The notes under the pieces were generated by a model that saw only the letters and a list, made by a program, of their open reading frames with translations, was not told the DNA's origin and did not search any database. The position numbers were made by a program, and so were the translations under genes. Positions 1 to 64,000 of a stretch of DNA of 64,000 bases are shown piece after piece. The DNA is from Candidatus Bathyarchaeota archaeon (GTDB lineage Archaea; Thermoproteota; Bathyarchaeia; Bathyarchaeales; Bathycorpusculaceae): NCBI GenBank assembly GCA_963707955.1, contig OY970176.1, positions 1,056,001 through 1,120,000 on the forward strand. The letters run 5' to 3'. Position 1 is the stretch's first letter. The number at the start of each line of letters is the position of its first letter.

Positions 1-2
1 AT

Positions 3-1055
3 GATCAAGGCATCAAGGTTTCATTGCTACCTCTGATCCCGAACCCTCGAACAAAAATCGAGCTAAGAACAAGAATGCCACCCAACATTTCCTCGTTTCT
101 TTATGTCCTCAAAACAATCCTCAAATCCGACTTTCAAGCAATACATATACATGGGTACGGGCACTGTTTCATTGATTATTGCGCTTTTGTTTGTAGAATA
201 TTTAGTAGACCTTATGTGCTGACCCTTCATGGATTTCCATATGCTCCGCGTGTGGGAGGGTTTTTGACTAGAGTTCTATACAGACTTCATTTTCTGGCCG
301 TCGGAAGAGTCATAATATCTATGGCAAGCTGCGTAACCGCAGTATCATCAGAAGTGCTTGAGGAAGCCATGGCTTTAGGGGTTGATAGGGAGCACCTCCG
401 TATTGTGCCAAATGGTTTGGACATCAGAGAATACTACGAGATAGAAGGCTCTTCACCAGTAAGAGAGAAGTACGGGATAAGCTCTAGCGACTGGTTGATA
501 GTCGCAATCGGATCGCTTCATGAGAGGAAAGGTTTCCAGTATCTGATCAGATCAATACCGCTAATCAGGAATAACGATAGGATAAAGGTCTTATTGATCG
601 GGGCAAATGGCGGATACGCAGACGAGTTGGCAAGAATTGCGAACATATTAAATTTGAAAGACAAAGTCATATTCACTGGGTATCTGGATCAAAGGAGCAA
701 ACTCGCTGTCATCGCCCAAGCCGATATTTTTCTTATACCCTCAATTGCTGAACCATATGGACTTGTTGCCCTCGAAGCAATGGCTATGAAGAAACCAATC
801 ATAGCCACCAATACGGGCGGACTCAGAGAGATTCTGCAGAATGGTAAAACTGCCTTGATGATTGAGCCAAAGAGCAGCGAATCGATTGCTGTGGCGATTA
901 TGCAACTGCTTGAAAATGACACTCTCAGAGAAAATCTTTCCATTAACGCTAGAGCCGAATTGGCCAATCATGGGTGGGATGAAATTGTTGACAAATACTT
1001 GGCGATTTATATGGGTCTTAAAAAGGTAGAGAATAGTGCACATGCGTGTTTCTAA
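3..1055 (+). CDS. Glycosyltransferase family 4 (GT-B), 5'-truncated by the window edge
   Basis: The frame is open from position 3. GT4 motifs: HIHG, VPNGLD, GSLHERKG, EPYGLVALEAMA, TNTGGLRE. Confidence 0.9.
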   Translation, partial: DQGIKVSLLPLIPNPRTKIELRTRMPPNISSFLYVLKTILKSDFQAIHIHGYGHCFIDYCAFVCRIFSRPYVLTLHGFPYAPRVGGFLTRVLYRLHFLAVGRVIISMASCVTAVSSEVLEEAMALGVDREHLRIVPNGLDIREYYEIEGSSPVREKYGISSSDWLIVAIGSLHERKGFQYLIRSIPLIRNNDRIKVLLIGANGGYADELARIANILNLKDKVIFTGYLDQRSKLAVIAQADIFLIPSIAEPYGLVALEAMAMKKPIIATNTGGLREILQNGKTALMIEPKSSESIAVAIMQLLENDTLRENLSINARAELANHGWDEIVDKYLAIYMGLKKVENSAHACF

Positions 1056-1253
1056 AATTGTATAAATACACGGTAGTTAATTGAAGACTATTGGGTTTAT
1101 TGCGCTAAAACGCGGTCAAGTGGTCTCGCTAGAGAGATCCGCGGAAGGGTATGTTGGACCGGCTTTGAAATGATTTTTGACCAATTTTGGAAAAGGCATG
1201 TGTGTTGGAGGAATTTGCTACATGCGCATTTGCGTAGGCAGCGTGTGCAACAT

Positions 1254-4200
1254 CTAGCTTGTGAGTTTCGGGATTGAAGGTGTCGAGCCGCTTATCCACG
1301 TCCAACCCGAGAATTCATTGGTTACCAAGTTCAATGAGCTTTGCCACATCGAATTGCCGTCCATTCCTATTACCACTACGTTTAGTGTAGTGCCCGTCAC
1401 TGTGGCCGCGGGCGCGTTAGGCGTGGATCCTGAGGCAAGCACGGTCCAACCTTGCCAGCCTGAGTCGTTATACATGTCCATATATATGCTGTTATCGTCG
1501 CCTCTGACAACCACATACAGTGTGTCTGATGTCGCAGAAACCGCCAATGTTGGTGTAGATGGGGTTGACCCCAGCAGTAATGTCCATCCCGAGAAGGCAT
1601 CGTCTGTGAGATTCAAGGTTGAATACCATAGAGTATTGTTCATGTAGGCATCAACCGTACTGAAACCTCTGACGACTATGTGCAGTGTATTTCCGAGCAT
1701 TGCCACGGCAGGCGTGTCGCATGTGGTTCCTCCCGGCAGAGCCACCCAATCATTCCAGGTCTGAGTTAAGGTGTCGTATATACGGTAGTATATGGCATTG
1801 TCAGAACCCCTGACCATCAAGGCTAAGGCAGTGCCGTTAGCAGTTAGCGTTGGTGGTGAGGGCGTCGAGCCACTTATCCACGTCCAACCCGAGAAGCTAC
1901 CATCGCTTTGGTTAATCCAGCTGAACCACAGGCTATAGCCGTCCATTCCACGGACAATGAAGTATTGCGCGCCTGAACATATAGTCGTGGCGGGACTGTC
2001 GCCAGTGGTGCCCGATGGAACCACATTCCAGCCACCCCAGACTGAAGAAGAGAAGTACCTGTAGTAAAGCAGATTGTTGTCTCCACGAACGACCAAGCTT
2101 GTATTTCCAAAGTCAGCTGTTATCGTCCCAGGCCCACCTATGGTGGCCGTTGTGGATGCGGTGATCGAGTTGACAAAGGCAATGGAACCTGTATCGCTTG
2201 ACCACTGCAAGAATACATAGCTAGGGTTGCCCGTCGCACTTATCGGAAGCGAACCTGCATCCTCCCAAACGTTAAAACCCGTGGGAATAGTTGAACCGCC
2301 TCCCGAGGGAGAAACGGCGAAAGAAACTTGGTATTGAGTCACGTAATTTCCTGTCACTATTGCCGCGGCCGTTACGGTTATCGGTGAAGCTGGCCCGATC
2401 ACACTGTCAAGTCTGAACTGCTCGCCAGAAACGCTGCTTGAGACCATACTCTCGTAGGCGTAGGTTGCTAAGTCGCTGCTATTAACCCAAAGGCTGTCCG
2501 GCAAGCCAGAATAGGTAATCGCCGAACCGTTCACGGTCACTACGGTGCCGGTCGCGGTGATGTCAAGGCCTGTCACCGTGAAAGTGACGTAGTACTCCGT
2601 AACGTAATTGCCGGTTACGCTTCCGCTGCCAAGTATGGTTATGGAGCCATTTTGAATGCCTGACAGGCCGCCAGTAGACGTCCATGCGTACCGTTCAACG
2701 TCAGCCGTGACGACTAGAGAAGAAGCATAGGTGAAATTGTAAACGTCGCCCGAGTTAGCCCAGAACGAAGTGCCAAGCCGATCATAGCCAGTCCCGTTAA
2801 CTGTTACAACAGTTCCACTGAAGTCAGAGCCAACACCAGACTGAGCAAAAGTCACGTAATACTGAGTCTCGTAGGTCCCAGTAACCGTTTCAGCGCCTGA
2901 AACAGTGAACGGCGAAGACTCGTTTGCGCCTACGAAGATGTACTGCTTAACGTTTGCGGTGACGAGCAACGGAGAGCTGAAGCCGAAATTGTAAACGTCG
3001 CCCGAGTTAGCCCAGAACGAAGTTCCACTCCTGTCGTAACCTGTCCCGTTGATAGTCATTAGATTAGCAGAGTAATCTGAGCTGACACCAGACTGGTTGA
3101 AGACGATCCAGAACTGCTCCTGCCAACCGAAGATTATGGTGTGATTAACCACCACAGTCGAGAAGACGTAGCTGGTTCCAGGAGTAGATGATCCTCCATC
3201 AACGCTGTAGCCAGTGCAGACCCATTGACTAATGTCAGGCACAGTTTCAGTCGGACTAGTAACATTAGCAGAGAAGTCAGTGCCGTTGTCAACCCAAGCC
3301 GAAGGAGTAGGCGTGTCTTGAGCGCTGGTAACAGCGATGTACCACTGAGTCTTGTAGGTGCCAGTGATCGTGGCTGAACCGTTCACAGTGTAGAAAGAAG
3401 AGGAAGCATTCACCATGACAAACACGTACTGCTTCACGTTTGCGGCTACTAACAGAGGTGTCTGGTACACAAAGATGTGAAGAGATGCGTTGTCCCACCA
3501 GAACGACGCCGGAAGACTGGTAAAATCATAGTCTGAACTGTCTATAGTTACCACAGTGCCGGTGAAGTCAGAGCCAACACCAGACTCATTAATCGTAACG
3601 TTAAACTGGGTCACGTAATTAGCGGTCACCGTTTTACCACTGTCCATCATAACAGTTGTCGAAAGCGAGCTCGGACTCGTTATCTCGCTCATGTTGCCCG
3701 TCGTCCAGCTCGTGAAGTTGTACCTTGAAGAACCGGTTTCGTTCGCAAACTGACTTGTCGAAATAGAAGCAAAAGTGCTTGCATTGTACCAGCCTTGCCC
3801 ACTCGGAGAATCAACATTGGAAGGACTCGTTACGACGGTCAAGTAATACTGGGTGTAGTACCTGCCAGTAACGGTCTCAGCACCTGAAACAGTGAACGGC
3901 GATGACTCGTTGACACCTGTGAAGACGTATTGTTTGATGTCTACGGTGACGACCAGTGGAGAGTTGAAGGTGAAATCATATACGTCGCTTGAATTAGCCC
4001 AGAACGATATGCCAAACCGGTCATGATCAGTTCCGTTAACCGACACAACAGTTCCACCGAAGTCAGAGCCAACACCACTCTGAGCAAAAGTCACGAAATA
4101 CTGAGTCTTGTAAGACCCAGTAACCGTCACAGCCCCAGCAACAGTCAAAGTTGTGTCAGTAGAGTTGCCTGACACCCCCGTCAGAACATACTGCTTAACA

Positions 4201-7200
4201 TCCGCAGACACAAGCAGCGGAGAAGCATAGTTGAAAGTACTAACGTTTCCAGAGTCAGCCCAGAAGGAAACACCTCCAGAACCATAATCAACACCGTTAA
4301 CCGTCATCACCGTTCCAGAAAAGTCAACGCCAACACCGCTCTGAGCAAAAGTCACGTAATACTGAGTCTCGTAGGTCCCAGTAACCGTCTGAGCAGCCGA
4401 AACAGTCAACGCGGAAGAAGCATTAACATCCGTAACAACGTATCGCTTCTCGTCTGCAGTGACGACCAACGGAGAGTAATAGAAGAAGGTTATGTTAGCT
4501 CCATTATCATACCAGTTTGAATAGCCGCTCCTGTTATAGTCAGTTCCGCCAACATTCATGACAGAACCAGAGAAGTCAGTGCCAACACCACTCTGAGCAA
4601 AGGTGACGTAATACTGAGTCTTGTAGTTGCCCGTTATGCTTCCGAAAGTCGTCACTGTTATCGTGCCGCTTTGTGAAGATGATAGACCAGTAGTGCCCGT
4701 CCAAACGTACTGCTCAGAATTCGCACCAACTACTAGCGGTGATTGATAGGCAAACGTGTGATTGGAACCGATGTTCCATGTGAAGCTCACAGGCAATTGA
4801 GTAACGTTGTAAGAGTTGCCGTCTACTATGAGCACCGTGCCGTTGAAGTCTGAGCTTACTCCAACCTGATCGAACGTGATGCTGTTCTGAACTATGTAGC
4901 TTCCCACCACACTTCCTGAAGCTGTGACTGGCAGTGTTCCACTTTGGAGGCTCGACAACCCGGAGGTGGAGCTCCAAGAATAAGTTTTGTTGGCATTCAC
5001 GACCAATGGCGAGGCAAAAGAGAAGCTGTGACCGGAACCATTGTCCCACCAGAAAGAAACAGGCAAACCAGCCACACCATAGTCCACGCTGTCAACCGTC
5101 ACCACCGTGCCAGTGAAATCAGAGCCAACACCAGACTTATTGAAAGTCACGTAGAACTGTTCCTTCCAGTCAAACTCAATCGTGTGAGCAGAAGCCACAC
5201 TCGTAAAGTTGTAGCTCGTTCCAGCAGTCAAAGAACCATTGTCAACAATGTAACCAGTGCAAACCCACTGAGTAACATTAACAACGATGTCAGCCGGACT
5301 CGTAACAGAAGCCGTGAAGTTACCGCCAGAATCAACCCAGCCCGAAGAAGTGGGGGAATCATGAGCGCTGTCAACTTCTATCCAGAACTGCTCACTCCAG
5401 CCGAAGAGTATGGTGTGATTCGCCTGCACGCTGGTGAACGTATACCCTGTACCAGGAGCAGATGCTCCACCGTCGATGCTGTAGCCAGTGCAAACCCACC
5501 GATGATCGCCAGCAACAACGTCAGCAGGGCTCGAAACAGAAGCAGCAAAACTACTGCCATTGTCAACCCAGCCCGAAGCGGTAGGCGTGTCATGAGCGCT
5601 TGTAACGGTGATGTACCACTGCTCGGTCCAAGAGAAAACTATCGTGTGAGAAGCATTCACATTGGCATAGCTCACCGTGTTATTGAGAGTCTGAGGTACA
5701 GTATCAACCGTCAGGGCAGTAAGGTTCCATTGATGCTCAAAAACAACAACCACGTCCGGATTAATCACTGAAACACTGAAAGCAGCACTATCATTAACCC
5801 ACTGAGAAGCCTCAGTAGGACTACCATGAGCGCTAGTAATAGAAATGTACCATTGAGTCACATAGGTGCCAGTCACTGTGGCTGAGCCAGACACGGTGTA
5901 AGACGAGGAAGCATTGGCAATAACAAGCAGGTACTGCTTCACGTTTGCAGTCACGACCAGAGGCGACTGATAAACAAAAGTGTGAGACGAGCCAGCATCC
6001 CACCAGAACACAGCAGAGGAAATGTTGCCAAGGCCATAGTTCACCCCGTCAACAGTGAGAAGAGTACTAGTGAAATCAACGTTAGCGCCTGTCTGACCGA
6101 AGGTGATTTGGTACTGAGTCACATAGTTTCCAGTTACCGTCACTGGGCTTGTCACGTTTATCGGTGAAGTTGGCCCGGTTACGTTGTCAAGCCTGAACTG
6201 CTCGCGAGAAGCAGTGCTCGAAACGTTGGCATAAATGAAGACAAGAGAGTCACTGCTGTTAACCCACAGGCTGTAAGGCAAGCCTGAATAGATTATCGCC
6301 GAACCGTTCACAGTTACAACAGTCCCACTTGCGGTCCCGTCAAGGCCAGACTGAGCAAAAGTCACGAAATACTGAGTCTGATAGGTTCCAACAATCAAGC
6401 TGGGCGAAGTAATCACAGTCCTATTATCACTGACAAAGTTGCACCTCGTCCCACCGACAGTGACCTGCGATGGAAACACGCCAACAGCCGACCCGCTAGA
6501 ATTAACCCATTCGTCAGAGGGAACAGTCACTGGAAGAACATTACCAGTCGCCGAATAAGTCACCAAATACTGAGTCGTCCAGGTCGCAGTAGCCGTCTTA
6601 GGACCATTCATCGTTATGGCGTTGCTCTGAGCGTAATTAGTTCCAGAAGCATCCGCACCCCAACTAGTGAAGACGTACTGAGTACCAACACTGCCCGGAA
6701 CGGTTCCATCAGTTAGAGTCGCGTAAGCCGTAGAACCATTGTCATACCAGCCAGCACCACCAGCAGTATCATACGCAGAAGTGACAGTCAAATAGAACTG
6801 CTCTTTCCAGTCAAACTCTATCGAGTGAGCAGAAGCTACACTCGTGAAGTTGTAGCTCGTTCCAACAGTCAATGAACCATTGTCAAGTTTGTAGCCAGTG
6901 CAGACCCACTGATGATCACCTGAAACAACCTCAGTCGGACTCGTAACAGAAGTATTGAAACTACCGCTAGAATCAACCCACGCTGAAGCAGTAGGCGAAT
7001 CATGAGCGCTAGTGACAGCTATCCAGAACTGCTCACTCCAGCCGAAGAGTATGGTGTGATTCGCCTGCACGCTGGTGAACGTGTAGCCTGTACCAGGAGT
7101 AGACGCTCCACCGTCGATGCTGTAGCCAGTGCAGACCCACTGATGGTCGCCAGCCACAACGTCAGCCGGGCTCGAAACAGAAGCAGCAAAGCCACTGCCA

Positions 7201-10200
7201 TTGTCAACCCAGCCCGAAGCAGTCGGCGTGTCATGAGCGCTAGTGACAGTGATGTACCACTGCTCGGTCCAAGAGAAGACTATCGTGTGAGAAGCATGCA
7301 CACTGGCATAGCTCACCGTGTTACTGAGAGTCTGCGGCACACTATCAACAGCCAGGCCTGTGAGGTTCCACTGATGCGCACCAGGCGAAACAACGTCCGG
7401 ATTGGTCACCGAAACAGAGAAAGCAGCACCATCATCAACCCACTGCGACGATTCTGAGGGATTGCCATGAGCACTCGTAACAGAAACATACCATTGCTCA
7501 GTCCAGTCAAACTCAACCGTGTGATTAATCGCTACACCGACAAAAGACACAGAGTTCGCCAAAGCCTGAGGCACACCATCAACTTTCAGGCCAGTGAGGT
7601 TCCATTGATGCTCAAAAGCAACAACCACGTCTGGATTAGTCACTGAAACAGTGAAGTTGCTACCAGCATCAACCCAACCTGAGGAAGCCGTAGGACTACC
7701 ATGAGCACTGGTAACCGTAATGTACCACTGAGTCTTGAAGGTGCCAGTAACAGTTTCGGAAGTTGAAACAGTCAAGGGTGAAGTCTCGTTCATGCTCACA
7801 AAGACGTACCTCTCGCTAGAGTTCACGACCAAAGGCGAATAGAAGCTGAAGGTTACGCTGGACTGGTTATCATACCAGCCTGAATGACCAACTCTAGTAT
7901 AGTTCACGCCGCCAACATTCATGACATCGCCAGAAAAGTCACTGCCAACACCAGACTGAGCAAAAGTCACGTAATACTGAGTCTTGTAGGTTGCGGTTAT
8001 GCTTCCGAAAGTCGTCACATTTATCGAGCCGCCTTCCAGAGACGACAGACCAGTAGTGCCCGTCCAAACGTACTGCTCAGAATTCACACCAACTGCCAGC
8101 GGTGATTGATAAGCAAAGGTGTGGACGGAATAAATGCTCCATGAGAAGCTTACGGGCAAGTCAGTAACATTGTAAGATGTGCCGTCCACGATGAGCACCG
8201 TGCCGTTGAAGTCTGAGCTCGCTCCAAGCTGATCAAACGTGACCTGATTCTGAACTATGTAGTTTCCAACGACGCTTCCTGAAGCTGTGACCGTCAGCGA
8301 TCCGCTTTGGAAGCTTGACAACCCGGAGGTGGAGCTCCAAGAATACTGTTTGTTGACATCCACCACCAATGGCGAGGCAAAAGAGAAGCTGTGACCGGAA
8401 CCATTGTCCCACCAGAAAGAAACAGGCAAACCAGCCACACCATAGTCCACGCTGTCAACCGTCACCACCGTGCCAGTGAAGTCAGAGCCAACACCAGACT
8501 TATTGAAAGTCACATACCACTGCTCAGTCCAGTCAAACTCAATCGTATGAGCAGCATGCACACTGGCATAGCTCACCGTGTTATTGAGAGTCTGCGGTAC
8601 AGTATCGACCGTCAGGCCAGTAAGGTTCCACTGCTGAGCGCTAGGAACAACGACGTCCGGATTAGTCACTGAAACACTGAAAGCAGCACCATCATTAACC
8701 CATTGAGAAGCCTCAGTCGGACTACCATGAGCACTAGTAACAGAAATGTACCACTGCTGAGTCCAGTCAAACTCAATCGTACGATTAGTCGTGACACTGC
8801 CAAAAAACACAGAGTTCGCCAAAGCCTGAGGCACACCACCCACAATCAACCCAGTCAAGTTCCATTGATTAGCGCTAGGAACGACCACGTCCGGATTAGT
8901 TACCGATACATTGAAGCTGCTACCATCATCAACCCACTGAGAAGCCTCAGTAGGGCTACCGTGAGCACTGGTAACAGTGACGTACCACTGAGTCTTATAG
9001 GTGCCTGTCACCGTTTCAGCCATCGAAACGGTCAAAGACGAAGTCGCATTCTGGCTTACGTAGACGTATCTCTTTCCAGAGTTCACGTTCAAGGGCGACA
9101 GATAGGCAAAGGTAATGCTTGATCCATTGTCATACCAGTCTGAATTGCCGTTTCTGTCGTAGCCAGTTGCTCCAACCGTCATAACGTTGCCAGAGAAGTC
9201 AGAGCCAACACCAGACACGGCGAAAGTAATGTAGTACTGGGTCAAGTAGTTTCCCATTACCGTCACTGGACCCGTCACCGTCAATGGTGAACTAGCGTTC
9301 ACGCTGTCAACTATGAAACGCATGCCAGAAACAGTGCTTGAAACGTTGGCGTAACCGAAGATGAGAGAGTCACTGCTGTTAACCCACAGGCTGTAAGGCA
9401 AGCTCGAGTGAGTTATCGCCGAACCGTTCACAGTTACAACGGTCCCAGTTGCAGTCCCATCAAGGCCAGACTGAGCAAAGGTGACGTTGTACTGGGTCGC
9501 GTAGTGGCCGATTATGCTTCCGCTAGACGACACAGATATGAAGCCACTTTGAACGCCGGACAAGCCGCCGGTGTATATCCAAGCGTACTGTTTAACGTTC
9601 AATGTCACGTTTAGGGGAGAAGCATAGCTGAAGTTGTAAACGTCGCCCGAGTCAGCCCAGAAGCTGGTTCCATTCCTATCATGATCCGTCCCGTTAACAG
9701 TCATCACCGTCCCAGTGAAGTCGCTCCCAACGCCCGACTGAGCGAAGGTGATGTACCACTGAGTCTTGAAGGTGCCAGTAACCGTAGCTGAACCAGACAC
9801 AGTATAAGGTGAAGACGCATTAGCACTGACGAAGACGTATTGTTTCTGGTTCGCAGAGACAAGTAGCGGGGTCGAATAGTTGAAGTTGTAAACGTCTCCA
9901 GCATAGGCCCAAAACGCTACGCCATTCCTGTCATAACCAGTTCCGTTGACGGTCATAACGGTACCGTTGAAGTCGCTGTTAACACCTGATTGAATGAAGG
10001 TCACGTTATACTGGGTCAAGTAGTTCGCTGTCACGGTCTTGGCTTCATCCATCAGAACCGTCGTAGACAGCGAGCTTGGGCTAGCTATCTCGGTCATGTT
10101 GCCCGTCGTCCAGCCCGTGAAGTTGTACCTTGAAGAACTGGTTTCGTTCGCAAGCTGACTTGTCGAAATAGAAGCAAAAGTGCTAGCATTGTACCAGCCC

Positions 10201-13200
10201 TGCCCACTCGGAGAATCAACATTGGAAGGACTCGTTACGACGGTCAAGTAGTACTGGGTGTTGTAGCTGCCAGTAACAGTCTCAGCACGTGAAACAGTGG
10301 GGGGCGAAGTCTCGTTAACGGTCAGCAACACGTACCTCTCACCAGAATTCACGTTCAAAGGCGAGTAATAGCTGAAGGGTAGGCTCGCACCAGAATCATA
10401 CCAGCCAGAGAGACCACTTCTGCCGTAATCAGTTCCGTTAACGTTCATGACAGAACCAGAAAAGTCAGAGCCAACACCACTCTCAGCAAAGACAATCCAA
10501 TACTGAGTCTTGTAAGTCCCAGTAACCGTCTGAGCAGCCGAAACAGTCAACGGGGAAGAAGCATTAACATCCGTAACAACGTACTGCTTCTCGTCTGCAG
10601 TGACGACCTCCGGAGAGTAGAAGAAAAAGGTTATGTTCGCTGCGGAATCATACCAACCTGAATGACCGCTCCGGCCATAATCAGTCAAGTCAACATTCAT
10701 GACAGAACCAAGGAAGTCAACGCCAACACCAGACTGAGCAAAGGTGACATAGTACTGAGTCTTGTAGGTGCCGGTTATGCTTCCGAAAGTCGTCACATTT
10801 ATCGAGTCGCCTTGCAGGGACGATAGACCAGTAGTGCCTGTCCAAACGTACTGCTTAGAATTCGCACCAACTACCAGCGGTGATTGATAGGCAAACGTGT
10901 GAACAGAATTAATGCTCCATAAGAAGCTAACGGGCAGGTCAGTAACGTTGTACGGAGTGCCATCAACAAGTAATACTGTGCCAGTGAAGTCCGAGGTCAG
11001 TCCAAACTGGTTAAATGTTATGGCGTTCTGCAAGCCATAGTTTCCAACCACACTGCCCGAAGCAGTTATCGTTATTGAATCGCTCTGAAGAGTCGAAAGA
11101 CCAGAAGTTGAGCCCCAAACGTACTGGTTAGTCGCATTCACAACAAGCGGAGAGTAATAGTTGAAGGACACGATGGTCCCACTGTCAAACCAGTTTGAAT
11201 AACCGCTACGAGTGTAGTTCACACTGCTGACATTCATAACCGCGCCGACAAAATCAACGCCAACACCACTCTGAGCAAAAGTCACGTAATATTGTTCTAT
11301 GTAGTTAGCCGTGGCCGTCTTAGCGGAGTCCATTGTTACGGTAGCGTCTGCGAATGTTCCAGAAGCACCAGCCCAAGAATTGAACCTGTACCGTGAACTT
11401 CCAGGAACAACATCAACATACTGGTCAGTGCTGACATGAGCAGTAACACCCGTATCATACCAGCCCGCACCAGTCGGACTGTTAACGCTAGAAGGATTCG
11501 TGTCCACAGTCAAATACCACTGCTCAGTCCAAGAGAAAACAATCGTGTGAGAAGCATTCACACTGGCAAAGCCCACTGTGTTATTGAGAGTCTGCGGTAC
11601 ACTATCAACCGTCAGGGCAGTGAGGTTCCATTGATGCTCAAAAGCAACAACCACGTCCGGATTAGTCACTGAAACAGTAAAGTTGCTACCAGCCGCAACC
11701 CACGTAGAAACCTCAGTCGGACTACCATGACCATTCGCGTTAACAGTGATGTAGAAGTTCTCAGTCCAGTCAAACTCAATCGTGTGATTAGCCGTGACAC
11801 TGCCAAAAGACACAGAGTTCGCTAAAGTCTGAGGCGTACCATCAACTATCAGGCCAGTAAGGTTCCACTGATGAGCGCTAGGAACAACCACGTCCGGGTT
11901 AATCACTGAAACATTGAAGCTGCTACCATCATCAACCCACTGAGACGACTCAGTCGGACTACCATGAAGACTCGTAACAGAAATGTACCATTGAGTCTTG
12001 TAAGTGCCAGTAACAGTCTCAGCACTTGAAACAGTCAAGGGCGAAGTCTCATTCATGCTTACAAAGACGTATCTCTCGCTAGAGTTCACGACCAATGGCG
12101 AGTAGAAGCTGAAGGTTACGCTCGACTGGTTATCATACCAGCCCGAATTACCAGCCCTAGAATAGTTCACGCTGTCAACCAACATGACGTCGCCAGAAAA
12201 GTCAGAGCCAACACCAGACTGGCTGAAAATCACGTAATACTGAGTCTTGTAAGTGCCAGTAACAGTCTCAGCCATCGAAGCGGTCAAAGGCGAAGTCGCA
12301 TTCTGGCTTATGTAGACGTACCTCTTTCCAGAGTTCACGTCCAAGGGCGACAGATAGGCGAAGGTAATGCTTGATCCATTGTCATACCAGTCTGCATGAC
12401 CGCTTCTGTCATAGCCAGTTGCTCCAACCGTCATAACGTTGCCAGAGAAGTCAGAGTCAACACCAGACACGTTGAAACTAATGTAATACTGGGTCAAGTA
12501 GTTTCCCATTACCATCAATGGACCTGCCACCGTCAACGGTGAAGTTGCGTTCACGCTGTCAACTATGAACCGCGTGCCAGAAACAGTGCTTGAAACGTTG
12601 GCGTAGTTGAAGACGAGAGAGTCACTGCTGTTCACCCACAGGCTGTGAGGCAAGCTCGAATAGGTTATCGCTGAACCGTTCACGGTTACAACCGTCCCAG
12701 CCGCGGTTCCGTCAAGGCCGGACTCGGCGAAAGTCACGTAATACTGAACCGTGTAGGCGCCAGTGACAGTCTGAGCGCCCGTCACCGTTAAGGGTGATGA
12801 AGCATTCACGCCTGCAAGGATGAACTGCTTGTTAGCCGTGCTGCTTGCTACGATGCTCTCATAGTTGAACGCTAGCACGTCACTGTCGTTGACCCAAACA
12901 CTATACGGCAGACTACCAAAGGGGAGTGTTGTACCGTTAACCGTGACAACGGTTCCAGTCGCAGAACCGTCAAGGCCACTCTGGGCAAAAGACATGTACC
13001 ATTGAGTCTTGTAGCTGCCAGTAACCGTGGTGGCCGCTGAAACAGTCAAGGGCGAAGAAACATTGACACTCGTCAGAGCATACTGCTTACCAGCGTTGAC
13101 ACTCAGAGGATTTGAATAGGCAAAGTTGTACAAGTCGCCAGAGTCAGCCCAGAACGAAGTGCCATTCCTATCATGGCTGGTTCCATTGACAGCCATAACA

Positions 13201-16200
13201 TTCCCAGAGAAGTCTGTTCCGACACCAGACTGGGCGAAAGTGACGAAGTACTGAGTCTTGTACGTGCTGGTCACTGTGGCTGAACTAGACACTGTGTAGG
13301 GCGAAGAAGCATTCACGCTGACAAGCATGTACTGCTTCACGTTTGCACTCACGACGAGAGGCGACTGATAAACAAAAGTGTGAGACGAGCCAGCATCCCA
13401 CCAGAACACAGCAGAGGAAACGTTGCCAAGGTCATAGTTCACCCCCTCAACAGTGAGAAGAGTACCAGTAAAATCACCGTTGGCGCCCTTCTGACCGAAG
13501 GTGACCTGATACTGAGTCACGTAGTTTCCAGTTACCGTCACTGGACTTGTCACGTTTATGGGTGAAGTTGGCCCGGTTACGTTGTCAAGTCTGAACTGCT
13601 TGCCAGAAACGTTGCTTGATACGGTCGCTCCGTAGCTGTAGGCCACCGAGTCGCTGCTGTTAACCCACATCGAGAACGGCAAGCTACCATAGGCCTCAGT
13701 TGAACCATTAACGGTTACGATGGTTCCGGTGGCCGTTCCATCTAGGCCAGTCTCTCCGAAGGTGACGTTATACTGGGTCACGTAGTTCGCTGTTACCGTC
13801 TTGGCTTCATCCATCAGAACCGTCGTAGACAACGAGCTTGGATCAGCAATCTCGATCATGTTGCTCGTTGTCCACCCGCTGAAGCTGTAACGCGAAGAAC
13901 CAGACAATATATCAACGTATTGATCTGTTGATATTGAAGCCAAAGAACTCGCGTTATACCAACCCTGTCCAGTCGGACTGTTCACGCCAGACGGAGACGT
14001 ATCAACTGTCAGATACCACTGCTCAGTCCAGTCAAACTCAATCGTATGATTAGTCACAACACTGCCAAAAGACACAGAGCCCCCAACAGGCAGAACGACA
14101 CCATCAACAGTCAAACCAGTCAAGTTCCACTGCTGAGCGCCAAGAACAACCACGTCCGGATTAGTCACTGAAACAATGAAGCTACTGCTAGCATTAACCC
14201 ACTGAGAAGACTCAGTAGGACTACCATGAAGACTAGTAACAGAAATGTACCACTGCTCAGTCCAGTCAAACTCAACAGAATGAGCACTGGCTACACCAGT
14301 AAAGCTTACAGAGTTATTCAACGTCGCAGGCAAACCGTCAATCACGAGGCCAGTCAGGTTCCATTGATGAGTCGAATCAACCACCTCTGGAGCCGTCACT
14401 GAAACAGTAAAGTTGCTGCCAGCATCAACCCAACCTGAAGAAGCCGTGGGACCACCATGAGCACTCGTAACAGTGACGTACCACTGAATCTTGTAGCTGC
14501 CAGTAACAGTCTCAGCACCCGAAACAGTCAACGGTGAGGTCTCATTGGCACCTGTCAAAGCGTACTGCTTGACGTTCGCAGCGACAATCAGAGGAGAGTC
14601 AAAGTTGAAGGGTATGCTCGCTCCACTATCATACCAGTCTGAATAACCAGCACGGTCATAGCCAGTTCCATTAACCACCATAACGTTTCCGCTGAAGTCT
14701 GAGCCAACACCTGTCTGAGCAAAAGACACGTAATACTGAATCTTGTAGGTGCCCATAATTGTCACAGAGCCTGTGACCGTCAGCGGTGAAGTCGCGTTCA
14801 CACTGTCAACTATGAACCTTACGCCAGAAACAGTGCTTGAAACGTTGGCATAACCGAAGACGAGAGAGCCACTGCTGTTAACCCACAGGCTGTAAGGCAA
14901 GCTCGAGTGAGTTATCGCCGAACCGTTAACAGTCACAACGGTCCCACTTGCTGTCCCGTCAAGGCCAGACTCAGCAAAGGTAACGTACCATTGAGTCTTG
15001 TAGGTGCCCATAATCGTCTGAGCGTCAGTCACCGTTAGGGGCGAGGAAGCACTCAGGCCAGAAAGCATGAACTGTTTGTTAACCGCGTTGCTTCCAACTA
15101 TGCTCTCGTAGTTGAACACCAGCACGTCGCTGTCGTTGACCCACAGGCTATACGGCAGATCCAAAGCCCCTTTTGCGGTAGAGTTCACCGTCACGACGGT
15201 TCCGGTCGCAGAACCGTCGAGGCCGCTCTGGGTGAATGTCATGTACCATTGGGTCTTGTAGACGCCAGTTGTCGTTTCACTGGCTGAAACAGTGAACGGT
15301 GAAGTTGCATTAGCTTCTGTTAAGACGTACTGTTTAACGTTCACAGTGACAACTAGGGGAGAGCTGAAGCTAAAGTTGTAGATGTCACCAGAATCAGCCC
15401 AGAAACTAATTCCAGTCCTGTCATACCCTGTGCCGTTAACTGTCACCACAGTCCCAGAAAAGTCAACGTCTACACCCGATTGAGCGAAAGTGACATAGTA
15501 TTGAGTCTTGTAGCTGCCAGTAACAGTCTCAGCACCTGAAACAGTCAACGGTGAAGACTCATTAGCAGTTAGAAACACGTACTGCTTCCCAGAATCCACT
15601 GACAACGGAGAAGCATAACTGAAAACATAATTGTCTCCACTGTCAGTCCAAAAGGAAATGCCGCTCCTACCATAACCCGTCCCGTTGACTGTTACAACGG
15701 TACCAGAGAAGTCAGTGCCAACACTGGACTGAGCAAGAGTCACGTAGTACTGAGTCTTGTAAGTGGCTGAAGATGTCCCTGACGCCAGTATAGGCGAACT
15801 GAGACCAGAAACTCCAGTCAGAACAAACTGCTTACCTGCACCGCCTGAGACTGTAGCTGTCCAAGAGAATGAGGTCCCATTGTCAACCCAAATGTTGCTG
15901 ATATTGAAGTCAGTGAAGACATAGTTAGTTGCTCCAACACTAAGAACCGTGTTAGAACCAGCATCACTGTCCAACCCAGACTCAGTGAAAGACACCAAGT
16001 ACTGAGTACCATAAGTGGCTGCGTCAGTCCCTGGAGCCGTTATAGGTGAAACAAGACCTGCATTGTCTCCAATGAAATTGAACCGCTCACCTGTAACCCC
16101 TGCGACAGTAGAGGCCCAGCTGAATGTGGTTCCATTATCAACCCAAACGCCAGTGGGCAAAGCATCATAAGCATAGTCTGATCCTCCCAACGTAAGAACA

Positions 16201-17684
16201 GTGTTGCTACCAGCATCGCTGCTTATCCCAGTCTGTTGGAATGACACTTGATACTGATGCGTCCAAGAAGCAGTCTCATTGACCGCGCTGTTCATAGTCA
16301 CCTCAGCCGGGTTAAGCAAGGTAGTGTTGCCGTCAGAACCCGTTCCAGTCCAGCCGTTCCAGACGTACTGCTCACCACCTCCAGCAGAAGGAGCGGTAGC
16401 AGAAATCGTCACCACTGAACCATTATCATACCAGTTGTCTCCAACGCTTGGTGAGGTCGTTCCAAAGTCTGTGGACATAGTTAACTTGTACTGAATCACG
16501 TAGTTTGCCGTAACAGTCTTGGCTCCATCCATTAGAACCGTCGTTGACGGCGAGCTTGCGTCTGTGATATTCGGATCGCCTGTCCAGCCTCTGAAGTCGT
16601 AACGCGAAGAACCCGCCACAATGTCAACGTCCTGAGGCGTTGATATCGTGGCCAAAGATCCTGAGTCGTACCAGCCTTCTCCACTTGGAGAGTTAACTCC
16701 AAGAGGGCTCGTTTCAACAGTAAGGTAGTAGCCTCCATAAACCGTGAATTCTTCCTGATACCAAGATACCGAGTTTTGATCTGCGAAGAGGTAGCAGGAT
16801 ACGTTGTCGTCGGCAATGAAGATTTGCGGGCAGGCTTCGGAATTCGTCAGGATAGGCGAATTTGGACACTCAGCGTAACCGCTTGTTACACTGGTTGAAA
16901 CGAACGCGCCTACCTCCCATGGCCCAGTGTCTGACGGTAGGGCTTCACAGAGAAGCCAATAGTGCCCGTCGCGGTACATGACCGTCGGAAATGACATGTG
17001 ACGCAACGGTGATGACGTCGGACATGACATTACAAGAGTATCATTTTCATGGGCTAGGTCTGTGATTGAACTGGAGTTTCTCGCATAAATCGTCCAGGTT
17101 TCGCCGGTGTTGTTTCCGTCTGCCCAGAACAGATACCAATTGCTGTCGTTAGGGTTTAACCAGACGAACGGGTTAGTCCACGGGTCATCGGGACTTGTTA
17201 AAAGTGTTTCTTGATAAGTGAAGTTTATTCCATCAGTACTCGTCCAGCGTTCAACGTCCTTGTTGGTTATGTTGTTCAGGAACATCTCGAAAACGCCGCC
17301 TGTGTAGACAACGGAAGGCGTGCGAAAGCTGCCGTTTGTTGAAGCCAAAACTGGATTAAGAGAGTATGGTGTCCAAATTCCTGTTATGCTGTCTGAATAG
17401 TAGAGGCTAATGTTGTTGCCTTCGCTGTCAGAATCGTACGCCAAATAGGTCCTGTTTGACCCGTCTATCGTTAAGTTGCACTGCACGATGTTGGTCGTAT
17501 GCGCAACGTCGAAGCCATGTTGATCTGTAGGGTTCCCAGAAATCGGATTAGATGACCCTGACATATTGTACCACCTGAGCGGCGGGTCCTGTGCCATCGT
17601 TCCCAAGCAGAAGCTCGCAAGCAGGAGCAACGCGCAAGATACGAATATGAAGGAAACAATTCGAGAAGATTTCCACCGTTTCAT
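1254..17684 (-). CDS. Giant secreted repeat protein (~5,476 aa), putative glycosylated adhesin or matrix protein
   Basis: Likely start is ATG 17684, giving the signal peptide MKRWKSSRIVSFIFVSCALLLLASFCLGTMAQ. It is followed by an N-terminal beta-propeller, ~4,880 aa of 75-90-aa beta-rich repeats and six C-terminal VVRG...W.GW lectin-like blades. N-x-S/T sequons are abundant. There is no C-terminal TM segment. Confidence 0.9.
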   Translation of the reverse strand: MKRWKSSRIVSFIFVSCALLLLASFCLGTMAQDPPLRWYNMSGSSNPISGNPTDQHGFDVAHTTNIVQCNLTIDGSNRTYLAYDSDSEGNNISLYYSDSITGIWTPYSLNPVLASTNGSFRTPSVVYTGGVFEMFLNNITNKDVERWTSTDGINFTYQETLLTSPDDPWTNPFVWLNPNDSNWYLFWADGNNTGETWTIYARNSSSITDLAHENDTLVMSCPTSSPLRHMSFPTVMYRDGHYWLLCEALPSDTGPWEVGAFVSTSVTSGYAECPNSPILTNSEACPQIFIADDNVSCYLFADQNSVSWYQEEFTVYGGYYLTVETSPLGVNSPSGEGWYDSGSLATISTPQDVDIVAGSSRYDFRGWTGDPNITDASSPSTTVLMDGAKTVTANYVIQYKLTMSTDFGTTSPSVGDNWYDNGSVVTISATAPSAGGGEQYVWNGWTGTGSDGNTTLLNPAEVTMNSAVNETASWTHQYQVSFQQTGISSDAGSNTVLTLGGSDYAYDALPTGVWVDNGTTFSWASTVAGVTGERFNFIGDNAGLVSPITAPGTDAATYGTQYLVSFTESGLDSDAGSNTVLSVGATNYVFTDFNISNIWVDNGTSFSWTATVSGGAGKQFVLTGVSGLSSPILASGTSSATYKTQYYVTLAQSSVGTDFSGTVVTVNGTGYGRSGISFWTDSGDNYVFSYASPLSVDSGKQYVFLTANESSPLTVSGAETVTGSYKTQYYVTFAQSGVDVDFSGTVVTVNGTGYDRTGISFWADSGDIYNFSFSSPLVVTVNVKQYVLTEANATSPFTVSASETTTGVYKTQWYMTFTQSGLDGSATGTVVTVNSTAKGALDLPYSLWVNDSDVLVFNYESIVGSNAVNKQFMLSGLSASSPLTVTDAQTIMGTYKTQWYVTFAESGLDGTASGTVVTVNGSAITHSSLPYSLWVNSSGSLVFGYANVSSTVSGVRFIVDSVNATSPLTVTGSVTIMGTYKIQYYVSFAQTGVGSDFSGNVMVVNGTGYDRAGYSDWYDSGASIPFNFDSPLIVAANVKQYALTGANETSPLTVSGAETVTGSYKIQWYVTVTSAHGGPTASSGWVDAGSNFTVSVTAPEVVDSTHQWNLTGLVIDGLPATLNNSVSFTGVASAHSVEFDWTEQWYISVTSLHGSPTESSQWVNASSSFIVSVTNPDVVVLGAQQWNLTGLTVDGVVLPVGGSVSFGSVVTNHTIEFDWTEQWYLTVDTSPSGVNSPTGQGWYNASSLASISTDQYVDILSGSSRYSFSGWTTSNMIEIADPSSLSTTVLMDEAKTVTANYVTQYNVTFGETGLDGTATGTIVTVNGSTEAYGSLPFSMWVNSSDSVAYSYGATVSSNVSGKQFRLDNVTGPTSPINVTSPVTVTGNYVTQYQVTFGQKGANGDFTGTLLTVEGVNYDLGNVSSAVFWWDAGSSHTFVYQSPLVVSANVKQYMLVSVNASSPYTVSSSATVTSTYKTQYFVTFAQSGVGTDFSGNVMAVNGTSHDRNGTSFWADSGDLYNFAYSNPLSVNAGKQYALTSVNVSSPLTVSAATTVTGSYKTQWYMSFAQSGLDGSATGTVVTVNGTTLPFGSLPYSVWVNDSDVLAFNYESIVASSTANKQFILAGVNASSPLTVTGAQTVTGAYTVQYYVTFAESGLDGTAAGTVVTVNGSAITYSSLPHSLWVNSSDSLVFNYANVSSTVSGTRFIVDSVNATSPLTVAGPLMVMGNYLTQYYISFNVSGVDSDFSGNVMTVGATGYDRSGHADWYDNGSSITFAYLSPLDVNSGKRYVYISQNATSPLTASMAETVTGTYKTQYYVIFSQSGVGSDFSGDVMLVDSVNYSRAGNSGWYDNQSSVTFSFYSPLVVNSSERYVFVSMNETSPLTVSSAETVTGTYKTQWYISVTSLHGSPTESSQWVDDGSSFNVSVINPDVVVPSAHQWNLTGLIVDGTPQTLANSVSFGSVTANHTIEFDWTENFYITVNANGHGSPTEVSTWVAAGSNFTVSVTNPDVVVAFEHQWNLTALTVDSVPQTLNNTVGFASVNASHTIVFSWTEQWYLTVDTNPSSVNSPTGAGWYDTGVTAHVSTDQYVDVVPGSSRYRFNSWAGASGTFADATVTMDSAKTATANYIEQYYVTFAQSGVGVDFVGAVMNVSSVNYTRSGYSNWFDSGTIVSFNYYSPLVVNATNQYVWGSTSGLSTLQSDSITITASGSVVGNYGLQNAITFNQFGLTSDFTGTVLLVDGTPYNVTDLPVSFLWSINSVHTFAYQSPLVVGANSKQYVWTGTTGLSSLQGDSINVTTFGSITGTYKTQYYVTFAQSGVGVDFLGSVMNVDLTDYGRSGHSGWYDSAANITFFFYSPEVVTADEKQYVVTDVNASSPLTVSAAQTVTGTYKTQYWIVFAESGVGSDFSGSVMNVNGTDYGRSGLSGWYDSGASLPFSYYSPLNVNSGERYVLLTVNETSPPTVSRAETVTGSYNTQYYLTVVTSPSNVDSPSGQGWYNASTFASISTSQLANETSSSRYNFTGWTTGNMTEIASPSSLSTTVLMDEAKTVTANYLTQYNVTFIQSGVNSDFNGTVMTVNGTGYDRNGVAFWAYAGDVYNFNYSTPLLVSANQKQYVFVSANASSPYTVSGSATVTGTFKTQWYITFAQSGVGSDFTGTVMTVNGTDHDRNGTSFWADSGDVYNFSYASPLNVTLNVKQYAWIYTGGLSGVQSGFISVSSSGSIIGHYATQYNVTFAQSGLDGTATGTVVTVNGSAITHSSLPYSLWVNSSDSLIFGYANVSSTVSGMRFIVDSVNASSPLTVTGPVTVMGNYLTQYYITFAVSGVGSDFSGNVMTVGATGYDRNGNSDWYDNGSSITFAYLSPLNVNSGKRYVYVSQNATSSLTVSMAETVTGTYKTQWYVTVTSAHGSPTEASQWVDDGSSFNVSVTNPDVVVPSANQWNLTGLIVGGVPQALANSVFFGSVTTNRTIEFDWTQQWYISVTSAHGSPTEASQWVNDGAAFSVSVTNPDVVVPSAQQWNLTGLTVDTVPQTLNNTVSYASVHAAHTIEFDWTEQWYVTFNKSGVGSDFTGTVVTVDSVDYGVAGLPVSFWWDNGSGHSFSFASPLVVDVNKQYSWSSTSGLSSFQSGSLTVTASGSVVGNYIVQNQVTFDQLGASSDFNGTVLIVDGTSYNVTDLPVSFSWSIYSVHTFAYQSPLAVGVNSEQYVWTGTTGLSSLEGGSINVTTFGSITATYKTQYYVTFAQSGVGSDFSGDVMNVGGVNYTRVGHSGWYDNQSSVTFSFYSPLVVNSSERYVFVSMNETSPLTVSTSETVTGTFKTQWYITVTSAHGSPTASSGWVDAGSNFTVSVTNPDVVVAFEHQWNLTGLKVDGVPQALANSVSFVGVAINHTVEFDWTEQWYVSVTSAHGNPSESSQWVDDGAAFSVSVTNPDVVSPGAHQWNLTGLAVDSVPQTLSNTVSYASVHASHTIVFSWTEQWYITVTSAHDTPTASGWVDNGSGFAASVSSPADVVAGDHQWVCTGYSIDGGASTPGTGYTFTSVQANHTILFGWSEQFWIAVTSAHDSPTASAWVDSSGSFNTSVTSPTEVVSGDHQWVCTGYKLDNGSLTVGTSYNFTSVASAHSIEFDWKEQFYLTVTSAYDTAGGAGWYDNGSTAYATLTDGTVPGSVGTQYVFTSWGADASGTNYAQSNAITMNGPKTATATWTTQYLVTYSATGNVLPVTVPSDEWVNSSGSAVGVFPSQVTVGGTRCNFVSDNRTVITSPSLIVGTYQTQYFVTFAQSGLDGTASGTVVTVNGSAIIYSGLPYSLWVNSSDSLVFIYANVSSTASREQFRLDNVTGPTSPINVTSPVTVTGNYVTQYQITFGQTGANVDFTSTLLTVDGVNYGLGNISSAVFWWDAGSSHTFVYQSPLVVTANVKQYLLVIANASSSYTVSGSATVTGTYVTQWYISITSAHGSPTEASQWVNDSAAFSVSVINPDVVVVFEHQWNLTALTVDTVPQTLNNTVSYANVNASHTIVFSWTEQWYITVTSAHDTPTASGWVDNGSSFAASVSSPADVVAGDHRWVCTGYSIDGGASAPGTGYTFTSVQANHTILFGWSEQFWIEVDSAHDSPTSSGWVDSGGNFTASVTSPADIVVNVTQWVCTGYIVDNGSLTAGTSYNFTSVASAHTIEFDWKEQFYVTFNKSGVGSDFTGTVVTVDSVDYGVAGLPVSFWWDNGSGHSFSFASPLVVNANKTYSWSSTSGLSSLQSGTLPVTASGSVVGSYIVQNSITFDQVGVSSDFNGTVLIVDGNSYNVTQLPVSFTWNIGSNHTFAYQSPLVVGANSEQYVWTGTTGLSSSQSGTITVTTFGSITGNYKTQYYVTFAQSGVGTDFSGSVMNVGGTDYNRSGYSNWYDNGANITFFYYSPLVVTADEKRYVVTDVNASSALTVSAAQTVTGTYETQYYVTFAQSGVGVDFSGTVMTVNGVDYGSGGVSFWADSGNVSTFNYASPLLVSADVKQYVLTGVSGNSTDTTLTVAGAVTVTGSYKTQYFVTFAQSGVGSDFGGTVVSVNGTDHDRFGISFWANSSDVYDFTFNSPLVVTVDIKQYVFTGVNESSPFTVSGAETVTGRYYTQYYLTVVTSPSNVDSPSGQGWYNASTFASISTSQFANETGSSRYNFTSWTTGNMSEITSPSSLSTTVMMDSGKTVTANYVTQFNVTINESGVGSDFTGTVVTIDSSDYDFTSLPASFWWDNASLHIFVYQTPLLVAANVKQYVFVMVNASSSFYTVNGSATITGTYKTQWYIAVTSAQDTPTPSAWVDNGTDFSANVTSPTETVPDISQWVCTGYSVDGGSSTPGTSYVFSTVVVNHTIIFGWQEQFWIVFNQSGVSSDYSANLMTINGTGYDRSGTSFWANSGDVYNFGFSSPLLVTANVKQYIFVGANESSPFTVSGAETVTGTYETQYYVTFAQSGVGSDFSGTVVTVNGTGYDRLGTSFWANSGDVYNFTYASSLVVTADVERYAWTSTGGLSGIQNGSITILGSGSVTGNYVTEYYVTFTVTGLDITATGTVVTVNGSAITYSGLPDSLWVNSSDLATYAYESMVSSSVSGEQFRLDSVIGPASPITVTAAAIVTGNYVTQYQVSFAVSPSGGGSTIPTGFNVWEDAGSLPISATGNPSYVFLQWSSDTGSIAFVNSITASTTATIGGPGTITADFGNTSLVVRGDNNLLYYRYFSSSVWGGWNVVPSGTTGDSPATTICSGAQYFIVRGMDGYSLWFSWINQSDGSFSGWTWISGSTPSPPTLTANGTALALMVRGSDNAIYYRIYDTLTQTWNDWVALPGGTTCDTPAVAMLGNTLHIVVRGFSTVDAYMNNTLWYSTLNLTDDAFSGWTLLLGSTPSTPTLAVSATSDTLYVVVRGDDNSIYMDMYNDSGWQGWTVLASGSTPNAPAATVTGTTLNVVVIGMDGNSMWQSSLNLVTNEFSGWTWISGSTPSIPKLTS
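2101..16733 (-). repeat. Array of shuffled internal repeat modules in the giant gene (at least three module types)
   Basis: Module types: InlB-B-repeat-like YLTVxTSP..GxGWY..RYxFxGWT..MDxAKTVTANY; YYVTFAQSGVGSDFSGTVxTVNGTGY..SPL..TVTGTYKTQ; WYITVTSAHGSPT..WV..HQWNLTGL..HTIEFDWTEQ. DNA copies are near-identical, e.g. 5002-5150 vs 8365-8513 (149 bp, 1 mismatch). Confidence 0.9.
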
Positions 17685-17822
17685 TCCAATCACTCTTAAA
17701 ACCAAACTTATTCTGTAATCTTCATATTTAACAATAGCGAGAGCTAACAAATGATCTGCTGATGTTAAGTTGATATATGACTTCATCGGCTCTTCGCGTA
17801 TGCAAGTCGCAAGTTCAATACT

Positions 17823-18863
17823 TCAAGAAATCACGTTCTCAACTTCTTTTTTTACCACTTTCCAATCATAATTCTCAGCTATCTTCCTGTTGATATTATT
17901 CCATTCAGGATGCCTCGATACATTTACGATGTGGTCAGCGATTTCTTCTGGAGTGGGATCGCTTGACAAAAGTTGAGGTTTAGGAATGAATTCAGGTATT
18001 CCGCCAACGTTACACGCTACTACAGGAGTTCCGCACGATATGGATTCTAAAAGAACCACTCCCCAAGCTTCCATTCTGGATGGTAGACAGAAAACAGTCG
18101 AGCGTTGATACAGGCGTATTTTATCCGTAATAGATAGATTTCCACACCATTCAACCCTATTCTTGTACGGTTCGCTCAGTTTATGACACCAAATCCAATA
18201 CTGCCAATTGTCTTGATACTCAATCGGTATGGAGGGATCCTCCCTGTCCACGTTTTCATGTAACCTGGGTCCGCCTCCAACTATCAGCTTCCAGTCTTGT
18301 AAATACTTCATGGCTTCTATAAGCAGGTGAAGCCTCTTTCGTCTGCTCGTGAATGCTAAGTAGGAAATCAAGTTGTTCTCTTTCAATCTAGAATTCGGTC
18401 TGTAGATTGACGTGTCAACACCGTTGTGCACGATTTTTACGCTTTTTTCGTAGAACGGCAACATCCGCGTGATTTCTCTTCTGCTGTAATCGGACACGCA
18501 TAAAGGCTGATCGCAAAACTTCAAGGCTGTAAGGACTTTCCACCCGAACAGACTAAGAATCTTTTCCACGTCTGTGTAATGAAGCCGAGAAATGATTTTC
18601 GCTCCAGAACTTTTGTAGAGTCTTCTGAAATTCCTGTTAACGCTCGCATAATAACGCATGAGATATAGCATTAAGGCTTGAACGCCCTCTTCTTCGTCGC
18701 ACCAGATCAAGTCAAACTCGTTTGCCAACGCTTCAAGCGAATACCGCAACGTACTCGTGCCAAGCTTGCACTGCTTTGCACCAAGCGGCTTGAAAACATA
18801 ATCGTACATATCCTGTGCAAAGCCGTAGCCTCTACCGCCATGGAACAGAATCCTCATCTTCAT
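17823..18863 (-). CDS. Glycosyltransferase family 4
   Basis: VHNGVD, RRKRLHLLIEA, EAWGVVLLESISCGTPVVACNVGGIPE. Confidence 0.88.
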   Translation of the reverse strand: MKMRILFHGGRGYGFAQDMYDYVFKPLGAKQCKLGTSTLRYSLEALANEFDLIWCDEEEGVQALMLYLMRYYASVNRNFRRLYKSSGAKIISRLHYTDVEKILSLFGWKVLTALKFCDQPLCVSDYSRREITRMLPFYEKSVKIVHNGVDTSIYRPNSRLKENNLISYLAFTSRRKRLHLLIEAMKYLQDWKLIVGGGPRLHENVDREDPSIPIEYQDNWQYWIWCHKLSEPYKNRVEWCGNLSITDKIRLYQRSTVFCLPSRMEAWGVVLLESISCGTPVVACNVGGIPEFIPKPQLLSSDPTPEEIADHIVNVSRHPEWNNINRKIAENYDWKVVKKEVENVIS

Positions 18864-18944
18864 TGCCCTGAACCACCAGATGCCTAATTAGCGTGTGCTC
18901 TTTTTACGGATTCCGAAAGAGTTCTTTGAGCGCGCGATGCTAAT

Positions 18945-20105
18945 TCAGTGAGATCGAAGCACCTGCGTGAGCAGTCTTTCAAATACGTCAACCCGCTTTT
19001 CCCAAGAGTTATCTTGTGCAAACCTAATTCTTCTTGCAACCAAGGCTTCATATTCAGGCTTCTTCCGTTCGTCCACAGCCTCTTCTACTTTCCTTATGAA
19101 ATCTTCATCATCTTTTGCAATGTAAACCAGTTCAGAGACGTTGTTGCACACCTCCGGGAGTGAGGTCGAAACGACGGGTTTCCCAGTGGCCAAATACTCA
19201 TACAGCTTTATCGGATTTGAAGCTGATGTTAATCTGTTTATCTTGAAAGGAATCAGGCATACATCTACGCAGGATAGGTAACTTGGAAGAGACTCATACT
19301 TCCTTGCTCCAAGCATTATTATGTTTGGATACTTTTGCAGCTCTTCCAGACCAAAAGCCACTGGACCAATGAGCAGGATGGAGTATTCCGGGTGTGATTG
19401 AGCTAGTTTGCATACCAACTCAACATTTATCCAATCTCTAACAATACCTACGAACCCTACTATTGGATGTTTGAGGGAACTTATTTCCTGAGGCTTGTCG
19501 ACCAACCACGTGGCTCTGTGAAAGTGGTCAAAATCAACTCCATTAGGAACGTAGAAGCAATGACTGTTGATCTTCGAAATTCTCTTACAAAGCACCTTGG
19601 ACACTGCAGTTACGACGGAAGAATCCGCAACTAGATTCTCCTCGGTTCTCAGAGCTTTTGACACGTTGACTCCCGAAAAAAAAGCTGAAAAGTCGTCAGG
19701 GCAATCGTAAACGATTTTTACGTTCATCGAATTCAGACTCGGCAAAAGGAAAGCGTATGAAAAAGAATAGAAAATGGCAACTTCTGGCTTGAAATTGAAA
19801 TATTTGAGACGCGACCGAAGGACCATTGAAGCATATTTTTCTTTGAGAAACTTGAGTCTTCCAGAGAATTCGGGAAGGAATAGGTTTATGACCGATAGAT
19901 TATCCGTGACTTTCTTTCTCAGAAAAACATCCTTTCTTCTGTAGCTCGCTATCAAAGACCGTGGAATCAGATAAATCGGATCCTGAACGTACAAGATGTT
20001 GATGCCACCTCTTTCTGCGAGCCGTGAAGGTATCTGCTGCGGTCTCGACCATAGAAATCCCCAAGGAACACAGGAAAGATAAAGCACGTTCAACAATATC
20101 ACCAT
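18945..20105 (-). CDS. Glycosyltransferase, GT4/TuaH-like
   Basis: WSRPQQI, VYDCPDD, VPNGVD, NPIKLYEYLATGKPVVS. Confidence 0.88.
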   Translation of the reverse strand: MVILLNVLYLSCVPWGFLWSRPQQIPSRLAERGGINILYVQDPIYLIPRSLIASYRRKDVFLRKKVTDNLSVINLFLPEFSGRLKFLKEKYASMVLRSRLKYFNFKPEVAIFYSFSYAFLLPSLNSMNVKIVYDCPDDFSAFFSGVNVSKALRTEENLVADSSVVTAVSKVLCKRISKINSHCFYVPNGVDFDHFHRATWLVDKPQEISSLKHPIVGFVGIVRDWINVELVCKLAQSHPEYSILLIGPVAFGLEELQKYPNIIMLGARKYESLPSYLSCVDVCLIPFKINRLTSASNPIKLYEYLATGKPVVSTSLPEVCNNVSELVYIAKDDEDFIRKVEEAVDERKKPEYEALVARRIRFAQDNSWEKRVDVFERLLTQVLRSH

Positions 20106-20135
20106 TCCTGCTTCCAGTCACTTTTCTCGCGCGCG

Positions 20136-21218
20136 CTATTCACCGATTTCTCTCACCAGTATTTGGACTATCCTTTTCCCTGCCTTGCCATCGCCGAAGG
20201 GGTTTTTCCATCGATTCTTCCTGTTTAGCATGAGCTCCGTTTTCTTGACAATCTCATCAGGATCCGCGCCTGCTAAAACATTCGCTCCAACCTCTACGGT
20301 CTCGGGTCTTTCAGTGTTGTATCTCAAGGTTACGCATGGAACACCCAAGATGCACGTTTCCTCTTGAACACCGCCGGAATCTGTCAGAACGAGTTCTGCG
20401 TTACTTTCAAGGTAGAGGAAACTCAAGTAGTCAAGAGGGCTGATCATTTTGACACCCTTCGCTTCGAGCTTGAATCCCTTGAGTCTTTTCTTAGCTCTCG
20501 GGTGGACCGGATAGATAACGGGAATGGCGAATCGTTCGTTGACCTTTTCCAATCCTTTCAATATGCCTTGAAACCTTTCAACATTGTCGACACTTTCTTG
20601 ACGATGAATAGTAACGAGGAAGTAATTCTTGGGCTTTATCCCAAGCTTGCGGCGTTTGATTCCCTTGTGCGTGGCTATTTCTAGATTCTGGTGGACAGCG
20701 TCCACTATTGTGTTGCCAGTTACGAATATTTCTTCTTTCGGAACCCCTTCAGCCAGCAATGTGTTCTTTGAGTTTTTGGTGGGCGCAAACAGCAGGTCTG
20801 AGCAGTGGTCTGTCAAGATTCTGTTTATTTCTTCGGGCATATGCCTGTCATAGCTTCTTAAGCCCGCTTCGACATGGCCGACTTTGATGCCGAGTTTTGC
20901 TGCGGCTAGGGCACCTGCAAGAACGGTGTTGGTGTCACCTTCGACTAAAACAACATGGGGTTTTTCTTCGAGGAGAACCTTCTCTATCCCGATAAGCATC
21001 TTTCCTGTCTGTTCTGCGTGTGTTCCAGAGCCAACGTCAAGGTTATGCTTGGCTTCGGGTAGCCCGAGCTGTTCGAAAAAGATTTTGTCCATGTTATATG
21101 AATAGTGTTGCCCCGTGTGTACGATGAAGAAGTCCAAATCAAGTCGGATGCATTGTCGGATAATCGGGGAGAACTTGATGATTTCAGGTCTGGTTCCGAG
21201 TATGATTGCGATCTTCAT
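20136..21218 (-). CDS. wecB: UDP-N-acetylglucosamine 2-epimerase (non-hydrolysing)
   Basis: GTRPEIIK, HTGQHY, GDTNT, HVEAGLRS, TDSGGVQEE, TERPE, PFGDG. Confidence 0.96.
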   Translation of the reverse strand: MKIAIILGTRPEIIKFSPIIRQCIRLDLDFFIVHTGQHYSYNMDKIFFEQLGLPEAKHNLDVGSGTHAEQTGKMLIGIEKVLLEEKPHVVLVEGDTNTVLAGALAAAKLGIKVGHVEAGLRSYDRHMPEEINRILTDHCSDLLFAPTKNSKNTLLAEGVPKEEIFVTGNTIVDAVHQNLEIATHKGIKRRKLGIKPKNYFLVTIHRQESVDNVERFQGILKGLEKVNERFAIPVIYPVHPRAKKRLKGFKLEAKGVKMISPLDYLSFLYLESNAELVLTDSGGVQEETCILGVPCVTLRYNTERPETVEVGANVLAGADPDEIVKKTELMLNRKNRWKNPFGDGKAGKRIVQILVREIGE

Positions 21219-21221
21219 TCT

Positions 21222-21233
21222 TAGCGCGCGCTA
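21222..21233. repeat. Type copy of the dispersed intergenic palindrome TAGCGCGCGCTA
   Basis: Perfect 12-bp palindrome. Related copies at 18929, 20128, 22378, 23193, 24219, 26536, 27432, 29369, 52433 and 53793. Confidence 0.75.
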
Positions 21234-21506
21234 CTATCCTGTCCCTTTGTATTTAAGACTTCTCAGAAAACAGATGAACGGCACTACAAGCGAAACTGCC
21301 AACTGTAAGGTAAAGATTAGGCGATGCTTCTGCGAGCAGTGATGGAATTCCTAGTCATCTGACCCTTATGTGCACATGCTTTTTCGCATTTCCGACAGCT
21401 AGTTTGTTAAGGTTTCAGGTTTTGAAATATGTCAAATGGCGCAGTATTCTAGGTCAAGAACTAGGCATATTATAGCTTACGATACAATATAAACAAGGTG
21501 GCGAAT

Positions 21507-21650
21507 ATGGAAATAGTGAATTGGAAACATCTCAAAAAACGAGACGAACAACTAACTCTGTCAATAATAGAAAACGCAAACAACGCCATGAAGAACGCGT
21601 ACTACGCCAGCCAATGGGCCACGATACACCAAGGAAACGATTCCTACTGA
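21507..21650 (+). CDS. Small hypothetical protein (47 aa), absent from the ORF track
   Basis: MEIVNWKHLKKRDEQLTLSIIENANNAMKNAYYASQWATIHQGNDSY*. An SD-like AAGGTGG lies 5 nt before the ATG. Confidence 0.5.
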   Translation: MEIVNWKHLKKRDEQLTLSIIENANNAMKNAYYASQWATIHQGNDSY

Positions 21651-21807
21651 AAAGAACGTGCACGGCCTAATAGTCTCCTGAATCAAAACTATGCTAGGTT
21701 TCATGGTATTCCAGTCTTGCAGTTTTGTCTATGATGGTTTCTGCCTCTATATTCTTGGTTCATAACGTTTTTCTCTATACTAGGCGTCAACTTGTCTAGA
21801 TGAGAGC

Positions 21808-22332
21808 ATGAATCTGAAGACCTTTCTTCAAGGCCCTTGGTTTCAAAGAAGCGTTCTTCTCGTATGGCTTGTCAGCTCTGCTCTTGTCATGTTTTCCCAG
21901 AAAACCATTGACTCGATTGTTAACGTAACGCTGTATGGTTATGGACTGCAGTTCAGCAATAAATGGGCAATACCCTATTGGACATATGCACGGTTGCTCT
22001 ATGCTACTCAATTTGTCTGCATCGCCCTAAGCGCGGTAGCCTTGACCTCAGGCTTTCTAAAAAAGGACAATAGCGATAAACACGTTCCGAAACCCGAAGA
22101 GAGAATCGATAAAAAAGCCGCTGCACGAGAAGAGACAAAGGGACGCACTATAGTTATCTCTTGCTCCTCTTGCAAAAGAGTCGTCAGCAAACCGTTAGTC
22201 ATGCTGGATTTCAGCGGCGGAAAAGCCAAGCTCGTAAACGTCTGCCCCTACTGCAACACTGTTCTAGGCAAAGCTGAGAAACAGAATGATACTGAAACAA
22301 TCGTAGACCCAGGGAAGGAAGTCGTTCAATAG
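21808..22332 (+). CDS. Membrane protein (2 TM) with C-terminal zinc ribbon
   Basis: Two hydrophobic segments, then CSSC...CPYC. Confidence 0.75.
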   Translation: MNLKTFLQGPWFQRSVLLVWLVSSALVMFSQKTIDSIVNVTLYGYGLQFSNKWAIPYWTYARLLYATQFVCIALSAVALTSGFLKKDNSDKHVPKPEERIDKKAAAREETKGRTIVISCSSCKRVVSKPLVMLDFSGGKAKLVNVCPYCNTVLGKAEKQNDTETIVDPGKEVVQ

Positions 22333-22501
22333 AAGCGTCCGCTTAGACGATGGCAAGTGCTAGGTCAGTGTTAGGAGCCGGCGCGCTGGTGACTAACCGA
22401 AAAGGCAAGCATTATGTATTGAAAATAGGAATGTGAATAAACTATTGAAAATCAGAGTCTGGGTGAACCCAGACTAGTTTTGAGAATGGGGTCTGACGGA
22501 T

Positions 22502-23167
22502 TTGAACCAGAGAACTAGAAACAACATGATCGTGTTTGCTCCCCACCCTGACGACGAGACATTGGCATGCGGCGGAACTATCGTTAAGAAGCTCGAAGAA
22601 GGATTTGACGTCTACGTTACTGTTATGACAGATGGGCGCCATTCTCATGACGTCACACTTGGCCTCGCGCAACCTTCGCCCGAAACGATAGCGGAAATAC
22701 GTGCGACAGAGTTGAAGGAAGCCACCCGTGTCCTGGGAGTCAATCCTAGTAATCTGATTCTCCTATGGTTTGAAGATGGCAAGCTAAGGGAGCACATGAA
22801 TGAAGCAAGAGAGAGGACTGTTCGGATTCTTCACGAGGTACGTCCAGTCGAGATATACATGCCTTACAGAGACGACGCCAATGACGATCACCGGACAACC
22901 TACGAAATCGTTACTGGCAGTGTCAGGGAAGCCGATCTGCTCCCTAAAATGTACGAATACTCCGCATGGAATGGAAAGATCCCTCGCCCAGAATTGAAAG
23001 TGTTTGTGATAGGTATTCATGGGGAATTGGGAAGAAAAATGGAAGCCATCTCCAAATACAAGAGTCAGATCTCAACGTGTTTTCCAAAACAGGAAAAAGC
23101 AGTCCTAAGCGAAGAGTTCGTGAACATGTTCCGTTCTGAAACGGAAACATTCTACACAAAAGAATAA
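22502..23167 (+). CDS. PIG-L/LmbE family N-deacetylase
   Basis: FAPHPDDETLACGG, MTDG, DANDDH, YKSQ. Confidence 0.92.
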   Translation: MNQRTRNNMIVFAPHPDDETLACGGTIVKKLEEGFDVYVTVMTDGRHSHDVTLGLAQPSPETIAEIRATELKEATRVLGVNPSNLILLWFEDGKLREHMNEARERTVRILHEVRPVEIYMPYRDDANDDHRTTYEIVTGSVREADLLPKMYEYSAWNGKIPRPELKVFVIGIHGELGRKMEAISKYKSQISTCFPKQEKAVLSEEFVNMFRSETETFYTKE

Positions 23168-23403
23168 CCAAGACCCATAACGTGCCTATTTTGCACGCGC
23201 GCCGTTCTGGAGTTTCCTTCGTTGCTCATTCCGCCCCCGTCTATGATAATGACGTTATTAGCAGTGGTGGTCCGCAGAAGAAAACGCGTGTTCTACCGTC
23301 TGCATAAGAGAAACTGGAAGCGCGAGACTCACGACATAGAAAGTGCCTCTGCACGTCTTTGGCACAGAATGCCTTAAGAATGATGACCCTGCTGGATATG
23401 TGC

Positions 23404-24036
23404 ATGACAAAGCTGTATTTTCTCGGCGGGGAAGACGTGGCAGAAAGAGACTCTAAAGAAATCAATGAAAAAGCGTTTATGGAAGCTGGTGGAACACCTG
23501 TTGTTCTGATTTTCAACTGGACAGCAGAATCAGCTGACAAAATGGGAAAATACGGGAAGATAATGGCTGATTACTTTGAAGACATTGGTGCAAGCGCCGT
23601 CGAATTTGCAGAATGTTCAGATTCGCTGGAAGAAATTGCTCAGAAGGCTAAGCGTTCAGACTTGATATACCTGCCCGGCGGCGTCACGAGAATTCTGCTT
23701 GAACGTATACTAGATGCAAAAGTCGACAGCTTATTGCGAGAATACGAGAAAATCATCGTTGGAAACAGTGCAGGTGCCCTAGCCCTTGGCAGAGACTGCA
23801 TACTCACCAGAGGTAAACGCAACAAGAGAACCGTGATAATTCCAGGCCTCGGTCTAGTGGACTTCAGTGTTAAAGTTCACTACAAAGCTTCAAGGGATCG
23901 CGAATTGAAACAGCTTTCATACGAAAGAAAAATATACGCCATCCCCGAGGGCTGTGCACTCATTTATGACAGCGGCTCTGTATCCGGCATTGGGGACATC
24001 TACCTGTTTCAAAACGGAGAGAAGACCAAGCAGTGA
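23404..24036 (+). CDS. Peptidase E / S51 family (class I glutamine amidotransferase-like)
   Basis: LYFLGG, IYLPGG, nucleophile elbow GNSAGA, GLGLVDFSVKVHY. Probable start is ATG 23404. Confidence 0.85.
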   Translation: MTKLYFLGGEDVAERDSKEINEKAFMEAGGTPVVLIFNWTAESADKMGKYGKIMADYFEDIGASAVEFAECSDSLEEIAQKAKRSDLIYLPGGVTRILLERILDAKVDSLLREYEKIIVGNSAGALALGRDCILTRGKRNKRTVIIPGLGLVDFSVKVHYKASRDRELKQLSYERKIYAIPEGCALIYDSGSVSGIGDIYLFQNGEKTKQ

Positions 24037-24346
24037 ATGGAAACATTGCTCAGAGTCCAAACTTCTCTGAACTTGTTGAAGCCTACTATTTCTTCGACGG
24101 TTTTCCTTTTTCTGGTCGTTAGGCAACGGCGAAAATCCTCTTTTTTGCTGCTGGATGCAATATCGCTCAGAGCAAAAACTTGCTTACCAACAATACGATA
24201 GAGACTATGATGTAAGTCTAGCGCGCGCCGAACTCGGCGTACGCCTTAGGTTCGAAATTCCGAAGTTTTATTGAAGGCAAAGTTTCTTGAGAAATGAATG
24301 CGAAATCGTTAAAACCCCGTGTTACAAATTCAACTGAGGGGTTCTC

Positions 24347-25531
24347 ATGATTAACAATCGAAGATACCTGTTCACTTCGGAGTCTGTGGCAGAAGGTCAT
24401 CCGGACAAGGTCGCTGACCAGATATCAGACGCTGTCCTTGATGCTGTCTTCAGCAAGGATCCTAAAGCAAGAGTTGACTGTGAAACACTTGTGATGCAAG
24501 GAAACGTAATAGTCACTGGTCAGATCACGACCTCTTGCTACGTGGACATTCCCTACATTACTAGAAAAACTTTAAAGGAAATAGGCTTGGATAACGCCAA
24601 AGATGGAATGGACTGGGAGACCTGCGGCGTGTTGGTTTCGATAACCGAGCAGTCCCCAGATATTGCCATGGGAGTCAACGAGTCCGAGGCTCATGAACAG
24701 GGAGCTGGAGACCAAGGAATGGTGTTCGGCTACGCCACAAACGAGACGAAGGAATTTATGCCTTTACCAATCATGTTTGCGCACAACCTTGTGAGAAGAC
24801 TTTCCGAGTGCAGAAAGAACAAAGTTTTGCCATACCTGAGGCCAGACGGCAAGTCGCAGGTCACAGTTGAATATGTGAATGGAAAACCAAAAAGAGTGGA
24901 GGCTGTTGTAATAGCCGCTCAGCACGTTGAGAGCGTTGACAGAGAGAAGATGAAGCAAGACGTGATAAGTCAAGTCATAAAGAAGGTCATACCCTCAGAC
25001 ATGCTGGATAAGGAAACAAAATACTTTGTCAATGAGACGGGAAGGTTCGTTGTCGGAGGAACTCTAGCAGATTCGGGTTTAACTGGAAGAAAAATAATAG
25101 TCGACACGTACGGAGGCGTCGGCAGTCACGGCGGAGGATGCTTTTCCGGAAAAGACCCCTCAAAAGTCGATAGGTCTGGCTGTTACATGGCAAGGTACAT
25201 CGCAAAAAACGTTGTGGCAGCAGGTTTGGCAGACCAATGCGAGGTCCAGATATCTTATGCCATAGGCGTGGCACAACCAGTTTCTGTGATGGTAAACACG
25301 TTTGGCACGGGCAAGATACCTGACGAAAGAATCCTTGAATTGGTCAAAACACATTTCGACATGAGACCCAAAGCAATAATAAATCATCTGAATTTGCTCA
25401 GACCAATATACAGAAAAACGGCCGTTTTTGGCCACTTTGGCAGAGACGACCCAGACTTCACATGGGAAAAAACCGACAAAGCAGAGATCCTCAAGAAGCA
25501 CGCCGGATTACCACGACCAGCTCAGACCTAG
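24347..25531 (+). CDS. metK: S-adenosylmethionine synthetase, bacterial/eukaryotic type
   Basis: [57 protein letters not shown]. Confidence 0.97.
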
Positions 25532-25553
25532 GACAAATAATAGACAATCGCTA

Positions 25554-25571
25554 GTGGTGACCGGTGGGTAT
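25554..25571 (-). repeat. Degenerate copy of the tRNA-Ala 3' end (att-like remnant)
   Basis: GTGGTG-ACCGGTGGGTAT vs tRNA-Ala GTGGTGGACCGGTGGGGAT (29388-29406), same orientation. Confidence 0.5.
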
Positions 25572-25707
25572 CCGCAAAGGATTTTTATGCATTTGGGATT
25601 TGCGGGAAATACGGAAGCACCACAAAGACGGAACCTCCAAATCCTTAAACGGATTGACTGACCATTATCTAACTGTAGTAAGAGGTAGGAACTAAGGATT
25701 GGTTTTC

Positions 25708-26445
25708 ATGAATCTTAAGGATAGGCTCGTAATTGTCACTGGCGCTTCTTCAGGAATAGGTCTGGCGACAGCGAGACTTCTTGCTAAACAGGGCGCGAAA
25801 CTGGCTCTCGTCTCCCGTTCAAAAGAGAAGTTGGAGCAGCTCTCAATTGAACTTCCAGGCTCGTTGGCTGTTCCCGCCGACATGACGAGAATCTATGATA
25901 TCGAGAGCATGATTAATCGGACGATGGAACACTTCGGGAGAATCGACGTTCTAATCAACTGTGCCGGTCAAGGATATGACGCTCCAGTTGAGAAGACTAA
26001 CGTTGACACTTTCCATCACATCTTCGACTTAGACGTGGTCGGCCCGCTCGTTGCCATGAAACAGGTCATCCCAATCATGCGGAAGCAGGGCGGAGGAACG
26101 ATCATTAACATCAGCTCCGGCACCGCGCTGATGTATCTGCCGAACAACGGGGCATATTCAGCCCTGAAACGAGCGCTTGCCAACATCACCTTGACCGCAC
26201 GAGAAGAATTGAAGAAGGATAACATTGTTGTCAGTGTCGTGTACCCATACATTACACTCACCGATTTCGAGAAAAACACCATTAAAGATGCCGTTCCTGA
26301 AGACGGAGAGCAAGGAGGCTCCATTCCGTTTCAAGCCGACACCGCGGAGCATGTGGCCCAGAAGATACTGGAAGGAATAGAAAGCGGAGAAGCAGAAATC
26401 TTCGCCCACGATTGGATGAAGAAAAGAGCTGATGCAAACCCCTAA
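25708..26445 (+). CDS. Short-chain dehydrogenase/reductase
   Basis: TGASSGIG, INCAG, NISS, YSALK. Confidence 0.93.
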   Translation: MNLKDRLVIVTGASSGIGLATARLLAKQGAKLALVSRSKEKLEQLSIELPGSLAVPADMTRIYDIESMINRTMEHFGRIDVLINCAGQGYDAPVEKTNVDTFHHIFDLDVVGPLVAMKQVIPIMRKQGGGTIINISSGTALMYLPNNGAYSALKRALANITLTAREELKKDNIVVSVVYPYITLTDFEKNTIKDAVPEDGEQGGSIPFQADTAEHVAQKILEGIESGEAEIFAHDWMKKRADANP

Positions 26446-26486
26446 CCTCGCTGCTTCGACGTTTGTAGGGATTCTGGGAAACCCCA

Positions 26487-26505
26487 GCGGGGGGGGGATT
26501 TGAAC
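26487..26505 (-). repeat. tRNA T-loop/3'-half-like remnant
   Basis: The minus strand reads GTTCAAAT followed by a C run and GC, with no tRNA 5' half. Confidence 0.35.
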
Positions 26506-26605
26506 AAGCGTTCACCAGTAAAATGCTGCAGCTTCAGCGCGCGCTAGACTTATATGCGAAGATTCATCTAGAGGAAAATCACAGCGCAAGTGGTTAAGTT
26601 GGGAG

Positions 26606-27334
26606 ATGATAGTTATGCCTGACGTCTTGAAAATTATTCAGCAGAGACGGTCAAGCAGGGTTCCTTTTAATCCGAATCATCCGGTTTCCAACAAGAACCT
26701 GAGGCAGATCCTCGAGGCGGCGCGTTGGGCGCCGACGGCTCACAACATGCAGAACTTCGAAATTCTTGTCGTTGATGACAAGGAGGTTCTGGAGAAGATT
26801 GGAAAAATCAAGTCTCGTGTGTCGGAAGCATTCATCCGTGAGAACTACCAGCAGCTGTCATTCTCGGAAGAGGAGTTGCTTCAGAAGAAGGTCGGGATCC
26901 TCGGCACCAATTTTCCGCCGGATTGGAGGGATCCTGCCAAGCTGGACAAGGTTGTCCGTAAGAGTGCGCCTTCGCCCCTGAACCAGCGCATCAGAGGTAG
27001 TCCGCTGCTGCTGATAGTGATTTATGATTCTAGGAAGAGAGCGCCTGCCTCCGAGGGGGATGTTTTGGGTTTCATTAGCTTGGGTTGTGTAATGGAGAAC
27101 ATGTGGCTTGTGGCCCAGTTGTTTGGGATAAGCGTTCACATATTGAGTGTGTTCAGCGGAGATGTCGTGGAAAAAGAGGTGAAGCGGATTCTCAACATTC
27201 CTGAATCCATGAAGATTGCTTTTGCCATGCGTCTGGGATACCCCGTCTCTAGGCCGGCTAAACACCTGAGAGTGCGCCGTGACGTGGAAATGCTTACGCA
27301 TCATAATGGGTTTGGGAACAAGGGCTTCAGCTGA
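26606..27334 (+). CDS. Nitroreductase family protein
   Basis: RRSSR, LEAARWAPTAHNMQ, ENMWLVA, RLGYP. Confidence 0.9.
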   Translation: MIVMPDVLKIIQQRRSSRVPFNPNHPVSNKNLRQILEAARWAPTAHNMQNFEILVVDDKEVLEKIGKIKSRVSEAFIRENYQQLSFSEEELLQKKVGILGTNFPPDWRDPAKLDKVVRKSAPSPLNQRIRGSPLLLIVIYDSRKRAPASEGDVLGFISLGCVMENMWLVAQLFGISVHILSVFSGDVVEKEVKRILNIPESMKIAFAMRLGYPVSRPAKHLRVRRDVEMLTHHNGFGNKGFS

Positions 27335-27515
27335 GAAAACCTTGTCTTGTTTTCACGATTAGCTGGTTTGCGGAGAGGAAGTTTGAGGCGTTGTTGGAAT
27401 GGGAGTGAACTTGCAAGTTTTAGGTATGCAATAGCGCGCGCTGGAAAGGTTGCGCTGGTAACCAGTCTTCTTGTTCAAGTTTGCTGTAAGGTGTCATCTG
27501 TGCCATGCATGTTGA

Positions 27516-27989
27516 CTATTGCGTGGTTTTTGCCTTTTCCAGGTGCATTTCTTCGAGTTTTCTGTATTTTTTCGCGCGCTCTTCGAAAAGATTCGATATG
27601 CTGGTTCTGTACGCTCTGAACTCTCGGCATATGTCAGATTCTGATTCGTCATCCATTTCCCTGGCCATGGACCCGTGACTTTTGGCCTTTTGAGCATCGA
27701 CATCGCTGATCTTTCGTTCACTGAACGCTATTGCTGCATAATGCTTTTGACGTCTGGCCACGGTTTCAACATCCTTTGCAAGCCTAGCGTACAGCCTTGC
27801 TTTCTGTCTCTCAAGTTCCTTTCTTTCCTTCGGTGTCATCCTAAGGTTAGCCTCCGTGAAGCCCAATCGGAACAAGGCCTCATGGATACCGTGTTTTGCA
27901 CCGGTTGTGTCTCCTTTCTCTAAACACATCAGTGCATAATGCAGTGCGCCCAAGACTGGTTGCGGGTCTAGGGTCAAATCTTTCGTCAT
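27516..27989 (-). CDS. Hypothetical helical protein
   Basis: 157-aa ORF with ATG preceded by GGTGA and an upstream TTTAAA/TTAATA promoter-like tract. No family recognised. Confidence 0.65.
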   Translation of the reverse strand: MTKDLTLDPQPVLGALHYALMCLEKGDTTGAKHGIHEALFRLGFTEANLRMTPKERKELERQKARLYARLAKDVETVARRQKHYAAIAFSERKISDVDAQKAKSHGSMAREMDDESESDICREFRAYRTSISNLFEERAKKYRKLEEMHLEKAKTTQ

Positions 27990-28083
27990 TTTTTCACCGT
28001 ATCTTCAGATTTAAGCTATATTAAGTCTGAAACATTTAAATTTTTCAAGGAGCACTAAGACTTTTTCCACGTATCATTCAACG

Positions 28084-29307
28084 CTAGAAGTAGGGCTGAT
28101 TTTTCGCAAGGCTCTCTGTGAGGTCCGAGTAGGTGTCGATGATGACTTCTCTCAAATCCGTTCTCTGGCTTTTTTTCTCCACTCTTTCCCGCAGAATTTC
28201 AGAGAGGTTTCCACATTCTATCCTTCTCTGGATTATAGGGAGATATTTTTTTTCGTCTGCTGTGGCGTTCCCCAGAGCGACGTTGTAATAATATTCGCAG
28301 ACTCGACGTGCAGTCTCTCCGTGTGGATGATGAACGCTGGCCCTGAGTCCATTCATCATGATCGCGTTGAGATCCTGTACTAGGACTGTGTGAGGGAGAA
28401 ACTCTGGGTCCTGATTCATTAGTCCCCTCAGTACCGCTCTGATGAAACAGCTCAATGCGACGTCTGATTTGATGCATTCTTGCTCATCCATTATTCGAAT
28501 TTCGATGGCTCTTCTGTCGAACCTGAATATCACTCCTCGGCTGTTCACCCATTCCTTGTTCAGGACAAGCTTGTCAGCACCTGCGTTGGATAGATCGTCT
28601 GAGTACTTGCCTATAATGTTCGTTTTATACTGGCTGAATGAGGACGTGTATTCTGGAATCACGTCGCCGGTTACTGATGGGATTTCTTTTTGGTTTTGCA
28701 TGTAGAAGTACAGTCTGTTGTCGACTCCGTCTCCGAGCCTGCCCTCGTAGATTGGTGAAGAAGCGCTAATTGCGGACAAGTAAGGGCATATGTTTGCAAG
28801 CGTGTTGTTAAGCAGGATTGCGCTTTCTTCGTTTGAGTATGAGAGGTTGAGGTGGAAGCTCTGAATGTTGAGCCATCCGTGCCGTCTCAGATTGAAGATT
28901 TTGCCGTAAGCCTCGTAGATTTGTCTGTGGCGGTGGGGCCAAATTCCCGTTTCGTCGAGTTCTAGTAGTGGGTGCATGCCCGTTCCAAGAAGATGCGCGT
29001 GAAACTTACGTTGCAGGAAATCCTGAATCGTCAAGATAGTTTCCTGCATCGTCTCCTCAAACTCCACCGGCGTCTTGAACGGAGCGTTAGGCTTGAATTC
29101 CATGACGTGCAGCTGAAGCTCTTTGCCAAAGGTAAAGCTTGGCTGTCTTACGAAGTTGACAACTCGGCCATGGAAAGCCTTTATGATTTTGTCTACGATG
29201 GGCAATGCCTCAAGCGCGTCATTCACAATTGAAAACTCGTGCTCTGGACCTAGGACTTCCAAGGTCTTGTACGTGAAGGCTCCACTCTTGCTGAAGCTGT
29301 TCTCCAT
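28084..29307 (-). CDS. Glutamate--cysteine ligase family 2 (GCS2/YbdK-like carboxylate-amine ligase)
   Basis: LGPEHEF, KELQLHVMEFK, GTGMHP, IQSFHLNL, SASSP, AIEIRIMDEQE. The start is uncertain (29307 or nearby). Confidence 0.85.
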   Translation of the reverse strand: MENSFSKSGAFTYKTLEVLGPEHEFSIVNDALEALPIVDKIIKAFHGRVVNFVRQPSFTFGKELQLHVMEFKPNAPFKTPVEFEETMQETILTIQDFLQRKFHAHLLGTGMHPLLELDETGIWPHRHRQIYEAYGKIFNLRRHGWLNIQSFHLNLSYSNEESAILLNNTLANICPYLSAISASSPIYEGRLGDGVDNRLYFYMQNQKEIPSVTGDVIPEYTSSFSQYKTNIIGKYSDDLSNAGADKLVLNKEWVNSRGVIFRFDRRAIEIRIMDEQECIKSDVALSCFIRAVLRGLMNQDPEFLPHTVLVQDLNAIMMNGLRASVHHPHGETARRVCEYYYNVALGNATADEKKYLPIIQRRIECGNLSEILRERVEKKSQRTDLREVIIDTYSDLTESLAKNQPYF

Positions 29308-29388
29308 GATTGAATATAAAGCTACAATCAAACACATTGTGCAAGTACGCAGGGTTACAAGGGAAAAGGCGCGCGCGCATAAAAATGG

Positions 29389-29465
29389 TGGTGGACCGGT
29401 GGGGATTTGAACCCCAGACCTCCTGAGTGCAAGTCAGGCGTTCATACCAGCTGAACTACCGGCCC
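29389..29465 (-). tRNA. tRNA-Ala(UGC), intronless, with encoded CCA
   Basis: GGGCCGG-TA-GTTCAGCTGGTATGAAC-G-CCTGA-CTTGCAC-TCAGG-AGGTC-TGGGGTTCAAATCCCCA-CCGGTCC-A-CCA. It has the G3:U70 alanine identity pair. Confidence 0.97.
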
Positions 29466-29595
29466 GGGCTGCTTTCAGGAAAGAACCAGCGGTATCAAAT
29501 TTAGAGCTTTCGGTATCATAGCTTTGGGAAGACACGCTTTCGTGACCTATGATCGAGTCTTTCGAAACATGTGTGAAAAAAGTTTAACTGGGATA

Positions 29596-29634
29596 AGAAA
29601 AAAGTTAGAATGATCGATTCTGCAAGATCGATTA
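29596..29634 (-). terminator. Hairpin plus U-tract after the CxxC-x17-CxxC gene
   Basis: Minus strand: TAATCGAT-CTTGCAGA-ATCGATCA followed by TTTTTTCT. Confidence 0.5.
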
Positions 29635-29641
29635 GTTTGGT

Positions 29642-29782
29642 CTAGAATCTTCTTCTCGAAGTTCTTCGCTTAGACCAGCAATCTCGGCAGTAAACAGGTC
29701 TGCTTGGGTCGGGTGTGAAGGGAACTTCGCACTCCTTTCCACAATCAGCACAAACTGCCTTATGCATCTCTTTCTCTGCCAT
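29642..29782 (-). CDS. CxxC-x17-CxxC zinc-ribbon small protein (46 aa), absent from the ORF track
   Basis: MAEKEMHKAVCADCGKECEVPFTPDPSRPVYCRDCWSKRRTSRRRF*. SD is AAGGAG, with TATA-like TTTTATAAG at ~29857-29865. Confidence 0.92.
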   Translation of the reverse strand: MAEKEMHKAVCADCGKECEVPFTPDPSRPVYCRDCWSKRRTSRRRF

Positions 29783-30047
29783 ATACTATTTCAACTCCTT
29801 TGATTGGTTTGTGCAGAAATTGCTTCTTGCACGTCGCACCTATGAAATAGAAGCAACTTATAAAAGTTGCCATGAAAAAACAAGGCCTAACGGTGACTTC
29901 TTCCAGAATGTTAGACCATGTTTCTCAATGAACGCAGTTCACTGAGAGGCTAGCTGGGGCAGACTTCTTGCCGTATCTGGCGATCTTTAGCATCACGTTT
30001 TTAAGCACAGCCTTGCTACCTTAAGATTCTTTCAAACGGTGACCCGA

Positions 30048-31145
30048 ATGGTCGACCAAAGAATCGAAAAGCTCGCAGGACTCTGCGTCCGCTACAGCGT
30101 TGACGTGAAACCTAATGAACTAGTGCTTATACAAGGAAGCGAACAGGCTTTCCCTCTGATTAACGAAATCTTCAAGCAATGCCTTCTAAGCGACGCGCAA
30201 CCGATGATCCTTGCAAACCTTGATACGCAGCACACATTCTTCAAGTACGCAAAAGAACATCAACTGAAGTTCGTTTCCCCCATTCAGAAGTTCACAATGG
30301 AAAACATAGACGTGCGCATAAGCATATTCTGTGAACCGAGTCCGAAGGAACTGTCTACCGTGGACCCGTTGAAGATCAGAACCCGCATGGCTTCTGGAAA
30401 AGAGCTAGCTGAGATCTTCTACAGCCGCATTGCGGAGGGCAAACTTAGATGGACTGGCTTACCCTACCCGATAAACGCTCAAGCACAAGAAACCGACATG
30501 GCACTAAGCGACTACGAAGACTTTGTCTACAGCAGCTGTCTAATCGACGAGGAAGACCCGATTGCTGAATGGAAGAAAATTCATGAACAGCAGCAGAAAA
30601 TCTGCGAATTTCTAAACCAAACAAGCGAAATTCGTTTGGTGGGCGAGGACACGGACTTGACGTTCAACGCAGAGAGAAGGAAATGGATAAACTGCAGCGG
30701 AAAAGAGAACATGCCCGACGGTGAAGTGTTTACAGGACCGATCGAAAACTCGGCCAACGGGACCATAAGATTCACCTTCCCAGGAATATTTTCCGGCAGA
30801 GAAGTCGAAGACATAAAGCTCGCATTCAAAGATGGAAGAGTAGTGAAGGCTTCAGCGGCAAAGGGTGACGATTTTCTGCAGCAAACGCTGAAGATAGAAG
30901 GAGCGGACCGCCTCGGTGAAACCGCGATTGGCACAAACTACGGCATAACTAGATTCACCAAAAACATGCTCTTTGACGAAAAAATGGGCGGCACGGTGCA
31001 CATGGCTCTAGGCAACTCTTACCCAGAATCAGGAGGCAAAAACAGGTCAGCAATACACTGGGACATACTGAAAGACATGAAAAAAGGCGGAGAGATCTAC
31101 GCAGATGACAAGCTGTTCTACAAGAACGGCAAGTTCCTAATATAG
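30048..31145 (+). CDS. Aminopeptidase, M29 (thermophilic metalloprotease/AmpS-like)
   Basis: NMPDGEVFTGP, LGETAIGTN, LFDEKMGGTVHMALG, SAIHWDI. Confidence 0.93.
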   Translation: MVDQRIEKLAGLCVRYSVDVKPNELVLIQGSEQAFPLINEIFKQCLLSDAQPMILANLDTQHTFFKYAKEHQLKFVSPIQKFTMENIDVRISIFCEPSPKELSTVDPLKIRTRMASGKELAEIFYSRIAEGKLRWTGLPYPINAQAQETDMALSDYEDFVYSSCLIDEEDPIAEWKKIHEQQQKICEFLNQTSEIRLVGEDTDLTFNAERRKWINCSGKENMPDGEVFTGPIENSANGTIRFTFPGIFSGREVEDIKLAFKDGRVVKASAAKGDDFLQQTLKIEGADRLGETAIGTNYGITRFTKNMLFDEKMGGTVHMALGNSYPESGGKNRSAIHWDILKDMKKGGEIYADDKLFYKNGKFLI

Positions 31146-31215
31146 TAAAACACTTTTTTCCGATCGAGTCGTCATCTTCAGGAATCCGTCAAACTGGGAA
31201 AGAGTGATTCTTTGG

Positions 31216-31425
31216 ATGGCAAACAATGAGATTGAGGCTCAGAAGCGACGATCATTTAGAAACACCTTCTTCAACCTGAGTGTTTTCGAGTTTCTCACGT
31301 TTCTTCGAAGAGGAGTATTCTACACTTTCATGATCTACTACCTTTACAAAGTGACGAACACCGTAACGTCGACAACCGCCCTAGGAACTAGCATGCGAGG
31401 CCGCTGGCAGCGTTGTTCGCCATGA
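31216..31425 (+). pseudogene. Probable N-terminal fragment of an MFS transporter
   Basis: One MFS-TM1-like helix (FFNLSVFEFLTFLRRGVFYTFMIYYLY), then an abrupt loss of hydrophobic character and a stop. Confidence 0.5.
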
Positions 31426-31496
31426 AATTCGTAGTGCTGAAACACGATTAACGAAATTTTAAATTCAGGCGTCGTAGAATCAACCTGAGGGACACG

Positions 31497-31985
31497 ATGG
31501 TGGAACTCAAGACTGTCAAGGTTGAAGTATCAGAAGGTTGCAACTTGATTTTAGGCATGGCGCACTTCATCAAAACCGTTGAAGATCTGTATGAGGCCCT
31601 CGTAAACGCTGTTCCAAACGCAAAGTTCGGGATTGGCTTCTGCGAAAACTCAGGACCCTGCTTGGTCAGGCACGAAGGAAATGATGCATATTTGAGACAG
31701 CAGGCGGCGAAAAAGGCTCTGGAAATCAGCTGCGGCCACAGCTTCATAATCTTCTTGAAAAACGCTTACCCAATAAACGTCTTAGATAAGATTAAGACTG
31801 TGCCAGAGGTATGCACAATCTACGCGGCCACGGCTAATTCTCTGGAGGTGATTATAGCAGAGACTGAGCAGGGTCGAGGAATAATCGGCGTGGTAGACGG
31901 CTTCTCGAGCAAAGGCATCGAAGCCGAGAAAGACATAAAGGCACGGAAGGATTTTCTGAGGAAAATAGGTTACAAACTCAGCTGA
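31497..31985 (+). CDS. Adenosine-specific kinase family (PAE2307-like)
   Basis: [46 protein letters not shown]. Confidence 0.92.
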
Positions 31986-32066
31986 TTCTTGAGAAAAAAA
32001 TTGGCGCTGCAGGGTGAAGATGCCTGTGGATAGCGCTGCTGTTCGAGTGATAAAGAATGGTATGTT

Positions 32067-32291
32067 CTATCTGTTCATAGCTATTTCTTCTCGCAGTTCA
32101 AAGGGCATCTTCTCGTTCATTCTTTGAGCTGCATAGGTTGCTAGTCTCTTAAACTGGGGGTCTGTCAGAACATGTCGTGCTCTGGATAGAATTTCAAGGC
32201 AGATTTCTTTAAAAACCAAGTCGGCGCATCCCATTTTTGCGTCGTCGATCAATTCTTTGCAAGCTTGAAAGATTTGTTCGTTCAAAGGCAC
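32067..32291 (-). CDS. Small hypothetical helical protein
   Basis: GTG/TTG start after GGGTGA. Sequence LNEQIFQACKELIDDAK... Confidence 0.6.
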   Translation of the reverse strand: MPLNEQIFQACKELIDDAKMGCADLVFKEICLEILSRARHVLTDPQFKRLATYAAQRMNEKMPFELREEIAMNR

Positions 32292-32488
32292 TTCACCCTG
32301 CAAGCAACACTTGCAACTTGTGGAATTAAACACTTATGAAAACAAAAATATAATTGGAAATCCATCTTCAGCCTACCGAAACGATGTCTAGAGCCTGTCC
32401 AGAGGCACGCTCCAGCTCTGTTTAGGGTCGTCAGACACCTTGACCGCTTTTGCTCTTACCAACCACGTTAACCTTTTAAATATGAGCG

Positions 32489-33061
32489 TTGAATACGGTA
32501 AGCGAAAAGAAGGATGAAACCGTGGATAATGAGGTTCTGGACGCCATCAGGAACAGGCGCAGCGTCTTAAGGTTTGAAAGCACCCAAGTTGAAGAAGATA
32601 AAGTTGAAGCCATTCTCGAAGCCGGACGGTGGGCACCCTCTTGGATCAACAAGCAACCTTGGAGTTTTATAGTCATCAGAGACCAAAAAACCAAGGACGA
32701 ACTCAGCGAGGTCGTTCCAACCACCTTCGTCCAGGGACTGAAGGAGGCACCAGTCTGCATCGCGGTCACCGTTGACGCTGACGAAGACCCGTATCACCAC
32801 GTGGAAGACGGGGCAGCGGTTGCACAGAACATGGCACTGGCCGCTCACAGCCTAGGATTAAACACCTCTTGGATAGGAGTCTACGACCTGAAGAACCAGA
32901 AGAAGTCAGCCGAATCCAAGATTAAGGAAATTCTTGAACTTCCGAAAAACTATCGAGTGATCGCGCTCTTGCCACTTGGCCACGTTAAATACGAGGTTCC
33001 AAAGAAGGACAGAAAGACGCTTCGCCAGATAGTGTACCGAGAAAAATTCGGAAAGCGTTAA
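32489..33061 (+). CDS. Nitroreductase family protein
   Basis: RRSVLRF, LEAGRWAPS..NKQPW, QNMALAAHSLGL.TSW. Confidence 0.92.
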   Translation: MNTVSEKKDETVDNEVLDAIRNRRSVLRFESTQVEEDKVEAILEAGRWAPSWINKQPWSFIVIRDQKTKDELSEVVPTTFVQGLKEAPVCIAVTVDADEDPYHHVEDGAAVAQNMALAAHSLGLNTSWIGVYDLKNQKKSAESKIKEILELPKNYRVIALLPLGHVKYEVPKKDRKTLRQIVYREKFGKR

Positions 33062-33173
33062 AGTACGGAACGCGTCACATCGTCTCACATTTTTGATTTT
33101 GACTTGATCCTGCTTGGATGGCAATTGCTATATAATGCTGCTTGCCTAACCCCAGTGAAGCGGCGACCGTTAC

Positions 33174-33716
33174 ATGGGTTACGTTGCTTTGTGGAAAGCT
33201 CTGGAACAAATGGTTACAGACTTTCGCAAGAAAGGATTAAGCGTTCCAACAGAAATCATGAGCGACCTTAAAAATGCGAAGACCCTGATTAAAATCTTGA
33301 AGGCTGAACCGAGCCGCGGAGAAAACATTCAGAAAATTGAGCAATGCTTGGAAAACGTGGAATCCTACCTCATTTCTGAAGGTCAAAGAGAGTTCGGGGT
33401 AGAATACGTTGACCAATGGCTTGAGCGGTTGGACAAGGCCAGAAGAGAAATCCTTGATGAGGAGGACAAAGAAACGAGGTTTATCCCTGGACTCCCAAGG
33501 CACCGAAAGTGGATTCGCGTTACATCTTCAGCAGACTTACCCCTTGAAAAACTGACGGCAATTGCGGATCAGATGAGCCTCTCTTATAACGTTCACAAGA
33601 ACGGCTCCTTGCTCGTCTACGGCGAAGACCAGAGCATAAAGGATTTTGTCAAAAAGATGGCTTCGAAATACGAGTCAAAGGCTGAGAAATATCGTAAAAA
33701 AGTACATAACCGTTAA
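33174..33716 (+). CDS. DUF2096-like archaeal protein
   Basis: WKALEQMVTDFRKKG..., RFIPGLP...WIRV C-terminal domain. Confidence 0.7.
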   Translation: MGYVALWKALEQMVTDFRKKGLSVPTEIMSDLKNAKTLIKILKAEPSRGENIQKIEQCLENVESYLISEGQREFGVEYVDQWLERLDKARREILDEEDKETRFIPGLPRHRKWIRVTSSADLPLEKLTAIADQMSLSYNVHKNGSLLVYGEDQSIKDFVKKMASKYESKAEKYRKKVHNR

Positions 33717-33809
33717 AGCTTCATGGCACAGTAAATGCTTTTATAAAAAGTGCCACAGACTGTCTGCAAGAAAAATGCGGACGTTTCGAAGCGTGAGGGC
33801 GCAGATTCA

Positions 33810-36800
33810 ATGCCCTACATCAAGAAAATGGAGCTAAGGGGTTTCAAATCATTCGGACCGCAGGACGTTAAAATAGTCCTAGACAAGGGTTTCACGGCGA
33901 TAACAGGCCCAAACGGAAGCGGAAAAACAAACGTCCTCGATGCTTTTCTATTCTCACTCGGCGAACTGAGCACAAGAAGACTCCGTGCAGAAACCGCCGC
34001 CAAACTGATCTTCCACGGGTCAGAACAGGCCGGGTTAGAAAGGGCCAAAATGGCCAAGGTAGTGATCCAGTTCGACAACTCAGACGCGCGCATGCCCGTC
34101 GACACGACAACAGTTACGATTTCCAGGGAAGTCTACAGGAACGGACTAAGCGTGTACAGGCTTAACGGCAGAAGAATTTCGAGAACCCACATCATGGAAA
34201 TCCTTTCCATGGCCGGAATAAGCTCCGCAAGCCAAAACATAATCCTGCAGGGCACCATTACTCGACTGACGGACATCTCCCCTGTGGAACGTAGAAGAAT
34301 CATCGAAGACCTTATTGGAATAGGCCAATACGACACCGAAAAAGCCGAAGCAGAAGAAAAGCTGCGAGCAGCAGACATCTCCATACGCACCGCTATGGGT
34401 AGAATTGACGAAGTACAGAAGAGGCTTGACGACCTGGAGAGAGAACGCAACGAACTGCTCAAAGTCAGCTTCATCCAGGCTGAACTGAGACAGTTTGAAG
34501 CGGTCAAGATCTCACATGATATGATACAGATACAGAAGAAGGTTGAGGAAAATTCGTCGCAAGCAGACAAGGTTAAGACCAGAGTAGAAAAACTCAGAGA
34601 GCTGCGTGACGGTCACAGGTCGAAAAGAAGAGAAGTTGAGGGTGAATGGCGAAGACTAAGCTCCGAAATGGTCGAGGAAGGCGGCTCTCAGGTAGTCAAG
34701 GTGCAGATAAAGATCGGAGAGCTGAAATCAAAACTCACAGAGTTGGCGACCAGGATAAGCTCTGGGAAAACAACCCTTGAAGGGCTGACGAGAATCAGGG
34801 AAAACAACCTCCAACAACACCAAGCAATTCAAAAGGAAATTCATGAAAACCGGTTAAAGACAAGGCACTTCAAGAGCGAACATGAAAGAATTCTTGGCCA
34901 GATAAAAGAGAAACAAGCAGAACATGATACTCTAGCACAAGAAGCCGCCCAGCTTTGGGAAAACCTTGGGGAAAACAGCAAGAAAATACGGGAGATCGAG
35001 CTTAAGATCGAGGGAGACAACAAGAGACTCGTATCCTTGAGGTCCGAATACGTAAAGAATCAGACAGCCATCAAGGCTCGGACGAGAAGACAGAAGGACT
35101 TAAACGATCGCAAGCAACGGTTTGCAGCAACACTCAGCGAGCTTGAAAAGTCTTTCTCTGAGCTTGAAAAAGTTCAGAAAGAACAAAAAACTCAGCTGAA
35201 AAACCTAGAACGGAACCTTGAAAGAAGAAGCGCTCAAAAAGAAGCTGTTGAGAGAGAAATAGTTGAAGCAAGTAAGATAGCTGATTCAGCGCGTGAAGCG
35301 GTCGTAGAGTTTGCAACCCAGAGAGAACTTGCAGAAACTGTGGCCGCAGAGGAGAAAGCCCTCAGAAGCATAGAAGAGCTGGGCGAACTGGGCGTCATCA
35401 AGGGCGTCTACGGTAGACTTCGCAACCTAGCGAAAATCGACAAGACCTACCTAAGAGCAATCGAAGCTGCATCAGTAGGATGGCTTGACGCTGTCGTCGT
35501 AAAAGACTTCGACTCGGCTTTCACGTGTACAGAAACGTTAAGAAGGATGAAACTTGGGAGAATAAAGATCATTCCCCTCGAAGGAGTAGCCCCTGCTAAA
35601 CCCTTCAAAATTCCCGAAAAGGAAGGCGTCCGCGGCTCTGCTGAGGCTTTCATAAAGTCTGAAAAGAGTTGTGGACCTGCGGTCCGCTTCGTTTTCGGAG
35701 ACACACTAGTTGTAGCGGACGACAAGACCGCTTTCACGTTGGCCAGTCAGGGCTATCGCAGTGTAACAGTTGAAGGAGACGTTTACGAGGTTGGCGGTGC
35801 ATTTGAAAGTGGTTACTACCGTGCTCCCATAGACTTTTCCACTATAATCCCAAGTCAGACAGCCATCAAAAGCTTAGATGAGGCTGTCAACGCTCTTCAG
35901 CAGCATCTTTCAAGGAGAAACGATGACATAACCAGCTATGAAGACGAAATCGACCGAACTCGCGTTGAAATTGCCCGCTTGTCCGAAGCTATAACAACGT
36001 TAGACAGGGAAATTTTCAGGGTGAAAAGAAGCGTCAGGAGAACAAGGTCCAACGTTAGACGCGTTGATCACTACATCGTTCGAATCAACAAAGAAATCGA
36101 GAATGAGAAAGCCCAGATGTGGGTGCACAGCGCTGAGAGGAGCTCGATCCTGAAGGAGATGCGAAGACTCCAGAACGAGTTGGCAGTTCTGAGAAAAAGG
36201 ACAGACCCTGGGCACATTCAGGAAATGGAAGTCAAGAGGGAGAAACTGTCAGAAGGGATAATCACTCTGAGACAGATGCTGGGAACAAGCCAGACGGAAA
36301 TATCAACGCTGCAGTCGCAGTTCGACAACGTTCTGAGGGTTGGGTACCAGAACTCAAAGATTCAGACCTCAAAGGTTGAGCAGCAACTGCGGAAGGTAGA
36401 GAAAGAAGTGGAGGATGCATTGCAGCAGAGGGAAGCACTGAAGCAGGAACTTTCGCAACTGGAGAAGAACCGAGTTGAACTCTCAAAGACAGTTTTCTCA
36501 GCAAGGGAGGGAGCAAAGAAATTCACTAGCCAGATTGACGATATAGACAAAGAACTTCGCAAGCTGGACGCTGAGTATGAACAAGTCGACCGTCTGCAAA
36601 ACCAGCTTCAGCTGAACGTCCAAACCTCTCTTCTGCAGCTTGAACAGTACCAAAACCAGCTGAGACTTTCCGGCTATGAACAACCACTGACCGTGACTCC
36701 GAAACAGGTTGAGGAAGCCGAAACCTCCATGAAGATGATGCAGCTTGAACTTGAAAGAATAGGCGCAGTCAACCAGCTTGCGTTGTCGCATTATGCCGAC

Positions 36801-37361
36801 CAGATTTCACGTTACAAGGAACTTTCGATCAGGTTGAACGAGCTTGAAAAAGAAAAGCAGGCAATAGTACAGTTCATGGACGAGATCGACCGGAAGAAGC
36901 GCAAAATCTTCGTGGAAGCCTTCGAAAAAATCAACCGAGACCAGAACGTATACTTCTCGAAGCTCACAGGAGGCGGCACCTCCACGATGACGCTTGAAAA
37001 CGTCGAAGAACCCTTTGCAGGAGGCATAGACATGCTCGTCCAATTTCCCAACAAACCCTCAATAGTCGTGAGCGGTGCCAGCGGAGGCGAACGCTCTGTA
37101 GCAGCCGTCGCGTTCCTGTTTGCTCTTAGGGAGTTCACACCCGCATCCTTCTACATCCTTGACGAGATCGACGCTCACCTAGACGCTTTCCACGTTTCAA
37201 AACTGGCTGAGCTCCTGCGAGAAGAATCGGACAGGACACAGTTTATAGTTATCACTCTAAAACCCGAAATGGTGAACAAAGCTCAGAAAGTCTACGGGGC
37301 CTATATGAGCAACGGAGTGTCAAACGTCATTTCCGCCAAACTGCTGGAGGTCCCAAGCTAG
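33810..37361 (+). CDS. smc: Chromosome segregation protein SMC
   Basis: GFKSFG, Walker A GPNGSGKTN, Q-loop ILQG, coiled coils, hinge GVYGRL/GRIKIIPL, signature ASGGERS, Walker B ILDEIDAHLD. Start is ATG 33810. Confidence 0.97.
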   Translation: MPYIKKMELRGFKSFGPQDVKIVLDKGFTAITGPNGSGKTNVLDAFLFSLGELSTRRLRAETAAKLIFHGSEQAGLERAKMAKVVIQFDNSDARMPVDTTTVTISREVYRNGLSVYRLNGRRISRTHIMEILSMAGISSASQNIILQGTITRLTDISPVERRRIIEDLIGIGQYDTEKAEAEEKLRAADISIRTAMGRIDEVQKRLDDLERERNELLKVSFIQAELRQFEAVKISHDMIQIQKKVEENSSQADKVKTRVEKLRELRDGHRSKRREVEGEWRRLSSEMVEEGGSQVVKVQIKIGELKSKLTELATRISSGKTTLEGLTRIRENNLQQHQAIQKEIHENRLKTRHFKSEHERILGQIKEKQAEHDTLAQEAAQLWENLGENSKKIREIELKIEGDNKRLVSLRSEYVKNQTAIKARTRRQKDLNDRKQRFAATLSELEKSFSELEKVQKEQKTQLKNLERNLERRSAQKEAVEREIVEASKIADSAREAVVEFATQRELAETVAAEEKALRSIEELGELGVIKGVYGRLRNLAKIDKTYLRAIEAASVGWLDAVVVKDFDSAFTCTETLRRMKLGRIKIIPLEGVAPAKPFKIPEKEGVRGSAEAFIKSEKSCGPAVRFVFGDTLVVADDKTAFTLASQGYRSVTVEGDVYEVGGAFESGYYRAPIDFSTIIPSQTAIKSLDEAVNALQQHLSRRNDDITSYEDEIDRTRVEIARLSEAITTLDREIFRVKRSVRRTRSNVRRVDHYIVRINKEIENEKAQMWVHSAERSSILKEMRRLQNELAVLRKRTDPGHIQEMEVKREKLSEGIITLRQMLGTSQTEISTLQSQFDNVLRVGYQNSKIQTSKVEQQLRKVEKEVEDALQQREALKQELSQLEKNRVELSKTVFSAREGAKKFTSQIDDIDKELRKLDAEYEQVDRLQNQLQLNVQTSLLQLEQYQNQLRLSGYEQPLTVTPKQVEEAETSMKMMQLELERIGAVNQLALSHYADQISRYKELSIRLNELEKEKQAIVQFMDEIDRKKRKIFVEAFEKINRDQNVYFSKLTGGGTSTMTLENVEEPFAGGIDMLVQFPNKPSIVVSGASGGERSVAAVAFLFALREFTPASFYILDEIDAHLDAFHVSKLAELLREESDRTQFIVITLKPEMVNKAQKVYGAYMSNGVSNVISAKLLEVPS

Positions 37362-38062
37362 TGTCGGCAACGGCAACAAAGAAGCCGTTCTATCTGTTTC
37401 CTCCATGGAACATTCTCTTCGAGTTCCACAGACTGGAAAAGCTTGCACCCTGGAACGTCAGCATCGCATACTTACTAACGTCGTTTCTTGAGAACATGGA
37501 GAAAACGGGCCAAGTGGATTTCAGGGCATCAGGAGTGGCTCTTGACTCTTCAGCCCTCATATACCTAATGAAGTCAAGGCTTCTGCTGAAACTTGAAGAA
37601 CCCTCACCGCCGCCGAAGCCGCCAATGGACTTCTTGCCTCCGCCACTTTTCCTGCCACTGAGACACGAATTGACGTCTACGACCATTGGAAACCTTCTGG
37701 AAGTATTGGACGACATCCTAAAACTGGAGAAGCTGATTCGCCCAGAAAAACTTGTCCAACAGCCTGTCTTGCCAACGCCCTCGGAAATACTTCCTCAACT
37801 GGACATGTACCTGATGGAAATTGAGCTCCAGATGGAAAAGCTCCACGCCTCTCTTTCGGAACGAGTGAAAGGCGCGGGGATAATAGAGTTCTCAACCTTG
37901 ATTAAGGGAGTCGGGCGGTTTGAGGCGATCCGCACGTTCATTCTTTTACTGTTCTTGGCGCAGGATGGAAAAATCAGCCTGTGGCAGAACGAAGAGACAG
38001 AGGAGATTTACATAGCTGTTGGTGATTTGAAACTTGCAGGAAGTGGACAAACAGGCACCTAG
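37361..38062 (+). CDS. scpA: Kleisin ScpA
   Basis: LAPWNVSI N-domain, C-terminal FILLLFLAQDGKISLWQ. Lies between smc and scpB. Confidence 0.88.
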   Translation: MSATATKKPFYLFPPWNILFEFHRLEKLAPWNVSIAYLLTSFLENMEKTGQVDFRASGVALDSSALIYLMKSRLLLKLEEPSPPPKPPMDFLPPPLFLPLRHELTSTTIGNLLEVLDDILKLEKLIRPEKLVQQPVLPTPSEILPQLDMYLMEIELQMEKLHASLSERVKGAGIIEFSTLIKGVGRFEAIRTFILLLFLAQDGKISLWQNEETEEIYIAVGDLKLAGSGQTGT

Positions 38063-38636
38063 CCTAGGCGAAGAGGAAAGTGAGAAGCCGACTCCGGCAA
38101 GGACACATGATGACTTGTCGATGGTAGAGGCAGCTTTGTACGTTGCTGGACGCCCCCTAGACCTAAACGAGTTATGCTCCGTCTTGAAAACCCGGTCAAA
38201 GAATAGGGCCAGAAGAACAACGAAGACCCTCATGCAGCAGTACGCATGCAGAAACACTGCGCTCGAAATTCTGGAACTAAAGGACGAGAGATACGTTCTG
38301 CAGATTAAGGCCGATTTCACACCGCATGTCAAGAAGTTTGTCAACAGACCGTTGCTTTCTCTCGGTCCTTTAAAGACCCTTTCATACATAGCCTACAGAC
38401 AGCCAGTGTCTCAGAAAAGAGTGATCGAAGTGCGAGGTCGTCACGCCTACACTCACGTAAGAACCTTAAAGGAAATGGGGCTGATTGGAAGTGAAAGAAG
38501 CGGAAGGTCATCGGTTCTCAGGACCACAGAGTATTTCGCGGACTACTTCGGTCTTAGTCCAGACACAGCATCGATGAAAAAAGAGCTCAAACATGTTTTC
38601 GAAGAATTTCCTAACGCAGACAAACGTTCAGACTGA
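38034..38636 (+). CDS. scpB: ScpB
   Basis: VEAALYVAGRPL, LKTLSYIAYRQPV, VRG, TTEYFADYFGL. Confidence 0.93.
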   Translation: MQEVDKQAPSLGEEESEKPTPARTHDDLSMVEAALYVAGRPLDLNELCSVLKTRSKNRARRTTKTLMQQYACRNTALEILELKDERYVLQIKADFTPHVKKFVNRPLLSLGPLKTLSYIAYRQPVSQKRVIEVRGRHAYTHVRTLKEMGLIGSERSGRSSVLRTTEYFADYFGLSPDTASMKKELKHVFEEFPNADKRSD

Positions 38637-38710
38637 AAACGGATAGGCTTATATTCGAAAGAGCCATGATAGTCCACACTCAAAATTCGGCAACACTGGA
38701 GAAATGAAGA

Positions 38711-39106
38711 ATGTCAGTTTGGCATGGCAAAATGCACAAGCAAAAACCATCAGGAGGCAGAAGACACGTCTACAGAAAGAAGAGAAAGTTTGAGCAGGGC
38801 ACGTTTCCAGCCGAGACCATGATGGGAGAGCAGAAGAAAAAAGTTGTTAGAGGAAGAGGCGGAAACCTGAAAATCAAGGTTCTGAGTGAAAAACAGGTCT
38901 GCGTCACCGACCCGAAGACTGGAAGAACAGAGAAAACAGAAGTTGTACGAGTTGTCAAGAACCCTGCGAACATCGATTACGACCGCAGAGGCGTGATCAC
39001 TAAGGGAGCCGTTGTACAGACTCCTCTAGGCCAAGCAAGGATAACATCCCGCCCTGGACAACACGGAATACTGAACGCTGTCCTCATAAGCGCGGAGAAA
39101 AGCTAA
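38711..39106 (+). CDS. rps8e: 30S ribosomal protein S8e
   Basis: KPSGG, RGRGGNLK, RRGVITKGA, TSRPGQHG. Confidence 0.97.
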   Translation: MSVWHGKMHKQKPSGGRRHVYRKKRKFEQGTFPAETMMGEQKKKVVRGRGGNLKIKVLSEKQVCVTDPKTGRTEKTEVVRVVKNPANIDYDRRGVITKGAVVQTPLGQARITSRPGQHGILNAVLISAEKS

Positions 39107-39110
39107 CCTC

Positions 39111-39410
39111 TTATTCCACTTTAGCCACAGAGCGTATGTTTGAAAGTTTTTTTGCAATCATCGTGATCGTTTGGTTCTTAGAGCCTTTCTTCTCGACTAG
39201 AACCATACCGGTTTTCAACCAAGACGATTTGGGGTAACCAGCGTCTGGAAAAACCTCGCAGGCCAAACTCAGTTTTTCCGCCGCCTCTTTCACCTCTGCG
39301 ATTTTCGGAGAAACAACAGCGATGCTTTTTGGCACTCGCCTTCCATCCTCTCTGCTTCTGGCTACGTCAAAGTAAGCTGGCCAGATGATCACCTTATCTT
39401 GTTTTCGCAA
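39111..39410 (-). CDS. srp19: Signal recognition particle protein SRP19
   Basis: IIWPAYFD..SREDGRRVPK, YPK..W. Confidence 0.93.
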   Translation of the reverse strand: MRKQDKVIIWPAYFDVARSREDGRRVPKSIAVVSPKIAEVKEAAEKLSLACEVFPDAGYPKSSWLKTGMVLVEKKGSKNQTITMIAKKLSNIRSVAKVE

Positions 39411-39428
39411 GTTCTCTTTCTCCGAAGG

Positions 39429-41180
39429 TCATTTTTGGGCGAAATAGGCTGTTAACCCATTGTTGATTTCGTCAACTCTGACAAAACCGAACCGTTCAAA
39501 CTGTATTATGTCGTTCGGCTTCAACTTCTTACAAGCGCTCTCTGCCACTCCTTCTGCCACGCTTGCGTCAGGCATGACGACCCGACAAGGCATGTCGTGT
39601 CCTATGAGCACCCAGTGGATTAGCTGAGCCTTAACCTTTCTTGCATCTTCGTAGGACTCGCTGACGAAAAGGCTTTGAGCTGAATACACGTTTGTGTTCT
39701 CGATCTTTACGTTGAACAATTCCATCAGGCGAAGCATCGGGCCCACGCTCGATGAGTCGACGTCTTTCCTTGAAACCCACAGAGTCACGCGGTTATCCTC
39801 GCCCTGGGGCTGCACCGCGTATTCTCTGAACCCTCTGTCAGGCTCGTCGGGATGCAGCTTGAGCCTAGCTTCAAAAAGCTTCGGGACTCTTCTGACCGTT
39901 AGCTCTATCGGGCTATTCACGAAGAAGTACCTATCAGCGGTTGAATCTAATATCTTGCGGTTGTGCGCGTAGAGGTTTTCCCAGCTCAGAGTGACATCCG
40001 AAGTCTTCGGCCCGATATCGATAATCATCTTCTTGATCGCATCAGGCGTTATTCCACGCCTTCGTAAGGCGACAAAAGTTGCCAAGCGCGGGTCATCCCA
40101 ATCCTTGTACAGCCCGTCCCGCATTCCTTGAACTATCTTTGACTTGCTCAGAGACGCCCCCGTGATCTTCAATCTTCCATAGTGTATGGTCTCTGGATAC
40201 TTCCAGCCTAGATGCCGATACATATACTCTTGGCGAGCCTGATTTGTCAGGTGCTCCTTCCCCCGGATGATGTGGGTTATGCCAAGTACGTGGTCATCCA
40301 CACCGCTTGCAAGGTTGTAAAGCGGCCAAACCCTGTACTTGCTTCCAACCCTTGGATGTGGATACTTCACAGGGTCAATGATTCGAAGCGCAGGCCAGTC
40401 TCGAACCGCTGGGTTCGGGTGGTCCAAGTCTGTTTTGACTCGAACAACAGCTTCACCCTCTTCGTAGCCGCCGTCCAGCATTCGTCTCCATCGTTCAAGA
40501 TGCTCTTCAACTGAAAGGTTGCGGCAATCGCATGGCCTTTGAGCAATAATTCTCTTTCGAAACTGTTCCGGTTTGCACGTGCAGACGTAAGCGTTTCCAT
40601 CCCTGACCAGTCTTTCAGCGTGCTCGTAGTAAATCGGAATTCTGTCACTTTGAATGTACTCCTCGTCAGGTTTGCAACCAAGCCAAGCCAAGTCCTCCCT
40701 GATATCGTCATAGAATTCTAAGACGGGTCTTTTCAGCTTCGGGTCAGTGTCCTCAAAGCGAAGAACAAACTTGCCCTTGTACATCTGCGCATACTCATAG
40801 CATAGCACAATCGCTCTGGCTGAGCCCAAGTGCAGTACACAGTCAGGGTTAGGCGCGTAACGAGTGACTACCTGCGGATAATTGGAAACGTTCGGCAGAG
40901 GCGGAAGACGTTTTTCTTCAGCCTTCTCCTTGACAAAGGCTTCTGGCCACTCTGTGTCGACGATGCGCTTCTGCTCATCCGGTGAAAGACCGTTGACCTC
41001 TTCAACGATTTCATCGATGAGAGCTGATACTTCCTTAACCTTGTCTCTATACTCTGGTCTTTCACCCAGTATCTTTCCAACAACCGCGCCCGTCTGCGCC
41101 TTGCCGCCATGCTTAACCGCGTTCAACAGGGCGAACTTGCGAACAAGTTCTCGGCGCCCTGCTTCTTCTCCTAGATTCAA
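39429..41180 (-). CDS. gltX: Glutamate--tRNA ligase (archaeal)
   Basis: RYAPNPD..LHLGS, LRFEDTDP, IIRGKEH, LSKS, QFERFGF. Confidence 0.96.
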   Translation of the reverse strand: MNLGEEAGRRELVRKFALLNAVKHGGKAQTGAVVGKILGERPEYRDKVKEVSALIDEIVEEVNGLSPDEQKRIVDTEWPEAFVKEKAEEKRLPPLPNVSNYPQVVTRYAPNPDCVLHLGSARAIVLCYEYAQMYKGKFVLRFEDTDPKLKRPVLEFYDDIREDLAWLGCKPDEEYIQSDRIPIYYEHAERLVRDGNAYVCTCKPEQFRKRIIAQRPCDCRNLSVEEHLERWRRMLDGGYEEGEAVVRVKTDLDHPNPAVRDWPALRIIDPVKYPHPRVGSKYRVWPLYNLASGVDDHVLGITHIIRGKEHLTNQARQEYMYRHLGWKYPETIHYGRLKITGASLSKSKIVQGMRDGLYKDWDDPRLATFVALRRRGITPDAIKKMIIDIGPKTSDVTLSWENLYAHNRKILDSTADRYFFVNSPIELTVRRVPKLFEARLKLHPDEPDRGFREYAVQPQGEDNRVTLWVSRKDVDSSSVGPMLRLMELFNVKIENTNVYSAQSLFVSESYEDARKVKAQLIHWVLIGHDMPCRVVMPDASVAEGVAESACKKLKPNDIIQFERFGFVRVDEINNGLTAYFAQK

Positions 41181-41192
41181 CAGTTCTACACT

Positions 41193-42263
41193 CTAGATTT
41201 TTCTCTCGATCAAGAAGACTGCGAAGGCTTTTAGTTTTTCCTTTCCCGCTGAGGCGGGCAGTAACATCTCGACCTCACTCCAGTTTTCTTTAACCATTCT
41301 TCTTGCCACCTGCTTGGCGTATTCTATTGAGTCGTACTTCTGCATTATGGCGATAGCAGCGTCCCTCAAATCCTGATGCGAAGTGTGCATTTCTAGAATT
41401 TCAGTGAGTCTCTTCCTATCCTGAGTTTGTGCAACCTTCAATGCTTGGATTACTGGTAAGCTCCTCTTCCCCTCTGTTATGTCCTGCCCTCTTCCACCTT
41501 TCTTCTCCCCGAACTCCTCACTGGTCAAGTCTAGAACGTCATCTTGTATCTGAAAAGCCACTCCTACGCTCTCTGCAAAAATCCCAAGCTTTCCGACGAG
41601 TTCATCACTCGCATCAGCCAGAACACTCGCGATCTTTGCTGCCATTCTTGCCAGAGTTCCCGTCTTGTAGGCGCACATCTGCAGGTAGTCCTTTTCGTCG
41701 ATTGTGTCAGCGTCTGCTAAGCCTCTGTGCCATGCTATGTCCATGGCTTGGCCGAGACTTACGTTGATCATTTCTTGAGCGTAGATCTCGTAGATTCTGC
41801 TGATTTTTTGAGGTGACAGCTCCTGTCTTTTTTCCATCAGTGGAAGAAGGGGCAGGTAGTACATGGCGTTTCCGGCGTTTATGGCCACGTCGAGCCCGAA
41901 GATTTTGTAGGTACAAGGTTTTCCCCTTCTGTACTGGGATGAATCCTCTATGTCGTCGACCATGAGGGTTCCGTTATGAATGACTTCTGGGATAATGGCA
42001 TAGTCAACGTAGTCCTTTGGGTCTTTGCCTAATGCTTCGCAGACCAGTAGGAACAAGGTCGGCCGCCATCTTTTGCCGCCTCTGTCAAGAAATTCCCATA
42101 TAGGGTCTGCGACTGCCTTGTTCAAGGCTTCCAAGTTGTACGAGTATCGTGGTGGACTCAGTTCGAAAAGAACGGCGTTCTTGGAGAATACTCTTGGAAC
42201 GTATTTTTCAACGGCCTTGTTTATCAAAGGGGCCTTTTCCCGAAGAATTTCTTCAATGTCCAT
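41193..42263 (-). CDS. idsA: Geranylgeranyl diphosphate synthase (polyprenyl synthetase)
   Basis: GGKRWRP, DDIED..RRG, GQAMD, KTG, FQIQDDVLD. Confidence 0.92.
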   Translation of the reverse strand: MDIEEILREKAPLINKAVEKYVPRVFSKNAVLFELSPPRYSYNLEALNKAVADPIWEFLDRGGKRWRPTLFLLVCEALGKDPKDYVDYAIIPEVIHNGTLMVDDIEDSSQYRRGKPCTYKIFGLDVAINAGNAMYYLPLLPLMEKRQELSPQKISRIYEIYAQEMINVSLGQAMDIAWHRGLADADTIDEKDYLQMCAYKTGTLARMAAKIASVLADASDELVGKLGIFAESVGVAFQIQDDVLDLTSEEFGEKKGGRGQDITEGKRSLPVIQALKVAQTQDRKRLTEILEMHTSHQDLRDAAIAIMQKYDSIEYAKQVARRMVKENWSEVEMLLPASAGKEKLKAFAVFLIERKI

Positions 42264-42265
42264 GG

Positions 42266-43369
42266 CTAAGCCTTCTGTCTGCGCGCGTAGTTTTCAGTCC
42301 CGTAGCCCCTCATGTGAAGCCATTCTGAGGTTTTGCCCTTTATCACAATTGGTGCTCTGCGTAGTGATTCGGTCGAATCTGCTCCAACAAGGAACATGAC
42401 ATTTCTCAACTCGTCCATGAGTAGGGAAAGCGTTTTGCGCGTTTCTTTGACCCCTTTAACTGCGGATTGTAGAATTGGCTGGGAAAGGCTTGCCAAGCTG
42501 GCACCCAGCGCGAGACTCTTCGCAGCATCCACTCCGCTGCGTATTCCTCCAGAAGCGATGACGGGTATACTAACAGATTGAGACACTTCAACAATGCTTG
42601 CCACGGTTGGTATTCCCCAGTCCCAGAAGACGGCGCCTAGCCTGCGCTTTGAACTGCTCTCGGGCCCTTCTGCACGGTAGTATTCGACGGCTGCGAAGCT
42701 TGTGCCGCCTGTTCCGCTCACGTCTATGCCTTTCACGCCTACATTCTCAAGTTTCTTGGCTTCTTCAGCAGCTATGCCGGCGCCTGTCTCCTTTGCAATA
42801 ACCGGCTTGTCTAATTCTTGAGCGACCTTCCCTATGCGTTCGAGAACGCCTCGAAAGTTTGTTTGGCCCTCGGGCTGGGCAGTCTCTTGGAGCGCGTTTA
42901 GGTGTATTGCCAAGGCGTCTGCCTGGATCATTTCCACGGCTCTTTTTGCTTCTTTCAAGCCATAGCCGTTGACAAGTTGCACACCGCCGATGTTTGCGAT
43001 GATGAAGGCGTTTGGAGCTTTTTCTCTGACTACCGCGAAGGTCTTCTCAAGTCTTTTATCCTCTATCGCTGCGCGTTGACTTCCTACACCCATTCCCAAG
43101 CCCAGCTCTTCGACTGCTTCGGCTATCGTTGCGTTGATCTTTTCGCCCTCGCGGGTTCCGCCCGTTATTGCTCCTGCAATCAATGGCGCGGTAAACCTGT
43201 GGCCGAAAACCATGGTGGAGAGGTCTATTCTTTTCCGGTCAACTTGAGGCAGGGCCTTGTGCACGAAGCTTATGTCCTCGAAACCTGTGGTTACGCTCTT
43301 TGCTTGAACGTTCTGGTTCAATGAGATTTTGATGTGCTCTGACTTTCGCTTCGCTGTTTCTTTTGACAA
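42266..43369 (-). CDS. fni: Type 2 isopentenyl-diphosphate isomerase
   Basis: RKSEHI, ITGG, GVGSQRAA, HLNALQE..QPEG, KETGAG, GGTSFAAVE. Confidence 0.96.
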   Translation of the reverse strand: MSKETAKRKSEHIKISLNQNVQAKSVTTGFEDISFVHKALPQVDRKRIDLSTMVFGHRFTAPLIAGAITGGTREGEKINATIAEAVEELGLGMGVGSQRAAIEDKRLEKTFAVVREKAPNAFIIANIGGVQLVNGYGLKEAKRAVEMIQADALAIHLNALQETAQPEGQTNFRGVLERIGKVAQELDKPVIAKETGAGIAAEEAKKLENVGVKGIDVSGTGGTSFAAVEYYRAEGPESSSKRRLGAVFWDWGIPTVASIVEVSQSVSIPVIASGGIRSGVDAAKSLALGASLASLSQPILQSAVKGVKETRKTLSLLMDELRNVMFLVGADSTESLRRAPIVIKGKTSEWLHMRGYGTENYARRQKA

Positions 43370-43373
43370 GACT

Positions 43374-44174
43374 CTATTCCTTCTCTATTACCGTACCCTT
43401 TACTGCTTCTCCTTCAAGGGCCTTGTAAACGTAACGGGGTTTTGATGCGTTGACGACCGTAACCGGAATGTTCAGTTCGACAGCTGGTATGAGTTCCGCC
43501 ATTTTACCGAACATACCGCCGGTGACGTCGCAGGTCGTTGCCTTGCCCAGCTTGCCTTGAAGACCCTTCAGCTCTTCGAGTGTCAGACGGTCCAGCATCT
43601 TCGCGGTTTTTACAAGTTTCGGGTCGGCATCATAGACTCCGTCAACGTCGACTCCGATTACTATGCGGGCTGCCTCGAACCGTATAGCAAGCGCTGAGAC
43701 AAGCTGGTCGCCCGACAGCACCGTGAAACCTAGCTTTGTGTCCAACACAGCGTCTCCGTAAAGGACGGGTGTGAAGCCCATCTTCAACAGCGACTTTACC
43801 GAGGCTTCCTCGAACTGCCTGATTCTTCCGTTTTCTGTGATTATGCAGGATAAAGGTGACACGCTTACCGCTGGCAAGTCGTGCCAAATGAGAGAATCCA
43901 TGAACAAGCCGTTGAGCACAGTCATGTAATGATGAGTAACGGAGAAACCGACCTTCTGTGACTCTTCTTTGTAACCTTCCTTTATCGCATATTCTTCCGC
44001 TGAGGGATGACCGAAGCTTCCCCCTCCGTGGACGATTATCAGGTTTTGCATGCTAGCCCCATGTATCTCCCCTGCCAGGCGGTTTATCTCCTGCGTCTTA
44101 GCGGCAAGCTGTCCTTCCTTGTCTGTTATCACTGAACCGCCGATTTTCAGGATCGTAGGTCTAAGGCTGCTCAA
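43374..44174 (-). CDS. ipk: Isopentenyl phosphate kinase
   Basis: LKIGGSVITDK, HGGGSFGH, SGD, DVTGGM. Lies in the mvk-fni cluster. Confidence 0.93.
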   Translation of the reverse strand: MSSLRPTILKIGGSVITDKEGQLAAKTQEINRLAGEIHGASMQNLIIVHGGGSFGHPSAEEYAIKEGYKEESQKVGFSVTHHYMTVLNGLFMDSLIWHDLPAVSVSPLSCIITENGRIRQFEEASVKSLLKMGFTPVLYGDAVLDTKLGFTVLSGDQLVSALAIRFEAARIVIGVDVDGVYDADPKLVKTAKMLDRLTLEELKGLQGKLGKATTCDVTGGMFGKMAELIPAVELNIPVTVVNASKPRYVYKALEGEAVKGTVIEKE

Positions 44175-45144
44175 CCCTTACGCCCTCGTCTGTTTTCCTC
44201 GCCTTGAAGGGTCTGCCTCCAGCCCTCATGATTCCCTGCAAAACATCCTCAAGCTTGTCATTTTCGGCTAAGGCAATCATGCATCCGCCTCCGCCAGCTC
44301 CAGTCAGTTTCGCCCCCAGAGCTCCTGATTTTTTCGCCGCGTTTATCAGCCATTCAAGCGATTCATCGGAGACGCCTACTCCGTAGAGCAGGGCATGATT
44401 GATGTTCATAAGGTCCCCAAGAGTCTTCAGGTCGTTCGCTCTTAAGGCGTCAATGGCTCTGAGCACGATTTCCCGCGCAACCTTCCTCATAGGTTCAGCG
44501 ATCTGCGGATAGTTATTCATCAAGTTTCGCACTTTTTCAACCTGAACTCTCGTGGACCTTTCAACACCGGTGTCTCCGACGACCAGGGGAATGTCCGTTT
44601 TAACTTCAAGAGCCTTGAACCCTGTGTCCGTTTGAAACAGGAGGGCCCCACCGAAAGTAGCTATCGCCGGGTCCACGCCTGAAGGTGTGCCGTGCACAAG
44701 CTTTTCAGCTTCGAGGGCGACACGGAAAATGTCTTCCTTCGACATTTTCACGTTCAGAAGAGCGCCAACCGCCGCAGTTACAGCGACCACCACTGCGGCA
44801 GAAGACCCAAGACCAGCAGCAACAGGCACTGTTGAGTTGATCTCGATGTTCAGACCGATATCACTCTTGTGTGCAGCCAGGACTTTTTCCACGGCCAACT
44901 TAACTGGCTCAAACCTCAACTTGGCTTCTCTCGCGTCTCCCTTTTCAACTTTGAAAACTCCGTCTTCAAAGTAGCCTTTCAGGTTCAGGTTTGCCGACTG
45001 GACGTGGACGCGTTTGTCCTCGCTGCGGTCCACCGTTGCGTAGGCTCTCCTGTCTATGGCCAAAACAATCGCGGGCTCGCCGTAGACTACGAAGTGTTCT
45101 CCGAAAAGTATGACTTTTGCTGGAGCTGAGGCAACGACTCCCAT
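44161..45144 (-). CDS. mvk: Mevalonate kinase
   Basis: PAKVILFGEHFVVYG, PVAAGLGSSAA, PSGVD, KLTGAGGGG. Confidence 0.96.
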   Translation of the reverse strand: MGVVASAPAKVILFGEHFVVYGEPAIVLAIDRRAYATVDRSEDKRVHVQSANLNLKGYFEDGVFKVEKGDAREAKLRFEPVKLAVEKVLAAHKSDIGLNIEINSTVPVAAGLGSSAAVVVAVTAAVGALLNVKMSKEDIFRVALEAEKLVHGTPSGVDPAIATFGGALLFQTDTGFKALEVKTDIPLVVGDTGVERSTRVQVEKVRNLMNNYPQIAEPMRKVAREIVLRAIDALRANDLKTLGDLMNINHALLYGVGVSDESLEWLINAAKKSGALGAKLTGAGGGGCMIALAENDKLEDVLQGIMRAGGRPFKARKTDEGVRVEQP

Positions 45145-45153
45145 CCTGAACCA

Positions 45154-46005
45154 CTATTTTGTGAAACAGACGGCGGCGTACCCAACGACGCTTGAGTAGT
45201 CGCCAATCACATCTCCACTGGTCTTATAGCATAATAATTTTGCCTCTTTTGCCCCCAAAACCTTTGCAGCCCTTATCAGGGCCGCGATTGGCCCAACACC
45301 GCACGCGCTGATTTGATGAGACTCGACGGTTGAGATGAAACGGGCTTCATCCATTGCCTCCACTCCTTCAAGCGCTTTTCTGTCCTTTCTTTCGGCGATT
45401 TCCTGAGGCTCGTAGTGAGTCATGTCTGAAGAAGCTATGATAACAGCGTTCTTTTGAGAGGCAACCTTCGCCACGGCCTCTCCCACTTCTCTTGCTGAGG
45501 ACAAATCCTGCATCTGGAAACAGATCGGCACGATCTTGAATTCTGAACGATAAAGATACTGGAGAAATGGGAGCTGAACCTCGATTGAATGTTCATAATT
45601 GTGAGCAGAATCATCGACATCAATGATTCGAGAATCTCGTGCGACTTGATCGGCTGCTTCACCGTCAACTTCAACGTCGCCCAGCGGCGTGCGCCAAGAA
45701 CCCTCGTTCACGATGGCTAAGCCGCTTCCCACTCCTGTGTGGTTCGGTCCGAACAGGAACACAACGTCCGGTTTGCCGTCAGCAGATAGACGATAATAGG
45801 CGTGAGCGGCAACGGGGCCTGAAAACATGTAACCAGCGTGGGGACAGATGAGGCCTACAACTCGCCTAGGCCCAGTCGTCACAACTTTCGGAAGTTCTCC
45901 TGGCCCAAGCCTGCTGAGGAAACAGCCTTCTATCTGGCGCCTCAGCGGTTCAGCCTTCGCCTCGTAGAACGCTCCGGCTTGGCATGGACGCCGAACCCCA
46001 ACCAT
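45154..46005 (-). CDS. MEMO1 family protein (AmmeMemoRadiSam protein B)
   Basis: AGAFY, PHAGYMFSG, GPNH, EHSIEVQLPFLQ, SSDMTHY, CG.GP. Start is ATG 46005. Confidence 0.93.
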   Translation of the reverse strand: MVGVRRPCQAGAFYEAKAEPLRRQIEGCFLSRLGPGELPKVVTTGPRRVVGLICPHAGYMFSGPVAAHAYYRLSADGKPDVVFLFGPNHTGVGSGLAIVNEGSWRTPLGDVEVDGEAADQVARDSRIIDVDDSAHNYEHSIEVQLPFLQYLYRSEFKIVPICFQMQDLSSAREVGEAVAKVASQKNAVIIASSDMTHYEPQEIAERKDRKALEGVEAMDEARFISTVESHQISACGVGPIAALIRAAKVLGAKEAKLLCYKTSGDVIGDYSSVVGYAAVCFTK

Positions 46006-46009
46006 CCTT

Positions 46010-46768
46010 TTAGGTTTCCTCCTCCTCCCTCGTGATCTTGGCTTCAAAATCATCAATCGTAAGAGGTAAATCCTTGTCAGCGGCCAGTTCACCGCGCTCC
46101 CTCAACACCTGCCTCGCCAGTAGCCAGTAGATGACGGCCAAGGCTCGCCTACCTTTGTTGTTTGTGGGAACAACAAGGTCGACCCCTACAAACTCGTTGT
46201 CCGTGCTGCACAAGGCCACGACCGGTATGCCGACGGAGGACGCCTCCTTGACTGCCTGAAGATCTGCCCTCGGGTCGGACACTATCAACACGTCCGGTTC
46301 AATGCGGTTAGGATACAACGGGTTTGACAAGAGTCCAGGGATGAACCTTCCAGCCACTGCAGTTGCTCCAGTAGCCTGACAGAACTTGGTTACAGGCTCT
46401 TGGGCGTAAAGCCTAGCCGCCACCGCAGCGATTTTTGCAGGCTCGAACCGAGCTAGGAACTTGGCTGCCACCCGTATTCGATCATCTGTCTTCTTGACAT
46501 CTAACACGAAAAGTCCGTCAGGCCTCACGCGGTATATGAATTGTTCCATGTCGCCTGTTTTCATTCTTGTCCCGATGTGTATCCCAGCAGACAGCAAGGT
46601 ATCCTGTGGCAGGAGAAGCTCTTCTTCAGGGGCCACCACCTCGGTTGTCCCTGCAGCCTCCGTGTTCTCTGTGTTCTCTGCAGGTTTCACTTCTTCCTTC
46701 ATCTCGTCCTGCTTGTCTTCTTCTTCATTTCCTTCTTTGATTTCTTCGTCTTCTGACAAACCTTTCAT
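46010..46768 (-). CDS. rps2: 30S ribosomal protein S2 (with acidic N-terminal extension)
   Basis: AGIHIGT, YRVRPDGL, GRFIPG, PTNNKGRRAL. Confidence 0.96.
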   Translation of the reverse strand: MKGLSEDEEIKEGNEEEDKQDEMKEEVKPAENTENTEAAGTTEVVAPEEELLLPQDTLLSAGIHIGTRMKTGDMEQFIYRVRPDGLFVLDVKKTDDRIRVAAKFLARFEPAKIAAVAARLYAQEPVTKFCQATGATAVAGRFIPGLLSNPLYPNRIEPDVLIVSDPRADLQAVKEASSVGIPVVALCSTDNEFVGVDLVVPTNNKGRRALAVIYWLLARQVLRERGELAADKDLPLTIDDFEAKITREEEET

Positions 46769-48027
46769 GCTCCCTTCAAAACTTCAAGATCCGCCATTCT
46801 GGCCCTGTCTCCGAGGAACTCCTCAATCCTTATCAGCTCGTTTATCTTTGCCGTGCGCGCAGCCTCGACGACTCCGGCCTTTATCACTGGACACTTATAG
46901 GCCACGGCCAGTTGGGCTATGTGCCAGTCGCACGTGTCACCCGAACGGTGGGACATCACTGGAAGGTACCCGTGTCTTTTTGCCATTTCAATCGTTTCCC
47001 AAGCATCAGAGAGAGTTCCCACCTGGTTCACCTTTATTATGATGGCGTTTGCCGCGTGCATCCTTATCCCACGGTTAAGCCTTTCACTGTTTGTCGTGAA
47101 AAGGTCGTCTCCACAGACTAAGCAGCCCTTGATCTTCTTGGAGAGTTCTGCAAAGCTGCTAAAATCTTCCTCGTGAAAAGGGTCTTCAACGTAGACCAAG
47201 TGATACTTCTTGGCCAGTTCGAGAACAAACTCCAACTGTTCGCCTGAATCGCGCTTCTTCTTTTCCCTTTCGTAGTTGTATTTTTTCTCTTTGCCATTCC
47301 AGAGTGAAGACGATGCAAAATCGACGCCCATGCTGCACGCAAGACCCAGTTCGCTGCCTATTTCCTCACAGGCTTGGGTCAAAACTTCGAATGCCTCCGT
47401 GTCTCCTATGTTGGCGGCCCAAGCTCCCTCATCACTTCTTCCGCCGGTGAAAAGCTTGTCCTTCTTGCTCAGTGTTTCACCGACTTTCTTGTGAACCTGA
47501 ACGTTTGCCATGGCAGCTTCCAAGAAGGATTCGGCTCCGTGAGAAATCACCAGAAACTCTTGAATGTCCGGAGATTTTCCGCGCGTGTGTTGTCCACCGC
47601 TTAAAATGTTTCCCAGTGGATAGGGAAGCTCGCAGGCAACGTGTCCGCCTAAGTATCGGAAGAGGAGAAGTCCGCTGGAGTTTGCGGCTGCCTCGGCAGT
47701 GGCCAGCGAAACGGCGAAAGCAGCGTTGCCGCCGATCGACCTGAAGTCTTTTGAACCGTCGATTTCGTGCAGTGTACTGTCGATTTCTTCTTGGCAATCG
47801 GCGTTTAGCCCTATGATCTCTGGGGCTACAAGCTCTTCAACCCTTTTTATTGCCTGTTCAACCCCGCCTTGCGGATAGTAGACGACCTCCGTTTTTCCAC
47901 GGCTCTTTCCAGCGGGCGCTGCGACTCTCCCGAAGCCTGAAGCGGTTATTACATCAACTTCTATCGTTTCCTCTCCCCGGTTGTTGAAGACTTTTCTTGC
48001 TATGACATCCTCAATCACAGCCGCCAT
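46765..48027 (-). CDS. eno: Enolase
   Basis: Catalytic and Mg ligands present: GGQH, IQEF, DEG, GVDFA, EDPF, GDDL, IKVNQ, SHRSG. Confidence 0.95.
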   Translation of the reverse strand: MAAVIEDVIARKVFNNRGEETIEVDVITASGFGRVAAPAGKSRGKTEVVYYPQGGVEQAIKRVEELVAPEIIGLNADCQEEIDSTLHEIDGSKDFRSIGGNAAFAVSLATAEAAANSSGLLLFRYLGGHVACELPYPLGNILSGGQHTRGKSPDIQEFLVISHGAESFLEAAMANVQVHKKVGETLSKKDKLFTGGRSDEGAWAANIGDTEAFEVLTQACEEIGSELGLACSMGVDFASSSLWNGKEKKYNYEREKKKRDSGEQLEFVLELAKKYHLVYVEDPFHEEDFSSFAELSKKIKGCLVCGDDLFTTNSERLNRGIRMHAANAIIIKVNQVGTLSDAWETIEMAKRHGYLPVMSHRSGDTCDWHIAQLAVAYKCPVIKAGVVEAARTAKINELIRIEEFLGDRARMADLEVLKGA

Positions 48028-48050
48028 TGCTTTCTCCTCGATTGTCCTCA

Positions 48051-48278
48051 CTAGTAGTTTCTTGCCTCTTTCCGTTTCTCAGCCTCTTCATAAAAGCGCA
48101 GGACTTCGTCCAAAATCTCCACGTGCGACAGAAGCATGCGTCTGCAGCAGTAGCGTGTTACTCCCAGGCTGTCCAGCACTTCACCGGCGTTTTCACCGGC
48201 TTTGACTCTTCTGGCGAATTCTTCCCATTTGTCCCCGATCAGTTTGCCACACGTGAAACATCTTACAGGGATTATCAA
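48051..48278 (-). CDS. rpoN: RNA polymerase subunit Rpo10/N
   Basis: [21 protein letters not shown]. Confidence 0.97.
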
Positions 48279-48293
48279 CTCGGTTCAACCTCT

Positions 48294-48704
48294 TTACCGG
48301 TAGCTCTTTTGGTCTCTCGACCGAGCGCCTGACCCGCCGAATTTTTTAGGCTCTTTCTTCCTGGAGTCTCCTGCAATCATTGTTCTGTCGTATTCTGCAA
48401 AAAGAGTCCGTAAATGAGTGCTCTTGGTCCACTTCAATATCGCGTTAGCGATGGCCGTGCGGGCGGCCTCTGCCTGGCCCATGTAACCTCCCCCCGAGGT
48501 TTTCACGTCCAAGTCTAGCTGTTTCCAAATCTCATCTCCAGCCTGCACGAGCGGTTCCATCATCTTCTCACGTGCGATTTCGGGTTCAAAAATCTCCAGG
48601 GGGATTCGGTTTACGTAGACTCTTCCAACGCCCGGTCTCACGACTGCGCGTGAAAGGGCTGTTTTCCTCTTTCCGCTCACCACGAGAGTTTTCTTAGCAG
48701 GCAC
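48294..48704 (-). CDS. rps9: 30S ribosomal protein S9
   Basis: GKRKTA, GGGYMGQAEA, EPKKFGG..AR..QKSYR. Confidence 0.97.
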   Translation of the reverse strand: MPAKKTLVVSGKRKTALSRAVVRPGVGRVYVNRIPLEIFEPEIAREKMMEPLVQAGDEIWKQLDLDVKTSGGGYMGQAEAARTAIANAILKWTKSTHLRTLFAEYDRTMIAGDSRKKEPKKFGGSGARSRDQKSYR

Positions 48705-48706
48705 TC

Positions 48707-49150
48707 TTATTCACCCTGGTTCCACCCTATTCTTTTCGCCAACTCGCCGACTGTGAAGCATGGGCATGTTAGCTTTTTTGCCTGAGCTTCCGGTACGGTT
48801 TCCATCTTCTGGTTTTTGAGGTTGTCCGGAATTCCTATGAACACTTTCAGCCGTTTGTACGCTTGTTTTCCCTTAGGTTTCTTTGACGGTATCATGCCTC
48901 CGACGGTCTTTCTGACTATTCTGTCAGGTCGTCTGTAGTGGAATGGTCCCCGGTTAACGCCTCCCACCGCCAGAAACTCTTTGGCTTCAGCTACTTTGCT
49001 TCTTTTCCTTCCGGACATCACCGCTTTCTCAGCGTTCACAATCACTATTTTCTCACCGGTCAACAGGCGTTTGGCAATTTTGCTTGCCATCCTGCCCAGT
49101 ATCAGCCCGTCAGCATTTACTACCGTGGCAGGTTTACTAGTTGTCTCCAT
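48707..49150 (-). CDS. rpl13: 50S ribosomal protein L13
   Basis: ILGRMAS.IAKRLL.GE, NAEKA, GPFHYRRPD. Confidence 0.96.
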   Translation of the reverse strand: METTSKPATVVNADGLILGRMASKIAKRLLTGEKIVIVNAEKAVMSGRKRSKVAEAKEFLAVGGVNRGPFHYRRPDRIVRKTVGGMIPSKKPKGKQAYKRLKVFIGIPDNLKNQKMETVPEAQAKKLTCPCFTVGELAKRIGWNQGE

Positions 49151-49154
49151 ATTT

Positions 49155-49517
49155 TCACCCAATGATCTTGACGTTTGACCCCTTAGGGTTTTTCTTGATA
49201 AGGTCGAAGAAGGACAAACACTTTCCCCTCGCAGCCGCTATCTTTTCCCTTGCCCTTGCAGAGAACGCAAACGCTGCTATCGTTACAGGATGGCTTAATT
49301 TGCCCGTGGCCAGCACCTTGCCAGCAACGGCGACTGTCTCGCTCCTGCGCGTGAACCTGTTCAAGCGGCTCAGGTTCACGACGACGCCTCTTTTTCTTGG
49401 CTTGGCAAGACGTTCGGCAACGTCCCACCAGATCTTAGCATCGTTCTCTCTGCATTGCTTCTTGAGGAATTTAATGACTTCCAAGAGTTCTGGGTTTGTG
49501 GCCTTAATCTTCTTCAC
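49155..49517 (-). CDS. rpl18e: 50S ribosomal protein L18e
   Basis: TNPEL, AKIW..VAERL, VNLSRL, GKVL..G, AFAFS. Confidence 0.95.
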   Translation of the reverse strand: MKKIKATNPELLEVIKFLKKQCRENDAKIWWDVAERLAKPRKRGVVVNLSRLNRFTRRSETVAVAGKVLATGKLSHPVTIAAFAFSARAREKIAAARGKCLSFFDLIKKNPKGSNVKIIG

Positions 49518-50337
49518 TCTTCTTCACCTTGATTTGGCTCTCAAGATCCTTCAGGTGCTTGTCCAGTGTTTTGACGGCTTCCGTGAGGATTCGTTCAGGA
49601 GCAAGTGCCTGTGTGGACTCGATACTGAATATGTAGGCATCTTCTTCTCCAGAAACCGTTATTGCACGCGGGTTCTCCGGGCAAACTTCAGCGCAGTCTT
49701 GGCAAAGTGTGCAAGCCATCAGGTCGCGAACTTCAATTCTGTTGTTAGTTTTGACCAAGACCTTCCTTGGACACATTTCCACGCATTTTCCACAGACACT
49801 GCACTTCTTGCTTATCTCGATGTTGGGGAAGTACTTGTATGTGCACATTGAAACTGGCTGCCACTTTGCGTGATTTTTTCCTTTCCCAAGCCTAGCGTAA
49901 GCCTCAAGCCTTATTTTCTGCTCTTTGGCCAGTTTCACGATTGGAATCTTGTCGCTCACCGCCACAACCGATTCGCTCTCTGATTTAAGGTCGCCTGAAT
50001 AGATTGTCCTGGACCCTTCCTTTGCTTCGACGTCAAGAGCGAGTGTCACCCTGCAGAGGTTGCATCCGAATTCGCTTTTGCATGGACATTCTTCAGGCAG
50101 GTTATAACTGTCCAAGTCGGTCTTAAGAGGAATAAGCCCAAGTCTGTGGGCGATAATCTCATCTTGAAGTATCGACGAGTTCTCAACCATCACGATTTCG
50201 TCTATCGCCATGCATGGCACCTCTGAGAGTACTATCCTTCTCAGAGCGTTAACGTACGGAACGCTCACTCCTCGAATGAGCAGGCGCAGATTGTCCTCGT
50301 CTTTCTTTATCACCTTTATTTCCACTTGCTTGGACAC
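49504..50337 (-). CDS. rpoD: RNA polymerase subunit Rpo3/D with ferredoxin-like insert
   Basis: NALRRIVLSEVP, DEIIAHRLGLIPL, HAKWQP, CSVCGKCVEMCP and CTLCQDCAEVCP. The start is uncertain (GTG 50337 or 50325). Confidence 0.95.
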   Translation of the reverse strand: MSKQVEIKVIKKDEDNLRLLIRGVSVPYVNALRRIVLSEVPCMAIDEIVMVENSSILQDEIIAHRLGLIPLKTDLDSYNLPEECPCKSEFGCNLCRVTLALDVEAKEGSRTIYSGDLKSESESVVAVSDKIPIVKLAKEQKIRLEAYARLGKGKNHAKWQPVSMCTYKYFPNIEISKKCSVCGKCVEMCPRKVLVKTNNRIEVRDLMACTLCQDCAEVCPENPRAITVSGEEDAYIFSIESTQALAPERILTEAVKTLDKHLKDLESQIKVKKSEED

Positions 50338-50430
50338 TCCATAACGGCCTATGCTAACCAGCGTGCCGTTCAATAAGACATTGGTGCATTATTTCAATTT
50401 TTCTATCAGAAGAAGAACAGCAGGAACCTC

Positions 50431-50832
50431 TTAGACTCTTCTTCCCCTTCTGCCGCCTGGCCTCCTTGTGCCATCATGCGGGATAGGTGTAACCTCTTCT
50501 ATCCGTTCTATCCGGAAACCTGCCCTTGCTAACGCTCTGATTGCTGCCTGAGCGCCTGGTCCAGGCGTTCTTGGACCTGCGCCTCCCGGAGCTCTCACTT
50601 TGATGTGTATCGCGGTTATGCCCTTGTCCTTGGCCGTGTCGGCCGCCAGTGAAGCTGCACGCATTGCAGCGTACGGCGAAGATTCCATCCTGGAGGCTTT
50701 CACAACCATGCCTCCAGACGTTCTGGCTATTGTTTCTGCACCAGAGAGGTCGGTCACGTGGATTATTGTGTTGTTATAGGAGCTGAAAATGTGAACAACT
50801 GCCCATTTTTCGGTCTTCTTGCTGAAACTCAA
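50431..50832 (-). CDS. rps11: 30S ribosomal protein S11
   Basis: [35 protein letters not shown]. Confidence 0.97.
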
Positions 50833-51404
50833 AAGTCTTCTCGCTCTCCTCTTACCTTCTCGCGGCTAGCCTGTGACTGGGGCGCCGCAGTTATTGTCTG
50901 GCGCAAAGGGTGACTTGGATTTGCAAGTCCGCTTTGAGCCATGTAGTCTATTTGGCCTTCTTGAGGCTTTGTCACCATATGACCAGGTATCTTAACTCTC
51001 TGGTCCCCTATCGTTACGTGTCCATGAGTAATGAGCTGGCGGGATTGTTGGATCGTCTTTGCTAGGCCCTTACGCAAGACGATCGTTTGCAGTCTTCGTT
51101 CAAGGATGTCTTCTATCGTCATGTCCAGAACGTCGTCCAAGACTGCCGTTTCAGGAAGAATGCCCAGCCTCTTCAAACGGGTTAAGAGTTCTTCTTCCAT
51201 TTTCTTGCGTTCCTCAGGCGTCTTACCTATGAGCGAGCGAGCCGTGCCCCTGAACGTCGACAGCATCGTTTCTTGCCGCCAAAGTTCATGCTTGTTTCTC
51301 AAACCGTACTGGCCAATTAGCTTAAGCTCTGCCTGCATTATGTCTGTTCGCCATGGAAATCGCGGAGTGTCGTACTTCTTTCTCTGCTTCCTTGGGTCGC
51401 CCAT
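50829..51404 (-). CDS. rps4: 30S ribosomal protein S4
   Basis: [30 protein letters not shown]. Confidence 0.97.
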
Positions 51405-51886
51405 TACTTCTTACTCTCCGCGGCGCCTGGCCTTTGCATGAGCGTTTTCTTCTTGACCCCTAGAGCCTTGCCTGCCCTGCCAGTGGTCTTGGTTCTCTGA
51501 CCCCGCACTTTCAGCCCGTAAGCGTGCCTGTATCCACGCCAAGACTTTATCGACTTCATCTGGTCTATGTCCATCTTAGTCCTTAGAACGAGCCCAGCGC
51601 TGATCAAATGTCCATCCTTCCCTGTCTCCGCGTCTTTTCGTCTGTTCAAAAGCCAGCTTGGCAAACCGTGCGCTGCGGGGTCCTTTATTATCTCTTCCAG
51701 CGAATCTATGTCCTTTTCCGTAAGAAAGCCTGCTCTCTTGTTCGGATTTATTCCCGCCTTGTTCAGTATCGCGTTTCCCAGGCTCAGACTGATCCCTTTG
51801 ATTTTTGACAGCGCGTAAGACGCTTTCAACGTGCCGTCAACGTCAGCGTCTATGATTCTAAGCCTGTACCTGAACTCCTCTGACAT
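51404..51886 (-). CDS. rps13: 30S ribosomal protein S13
   Basis: IKGI, WLLNRRKD..TG, SWRGYRHAYGLKVRGQRT. Confidence 0.97.
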   Translation of the reverse strand: MSEEFRYRLRIIDADVDGTLKASYALSKIKGISLSLGNAILNKAGINPNKRAGFLTEKDIDSLEEIIKDPAAHGLPSWLLNRRKDAETGKDGHLISAGLVLRTKMDIDQMKSIKSWRGYRHAYGLKVRGQRTKTTGRAGKALGVKKKTLMQRPGAAESKK

Positions 51887-51932
51887 TCATTGTCACCCAT
51901 CATTGAGTGAAGCTACCTAGAGATAAACCGTA

Positions 51933-51945
51933 TTTTATTTAAGAA
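51933..51945 (-). promoter_or_regulatory. TATA box of the rps13 superoperon
   Basis: Minus strand TTCTTAAATAAAA, ~50 nt upstream of the rps13 ATG. SD GGGTGA lies at ~51893-51898. Confidence 0.55.
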
Positions 51946-51982
51946 TATCGGTCTTCCAACAAAACTTCGTGCTTCCCCGCCT

Positions 51983-52216
51983 ACGCTTCGAGAATGGCTT
52001 TGCCCCTTCGTTGCGAAGCATGTTCACGTTTTCTTTTGTCAACCTCTAGTGTGTAGTCCAACGCATCCCGCACGTTGGTGACCCACTAGGGGTTTGGTTT
52101 CCCGAAGTTCCCGGTCATAAGTAATGCATCGTAGATGTCCAGCGACTTGAACCTTTATGAGACCTAACCGCTTGATTCAAACGCCACGGCCATAAGTCAC
52201 ACGGTTCAGAGCGGTC
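51983..52216. ncRNA. Candidate structured RNA of four consecutive hairpins (family unknown)
   Basis: Stems at 51983-90/52014-21, 52041-51/52084-94 (inner 52058-63/52073-78), 52113-21/52153-64 and 52166-72/52210-16. No credible ORF. Confidence 0.35.
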
Positions 52217-52621
52217 ATTTTAATGCATAGCGCACATGTTTGTTCCTAAATTCTTAGATTCCGCTCAAGAGGAAGGCATGACGTTTTCCGATGGTCGATG
52301 TTACTGCCACGGTTCGAGCTGGGTCTCTCGTGCTCACACCCTCCCCCCCGGGTATCCTATATGATCCAAATATGATTGAAGAGAGCAGAATGAGCAGCAC
52401 AAGCCACTTTCCAAAAAACTTCAGGAACACGCTAGCGCGCACTGCGCACGTAGAACATAATTCGCAATCGTGCACCATGCTTCATCGTTTTTCCATGAAA
52501 AGTTGTTCAGTTAACGTGAGAATCCTCGTCTAAGACCCCATCAATGTTGAGGATATTGCTAAATCTGAATGAAGATGTCTCCCGGAAAACTCCCCTTTTT
52601 TCTGTCAGCCCATTGTGTTTG

Positions 52622-52655
52622 TTGAGAGGCGGTTAAGTACTTAGCCCTCTTAAGT
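52622..52655. promoter_or_regulatory. Downstream ACTTA-N7-TAAGT box array overlapping the ATPase stop codon
   Basis: TTGAG-AGGCGGT-TAAGT-ACTTA-GCCCTCT-TAAGT. Confidence 0.6.
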
Positions 52656-53732
52656 GATTTGTGAGGTTAGTAAGAGGGTTCGAAGCATTGGATCTCTGAC
52701 TGTGTACACGCCTTCCTCTTCGTCTATTAGCATTGCTGCCTTCAGATTTTCCAAGGCATTCTGCACTGTCGCATCATTTGTCACAGAATTTCTCCTTGTT
52801 TCTATTGCTGTCTTTATCTCTTTCCAACGGGCAGAAGTAGCTGCGACTTTGAGTGCTGCCAGATAGGTTGTTCTGTCCCTTCCTTGGAGAAAGTGTTCCA
52901 ATTCGTCTTTTGTTATTTTTATTCCTTCAGAGATGGTTTCTTCCATGGCTTTTTTGTGGGGCAGTTTATGGACTGCAACGTTGTTTCCATATAGGGTTAG
53001 CCAGCCTGGAATGCCGTCGAGTTTTTCGACAGCCTCCTCTATCTGCTCTTCTGAAGTGGCTTCGGGGCATTCTTGGAATCCTTTCTTTAGAAATTCGCTA
53101 GATTTCTTTTTTGTGAAGGGCTCAACGTAGAGCTTTGCTGGTGATCTTCCATACATTGGAGATGTGGATTCAGGTTCGAGTAGCGTTTTCATTAGTCCGA
53201 ACATGGACCCGGTGAGGATGAATACTACGTTTGGGTAGGTGTTGAAGATGTTGGCCAATAGTCTAAGGAGATGGCCAGAGATTGCCGACAATTCTTGGAC
53301 CTCGTCAAGCTCAATGACACAGTCTCCAGCTTGCTTTCCTATGGCACCTAACAGGTCCCACATAGTAGTCATAGGCCTTTTTGAGAGAGAGATAGAGACG
53401 CCTCCAGGCCCAAAGGATACTCCTTCGGTTCTGTCTGCTATGCCCTTGATTTTTTGCAGTACACTGTTCTCTTTGTTTAGACCTAGTGCCAAAGCGTTCA
53501 GCAGACCGTGAGTCCCTCTTGCCCCCCATAGGTTCACGTATATCGCCTTCACGCCCATTTTCTCCAGTTTCACGTTTGCTGCTTTGATTAGGCTGGTCTT
53601 GCCAACCATTCTCTGACCTAGTATGGCGATCCATCGTCTCGCTTTGACCAGGTGGACGAGGTCATCTAATTCCTTCTCACGTCCGAAAAGTTCTTTGGGA
53701 AATTCCTTTGGGTTGAGGTTGAATAATGACAA
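52650..53732 (-). CDS. Archaeal ATPase (ATPase_2/STAND-like AAA) with C-terminal winged helix
   Basis: LFGREKEL, Walker A GQRMVGKTS, Walker B LDEVQEL, LTGS, DGIPGWL, C-terminal HTH-like helices ending Y.V.DPML. Confidence 0.92.
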   Translation of the reverse strand: MSLFNLNPKEFPKELFGREKELDDLVHLVKARRWIAILGQRMVGKTSLIKAANVKLEKMGVKAIYVNLWGARGTHGLLNALALGLNKENSVLQKIKGIADRTEGVSFGPGGVSISLSKRPMTTMWDLLGAIGKQAGDCVIELDEVQELSAISGHLLRLLANIFNTYPNVVFILTGSMFGLMKTLLEPESTSPMYGRSPAKLYVEPFTKKKSSEFLKKGFQECPEATSEEQIEEAVEKLDGIPGWLTLYGNNVAVHKLPHKKAMEETISEGIKITKDELEHFLQGRDRTTYLAALKVAATSARWKEIKTAIETRRNSVTNDATVQNALENLKAAMLIDEEEGVYTVRDPMLRTLLLTSQIT

Positions 53733-53766
53733 ACTTAACCCCCTTAAGTACTTAGGGGGGTCCTCA
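53733..53766. promoter_or_regulatory. Upstream ACTTA-N7-TAAGT box array abutting the ATPase start
   Basis: ACTTA-ACCCCCT-TAAGT-ACTTA-GGGGGGT-CCTCA, between a TATA-like TTTAAG (53772-77, minus) and the TTG start. Confidence 0.65.
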
Positions 53767-54088
53767 CGAGTCTTAAATCTATCGGCAAACAGAACGCGCG
53801 CTCTACACTCGTTGCAGGCGTTTGAGTTTCGTGTGTGCTAAACATAACATGCCCACAATAATGTGGATAGTACCGGTGTGACCTCAGCATAAGTGGAGAT
53901 GTCTCCTGCAACTCGTTTGAGCTTTTTGATATCACAGATGGAGTGCACTTATACCGAAAACGGAAATAGCATCGCAAAGATTAAGGTGTAATGTCCTATA
54001 ATAAGTCATAAATCGTAATATAGGTTAAATCTTTTAAGGATGTACGGTATAATAGAAAGCAGAAAAATGGGATAAGCAGGTAATAATT

Positions 54089-54424
54089 ATGAAAACTGAC
54101 CGAGAAACGGAGAAGGCTAAGCACATACTGACTGACTCTAAGTTGGCACCGATTAAGGCTATGTTGGAGAAGGACCATGCCATAGACTGTATCCTACTGC
54201 TCCACATAAACCGTGGAAAATGGAAGGAAGCGAAGGAATTCATGCGTGAAAACAAGCTGACCTTGAGTGATGGAACTTTCAGAGCTAGGATGATCGAGAT
54301 TGAACAGTTGGGGTTGGCGAAGAGCGAAAGGATAGACCCGTTGAAGAAGTACTATTTGAAGACAGAGTTGGGCGAGAAAGTTGCGAAGCTTTTGCTCGGG
54401 TTCTTCGACGAACTAGAGCCTTAA
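54089..54424 (+). CDS. Winged-helix DNA-binding protein
   Basis: LSDGTFRARMIEIEQLGLA...YYLKTELGEKVA (HxlR/MarR-like wing). Confidence 0.75.
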   Translation: MKTDRETEKAKHILTDSKLAPIKAMLEKDHAIDCILLLHINRGKWKEAKEFMRENKLTLSDGTFRARMIEIEQLGLAKSERIDPLKKYYLKTELGEKVAKLLLGFFDELEP

Positions 54425-54617
54425 GCCAAGAAGCTTCGCTGCTCGTCGCTGGTGCCTAGTTCTTTCTTCACGTTTTTTCACTTGTTACGCTTGATACGCT
54501 AACGGATGCTTCATAGTAGGTGTATTCGTGTTTTGCAGACAGAAAATATGATGTAGTGAGTCGTAAGATTTAAAAGCTTCACTTCCCCTAGCATACTTAC
54601 AAGTCCCAAAAGGAGGG

Positions 54618-55052
54618 ATGAAAAGAAAAATGAGAACAAAGAGCAGAAAAGCCCTAAGCCCCGTAATAGCCTCAATCATACTCATCGCAGTCACAGTCGC
54701 AGTAAGCATAGCCGTCGCAGCATGGATGGGAGCCCTAACATTCGGCTTCATGGGGTCCTCATCGCTAACGATCACCGATGTAAATTTCGACAGTACTGCA
54801 CCGACGCGCAACATGACCCTAACGATTAAGAACACTGGAACAAAGCAGGTGACTATAGCACAAGTGAAAATCAATAACGTCAATATCCCCGTTGCAAACT
54901 GGACTATAGCCGGCCCGATCAATCCTAGTACAACCTCACCTCTGATAGTCAGCTATTATGCTTGGACAAACGGGAATCCATACAAGATTGACCTGTACGA
55001 TTCCAGCGGTACCGGAGTGGGCTCTACTCAGCAGAACGCGCCAGGAGCATAG
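54618..55052 (+). CDS. Archaeal type IV pilin/archaellin-like protein
   Basis: Class III signal peptide: basic leader, RKA|LSPVIASIILIAVTVAVSIAVAAWM. A small beta-sandwich follows. Confidence 0.9.
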   Translation: MKRKMRTKSRKALSPVIASIILIAVTVAVSIAVAAWMGALTFGFMGSSSLTITDVNFDSTAPTRNMTLTIKNTGTKQVTIAQVKINNVNIPVANWTIAGPINPSTTSPLIVSYYAWTNGNPYKIDLYDSSGTGVGSTQQNAPGA

Positions 55053-55138
55053 TTTCCCCTTGCTTTGTTGAGAACCGGGGGTAGGGTGAGAATGAAGTTC
55101 CCCAGTTTCCCTTTGTTTCATACGTGGAGGTGTAGTGA

Positions 55139-55564
55139 ATGACAGTTGAAATAAAAGAGTATGGTTCAGCAGTAGAGATTGCAGAAACACTGGAAAAGGA
55201 AATATCTGAAACCAAGAGCACGTTAGGCGAATACCTACGTCGACTAGACGACATCAGAGCCTTGGCTGAAAAATCAAAGAAGATCCATGAAGTGGTCATG
55301 AAGCTCGCAGGAAAGAAAGCCGCGTCAGAGAGCCTCGGTGAAATCTCGATCGGCTCCTTAAACCTTGTTCTGGACGCAAACCCGTTCCATGAGTTGACAG
55401 CGATTGAACAGGTTGTGCGCAGCCACCAGGAAAGGCTTTTGGTCCTTCAGAAGGCTCGTGAAGCACTGAAGTGGTTGGACCAGCTCGGAGACACTGAAGG
55501 CCTCAAGTATCTCGTAGTGGAAAACGACGGCGTTCCTGAACGAATACTCTTCAGAATCTCCTAA
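55139..55564 (+). CDS. Hypothetical coiled-coil protein
   Basis: GGAGGTG SD. Two long amphipathic helices between short beta segments. Confidence 0.75.
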   Translation: MTVEIKEYGSAVEIAETLEKEISETKSTLGEYLRRLDDIRALAEKSKKIHEVVMKLAGKKAASESLGEISIGSLNLVLDANPFHELTAIEQVVRSHQERLLVLQKAREALKWLDQLGDTEGLKYLVVENDGVPERILFRIS

Positions 55565-55586
55565 ACAGAAATGGCGAAGTGAAACA

Positions 55587-56384
55587 ATGGATAATGAAGT
55601 CTACGCGTTTGCCTTAAAGAACACTCTGGATGAGATACAGAAGATCTGCCCCGACATCAAGAACGCCTTCGTGCTCACGAAAAACCGTGAACTCCTAGCA
55701 AGAGACGAGGACACGCCTGAAGAAACGATCACTCGCGCTGTAAACGCATTCGAAGAGATGCTGGAGAAAGCTCAGGCCATAGGCGGCGTTGAAAACGTGA
55801 CGATCGAGGGCATTAACGGTAGGCTGAACATTTCTCAACTGGACGAGATTTACCTTGTCACGGTCACTTCGAAGCAGGCAGACTTGGACTACGTGAACAC
55901 GGTGACCCACGTTATTGTCCCAACGGTTCTAAGGCTACTTGAAAAATTCAGCCCTGCCCCCCTCAAGCGAAACCCGCCTACGCCCGACATAGAACCCGAA
56001 GAACCAGCTGTTGAGCGCGTTGAAGAGCCTCAGACGGACAAGCATGAAGAGCAATTGGAGCCTAAGGAAAAATCGGAGACGATTCTACCAGAAACACCGG
56101 TCAACCAGCTCATAGTGGAAGACCTGAAAGGCTTTCGTGCACCATCAGACACGGTCCGCGTAGACAGCAACATAATACAGGAATGGAACGACCTCTACGA
56201 GGACAGGACCATAGAGGAAGCAGACGTCGAAAGCTTCGGCGGAAAATCAACACGGTGCAAGATCAAACCCATAAAAGAATCGAAGCTTGACGGACAGGGA
56301 AAGATACAGATACCCAGCAAGGTGCAACTCACCCTGGATGTCAAGAAGGGCGAGCTCGTGAGGGTAAAGCCCGCGGTTGAATAA
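55587..56384 (+). CDS. Roadblock/LC7-like domain + Pro/Glu linker + C-terminal beta-barrel (AbrB/CDC48-N-like)
   Basis: The N-terminus has the roadblock pattern (LDEIQKICPDIKNAFVL...NVTIEG..GRLNI...IYLVTVT). C-terminus: GKIQIP..VQLTLDVKKGELVRVKP. Confidence 0.7.
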   Translation: MDNEVYAFALKNTLDEIQKICPDIKNAFVLTKNRELLARDEDTPEETITRAVNAFEEMLEKAQAIGGVENVTIEGINGRLNISQLDEIYLVTVTSKQADLDYVNTVTHVIVPTVLRLLEKFSPAPLKRNPPTPDIEPEEPAVERVEEPQTDKHEEQLEPKEKSETILPETPVNQLIVEDLKGFRAPSDTVRVDSNIIQEWNDLYEDRTIEEADVESFGGKSTRCKIKPIKESKLDGQGKIQIPSKVQLTLDVKKGELVRVKPAVE

Positions 56385-56400
56385 TGGAGGTTCATGGATC

Positions 56401-56796
56401 ATGGTCAAGAAAAAGAAGGACGAGCTAGAAATCACAACCGTATCAGAGCCGACACTCATAGAGACCACAGACTACGAGAGCAACTTGCGCGCAAACCTCG
56501 AAGAAATCAAGAAATATGACGGTGTTGTAGGCTACATCCTCAGGAACACCACGTCCGCCTCGATTGACCTCAAAGAGCCGGCTAAGATAATAGATTATGC
56601 GATGCTCTCTTCCACAGTGTTTGACGCGACCGAAGAAGTCTCAGACCTTTTCGAGCTGGGCAGCGTTAAAAACATCATCGTCAACGGCAAGAACGTTAAA
56701 ATGCTGTCTCTGACTGTTGAACAAAACAAGATAAGCATCTTCATGGAGAACAACGCAGACACAGAGAAAGTCTTGAAGAAGCTCAAAGCGTCTTAG
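56401..56796 (+). CDS. Roadblock/LC7 domain protein
   Basis: LEEIKKYDGVVGYIL...LFELGSVKNIIVNG...ISIFM. Confidence 0.75.
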   Translation: MVKKKKDELEITTVSEPTLIETTDYESNLRANLEEIKKYDGVVGYILRNTTSASIDLKEPAKIIDYAMLSSTVFDATEEVSDLFELGSVKNIIVNGKNVKMLSLTVEQNKISIFMENNADTEKVLKKLKAS

Positions 56797-56935
56797 AATT
56801 CAAGCAACCCTATTCTGTTTTTTTCTCGTCTTCTTCACGTAATTCAGTTTTCAGAACGTTTAAATCAACGTACTTGCATTACTATGAATGGGAGAAAGCG
56901 GTCACAAATAGCCTCAGAGAAGGGGGGCTATACCT

Positions 56936-57223
56936 GTGGGTTCATTGGTCGATACCAAGAACGACGGCAGCAGTAGCCATCGAGGAAACCTAGACATAAT
57001 GGCAGATATTCTGGGCGCCTCTGATGGGGGCACCAAGAAAACGTACCTGATGTGCCGTTGCAACTTAAGCTTCAAACAGTTGAAGAACTACTCAAGCTTT
57101 CTAATCGGCAGCGGGCTTCTGCACTTTGCGAAAGAAGAAGCCAACAACGGAACGCTCCAAATCACCGACAAGGGAAAAGAGTTCCTGCGAGCCTACAAGA
57201 ACCTGAAAGCCCTCATGAAGTAG
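56936..57223 (+). CDS. Winged-helix transcription regulator (HTH_45-like)
   Basis: R..LDIMADIL...KKTYLM..CNLSF..L..Y...L...GLL...ITDKGKEFL. Confidence 0.85.
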   Translation: MGSLVDTKNDGSSSHRGNLDIMADILGASDGGTKKTYLMCRCNLSFKQLKNYSSFLIGSGLLHFAKEEANNGTLQITDKGKEFLRAYKNLKALMK

Positions 57224-57464
57224 CTGGTTGCAACAAGAAACTTCGCACGGCTTCCTTGATCTTCATCTTGCTCTTCGAATTATCAACTGCTATGAACTCG
57301 TATTCACTCAAGAACTCCGTGATCCGCTTGACCTGATTCTCATTCAGCCCCATCTCTTTCCGCACATCATCTAACGTGTGCCACTCGCCATCGCCTAGTA
57401 TCTCAAGTATCTCAGCAATTCTTCTGGGCGTATGTCTCCCCGCGAACACTACTCTCTGTGACAC
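57213..57464 (-). CDS. Small winged-helix protein
   Basis: ILEILGDGEWHTLDDV...LNENQVKRITEFLSEYEFI. Confidence 0.7.
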   Translation of the reverse strand: MSQRVVFAGRHTPRRIAEILEILGDGEWHTLDDVRKEMGLNENQVKRITEFLSEYEFIAVDNSKSKMKIKEAVRSFLLQPATS

Positions 57465-57648
57465 GTTGCTTAAAGCGTTTCTGAAACTGTGTTTCAGAAG
57501 TATTTTCTAGAAAATTGTTTCTAAGAGCTGGCGCTGAAAAACTGCCGATGCTCTGAACCTCGGCTTTTTGGAACTTTTTTTAATGCCCTGAGCATTCAGC
57601 AAAGGCTTTATCAAAAGCAGCCGTAAGGAAGAACGGAGAATACACGAG

Positions 57649-58488
57649 ATGCGAGAACAAGCCGATTGGGCGCACGTTCTCATTCGGTGCAAGAACAACG
57701 TACAGGAAAAGATCAAACCACTCCTAGAAAGAATAGACAGGCCGCAACCCGACTTGGGGATAGGAGCAGGCGGCGACCCTGTTAAAGACATAGACTTGGC
57801 AGCCGAAAGCGCTATTGTGAGCACCCTGAAAAAGCATGAGATTACGTTTACGTTGATCAGCGAAGAATCTGGCATAGTAGAATACGGCGAAAGCCCTCAG
57901 CGATGCTACGTTACAGCTGACCCGATAGACGGCACGACCAACCTCATCAGAGGCGCGCCCTTCTACGCGACGTCGATCGCGGTGTCGACGGAGCCGACTT
58001 TAACCAAGGTGCACACAGCCCTCGTGACAGACTTGTTTCACGGCACAACCTACACTGCGCAGAAGGGATGCGGAGCCTACAAAGATGACCGAAGAATAAG
58101 ACCTTCCACAAGCACTTCGATGGAAGAGGCAGTCATAGGCATCGACTTGAACAGTTACAGGATTCAGAAGATCGCTCCGAGACTCACGAAACTGATAGGA
58201 AAAACAAAGCATGTGCGACACTTCGGAGCCAACGCACTCGAACTGTGCTATGTGGCAGACGGCACGACGGATGCTTTCATCGACATCCGCGGAAAACTCC
58301 GCGCAACAGACATGGCAGCCGCGTGGCTAATCATAAGAGAAGCAGGAGCCATAATAACGACGCCACAAGGAAAACCGTTACACGCCAAGCTTGACCCCAA
58401 ACAGAAGGTGGAGTTTATAGCAGCTGCGAACTCGGAAATGCACAGGAGAATAATTAGCCTGACAAAACCCGAAAAGGAAAAAACATGA
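57649..58488 (+). CDS. Inositol monophosphatase / FBPase class IV
   Basis: DLAAE, ISEESG, DPIDGTTN, GANALELC.VA.G, D.AAA.LI..EAG. Confidence 0.92.
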   Translation: MREQADWAHVLIRCKNNVQEKIKPLLERIDRPQPDLGIGAGGDPVKDIDLAAESAIVSTLKKHEITFTLISEESGIVEYGESPQRCYVTADPIDGTTNLIRGAPFYATSIAVSTEPTLTKVHTALVTDLFHGTTYTAQKGCGAYKDDRRIRPSTSTSMEEAVIGIDLNSYRIQKIAPRLTKLIGKTKHVRHFGANALELCYVADGTTDAFIDIRGKLRATDMAAAWLIIREAGAIITTPQGKPLHAKLDPKQKVEFIAAANSEMHRRIISLTKPEKEKT

Positions 58489-59330
58489 TAGTCCCGCTTC
58501 CACCGTATGCAGCCGCACTTGTCAAAACGCATGGTGCGAGGACAATAGCGATAGCTGACCTTCACATAGGTTGGGAAATGGCTCTTTCAAACAAAGGCAT
58601 ACACGTTCCAACACAGACGCCGAAGCTGCTGAAGAAACTCGAAGAACTACTGTCCGCCTACAAACCGGATAGACTGCTTGTCCTAGGAGACGTCAAACAC
58701 ACGGTGGCGAGGGCTGAAAAAATCGAGTGGCAGGACGTGCCAGACTTCTTCAACGAGTTAAGAAAGCACGTAGAGGAAATATGTGTTGTCCGCGGCAACC
58801 ACGACGGAAACCTGGAACCCTTACTCCCTGAAAACGTCAAGATGCTACCTGCCACCGGTTCAGCGATGGATGATGTTGGCTTCTTCCACGGACACCAGTG
58901 GCCCTCACCAGACCTTCTTAAATGTAGAACTCTAGTCATGGGCCACGTTCATCCAGTTGTGGCTTTTCGGGATCCTGCAGGGTTCAGAGTGACGAGGCAG
59001 GTCTGGGTGAAAGCGCGCTGCAACACAGCCCAGCTTACCGAAGTCCTGCTACGCAAACGGAAGATCAAGATTAAAGAGAACCCTGAGAAAACGTTGCACG
59101 AATACTACAAGATCAAACCGAAAGCCTCGCAGCTTTTCATAATGCCGTCTTTCAACGACTTCCTAGGAGGCAGACCGCTTAACGAAAGAAAACGACTTGG
59201 AAAGAATGATGCTAAGATGGTTGTAGGACCCGTTCTCAGGTCGGAAGCGGTCGACATGAAAAACGCGGAAACGTATCTCCTCGACGGAACCTTCCTTGGG
59301 ACGCTTGAACAACTGAAAGCGTTGAGCTAG
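58485..59330 (+). CDS. Calcineurin-like metallophosphoesterase
   Basis: ADLHIG, LGDVKH, RGNHD, FHGH, GHVHP. Confidence 0.92.
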   Translation: MIVPLPPYAAALVKTHGARTIAIADLHIGWEMALSNKGIHVPTQTPKLLKKLEELLSAYKPDRLLVLGDVKHTVARAEKIEWQDVPDFFNELRKHVEEICVVRGNHDGNLEPLLPENVKMLPATGSAMDDVGFFHGHQWPSPDLLKCRTLVMGHVHPVVAFRDPAGFRVTRQVWVKARCNTAQLTEVLLRKRKIKIKENPEKTLHEYYKIKPKASQLFIMPSFNDFLGGRPLNERKRLGKNDAKMVVGPVLRSEAVDMKNAETYLLDGTFLGTLEQLKALS

Positions 59331-59389
59331 AGAAAAGCGTGCATAAGACTTATAGAGAAAGGCATTCTTCACACTAACTCGGTGATGGA

Positions 59390-59989
59390 ATGTCATCAGA
59401 AGACGATTTCCCAGAATGGCTCAGAAGGAAACGTTCTCCATTCTTCAGAAACTGGGGTTTTGACGACATTGACAAGATGTTCGAAGAGATGGAGAAAATG
59501 ATGGAACAAGAATTCAAGACATTCTCTTCAAGAATCCCAAAAGACTACGTCAGAGAACGCAAGCTTCCAGACGGCTCTACTGCGCGTGAACTGGGACCTT
59601 TCGTCTATGGCTACAGCGTAAAGATAGGTCCAGACGGAAAACCTGAGGTCCACGAGTTTGGAAACGTCAAGCCAATGAGGCATGGGCTCCCCCAAGTGCA
59701 GGAAGAACGCGAGCCGCTGGTGGACATAGTTGAGACAAACGGTGAAGTTCACGTTGTGGCAGAACTGCCAGGCGTTGATAAGAAGGACATCAAACTCAGC
59801 GGAACAGAAGACTCGTTGACCATAGCAGTCGACGCTCCGGAACACAAGTATTACAAGGAGGTCAAGTTGCCAGTGAAGATAAGGGTAAGAGAAGCAAAAA
59901 CAGGGTACAAGAACGGCGTGTTGGAGGTCACGTTTTCCAAACTCACGGACGAAAGACCTTCCAAAGGTGAACCAATACACGTAGACTGA
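59390..59989 (+). CDS. hsp20: Small heat shock protein Hsp20 (archaeal type)
   Basis: GPFVYGYS..IGPDGKP...EFGN, REPLVD, AELPGV, YKNGVLEV, terminal IxV. Confidence 0.95.
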   Translation: MSSEDDFPEWLRRKRSPFFRNWGFDDIDKMFEEMEKMMEQEFKTFSSRIPKDYVRERKLPDGSTARELGPFVYGYSVKIGPDGKPEVHEFGNVKPMRHGLPQVQEEREPLVDIVETNGEVHVVAELPGVDKKDIKLSGTEDSLTIAVDAPEHKYYKEVKLPVKIRVREAKTGYKNGVLEVTFSKLTDERPSKGEPIHVD

Positions 59990-60040
59990 TTCTTTCACAC
60001 TTTTCAGCTTACTCAGAACCACCTAGGTAGCTCACCTCGC

Positions 60041-60451
60041 ATGGATGAAAAATCAGAAACCGACACACTCAACAGCGTCTGCAAGAAAGCAAAAACAGAA
60101 GGCAAGCTGACCGGTAAGAACCTGACGAATCTCTACGAGATTTTTGGTCAAAGGTTCACGAGAGCCTTCGAAGCCTTGAAAGAAAACAGAGTAAAAAAGT
60201 ACGTTTTCAAACCCAGCGGCAAAACAGTCTGGATCGTGGTGGGAAGGGAGCGCGACTACCTCATAATGCCTGAAGCTGAGTTCTGCACATGCGACGACTT
60301 CTACTTCCGCGTGTTAGACAGAGAAGTGCACCTGTGTTATCATCTCATCGCACAGAAGCTTGCCAAAAATCTAGACTGGTACGAGGCCATAGACGAACAT
60401 GACGAGCTGTACGAATCACTGATGAACGAATGGAAAAAAGCTACTGCTTAA
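60041..60451 (+). CDS. SWIM zinc-finger protein
   Basis: FCTCDDF...LCYHLIA. Confidence 0.85.
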   Translation: MDEKSETDTLNSVCKKAKTEGKLTGKNLTNLYEIFGQRFTRAFEALKENRVKKYVFKPSGKTVWIVVGRERDYLIMPEAEFCTCDDFYFRVLDREVHLCYHLIAQKLAKNLDWYEAIDEHDELYESLMNEWKKATA

Positions 60452-60581
60452 ATACTTAAACTCAAATAGATTCGCGAAAGGAGAACGTCTCCATGGACAT
60501 AGGATCATACTTTCAACTAATCATTTATACGCTCATGATGGCGACGTTCATTGTCATCGTTCTAGTATTTTTAGAGATATT

Positions 60582-60890
60582 CTACGGCAAAGAAGAGAAG
60601 CAAGAATAAACGGCCTCTTTATTCATCCTCTTGCGGGTCAAGAGAAACACAATGATACTTAATGCTGCAAGCACTATTGCGAACAAGATCAGCCAAGCTG
60701 CTTGTGGACCCGCCCCGAAAACTATGGGGATCGGCCCGATAAATATGACTCCACCATAGCTTGCTGAGCCGCCTGAATCAAGCGTTGCAACTGCGAGAAT
60801 TACGATGCCTAGAAGAACGATGAAAAGGCCCAACATGAACAACAATAAGACTCTTGACACTCTTGTCGACTTGTTGCTCACGTGAAACAT
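60582..60890 (-). CDS. DUF131/TIGR00304-type membrane protein
   Basis: GGVIFIGPIPIVFG between two TM helices. Confidence 0.85.
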   Translation of the reverse strand: MFHVSNKSTRVSRVLLLFMLGLFIVLLGIVILAVATLDSGGSASYGGVIFIGPIPIVFGAGPQAAWLILFAIVLAALSIIVFLLTRKRMNKEAVYSCFSSLP

Positions 60891-60921
60891 GACTCTTTCT
60901 GTGACCAGCATGAGTCCCAAC

Positions 60922-61185
60922 TCATCCGGACATGAAGTGGATCACAACTGTCAATACTATGAGAAGCACCGTCAACGCTATGGCCAGCAGCAAAACCGTT
61001 CTAAGCGACTCTTTGTCGGTGCCGAAGACTATTGGTACCGGGCCTATTATTATTGCGCCGCCTCCCCTAGCCTTTCCTTTCCCCTTAACATTCGAGAAAA
61101 ACATGAGAAGAGTGGCAATCACCATTATTATCACTCCGACAAGTATCAAAGTTGACCCTAAACCGTAAAGTGTCCCCGTATCCAT
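60922..61185 (-). CDS. DUF131/TIGR00304-type membrane protein (tandem paralog)
   Basis: GGGAIIIGPVPIVFGTD. Confidence 0.88.
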   Translation of the reverse strand: MDTGTLYGLGSTLILVGVIIMVIATLLMFFSNVKGKGKARGGGAIIIGPVPIVFGTDKESLRTVLLLAIALTVLLIVLTVVIHFMSG

Positions 61186-61283
61186 TTGGTGTCGCAACCC
61201 CTTACACGTTGAAAATCGTCAATGGCTTTTAATAAGTCTTTTAGCATCAGTTGTCTGTCAGCCTGAGCTATGCTGGAACTGAA

Positions 61284-62447
61284 ATGAAGACAGAGGAGAT
61301 CATCGAACAGATCCGCGCGGCATGTCCATGGATTTCAACAGACCAAATTCTGAACAGACTTGACAAAGAAAAACGGAAAACTGGCGGCTTCATTTCAGAC
61401 GAAACCCTTCTGAGCATGATTGCCGCCGAGTTCGGCTGCGCGATCTCAAGGGGTGAGAACCCTGTACCTTCGCTGTCGCTGGCAGACCTTATTCCTGGTC
61501 TAAATAATGTGACCGCTGTTGGACGCGTTCTGGCAACGTTCTCTCCTAAAGCCTTTGAGGGAACAAGAAAAGGAAAGTTTGCAAGCCTGCTCATCGCTGA
61601 CAAGAGCTGCATCTTACGAGTTGTCTTGTGGAACGATAAGACGAGCCTGCTTGAATCTGGCGAAATAAGTGCAGGTCAGGTTGTGCGGTTTTCTCACGGC
61701 TACACACGAGAAGACCTCAGCAGAAAAGTAGAACTGCACGTTGGAGACAAATGCGAGGTTGAGGTCAATCCACAAGGGTTGGAAACGAAGGATTACCCCG
61801 GCATCGGAAAATTTGTGACAGCAATCGGGGAACTGAACGCAAGCCACAAGAACAAGAGAATAAACATCATCGGCACCGTCAAGAAAACGTTTCCTGCGTC
61901 AAGTTTTCAGAGGGGAGACTCAAGTCAGGGAAGAGTAATGCGTTTTGTGTTAAGCGGCCACACGGGTGAGGTCCCAGTCGTGGCTTGGAACGAAAAGGCT
62001 GTTGAACTAGAAAAAACGCTTCTGGTCGGCGCCAGACTAAAAATAGTGAATGCAAAGGTCAAAAAAGCCCTAGGAACAGAAGGGCTAGAAGTTCACGTTG
62101 ATGCTGCTGCTCACGCAGGTCCACTGACGCAGGATGAGGAGCTCTTGAGCATAGCCGATCTGAAAGATGGCCAGAACGGTTTTGCAGTTGAAGGGGAAGT
62201 CGCCACGAAGCCCACGCTTAGAGATGTAAAAACTGCTAAGGGAGAACTTCTGAAACTCGCAACGTTCGAACTCAAGGATGAAACCGGCAGAATATGTGTC
62301 TCTGCATGGCGAAAACAAGCAGAAATCGCCGGTCGGCTCAAGCTGGGTGACAAGATAATCGTCAAAGACGCCTACGCAAAAAAGGGGTTCGGCGACCAAC
62401 TCGAAATATCAACGAGAGCCCACACATCCATTACAATCCTTCAATGA
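61284..62447 (+). CDS. rpa: Replication protein A / ssDNA-binding protein (3 OB folds)
   Basis: N-terminal helical domain (GGFISDET), then three OB folds (LRVVLWN, VPVVAWN, ICVSAWR). Confidence 0.88.
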   Translation: MKTEEIIEQIRAACPWISTDQILNRLDKEKRKTGGFISDETLLSMIAAEFGCAISRGENPVPSLSLADLIPGLNNVTAVGRVLATFSPKAFEGTRKGKFASLLIADKSCILRVVLWNDKTSLLESGEISAGQVVRFSHGYTREDLSRKVELHVGDKCEVEVNPQGLETKDYPGIGKFVTAIGELNASHKNKRINIIGTVKKTFPASSFQRGDSSQGRVMRFVLSGHTGEVPVVAWNEKAVELEKTLLVGARLKIVNAKVKKALGTEGLEVHVDAAAHAGPLTQDEELLSIADLKDGQNGFAVEGEVATKPTLRDVKTAKGELLKLATFELKDETGRICVSAWRKQAEIAGRLKLGDKIIVKDAYAKKGFGDQLEISTRAHTSITILQ

Positions 62448-62479
62448 CACCGACTTCGGTGGCAACGGAGCACTCTTAG

Positions 62480-62499
62480 TGGTGTCGGGGGCGGGGTAT
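62480..62499 (-). repeat. Degenerate tRNA 3'-end copy (att-like)
   Basis: TGGTGTCGGGGGCGGGGTAT, similar to 63533-63552. Confidence 0.45.
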
Positions 62500-62684
62500 C
62501 AGCCCCAATTTACCAGTAAAGGCATGCCTATTTATCTTGGCGATAGTTCGAAATTCTCACGAGCTACCAACAAACCGCAGTCAGGGTATTGTTCAGACTT
62601 CAGGGTCAATAATGGCGTTGGAGATTAGGTTTGGGTTTATGGTCAAATGGAGACTTCTGTGCATCTTCTTCTGCTATGTCAAAT

Positions 62685-62954
62685 CTAAAACAATTTTGAA
62701 AAATCGTCATAGACCTTCTTCCTATGCCCAATAAACAGTACTACAACTTGTCCTTTGGTTCTGTCAATTTCGTAGATTGCACGGTAATCCCCTACTCTGA
62801 GGCTCCAGAAGTTGGAGTGCCTCAGAATTTTCCCAACTCTTTCAGGATTACGCTTCAAATCCCTTAATCTTTCTACTATTCTGGTTTTTGTCGAGTCCTC
62901 AATTTTTTCAAGTTCTTTGGCCGCTTTCGGATGCAAGAGTACAGAGAAAACCAC
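62685..62954 (-). CDS. relE: RelE/ParE family toxin
   Basis: A.KELEKI...L..NP...G..L...WSLRVGDYRAIYEI...IGHRKKVY. Confidence 0.92.
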   Translation of the reverse strand: MVFSVLLHPKAAKELEKIEDSTKTRIVERLRDLKRNPERVGKILRHSNFWSLRVGDYRAIYEIDRTKGQVVVLFIGHRKKVYDDFSKLF

Positions 62955-63172
62955 TACAATTCCTCAAGTGGAATGAGGGACTTAGGATGTTTCTTTGCTT
63001 CTTCGCTACGTCTCGTCAGCATTTTAAGGAATTCGCGCGTCTTTTCGCGTTCCTCATAGAAGTCTAGTATTGTCTTTATGGCGTCACTTCGGCTTTTGAA
63101 CCTACCCTCTGCTACCCACTTGTCTATTTCCTCAAGCATTTTTCCCGGTAATCTAAGCTGAACTTGAGTCAA
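62954..63172 (-). CDS. Ribbon-helix-helix (CopG-like) antitoxin
   Basis: VQLRLP..MLEEID.WV.EGRF.SRSDAIK. Overlaps the relE start. Confidence 0.88.
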   Translation of the reverse strand: MTQVQLRLPGKMLEEIDKWVAEGRFKSRSDAIKTILDFYEEREKTREFLKMLTRRSEEAKKHPKSLIPLEEL

Positions 63173-63532
63173 CAGCCCACCGTAAACAATACTGTTTACA
63201 AAACACTTAAGCCTTTCTCGTCAAAAGCTACCACGAATAGGACAATTAACGAGAGTGAAGACACGACATGAGCTTCACAAGAAACCTATTAGTTCTGGAC
63301 CAATAGTTGATTCCATATTCCTCGATTCTGCTCAGTTAGAACCTTCACATTTCAAGCGTAAACCGAGGTTCTTCGTCTTACAGCAGGCCCATTCTTGCTC
63401 CTGATACTAAGGAATACACCGACGCTATTTATAGTGAAGAACAGGACAAAGAACAAAACGTAGCTAGCCCAAGATGCACATACGAGGCTTCCTCACCAAA
63501 ACTAGCCTAGAAAAAAGCCCTAGATAGTGAAA

Positions 63533-63552
63533 TGGTGCCGGGGGGCGGGATT
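63533..63552 (-). repeat. tRNA 3'-end fragment (att-like)
   Basis: Minus strand AATCCCGCCCCCCGGCACCA reads as T-stem + acceptor 3' strand + CCA, with no upstream tRNA body. Confidence 0.6.
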
Positions 63553-63663
63553 CTGAGATGTGACCTCCGGATTTGTCCTTCTTGCCGTTATGTTGAGTAA
63601 CAGCATTTCATATCTTTTTGATGCTATTAGTTTATTAGGGAACTGGCATGACAGACGGAAACT

Positions 63664-63924
63664 GTGGGAGCATGTTCGCGGAGCTCAGCCAGATACGCAA
63701 GAATCTCAGATGTGTATGCAACGCTGAAGACTCCTGATGAAGTTTATGAGGATGTTGATCATGAAACGCTAGTGACTATCAAGAAAGTTAACGCTCGCTT
63801 CATTATCGTCGTCTACAGGTAGGAAGACGGAGTCGCTAGGGTTATTACGCTCTACTACACTACTAAACTTGACAGACTCATTAGAGCAAAGATGGTGAGG
63901 GGCGCATGGAAGACGACAAAGTAA
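63664..63924 (+). pseudogene. DUF4258/BrnT-like toxin pseudogene
   Basis: DVYATLKTPDEVYED...FIIVVYR*EDGVARVITLYY...GAWK. In-frame TAG at 63820, and the 5' end is degraded. Confidence 0.65.
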
Positions 63925-64000
63925 GAGCATGGTACGACAAGTCAGTGGACATTTTTTACCTGCTCTTCAAAGAAGGACCAAGCCACGAAGTCATCGAAGC
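63906..64000 (+). CDS. DUF2283-family antitoxin-like protein, 3'-truncated by the window edge
   Basis: MEDDKVRAWYDKSVDIFYLLFKEGPSHEVIE (YD...D..Y motif). It overlaps the end of the toxin-like gene. Confidence 0.75.
   Translation, partial: MEDDKVRAWYDKSVDIFYLLFKEGPSHEVIE

What the first reader, a model, noticed from the sequence alone, without database searches (positions are those of the whole stretch)
18889..29378. A (T)AGCGCGCGCT(A) palindrome punctuates most gene junctions of the accessory region
Seen: AGCGCGCGA 18929; CGCGCGCGCTA 20128 (overlaps the wecB stop); TAGCGCGCGCTA 21222 (between the wecB TATA and start); CCGGCGCGCTGG 22378; GCACGCGCGCC 23193; TAGCGCGCGCC 24219; AGCGCGCGCTA 26536 (next to a TATA); TAGCGCGCGCT 27432; GCGCGCGCGC 29369 (just 3' of tRNA-Ala). 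There are also TAGCGCGCACT 52433 and AACGCGCGCT 53793 either side of the ATPase gene. Transition variants that keep purine/pyrimidine alternation occur too (AGCGTGTGCT 18890, AGCGTGTGCA 1240, CGTGTGTGCTA 53830). All six loci with a full GCGCGCGC that I found by eye are at spacers, although spacers are AT-rich and a small part of the window. The motif sits at both 5' and 3' gene ends, which a plain operator would not explain. Alternative inferences: (a) a recombination or insertion site delimiting single-gene cassettes next to tRNA-Ala; (b) a binding site for a chromatin or SMC-loading protein; (c) Z-DNA-prone supercoil sinks between transcription units, since (CG)n is the known best Z-former.
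Basis: partly seen in the sequence, partly recalled or inferred. Interest (0 to 1): 0.78.

Follow-up and report, generated by a model that had tools for sequence, protein, structure and literature searches.

The report
GC-palindrome scars at DNA rejoining sites
A short palindrome, A(GC)4T, that dots the spacers between genes of this uncultured archaeon seems to be a scar left where broken DNA was rejoined, so it marks where genes were lost, gained or moved.

Summary
All 14 listed sites are present. GCGCGCGC occurs 7 times in the window against 0.64 expected. Genome-wide it is the most over-represented 8-mer (13.6-fold): 419 loci, 356 of them intergenic. It is confined to one Bathyarchaeia genus: all 10 congeners have it, and 20 genomes of other genera have 0-1 copy.

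It is not a promoter, terminator or RNA element. It has no fixed position, no flanking context and roughly neutral conservation. Instead it sits at homology breakpoints. In a comparison with a congener (G001), 103 of 371 block ends lie within 3 bp of a (GC)≥3 run. For G000 alone, 64 of 285 intergenic ends do, against 2.3% expected.

In 27 of 59 large indels the short allele carries a (GC)3-5 run in place of 150-4100 bp. Three deletions could be polarised from truncated genes, two of them independent hits on the same locus. In each the GC run was added de novo.

The genus encodes a PrimPol-Ku-ligase end-joining operon. It also carries an IS5-family IS with MITEs, every copy of which is bracketed by GCGCGC.

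Best reading: the word is a junction scar of non-homologous joining, later reused as an IS target. The enzyme that writes it is not identified.

The parts
18929..18938 (.). AGCGCGCGAT, a 7-nt alternating GC run in the spacer between two glycosyltransferase genes (17823-18863 and 18945-20105, both on the minus strand)
20128..20138 (.). CGCGCGCGCTA. Its TA/G supplies the TAG stop of the UDP-GlcNAc 2-epimerase gene (20136-21218, minus strand).
   Evidence: Genome-wide, 14 loci share their first G with a stop codon.
21222..21233 (.). Full 12-bp palindrome TAGCGCGCGCTA, 4 nt upstream of the epimerase start codon
22378..22389 (.). (GC)3 variant in the spacer before the PIG-L deacetylase gene. High-identity homology with G001 and G007 starts about 140 bp further on, at 22526.
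23193..23203 (.). GCACGCGCGCC, a short run 26 nt after the stop of the PIG-L gene
24219..24229 (.). TAGCGCGCGCC upstream of the SAM synthetase gene. In G001 the seven letters AGCGCGC are replaced by 1011 bp carrying a UbiA-family gene. G007 has the motif and no insert.
26536..26546 (.). AGCGCGCGCTA between the short-chain dehydrogenase and nitroreductase genes. G001 has GCGCAGGC at the aligned place.
27432..27442 (.). TAGCGCGCGCT in a convergent spacer. One contig of a sister sample (X3) matches up to 27432 and then runs on into unlike sequence.
27358..29385 (.). 2-kb segment (ORF of 157 aa plus a GCS2 glutamate-cysteine ligase gene). G001 has only GCGCGCGC in its place, abutting a partial tRNA-Ala copy. 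The GCS2 gene sits in other contexts in G004, G007 and G009. Homology there ends exactly at GC runs, but at different offsets from the gene.
29369..29378 (.). (GC)5 run 10 nt from the 3' end of tRNA-Ala (29389-29465, minus strand). It forms the right boundary of the GCS2 segment.
52228..52440 (.). Copy of the ~200-bp MITE family.
53793..53802 (.). AACGCGCGCT, a (GC)3 variant upstream of the archaeal ATPase gene (52650-53732, minus strand)

Best explanation
The word (T)A-(GC)3-5-T(A), most often A(GC)4T, is a junction scar. It is a short stretch of alternating G and C written into the DNA where two ends are joined without homology. This happens after loss of a gene-sized piece, at the borders of a piece inserted or moved elsewhere, and sometimes at a break resealed without loss. 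Scars inside genes are mostly purged, so they pile up in spacers, above all in the fast-turnover accessory parts of the genome. There they 'punctuate' gene junctions, as in window 18.9-29.4 kb. They then decay about neutrally. SHOWN: the tie to breakpoints; de novo origin at three polarised deletion junctions; restriction to one genus; and the absence of the features of a regulatory site. INFERRED: the joining is done by the genus's Ku / LigD-type PrimPol / ligase-phosphoesterase operon. Both 3' ends would receive the same self-complementary tail (A, then GC repeats), and the tails would then anneal. That would explain the palindrome, the fixed G-first phase, the statistically independent A and T flanks, and the hard length limit of 10-11 nt. 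Some further genus-specific factor must exist, because a neighbouring genus has the same operon and no motif. Secondarily, an IS5-family insertion sequence and its MITEs insert into the centre of these scars with a 4-bp duplication. That is why every copy is bracketed by TA-GCGCGC.
For: (1) Breakpoints. Of 371 internal ends of 195 homology blocks between G000 and 1.2065 Mb of congener G001, 71 lie within 3 bp of a (GC)≥3 run in G000, 47 in G001 and 103 in either genome. Among the 285 ends that are intergenic in G000, 64 do, against 2.3% for random intergenic positions (binomial p 1e-42). (2) Indels. In 27 of 59 large indels the short allele has a (GC)3-5 run exactly at the junction. By my reading, about 20 of these 27 long alleles have no GC run, TA or common termini at either end. 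(3) Polarity. G001:C12 has an intact ChrB_C gene (Pfam profile 1-132 of 132) followed by an MFS gene, and G007 has the same arrangement in the same context. G000 keeps only codons 1-56 and the last 17 codons, joined by the 8 new letters ACGCGCGC. G010 has a different deletion of the same region, joined by TGCGCGC. A DUF996 gene that spans a junction in G001 is cut in G000 next to (GC)5. (4) Moved DNA. The GCS2 gene sits in four different contexts in four species. Homology ends at GC runs placed at different offsets from the gene. Of 108 ends of 27 intragenomic duplicate pairs, 24 lie within 12 bp of a run. (5) Location. Of 178 (GC)≥4 loci in the compared territory, 25 lie in aligned DNA, 41 at block ends and 112 in lineage-specific DNA, although 53% of the spacer bases align. 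(6) Discrete word. In spacers, maximal run lengths 6/7/8/9/10/11 number 253/125/230/109/45/2, and none is longer. Of the 8-nt runs, 200 of 230 start with G. For exact (GC)4 (n=231), A precedes in 72% and T follows in 70%; A..T together occur 114 times against 116 expected if the flanks are independent. (7) Machinery. G000 957178-960233 encodes LigD_Prim-Pol, Ku and a ligase with a 3'-phosphoesterase domain. Ku was found in G000 and 7 of 10 congeners, against 1 of 20 genomes of other genera. (8) Not transposon ends. Only 9 of the 371 ends lie within 25 bp of an IS/MITE terminus.
Against: G016, from another genus, has an orthologous PrimPol-Ku-ligase operon (PrimPol 68% identical), yet AGCGCGCGCT occurs once against once for the control. 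End joining by this operon alone therefore does not write the word. No known NHEJ polymerase is reported to add a stereotyped alternating GC tail; that statement rests on my recall, and two searches turned up nothing. The PrimPol reading frame looks interrupted in G000 and G004. In 23 of the 27 motif-bearing indels both junctions lie outside called genes. Random breaks would not give that without strong selection, whereas insertion of whole genes or transposon-based events would. Only three events could be polarised. The J1 pattern (G000 and G007 have the motif, G001 has a gene) fits insertion into a pre-existing motif equally well. Every one of 33 paired IS/MITE copies carries GC-run flanks, so a transposon origin for part of the scars cannot be dismissed. 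The gene calls are my own crude ones, and only about half of one relative was compared.
Confidence: 0.5

Rival explanations
1. Transposon remains. The runs are what is left when the IS5-family IS or its MITEs leave: the two GCGCGC brackets (target duplication or element termini) are rejoined through 2-6 nt of microhomology, giving (GC)3-5. Deletions and translocations with a run at the junction come from pairs of elements acting as composite transposons, or from transposon-mediated adjacent deletions followed by excision. Ku-LigD reseals the donor site, as in eukaryotes.
For: All 33 paired IS/MITE copies in G000 plus 1.2 Mb of G001 are bracketed by GC runs. Seventeen of the 33 have 6+6 nt, and TA lies outside the run on the left in 17 of 33 and on the right in 14 of 33, the same flank bias as the solo word. 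One MITE in G001 has TA-GCGCGCGC-TA as its empty site in G000. The site of a G000 MITE (532698-532907) has no GC run in G001. The observed length limit of 10-11 nt equals 6+6 minus at least 2. The terminal-repeat pattern and the motif are both confined to the genus. In G001 a MITE abuts a missing 1-kb stretch that is present in G000. This reading also explains why NHEJ alone (G016) gives no motif.
Against: Only 9 of 371 homology ends lie near an IS/MITE terminus, against 103 at solo runs. Motif-rich genomes have almost no such termini: G004 has 39 copies of the 10-mer and 0 termini, G009 has 82 and 1, G008 has 56 and 2. G010, with an independent fresh deletion scar, has 0, though it is only 63% complete. 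Each polarised deletion would need 3-4 transposon events. Clean motif-versus-nothing differences are few (9 of 53 sites show gaps, 3 of them ≥6 nt) compared with 27 large indels, the reverse of what insertion/excision cycles predict. No other element family recurs next to GC runs.
Confidence: 0.22
2. Pre-existing recognition site. The palindrome is recognised and cut by a nuclease, recombinase or the IS5 transposase. It acts as a hotspot where DNA pieces are captured or exchanged. The short alleles with the motif are then ancestral.
For: Twenty-three of 27 motif-bearing indels have both junctions in spacers. At window 24221 both G000 and G007 have the motif while G001 has a gene. A 585-bp pair that is 100% identical is bounded by GC runs at all four ends. 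The G004 GCS2 piece has runs at both ends. Part of one G001-specific segment is 95% identical to G002, a genome otherwise about 75% identical, which suggests recent transfer. NHEJ capture of foreign DNA at breaks has been shown in Sinorhizobium (PMC6379672; abstract and passages read).
Against: Three polarised cases show the run arising at a deletion in a lineage whose relatives have intact genes and no run there. Most long alleles keep no half-site. The cassette borders of GCS2 differ between species. The model offers no source of new sites. No C5 DNA methyltransferase was found (PF00145).
Confidence: 0.13
3. Functional DNA element. The palindrome is a binding site for a global regulator or chromatin/SMC protein, or a Z-DNA-prone supercoil sink between transcription units. 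Its association with rearrangements is a by-product of fragility.
For: The intergenic bias is strong (356 of 419 loci). Density is highest in convergent spacers, at 1.22 per kb. (CG)n is the classic Z-DNA former (recalled).
Against: There is no preferred distance to starts beyond avoidance of the last 40 nt, and no flanking T-tract or other asymmetric context. Conservation is about neutral, with 22 of 53 sites identical at roughly 93% overall identity. Only 25 of 178 loci lie in conserved DNA. Sister genera, including a family member with similar genes, do without the word. No Rfam family overlaps any site.
Confidence: 0.08
4. HIP1-like palindrome. The word is driven up in frequency by a methylation-dependent repair bias, as proposed for GCGATCGC in cyanobacteria.
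For: It is a hyper-abundant GC-rich 8-bp palindrome restricted to one clade. Single-transition variants are enriched more (about 3.5-fold) than transversions (1.5-2.4-fold).
Against: HIP1 is abundant within genes as well (recalled; not checked in the papers I opened — the term 'intergenic' had 0 occurrences in PMC4390886). Here 85% of loci are intergenic. No PF00145 methyltransferase was found in G000. Repair bias does not explain whole 7-16-nt insertions at deletion junctions.
Confidence: 0.03

Closest known systems
Filler DNA and DNA capture at non-homologous end-joining junctions (bacterial Ku-LigD; archaeal Ku/Pol/PE/Lig as in Methanocella, recalled)
   Same: Junctions lack homology and carry a few extra letters that neither partner templates. 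Deletions and captured DNA pieces both occur. Ku, a LigD-type PrimPol and a ligase with phosphoesterase domain are encoded together. Capture of heterologous DNA by NHEJ has been shown experimentally in Sinorhizobium (PMC6379672, passages read).
   Different: As far as I recall, known fillers are short, variable or copied from nearby DNA. A stereotyped palindromic word that becomes the most over-represented 8-mer of a genome is not described in what I searched. The same operon in G016 leaves no such word.
Excision footprints and target-site duplications of cut-and-paste transposons (Tc1/mariner, hAT in eukaryotes; the IS5 family with its 4-bp palindromic target, recalled)
   Same: Both are short palindromic remnants flanked by TA. 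An IS5-family IS (DUF772 + DDE_Tnp_1, 1068 bp) and MITEs are bracketed by the same letters. One filled/empty pair is consistent with a 4-bp duplication.
   Different: Solo words outnumber element copies by more than ten to one and persist in genomes without the element. They also occur at deletion junctions inside genes, where no element is seen. Footprints are not a described feature of prokaryotic IS excision (recalled).
HIP1 (GCGATCGC) of cyanobacteria
   Same: Both are clade-restricted, hyper-abundant 8-bp GC-rich palindromes of debated function (PMC4390886 abstract and passages; PMC5861425 abstract in the listing).
   Different: This word is 85% intergenic, and no C5 methyltransferase was found. 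Conservation is about neutral and the word is tied to structural breakpoints.
REP/BIME elements and the IS that target them (IS1397, IS621; recalled)
   Same: Both are intergenic palindromes used as specific insertion sites by an IS.
   Different: REPs are 20-40-nt imperfect hairpins with a conserved context. Here nothing is conserved beyond 10-12 bp. A RAYT transposase was not looked for.
Integron attC / gene-cassette sites
   Different: Occupied alleles mostly lack the site at their ends. The borders of the same gene differ between species. The site is created at deletions.

Membership tests
NHEJ junction filler (Ku-LigD type) | Ku, polymerase and ligase of the pathway are encoded in the genome | tested here: met
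   LigD_Prim-Pol 7.8e-73, Ku 2.3e-40, and a ligase with LigD_N phosphoesterase domain, adjacent at G000 957178-960233. The PrimPol match is split near its C-terminus in G000.
NHEJ junction filler (Ku-LigD type) | Extra letters at a junction that are absent from the intact ancestral allele and not templated by the flanks | tested here: met
   ACGCGCGC at the chrB_C/MFS deletion in G000, TGCGCGC at the independent deletion in G010, and (GC)5 at the DUF996 deletion. This rests on 3 polarised cases only.
NHEJ junction filler (Ku-LigD type) | Presence of the pathway predicts presence of the scar across genomes | tested here: inconclusive
   Ku was found in G000 and 7 of 10 congeners, against 1 of 20 other genera. 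That one genome (G016) has the operon and no motif. The three congeners without a Ku hit are 65-89% complete and have the lowest motif density.
NHEJ junction filler (Ku-LigD type) | The enzymes produce the filler in a rejoining assay | not testable with these tools
   This needs biochemistry or a heterologous plasmid-repair assay.
Transposon footprint / target duplication (IS5 family + MITE) | An element with terminal inverted repeats and a DDE transposase is present | tested here: met
   A 1068-bp IS at G000 389086-390153 has DUF772 + DDE_Tnp_1 in two frames. About 25 MITE hits occur in G000.
Transposon footprint / target duplication (IS5 family + MITE) | Solo words occur where, and only where, an element has been | tested here: not met
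   Only 9 of 371 homology ends lie near a terminus, against 103 near solo runs. G004, G009, G008 and G010 have many words and 0-2 termini. A lost ancestral element cannot be excluded.
HIP1-like highly iterated palindrome | A cognate DNA methyltransferase is present | tested here: not met
   PF00145 gives 0 matches in G000, while the same search rings in 9 of 14 control genomes. N4/N6 methyltransferase families were not searched.
HIP1-like highly iterated palindrome | Abundant in coding and non-coding DNA alike | tested here: not met
   356 intergenic, 49 coding and 14 edge loci.
REP/BIME | A 20-40-nt imperfect palindrome with conserved context that can form a hairpin | tested here: not met
   Base frequencies are at background beyond positions -2/+2.
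Integron-like cassette site | The site is present at both ends of each occupied cassette, with fixed cassette borders | tested here: not met
   About 20 of 27 long alleles have no run at either end (my reading). The GCS2 borders differ in three species. No integrase was looked for.
Operator / promoter element | Fixed distance and orientation relative to the TATA box or start codon | tested here: not met
   The distance distribution is broad, and the word occurs in convergent spacers at the highest density. There is no oriented context.
Intrinsic terminator | A T-tract follows in the direction of transcription | tested here: not met
   T reaches only about 30-35% downstream of 102 sites oriented by the upstream gene.

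The most novel reading that the evidence does not exclude
This archaeal genus has a so far undescribed 'sticky-tail' way of healing broken DNA. An enzyme (the LigD-type PrimPol with a partner, or an unknown nucleotidyl transferase or templated adder) extends each 3' end with A followed by alternating GC. Any two ends become mutually complementary and can be ligated. Every illegitimate junction is thereby stamped with a readable palindromic barcode. The barcodes record the history of gene loss, capture and translocation. They also provide safe landing pads that an IS5-family element has learned to target.
Probability: 0.3. Interest if true: 0.9.

Novelty: new variant of a known kind. Interest (0 to 1): 0.78.

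Why it matters
If the reading is right, one short word lets us read directly from a genome where DNA was broken and rejoined without homology. Gene loss, horizontal capture and gene shuffling in an uncultured archaeal lineage would then become countable events with visible borders. It would give field evidence that end joining, which is rare in archaea, shapes accessory genomes. It also points to an unexplained biochemical activity, a stereotyped self-complementary GC addition, that can be tested with three small proteins. A practical consequence is that these sites should not be annotated as operators or terminators.

Tried and rejected
1. MITE or long repeat carrying the motif: rejected. No context is conserved beyond 10-12 bp.
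2. Microsatellite slippage: rejected. The run-length distribution peaks at 8, has a fixed phase, and has no run longer than 11.
3. tRNA-linked site: rejected. Only 2 of 26 tRNAs have the motif nearby.
4. Paired copies forming RNA stems: no preferred spacing.
5. Terminator or promoter element: no oriented context.
6. Known RNA family: the only Rfam hit in the window is tRNA-Ala.
7. Synteny around SAM synthetase in 14 relatives from genome contigs: no shared neighbours, so orthologous spacers could not be compared there.
8. C5 methyltransferase and family-X polymerase: not found in G000. PolX was not found in any of the 11 genomes of the genus.
9. Restriction-cut-plus-fill-in and recombination between two pre-existing GCGC or GC-run sites: considered and rejected for the clean cases, because long alleles lack GCGC or TA at the junctions (my reading).
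10. Sequencing runs: all four laid runs are kept as contigs, not reads, so rare excision or rearrangement variants could not be seen. The contigs cover the window's motif sites without change. There was one loose end at 27432 in X3 and one 18-nt skip at 27338-27357. Parts without cover are not evidence.
11. Phylogenetic polarisation of other indels with G007 and G010: ambiguous, because the branching order of G000, G001 and G007 is not resolved and alleles may move by homologous recombination.
13. Literature searches: none of the listed papers describes an intergenic GCGCGCGC word in archaea or a GC-run end-joining scar. I saw only listings, plus passages of PMC4390886 and PMC6379672.

Full report
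WHAT THE WINDOW IS. The window is G000:C1:1056001-1120000 of a single-contig genome of 2,346,764 bp with 47.9% GC. The nearest relatives of its SAM synthetase in public genomes are MAGs labelled Candidatus Bathyarchaeia/Bathyarchaeota, at 86-90% amino-acid identity.

All 14 quoted sites carry the quoted letters. GCGCGCGC occurs 7 times at 6 loci against 0.64 expected, and no one of 100 shuffles reaches 7. Some listed sites are shorter variants, and site 52433 is the flank of a MITE copy.

THE WORD IS GENOME-WIDE.
- There are 464 overlapping matches in 419 loci.
- Under an order-3 Markov model it is the most over-represented of all 8-mers: 928 on both strands against 68 expected.
- With my own crude gene caller (2297 genes, 81.6% coding), 356 loci are intergenic, 49 coding and 14 on a gene edge. 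Spacers make up 18.4% of the genome.
- Base frequencies return to background beyond two positions on either side. The consensus is (T)A-GCGCGCGC-T(A), so it is not part of a longer repeat.
- It is a discrete word and not a microsatellite. In spacers, maximal alternating runs of 6/7/8/9/10/11 nt number 253/125/230/109/45/2, and none is longer. Of the 8-nt runs, 200 of 230 start with G.
- Single-mismatch variants are only 1.5-4.3-fold enriched, against 19-fold for the perfect core in spacers. Internal transitions (about 3.5-fold) exceed transversions (1.5-2.4-fold).

IT IS CONFINED TO ONE GENUS. AGCGCGCGCT occurs 114 times in G000 and 7-92 times in all 10 genomes of the same genus, where the reversed control gives 0-4. 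In 20 genomes of 19 other genera of the same family and order it occurs 0-1 time.

IT DOES NOT BEHAVE LIKE A REGULATORY OR RNA ELEMENT.
- It occurs in convergent (1.22 per kb), divergent (0.81) and tandem (0.75) spacers.
- It has no preferred distance to start codons beyond avoiding the last 40 nt.
- It tends to abut gene ends. Fourteen loci share their first G with a TAG stop.
- No T-tract or other oriented context flanks it.
- No Rfam family covers it.
- There is no preferred spacing between copies, and only 2 of 26 ARAGORN tRNAs have the motif nearby.
- Within DNA that aligns with congener G001 at about 93% identity, 53 (GC)≥4 sites could be compared. Twenty-two are identical, 17 differ by 1-2 substitutions, 5 by more, and 9 by gaps. 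The gaps include clean 8-nt presence/absence. That is about what neutral drift would give.

IT SITS AT BREAKPOINTS: THE WINDOW.
- Homology with G001 and G007 (91-94% identity) comes in blocks.
- At window 24221, G001 has 1011 bp with a UbiA-family gene exactly in place of the letters AGCGCGC. G007 has the motif.
- Window 27358-29385 (two genes) is represented in G001 by GCGCGCGC alone, abutting a partial tRNA-Ala copy.
- The GCS2 gene lies in different contexts in G004, G007 and G009. Homology with the window stops exactly at GC runs: at both ends in G004, at the right end in G007, and at a (GC)3 at the left end in G009. These runs lie at different offsets from the gene.
- The glycosyltransferase/epimerase part (17.8-22.5 kb) has no high-identity counterpart in the congeners.

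IT SITS AT BREAKPOINTS: GENOME SCALE. I fetched 1,206,500 bp of G001, rebuilt the contig pieces, and aligned them to G000. This gave 195 non-redundant blocks of ≥300 bp at ≥85% identity, 752,771 bp in all.
- Of 371 internal block ends, 71 lie within 3 bp of a (GC)≥3 run in G000, 47 in G001, and 103 in either. The expectation is 2.3% for random spacer positions and 0.6% for random positions.
- Among the 285 ends that are intergenic in G000, 64 are at a run (binomial p 1e-42).
- Of 178 (GC)≥4 loci of G000 in the compared territory, 25 lie in aligned DNA, 41 at block ends and 112 in unaligned, lineage-specific DNA. Yet 53% of the spacer bases there align.
- Inside G000 itself, 24 of 108 ends of 27 duplicated segments (≥350 bp) lie within 12 bp of a run.

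THE WORD REPLACES DNA. Between adjacent collinear blocks there are 59 large indels, defined as one gap ≤40 bp and the other >100 bp.
- In 27 of them (9 of 24 with G000 long, 18 of 35 with G001 long) the short allele carries a (GC)3-5 run at the junction. The other genome has 150-4100 bp there.
- Reading those alignments, the letters private to the short allele are 7-22 nt long: a GC core with or without A, T or TA. In about 20 of the 27, the long allele has no GC run, no GCGC, no TA and no common termini at its ends.
- Many of the other 32 indels show direct repeats of 13-15 nt, typical of other mobile elements.

DIRECTION OF THE EVENTS. In 23 of the 27, both junctions lie outside called genes. 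In the rest, genes give the polarity.
- Case 1. G001:C12 has an intact ChrB_C gene (Pfam profile 1-132 of 132) followed by an MFS transporter gene, and G007 has the same arrangement. G000 keeps codons 1-56, already frameshifted, and the last 17 codons of the transporter. They are joined by eight letters, ACGCGCGC, that exist in neither flank of G001.
- Case 2. G010 has another deletion of the same region with different end points, joined by TGCGCGC. In its 63%-complete assembly G010 shows none of the MITE termini described below.
- Case 3. A DUF996 gene whose domain spans the junction in G001 is cut in G000 right beside (GC)5.
So in three events the GC run was written de novo at a deletion junction. 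Across all block ends, 6 motif-bearing ends fall inside a gene that is intact in the other genome.

A TRANSPOSON THAT GOES WITH IT.
- G000 389086-390153 is a 1068-bp IS encoding DUF772 + DDE_Tnp_1 (IS5 family) in two frames.
- About 25 hits of a ~200-bp MITE and a few of a second MITE share its terminal repeat.
- All 33 paired copies found in G000 plus the G001 sample are bracketed by GC runs. Seventeen have 6+6 nt. TA lies outside the run on the left in 17 and on the right in 14.
- One G001 MITE has TA-GCGCGCGC-TA as its empty site in G000, consistent with insertion in the centre and a 4-bp duplication.
- Another filled site has no GC run at all in G001.
- The terminal-repeat pattern is genus-restricted, but its counts do not follow motif abundance: G000 34, G001 69, G003 23, G007 9, G006 2, G008 2, G009 1, and G002, G004, G005 and G010 0.
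- Only 9 of 371 block ends are near such a terminus.
- No other repeat family recurs next to GC runs.

END-JOINING GENES.
- G000 957178-960233 encodes a LigD-type PrimPol, Ku, and a ligase fused to a 3'-phosphoesterase domain.
- Ku was found in G000 and 7 of 10 congeners. The three misses are 65-89% complete and have the lowest motif densities. One of them, G002, has a PrimPol hit.
- Ku was found in 1 of 20 genomes of other genera. That one, G016, has the same operon (PrimPol 68% identical) but no motif.
- The PrimPol match is split in G000 and G004.
- No C5 methyltransferase was found in G000, and no family-X polymerase in any of the 11 genomes of the genus.

INTERPRETATION.
- What is shown: the word marks places where DNA was joined without homology, and at least some copies are created by that joining.
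- The shape of the word fits two like tails, added to the two 3' ends and then annealed. It is a palindrome with a fixed G-first phase. For exact (GC)4 (n=231), A precedes in 72% and T follows in 70%, and the two are statistically independent (114 A..T observed, 116 expected). The length is capped at 10-11 nt.
- The end-joining operon is the obvious candidate for the joining, but it cannot be the whole story, because G016 has it without the motif.
- The main rival is that the runs are remains of the IS5/MITE brackets resealed by end joining. This accounts for the brackets, the length cap and the G016 exception. It fits poorly with the scarcity of elements at breakpoints, with the motif-rich element-free genomes, and with the multi-step histories it requires.
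- I therefore put about 0.8 on 'junction-associated scar', about 0.5 on the full statement with end-joining as the writer, and 0.22 on the transposon-remains version.

LIMITS.
- The gene calls are my own, and start codons are over-extended.
- Only half of one relative was compared.
- BLAST block ends are fuzzy by a few bases.
- All genomes are MAGs, and G000 has 5.8% estimated contamination.
- Independent contigs from four sediment samples do cover the window's sites unchanged. Run X1 may be the source sample, and the data are contigs only, so rare variants are invisible.
- The counts read by eye (about 20 of 27) were not scripted.
- The literature statements rest on five full-text searches and on passages of two papers. 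Everything else about NHEJ enzymes, IS5 targets and eukaryotic footprints is recalled.

Noticed in passing
window 1254-17786 (minus strand): A single open reading frame of 5510 codons, very large for a 2.35-Mb archaeal genome. Two internal stretches match each other at about 86% (G000 1061141-1061855 against 1062782-1063496), so it is repetitive.
   Followed up: no
window 29637-29843: A ~200-bp stretch just beyond tRNA-Ala recurs at 72-85% identity in several places of G000 and of every congener searched. It is a further dispersed repeat family, unrelated to the GC-bracketed MITEs.
   Followed up: no
L093 (G001:C6) 12178-20391, opposite window 27358-29389: G001 carries about 8 kb between a 45-nt partial copy of tRNA-Ala and the full tRNA-Ala gene. 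This is the classic signature of an integrated element in a tRNA gene.
   Followed up: partly
window 24347-25531: The SAM synthetase is of the bacterial three-domain type. Outside Bathyarchaeia, the listed hits at about 64% identity are Desulfofundulus and Desulfovirgula, with a Woesearchaeota MAG at 63%. This hints at an old transfer from bacteria.
   Followed up: no
G000 2096997-2108976 (outside the window): Two adjacent copies of a 5996-bp stretch are 100% identical. This is either a tandem duplication or an assembly artefact.
   Followed up: no
G000 957247-957985 (L165 7247-7985): The LigD-type PrimPol match is split into profile positions 1-214 and 215-246 in different frames in G000, and into two pieces in G004. 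This is either a frameshift or a long-read homopolymer error, and it matters for the proposed role.
   Followed up: partly
G000 960235-961005 (L165 10235-11005): A DUF72 gene follows the ligase gene with almost no gap. It may belong to the end-joining operon.
   Followed up: no
L103 (G001:C5) 4618-5734: This stretch is 95% identical in G002, a genome otherwise about 75% identical to G001, and 93% identical in G009, in other contexts. It looks like a recently exchanged mobile gene.
   Followed up: no
window 26446-26605: A run of nine G lies in the spacer before the nitroreductase gene, next to the motif at 26536. G/C-rich 8-mers such as GGGGGAGG are also over-represented genome-wide.
   Followed up: no
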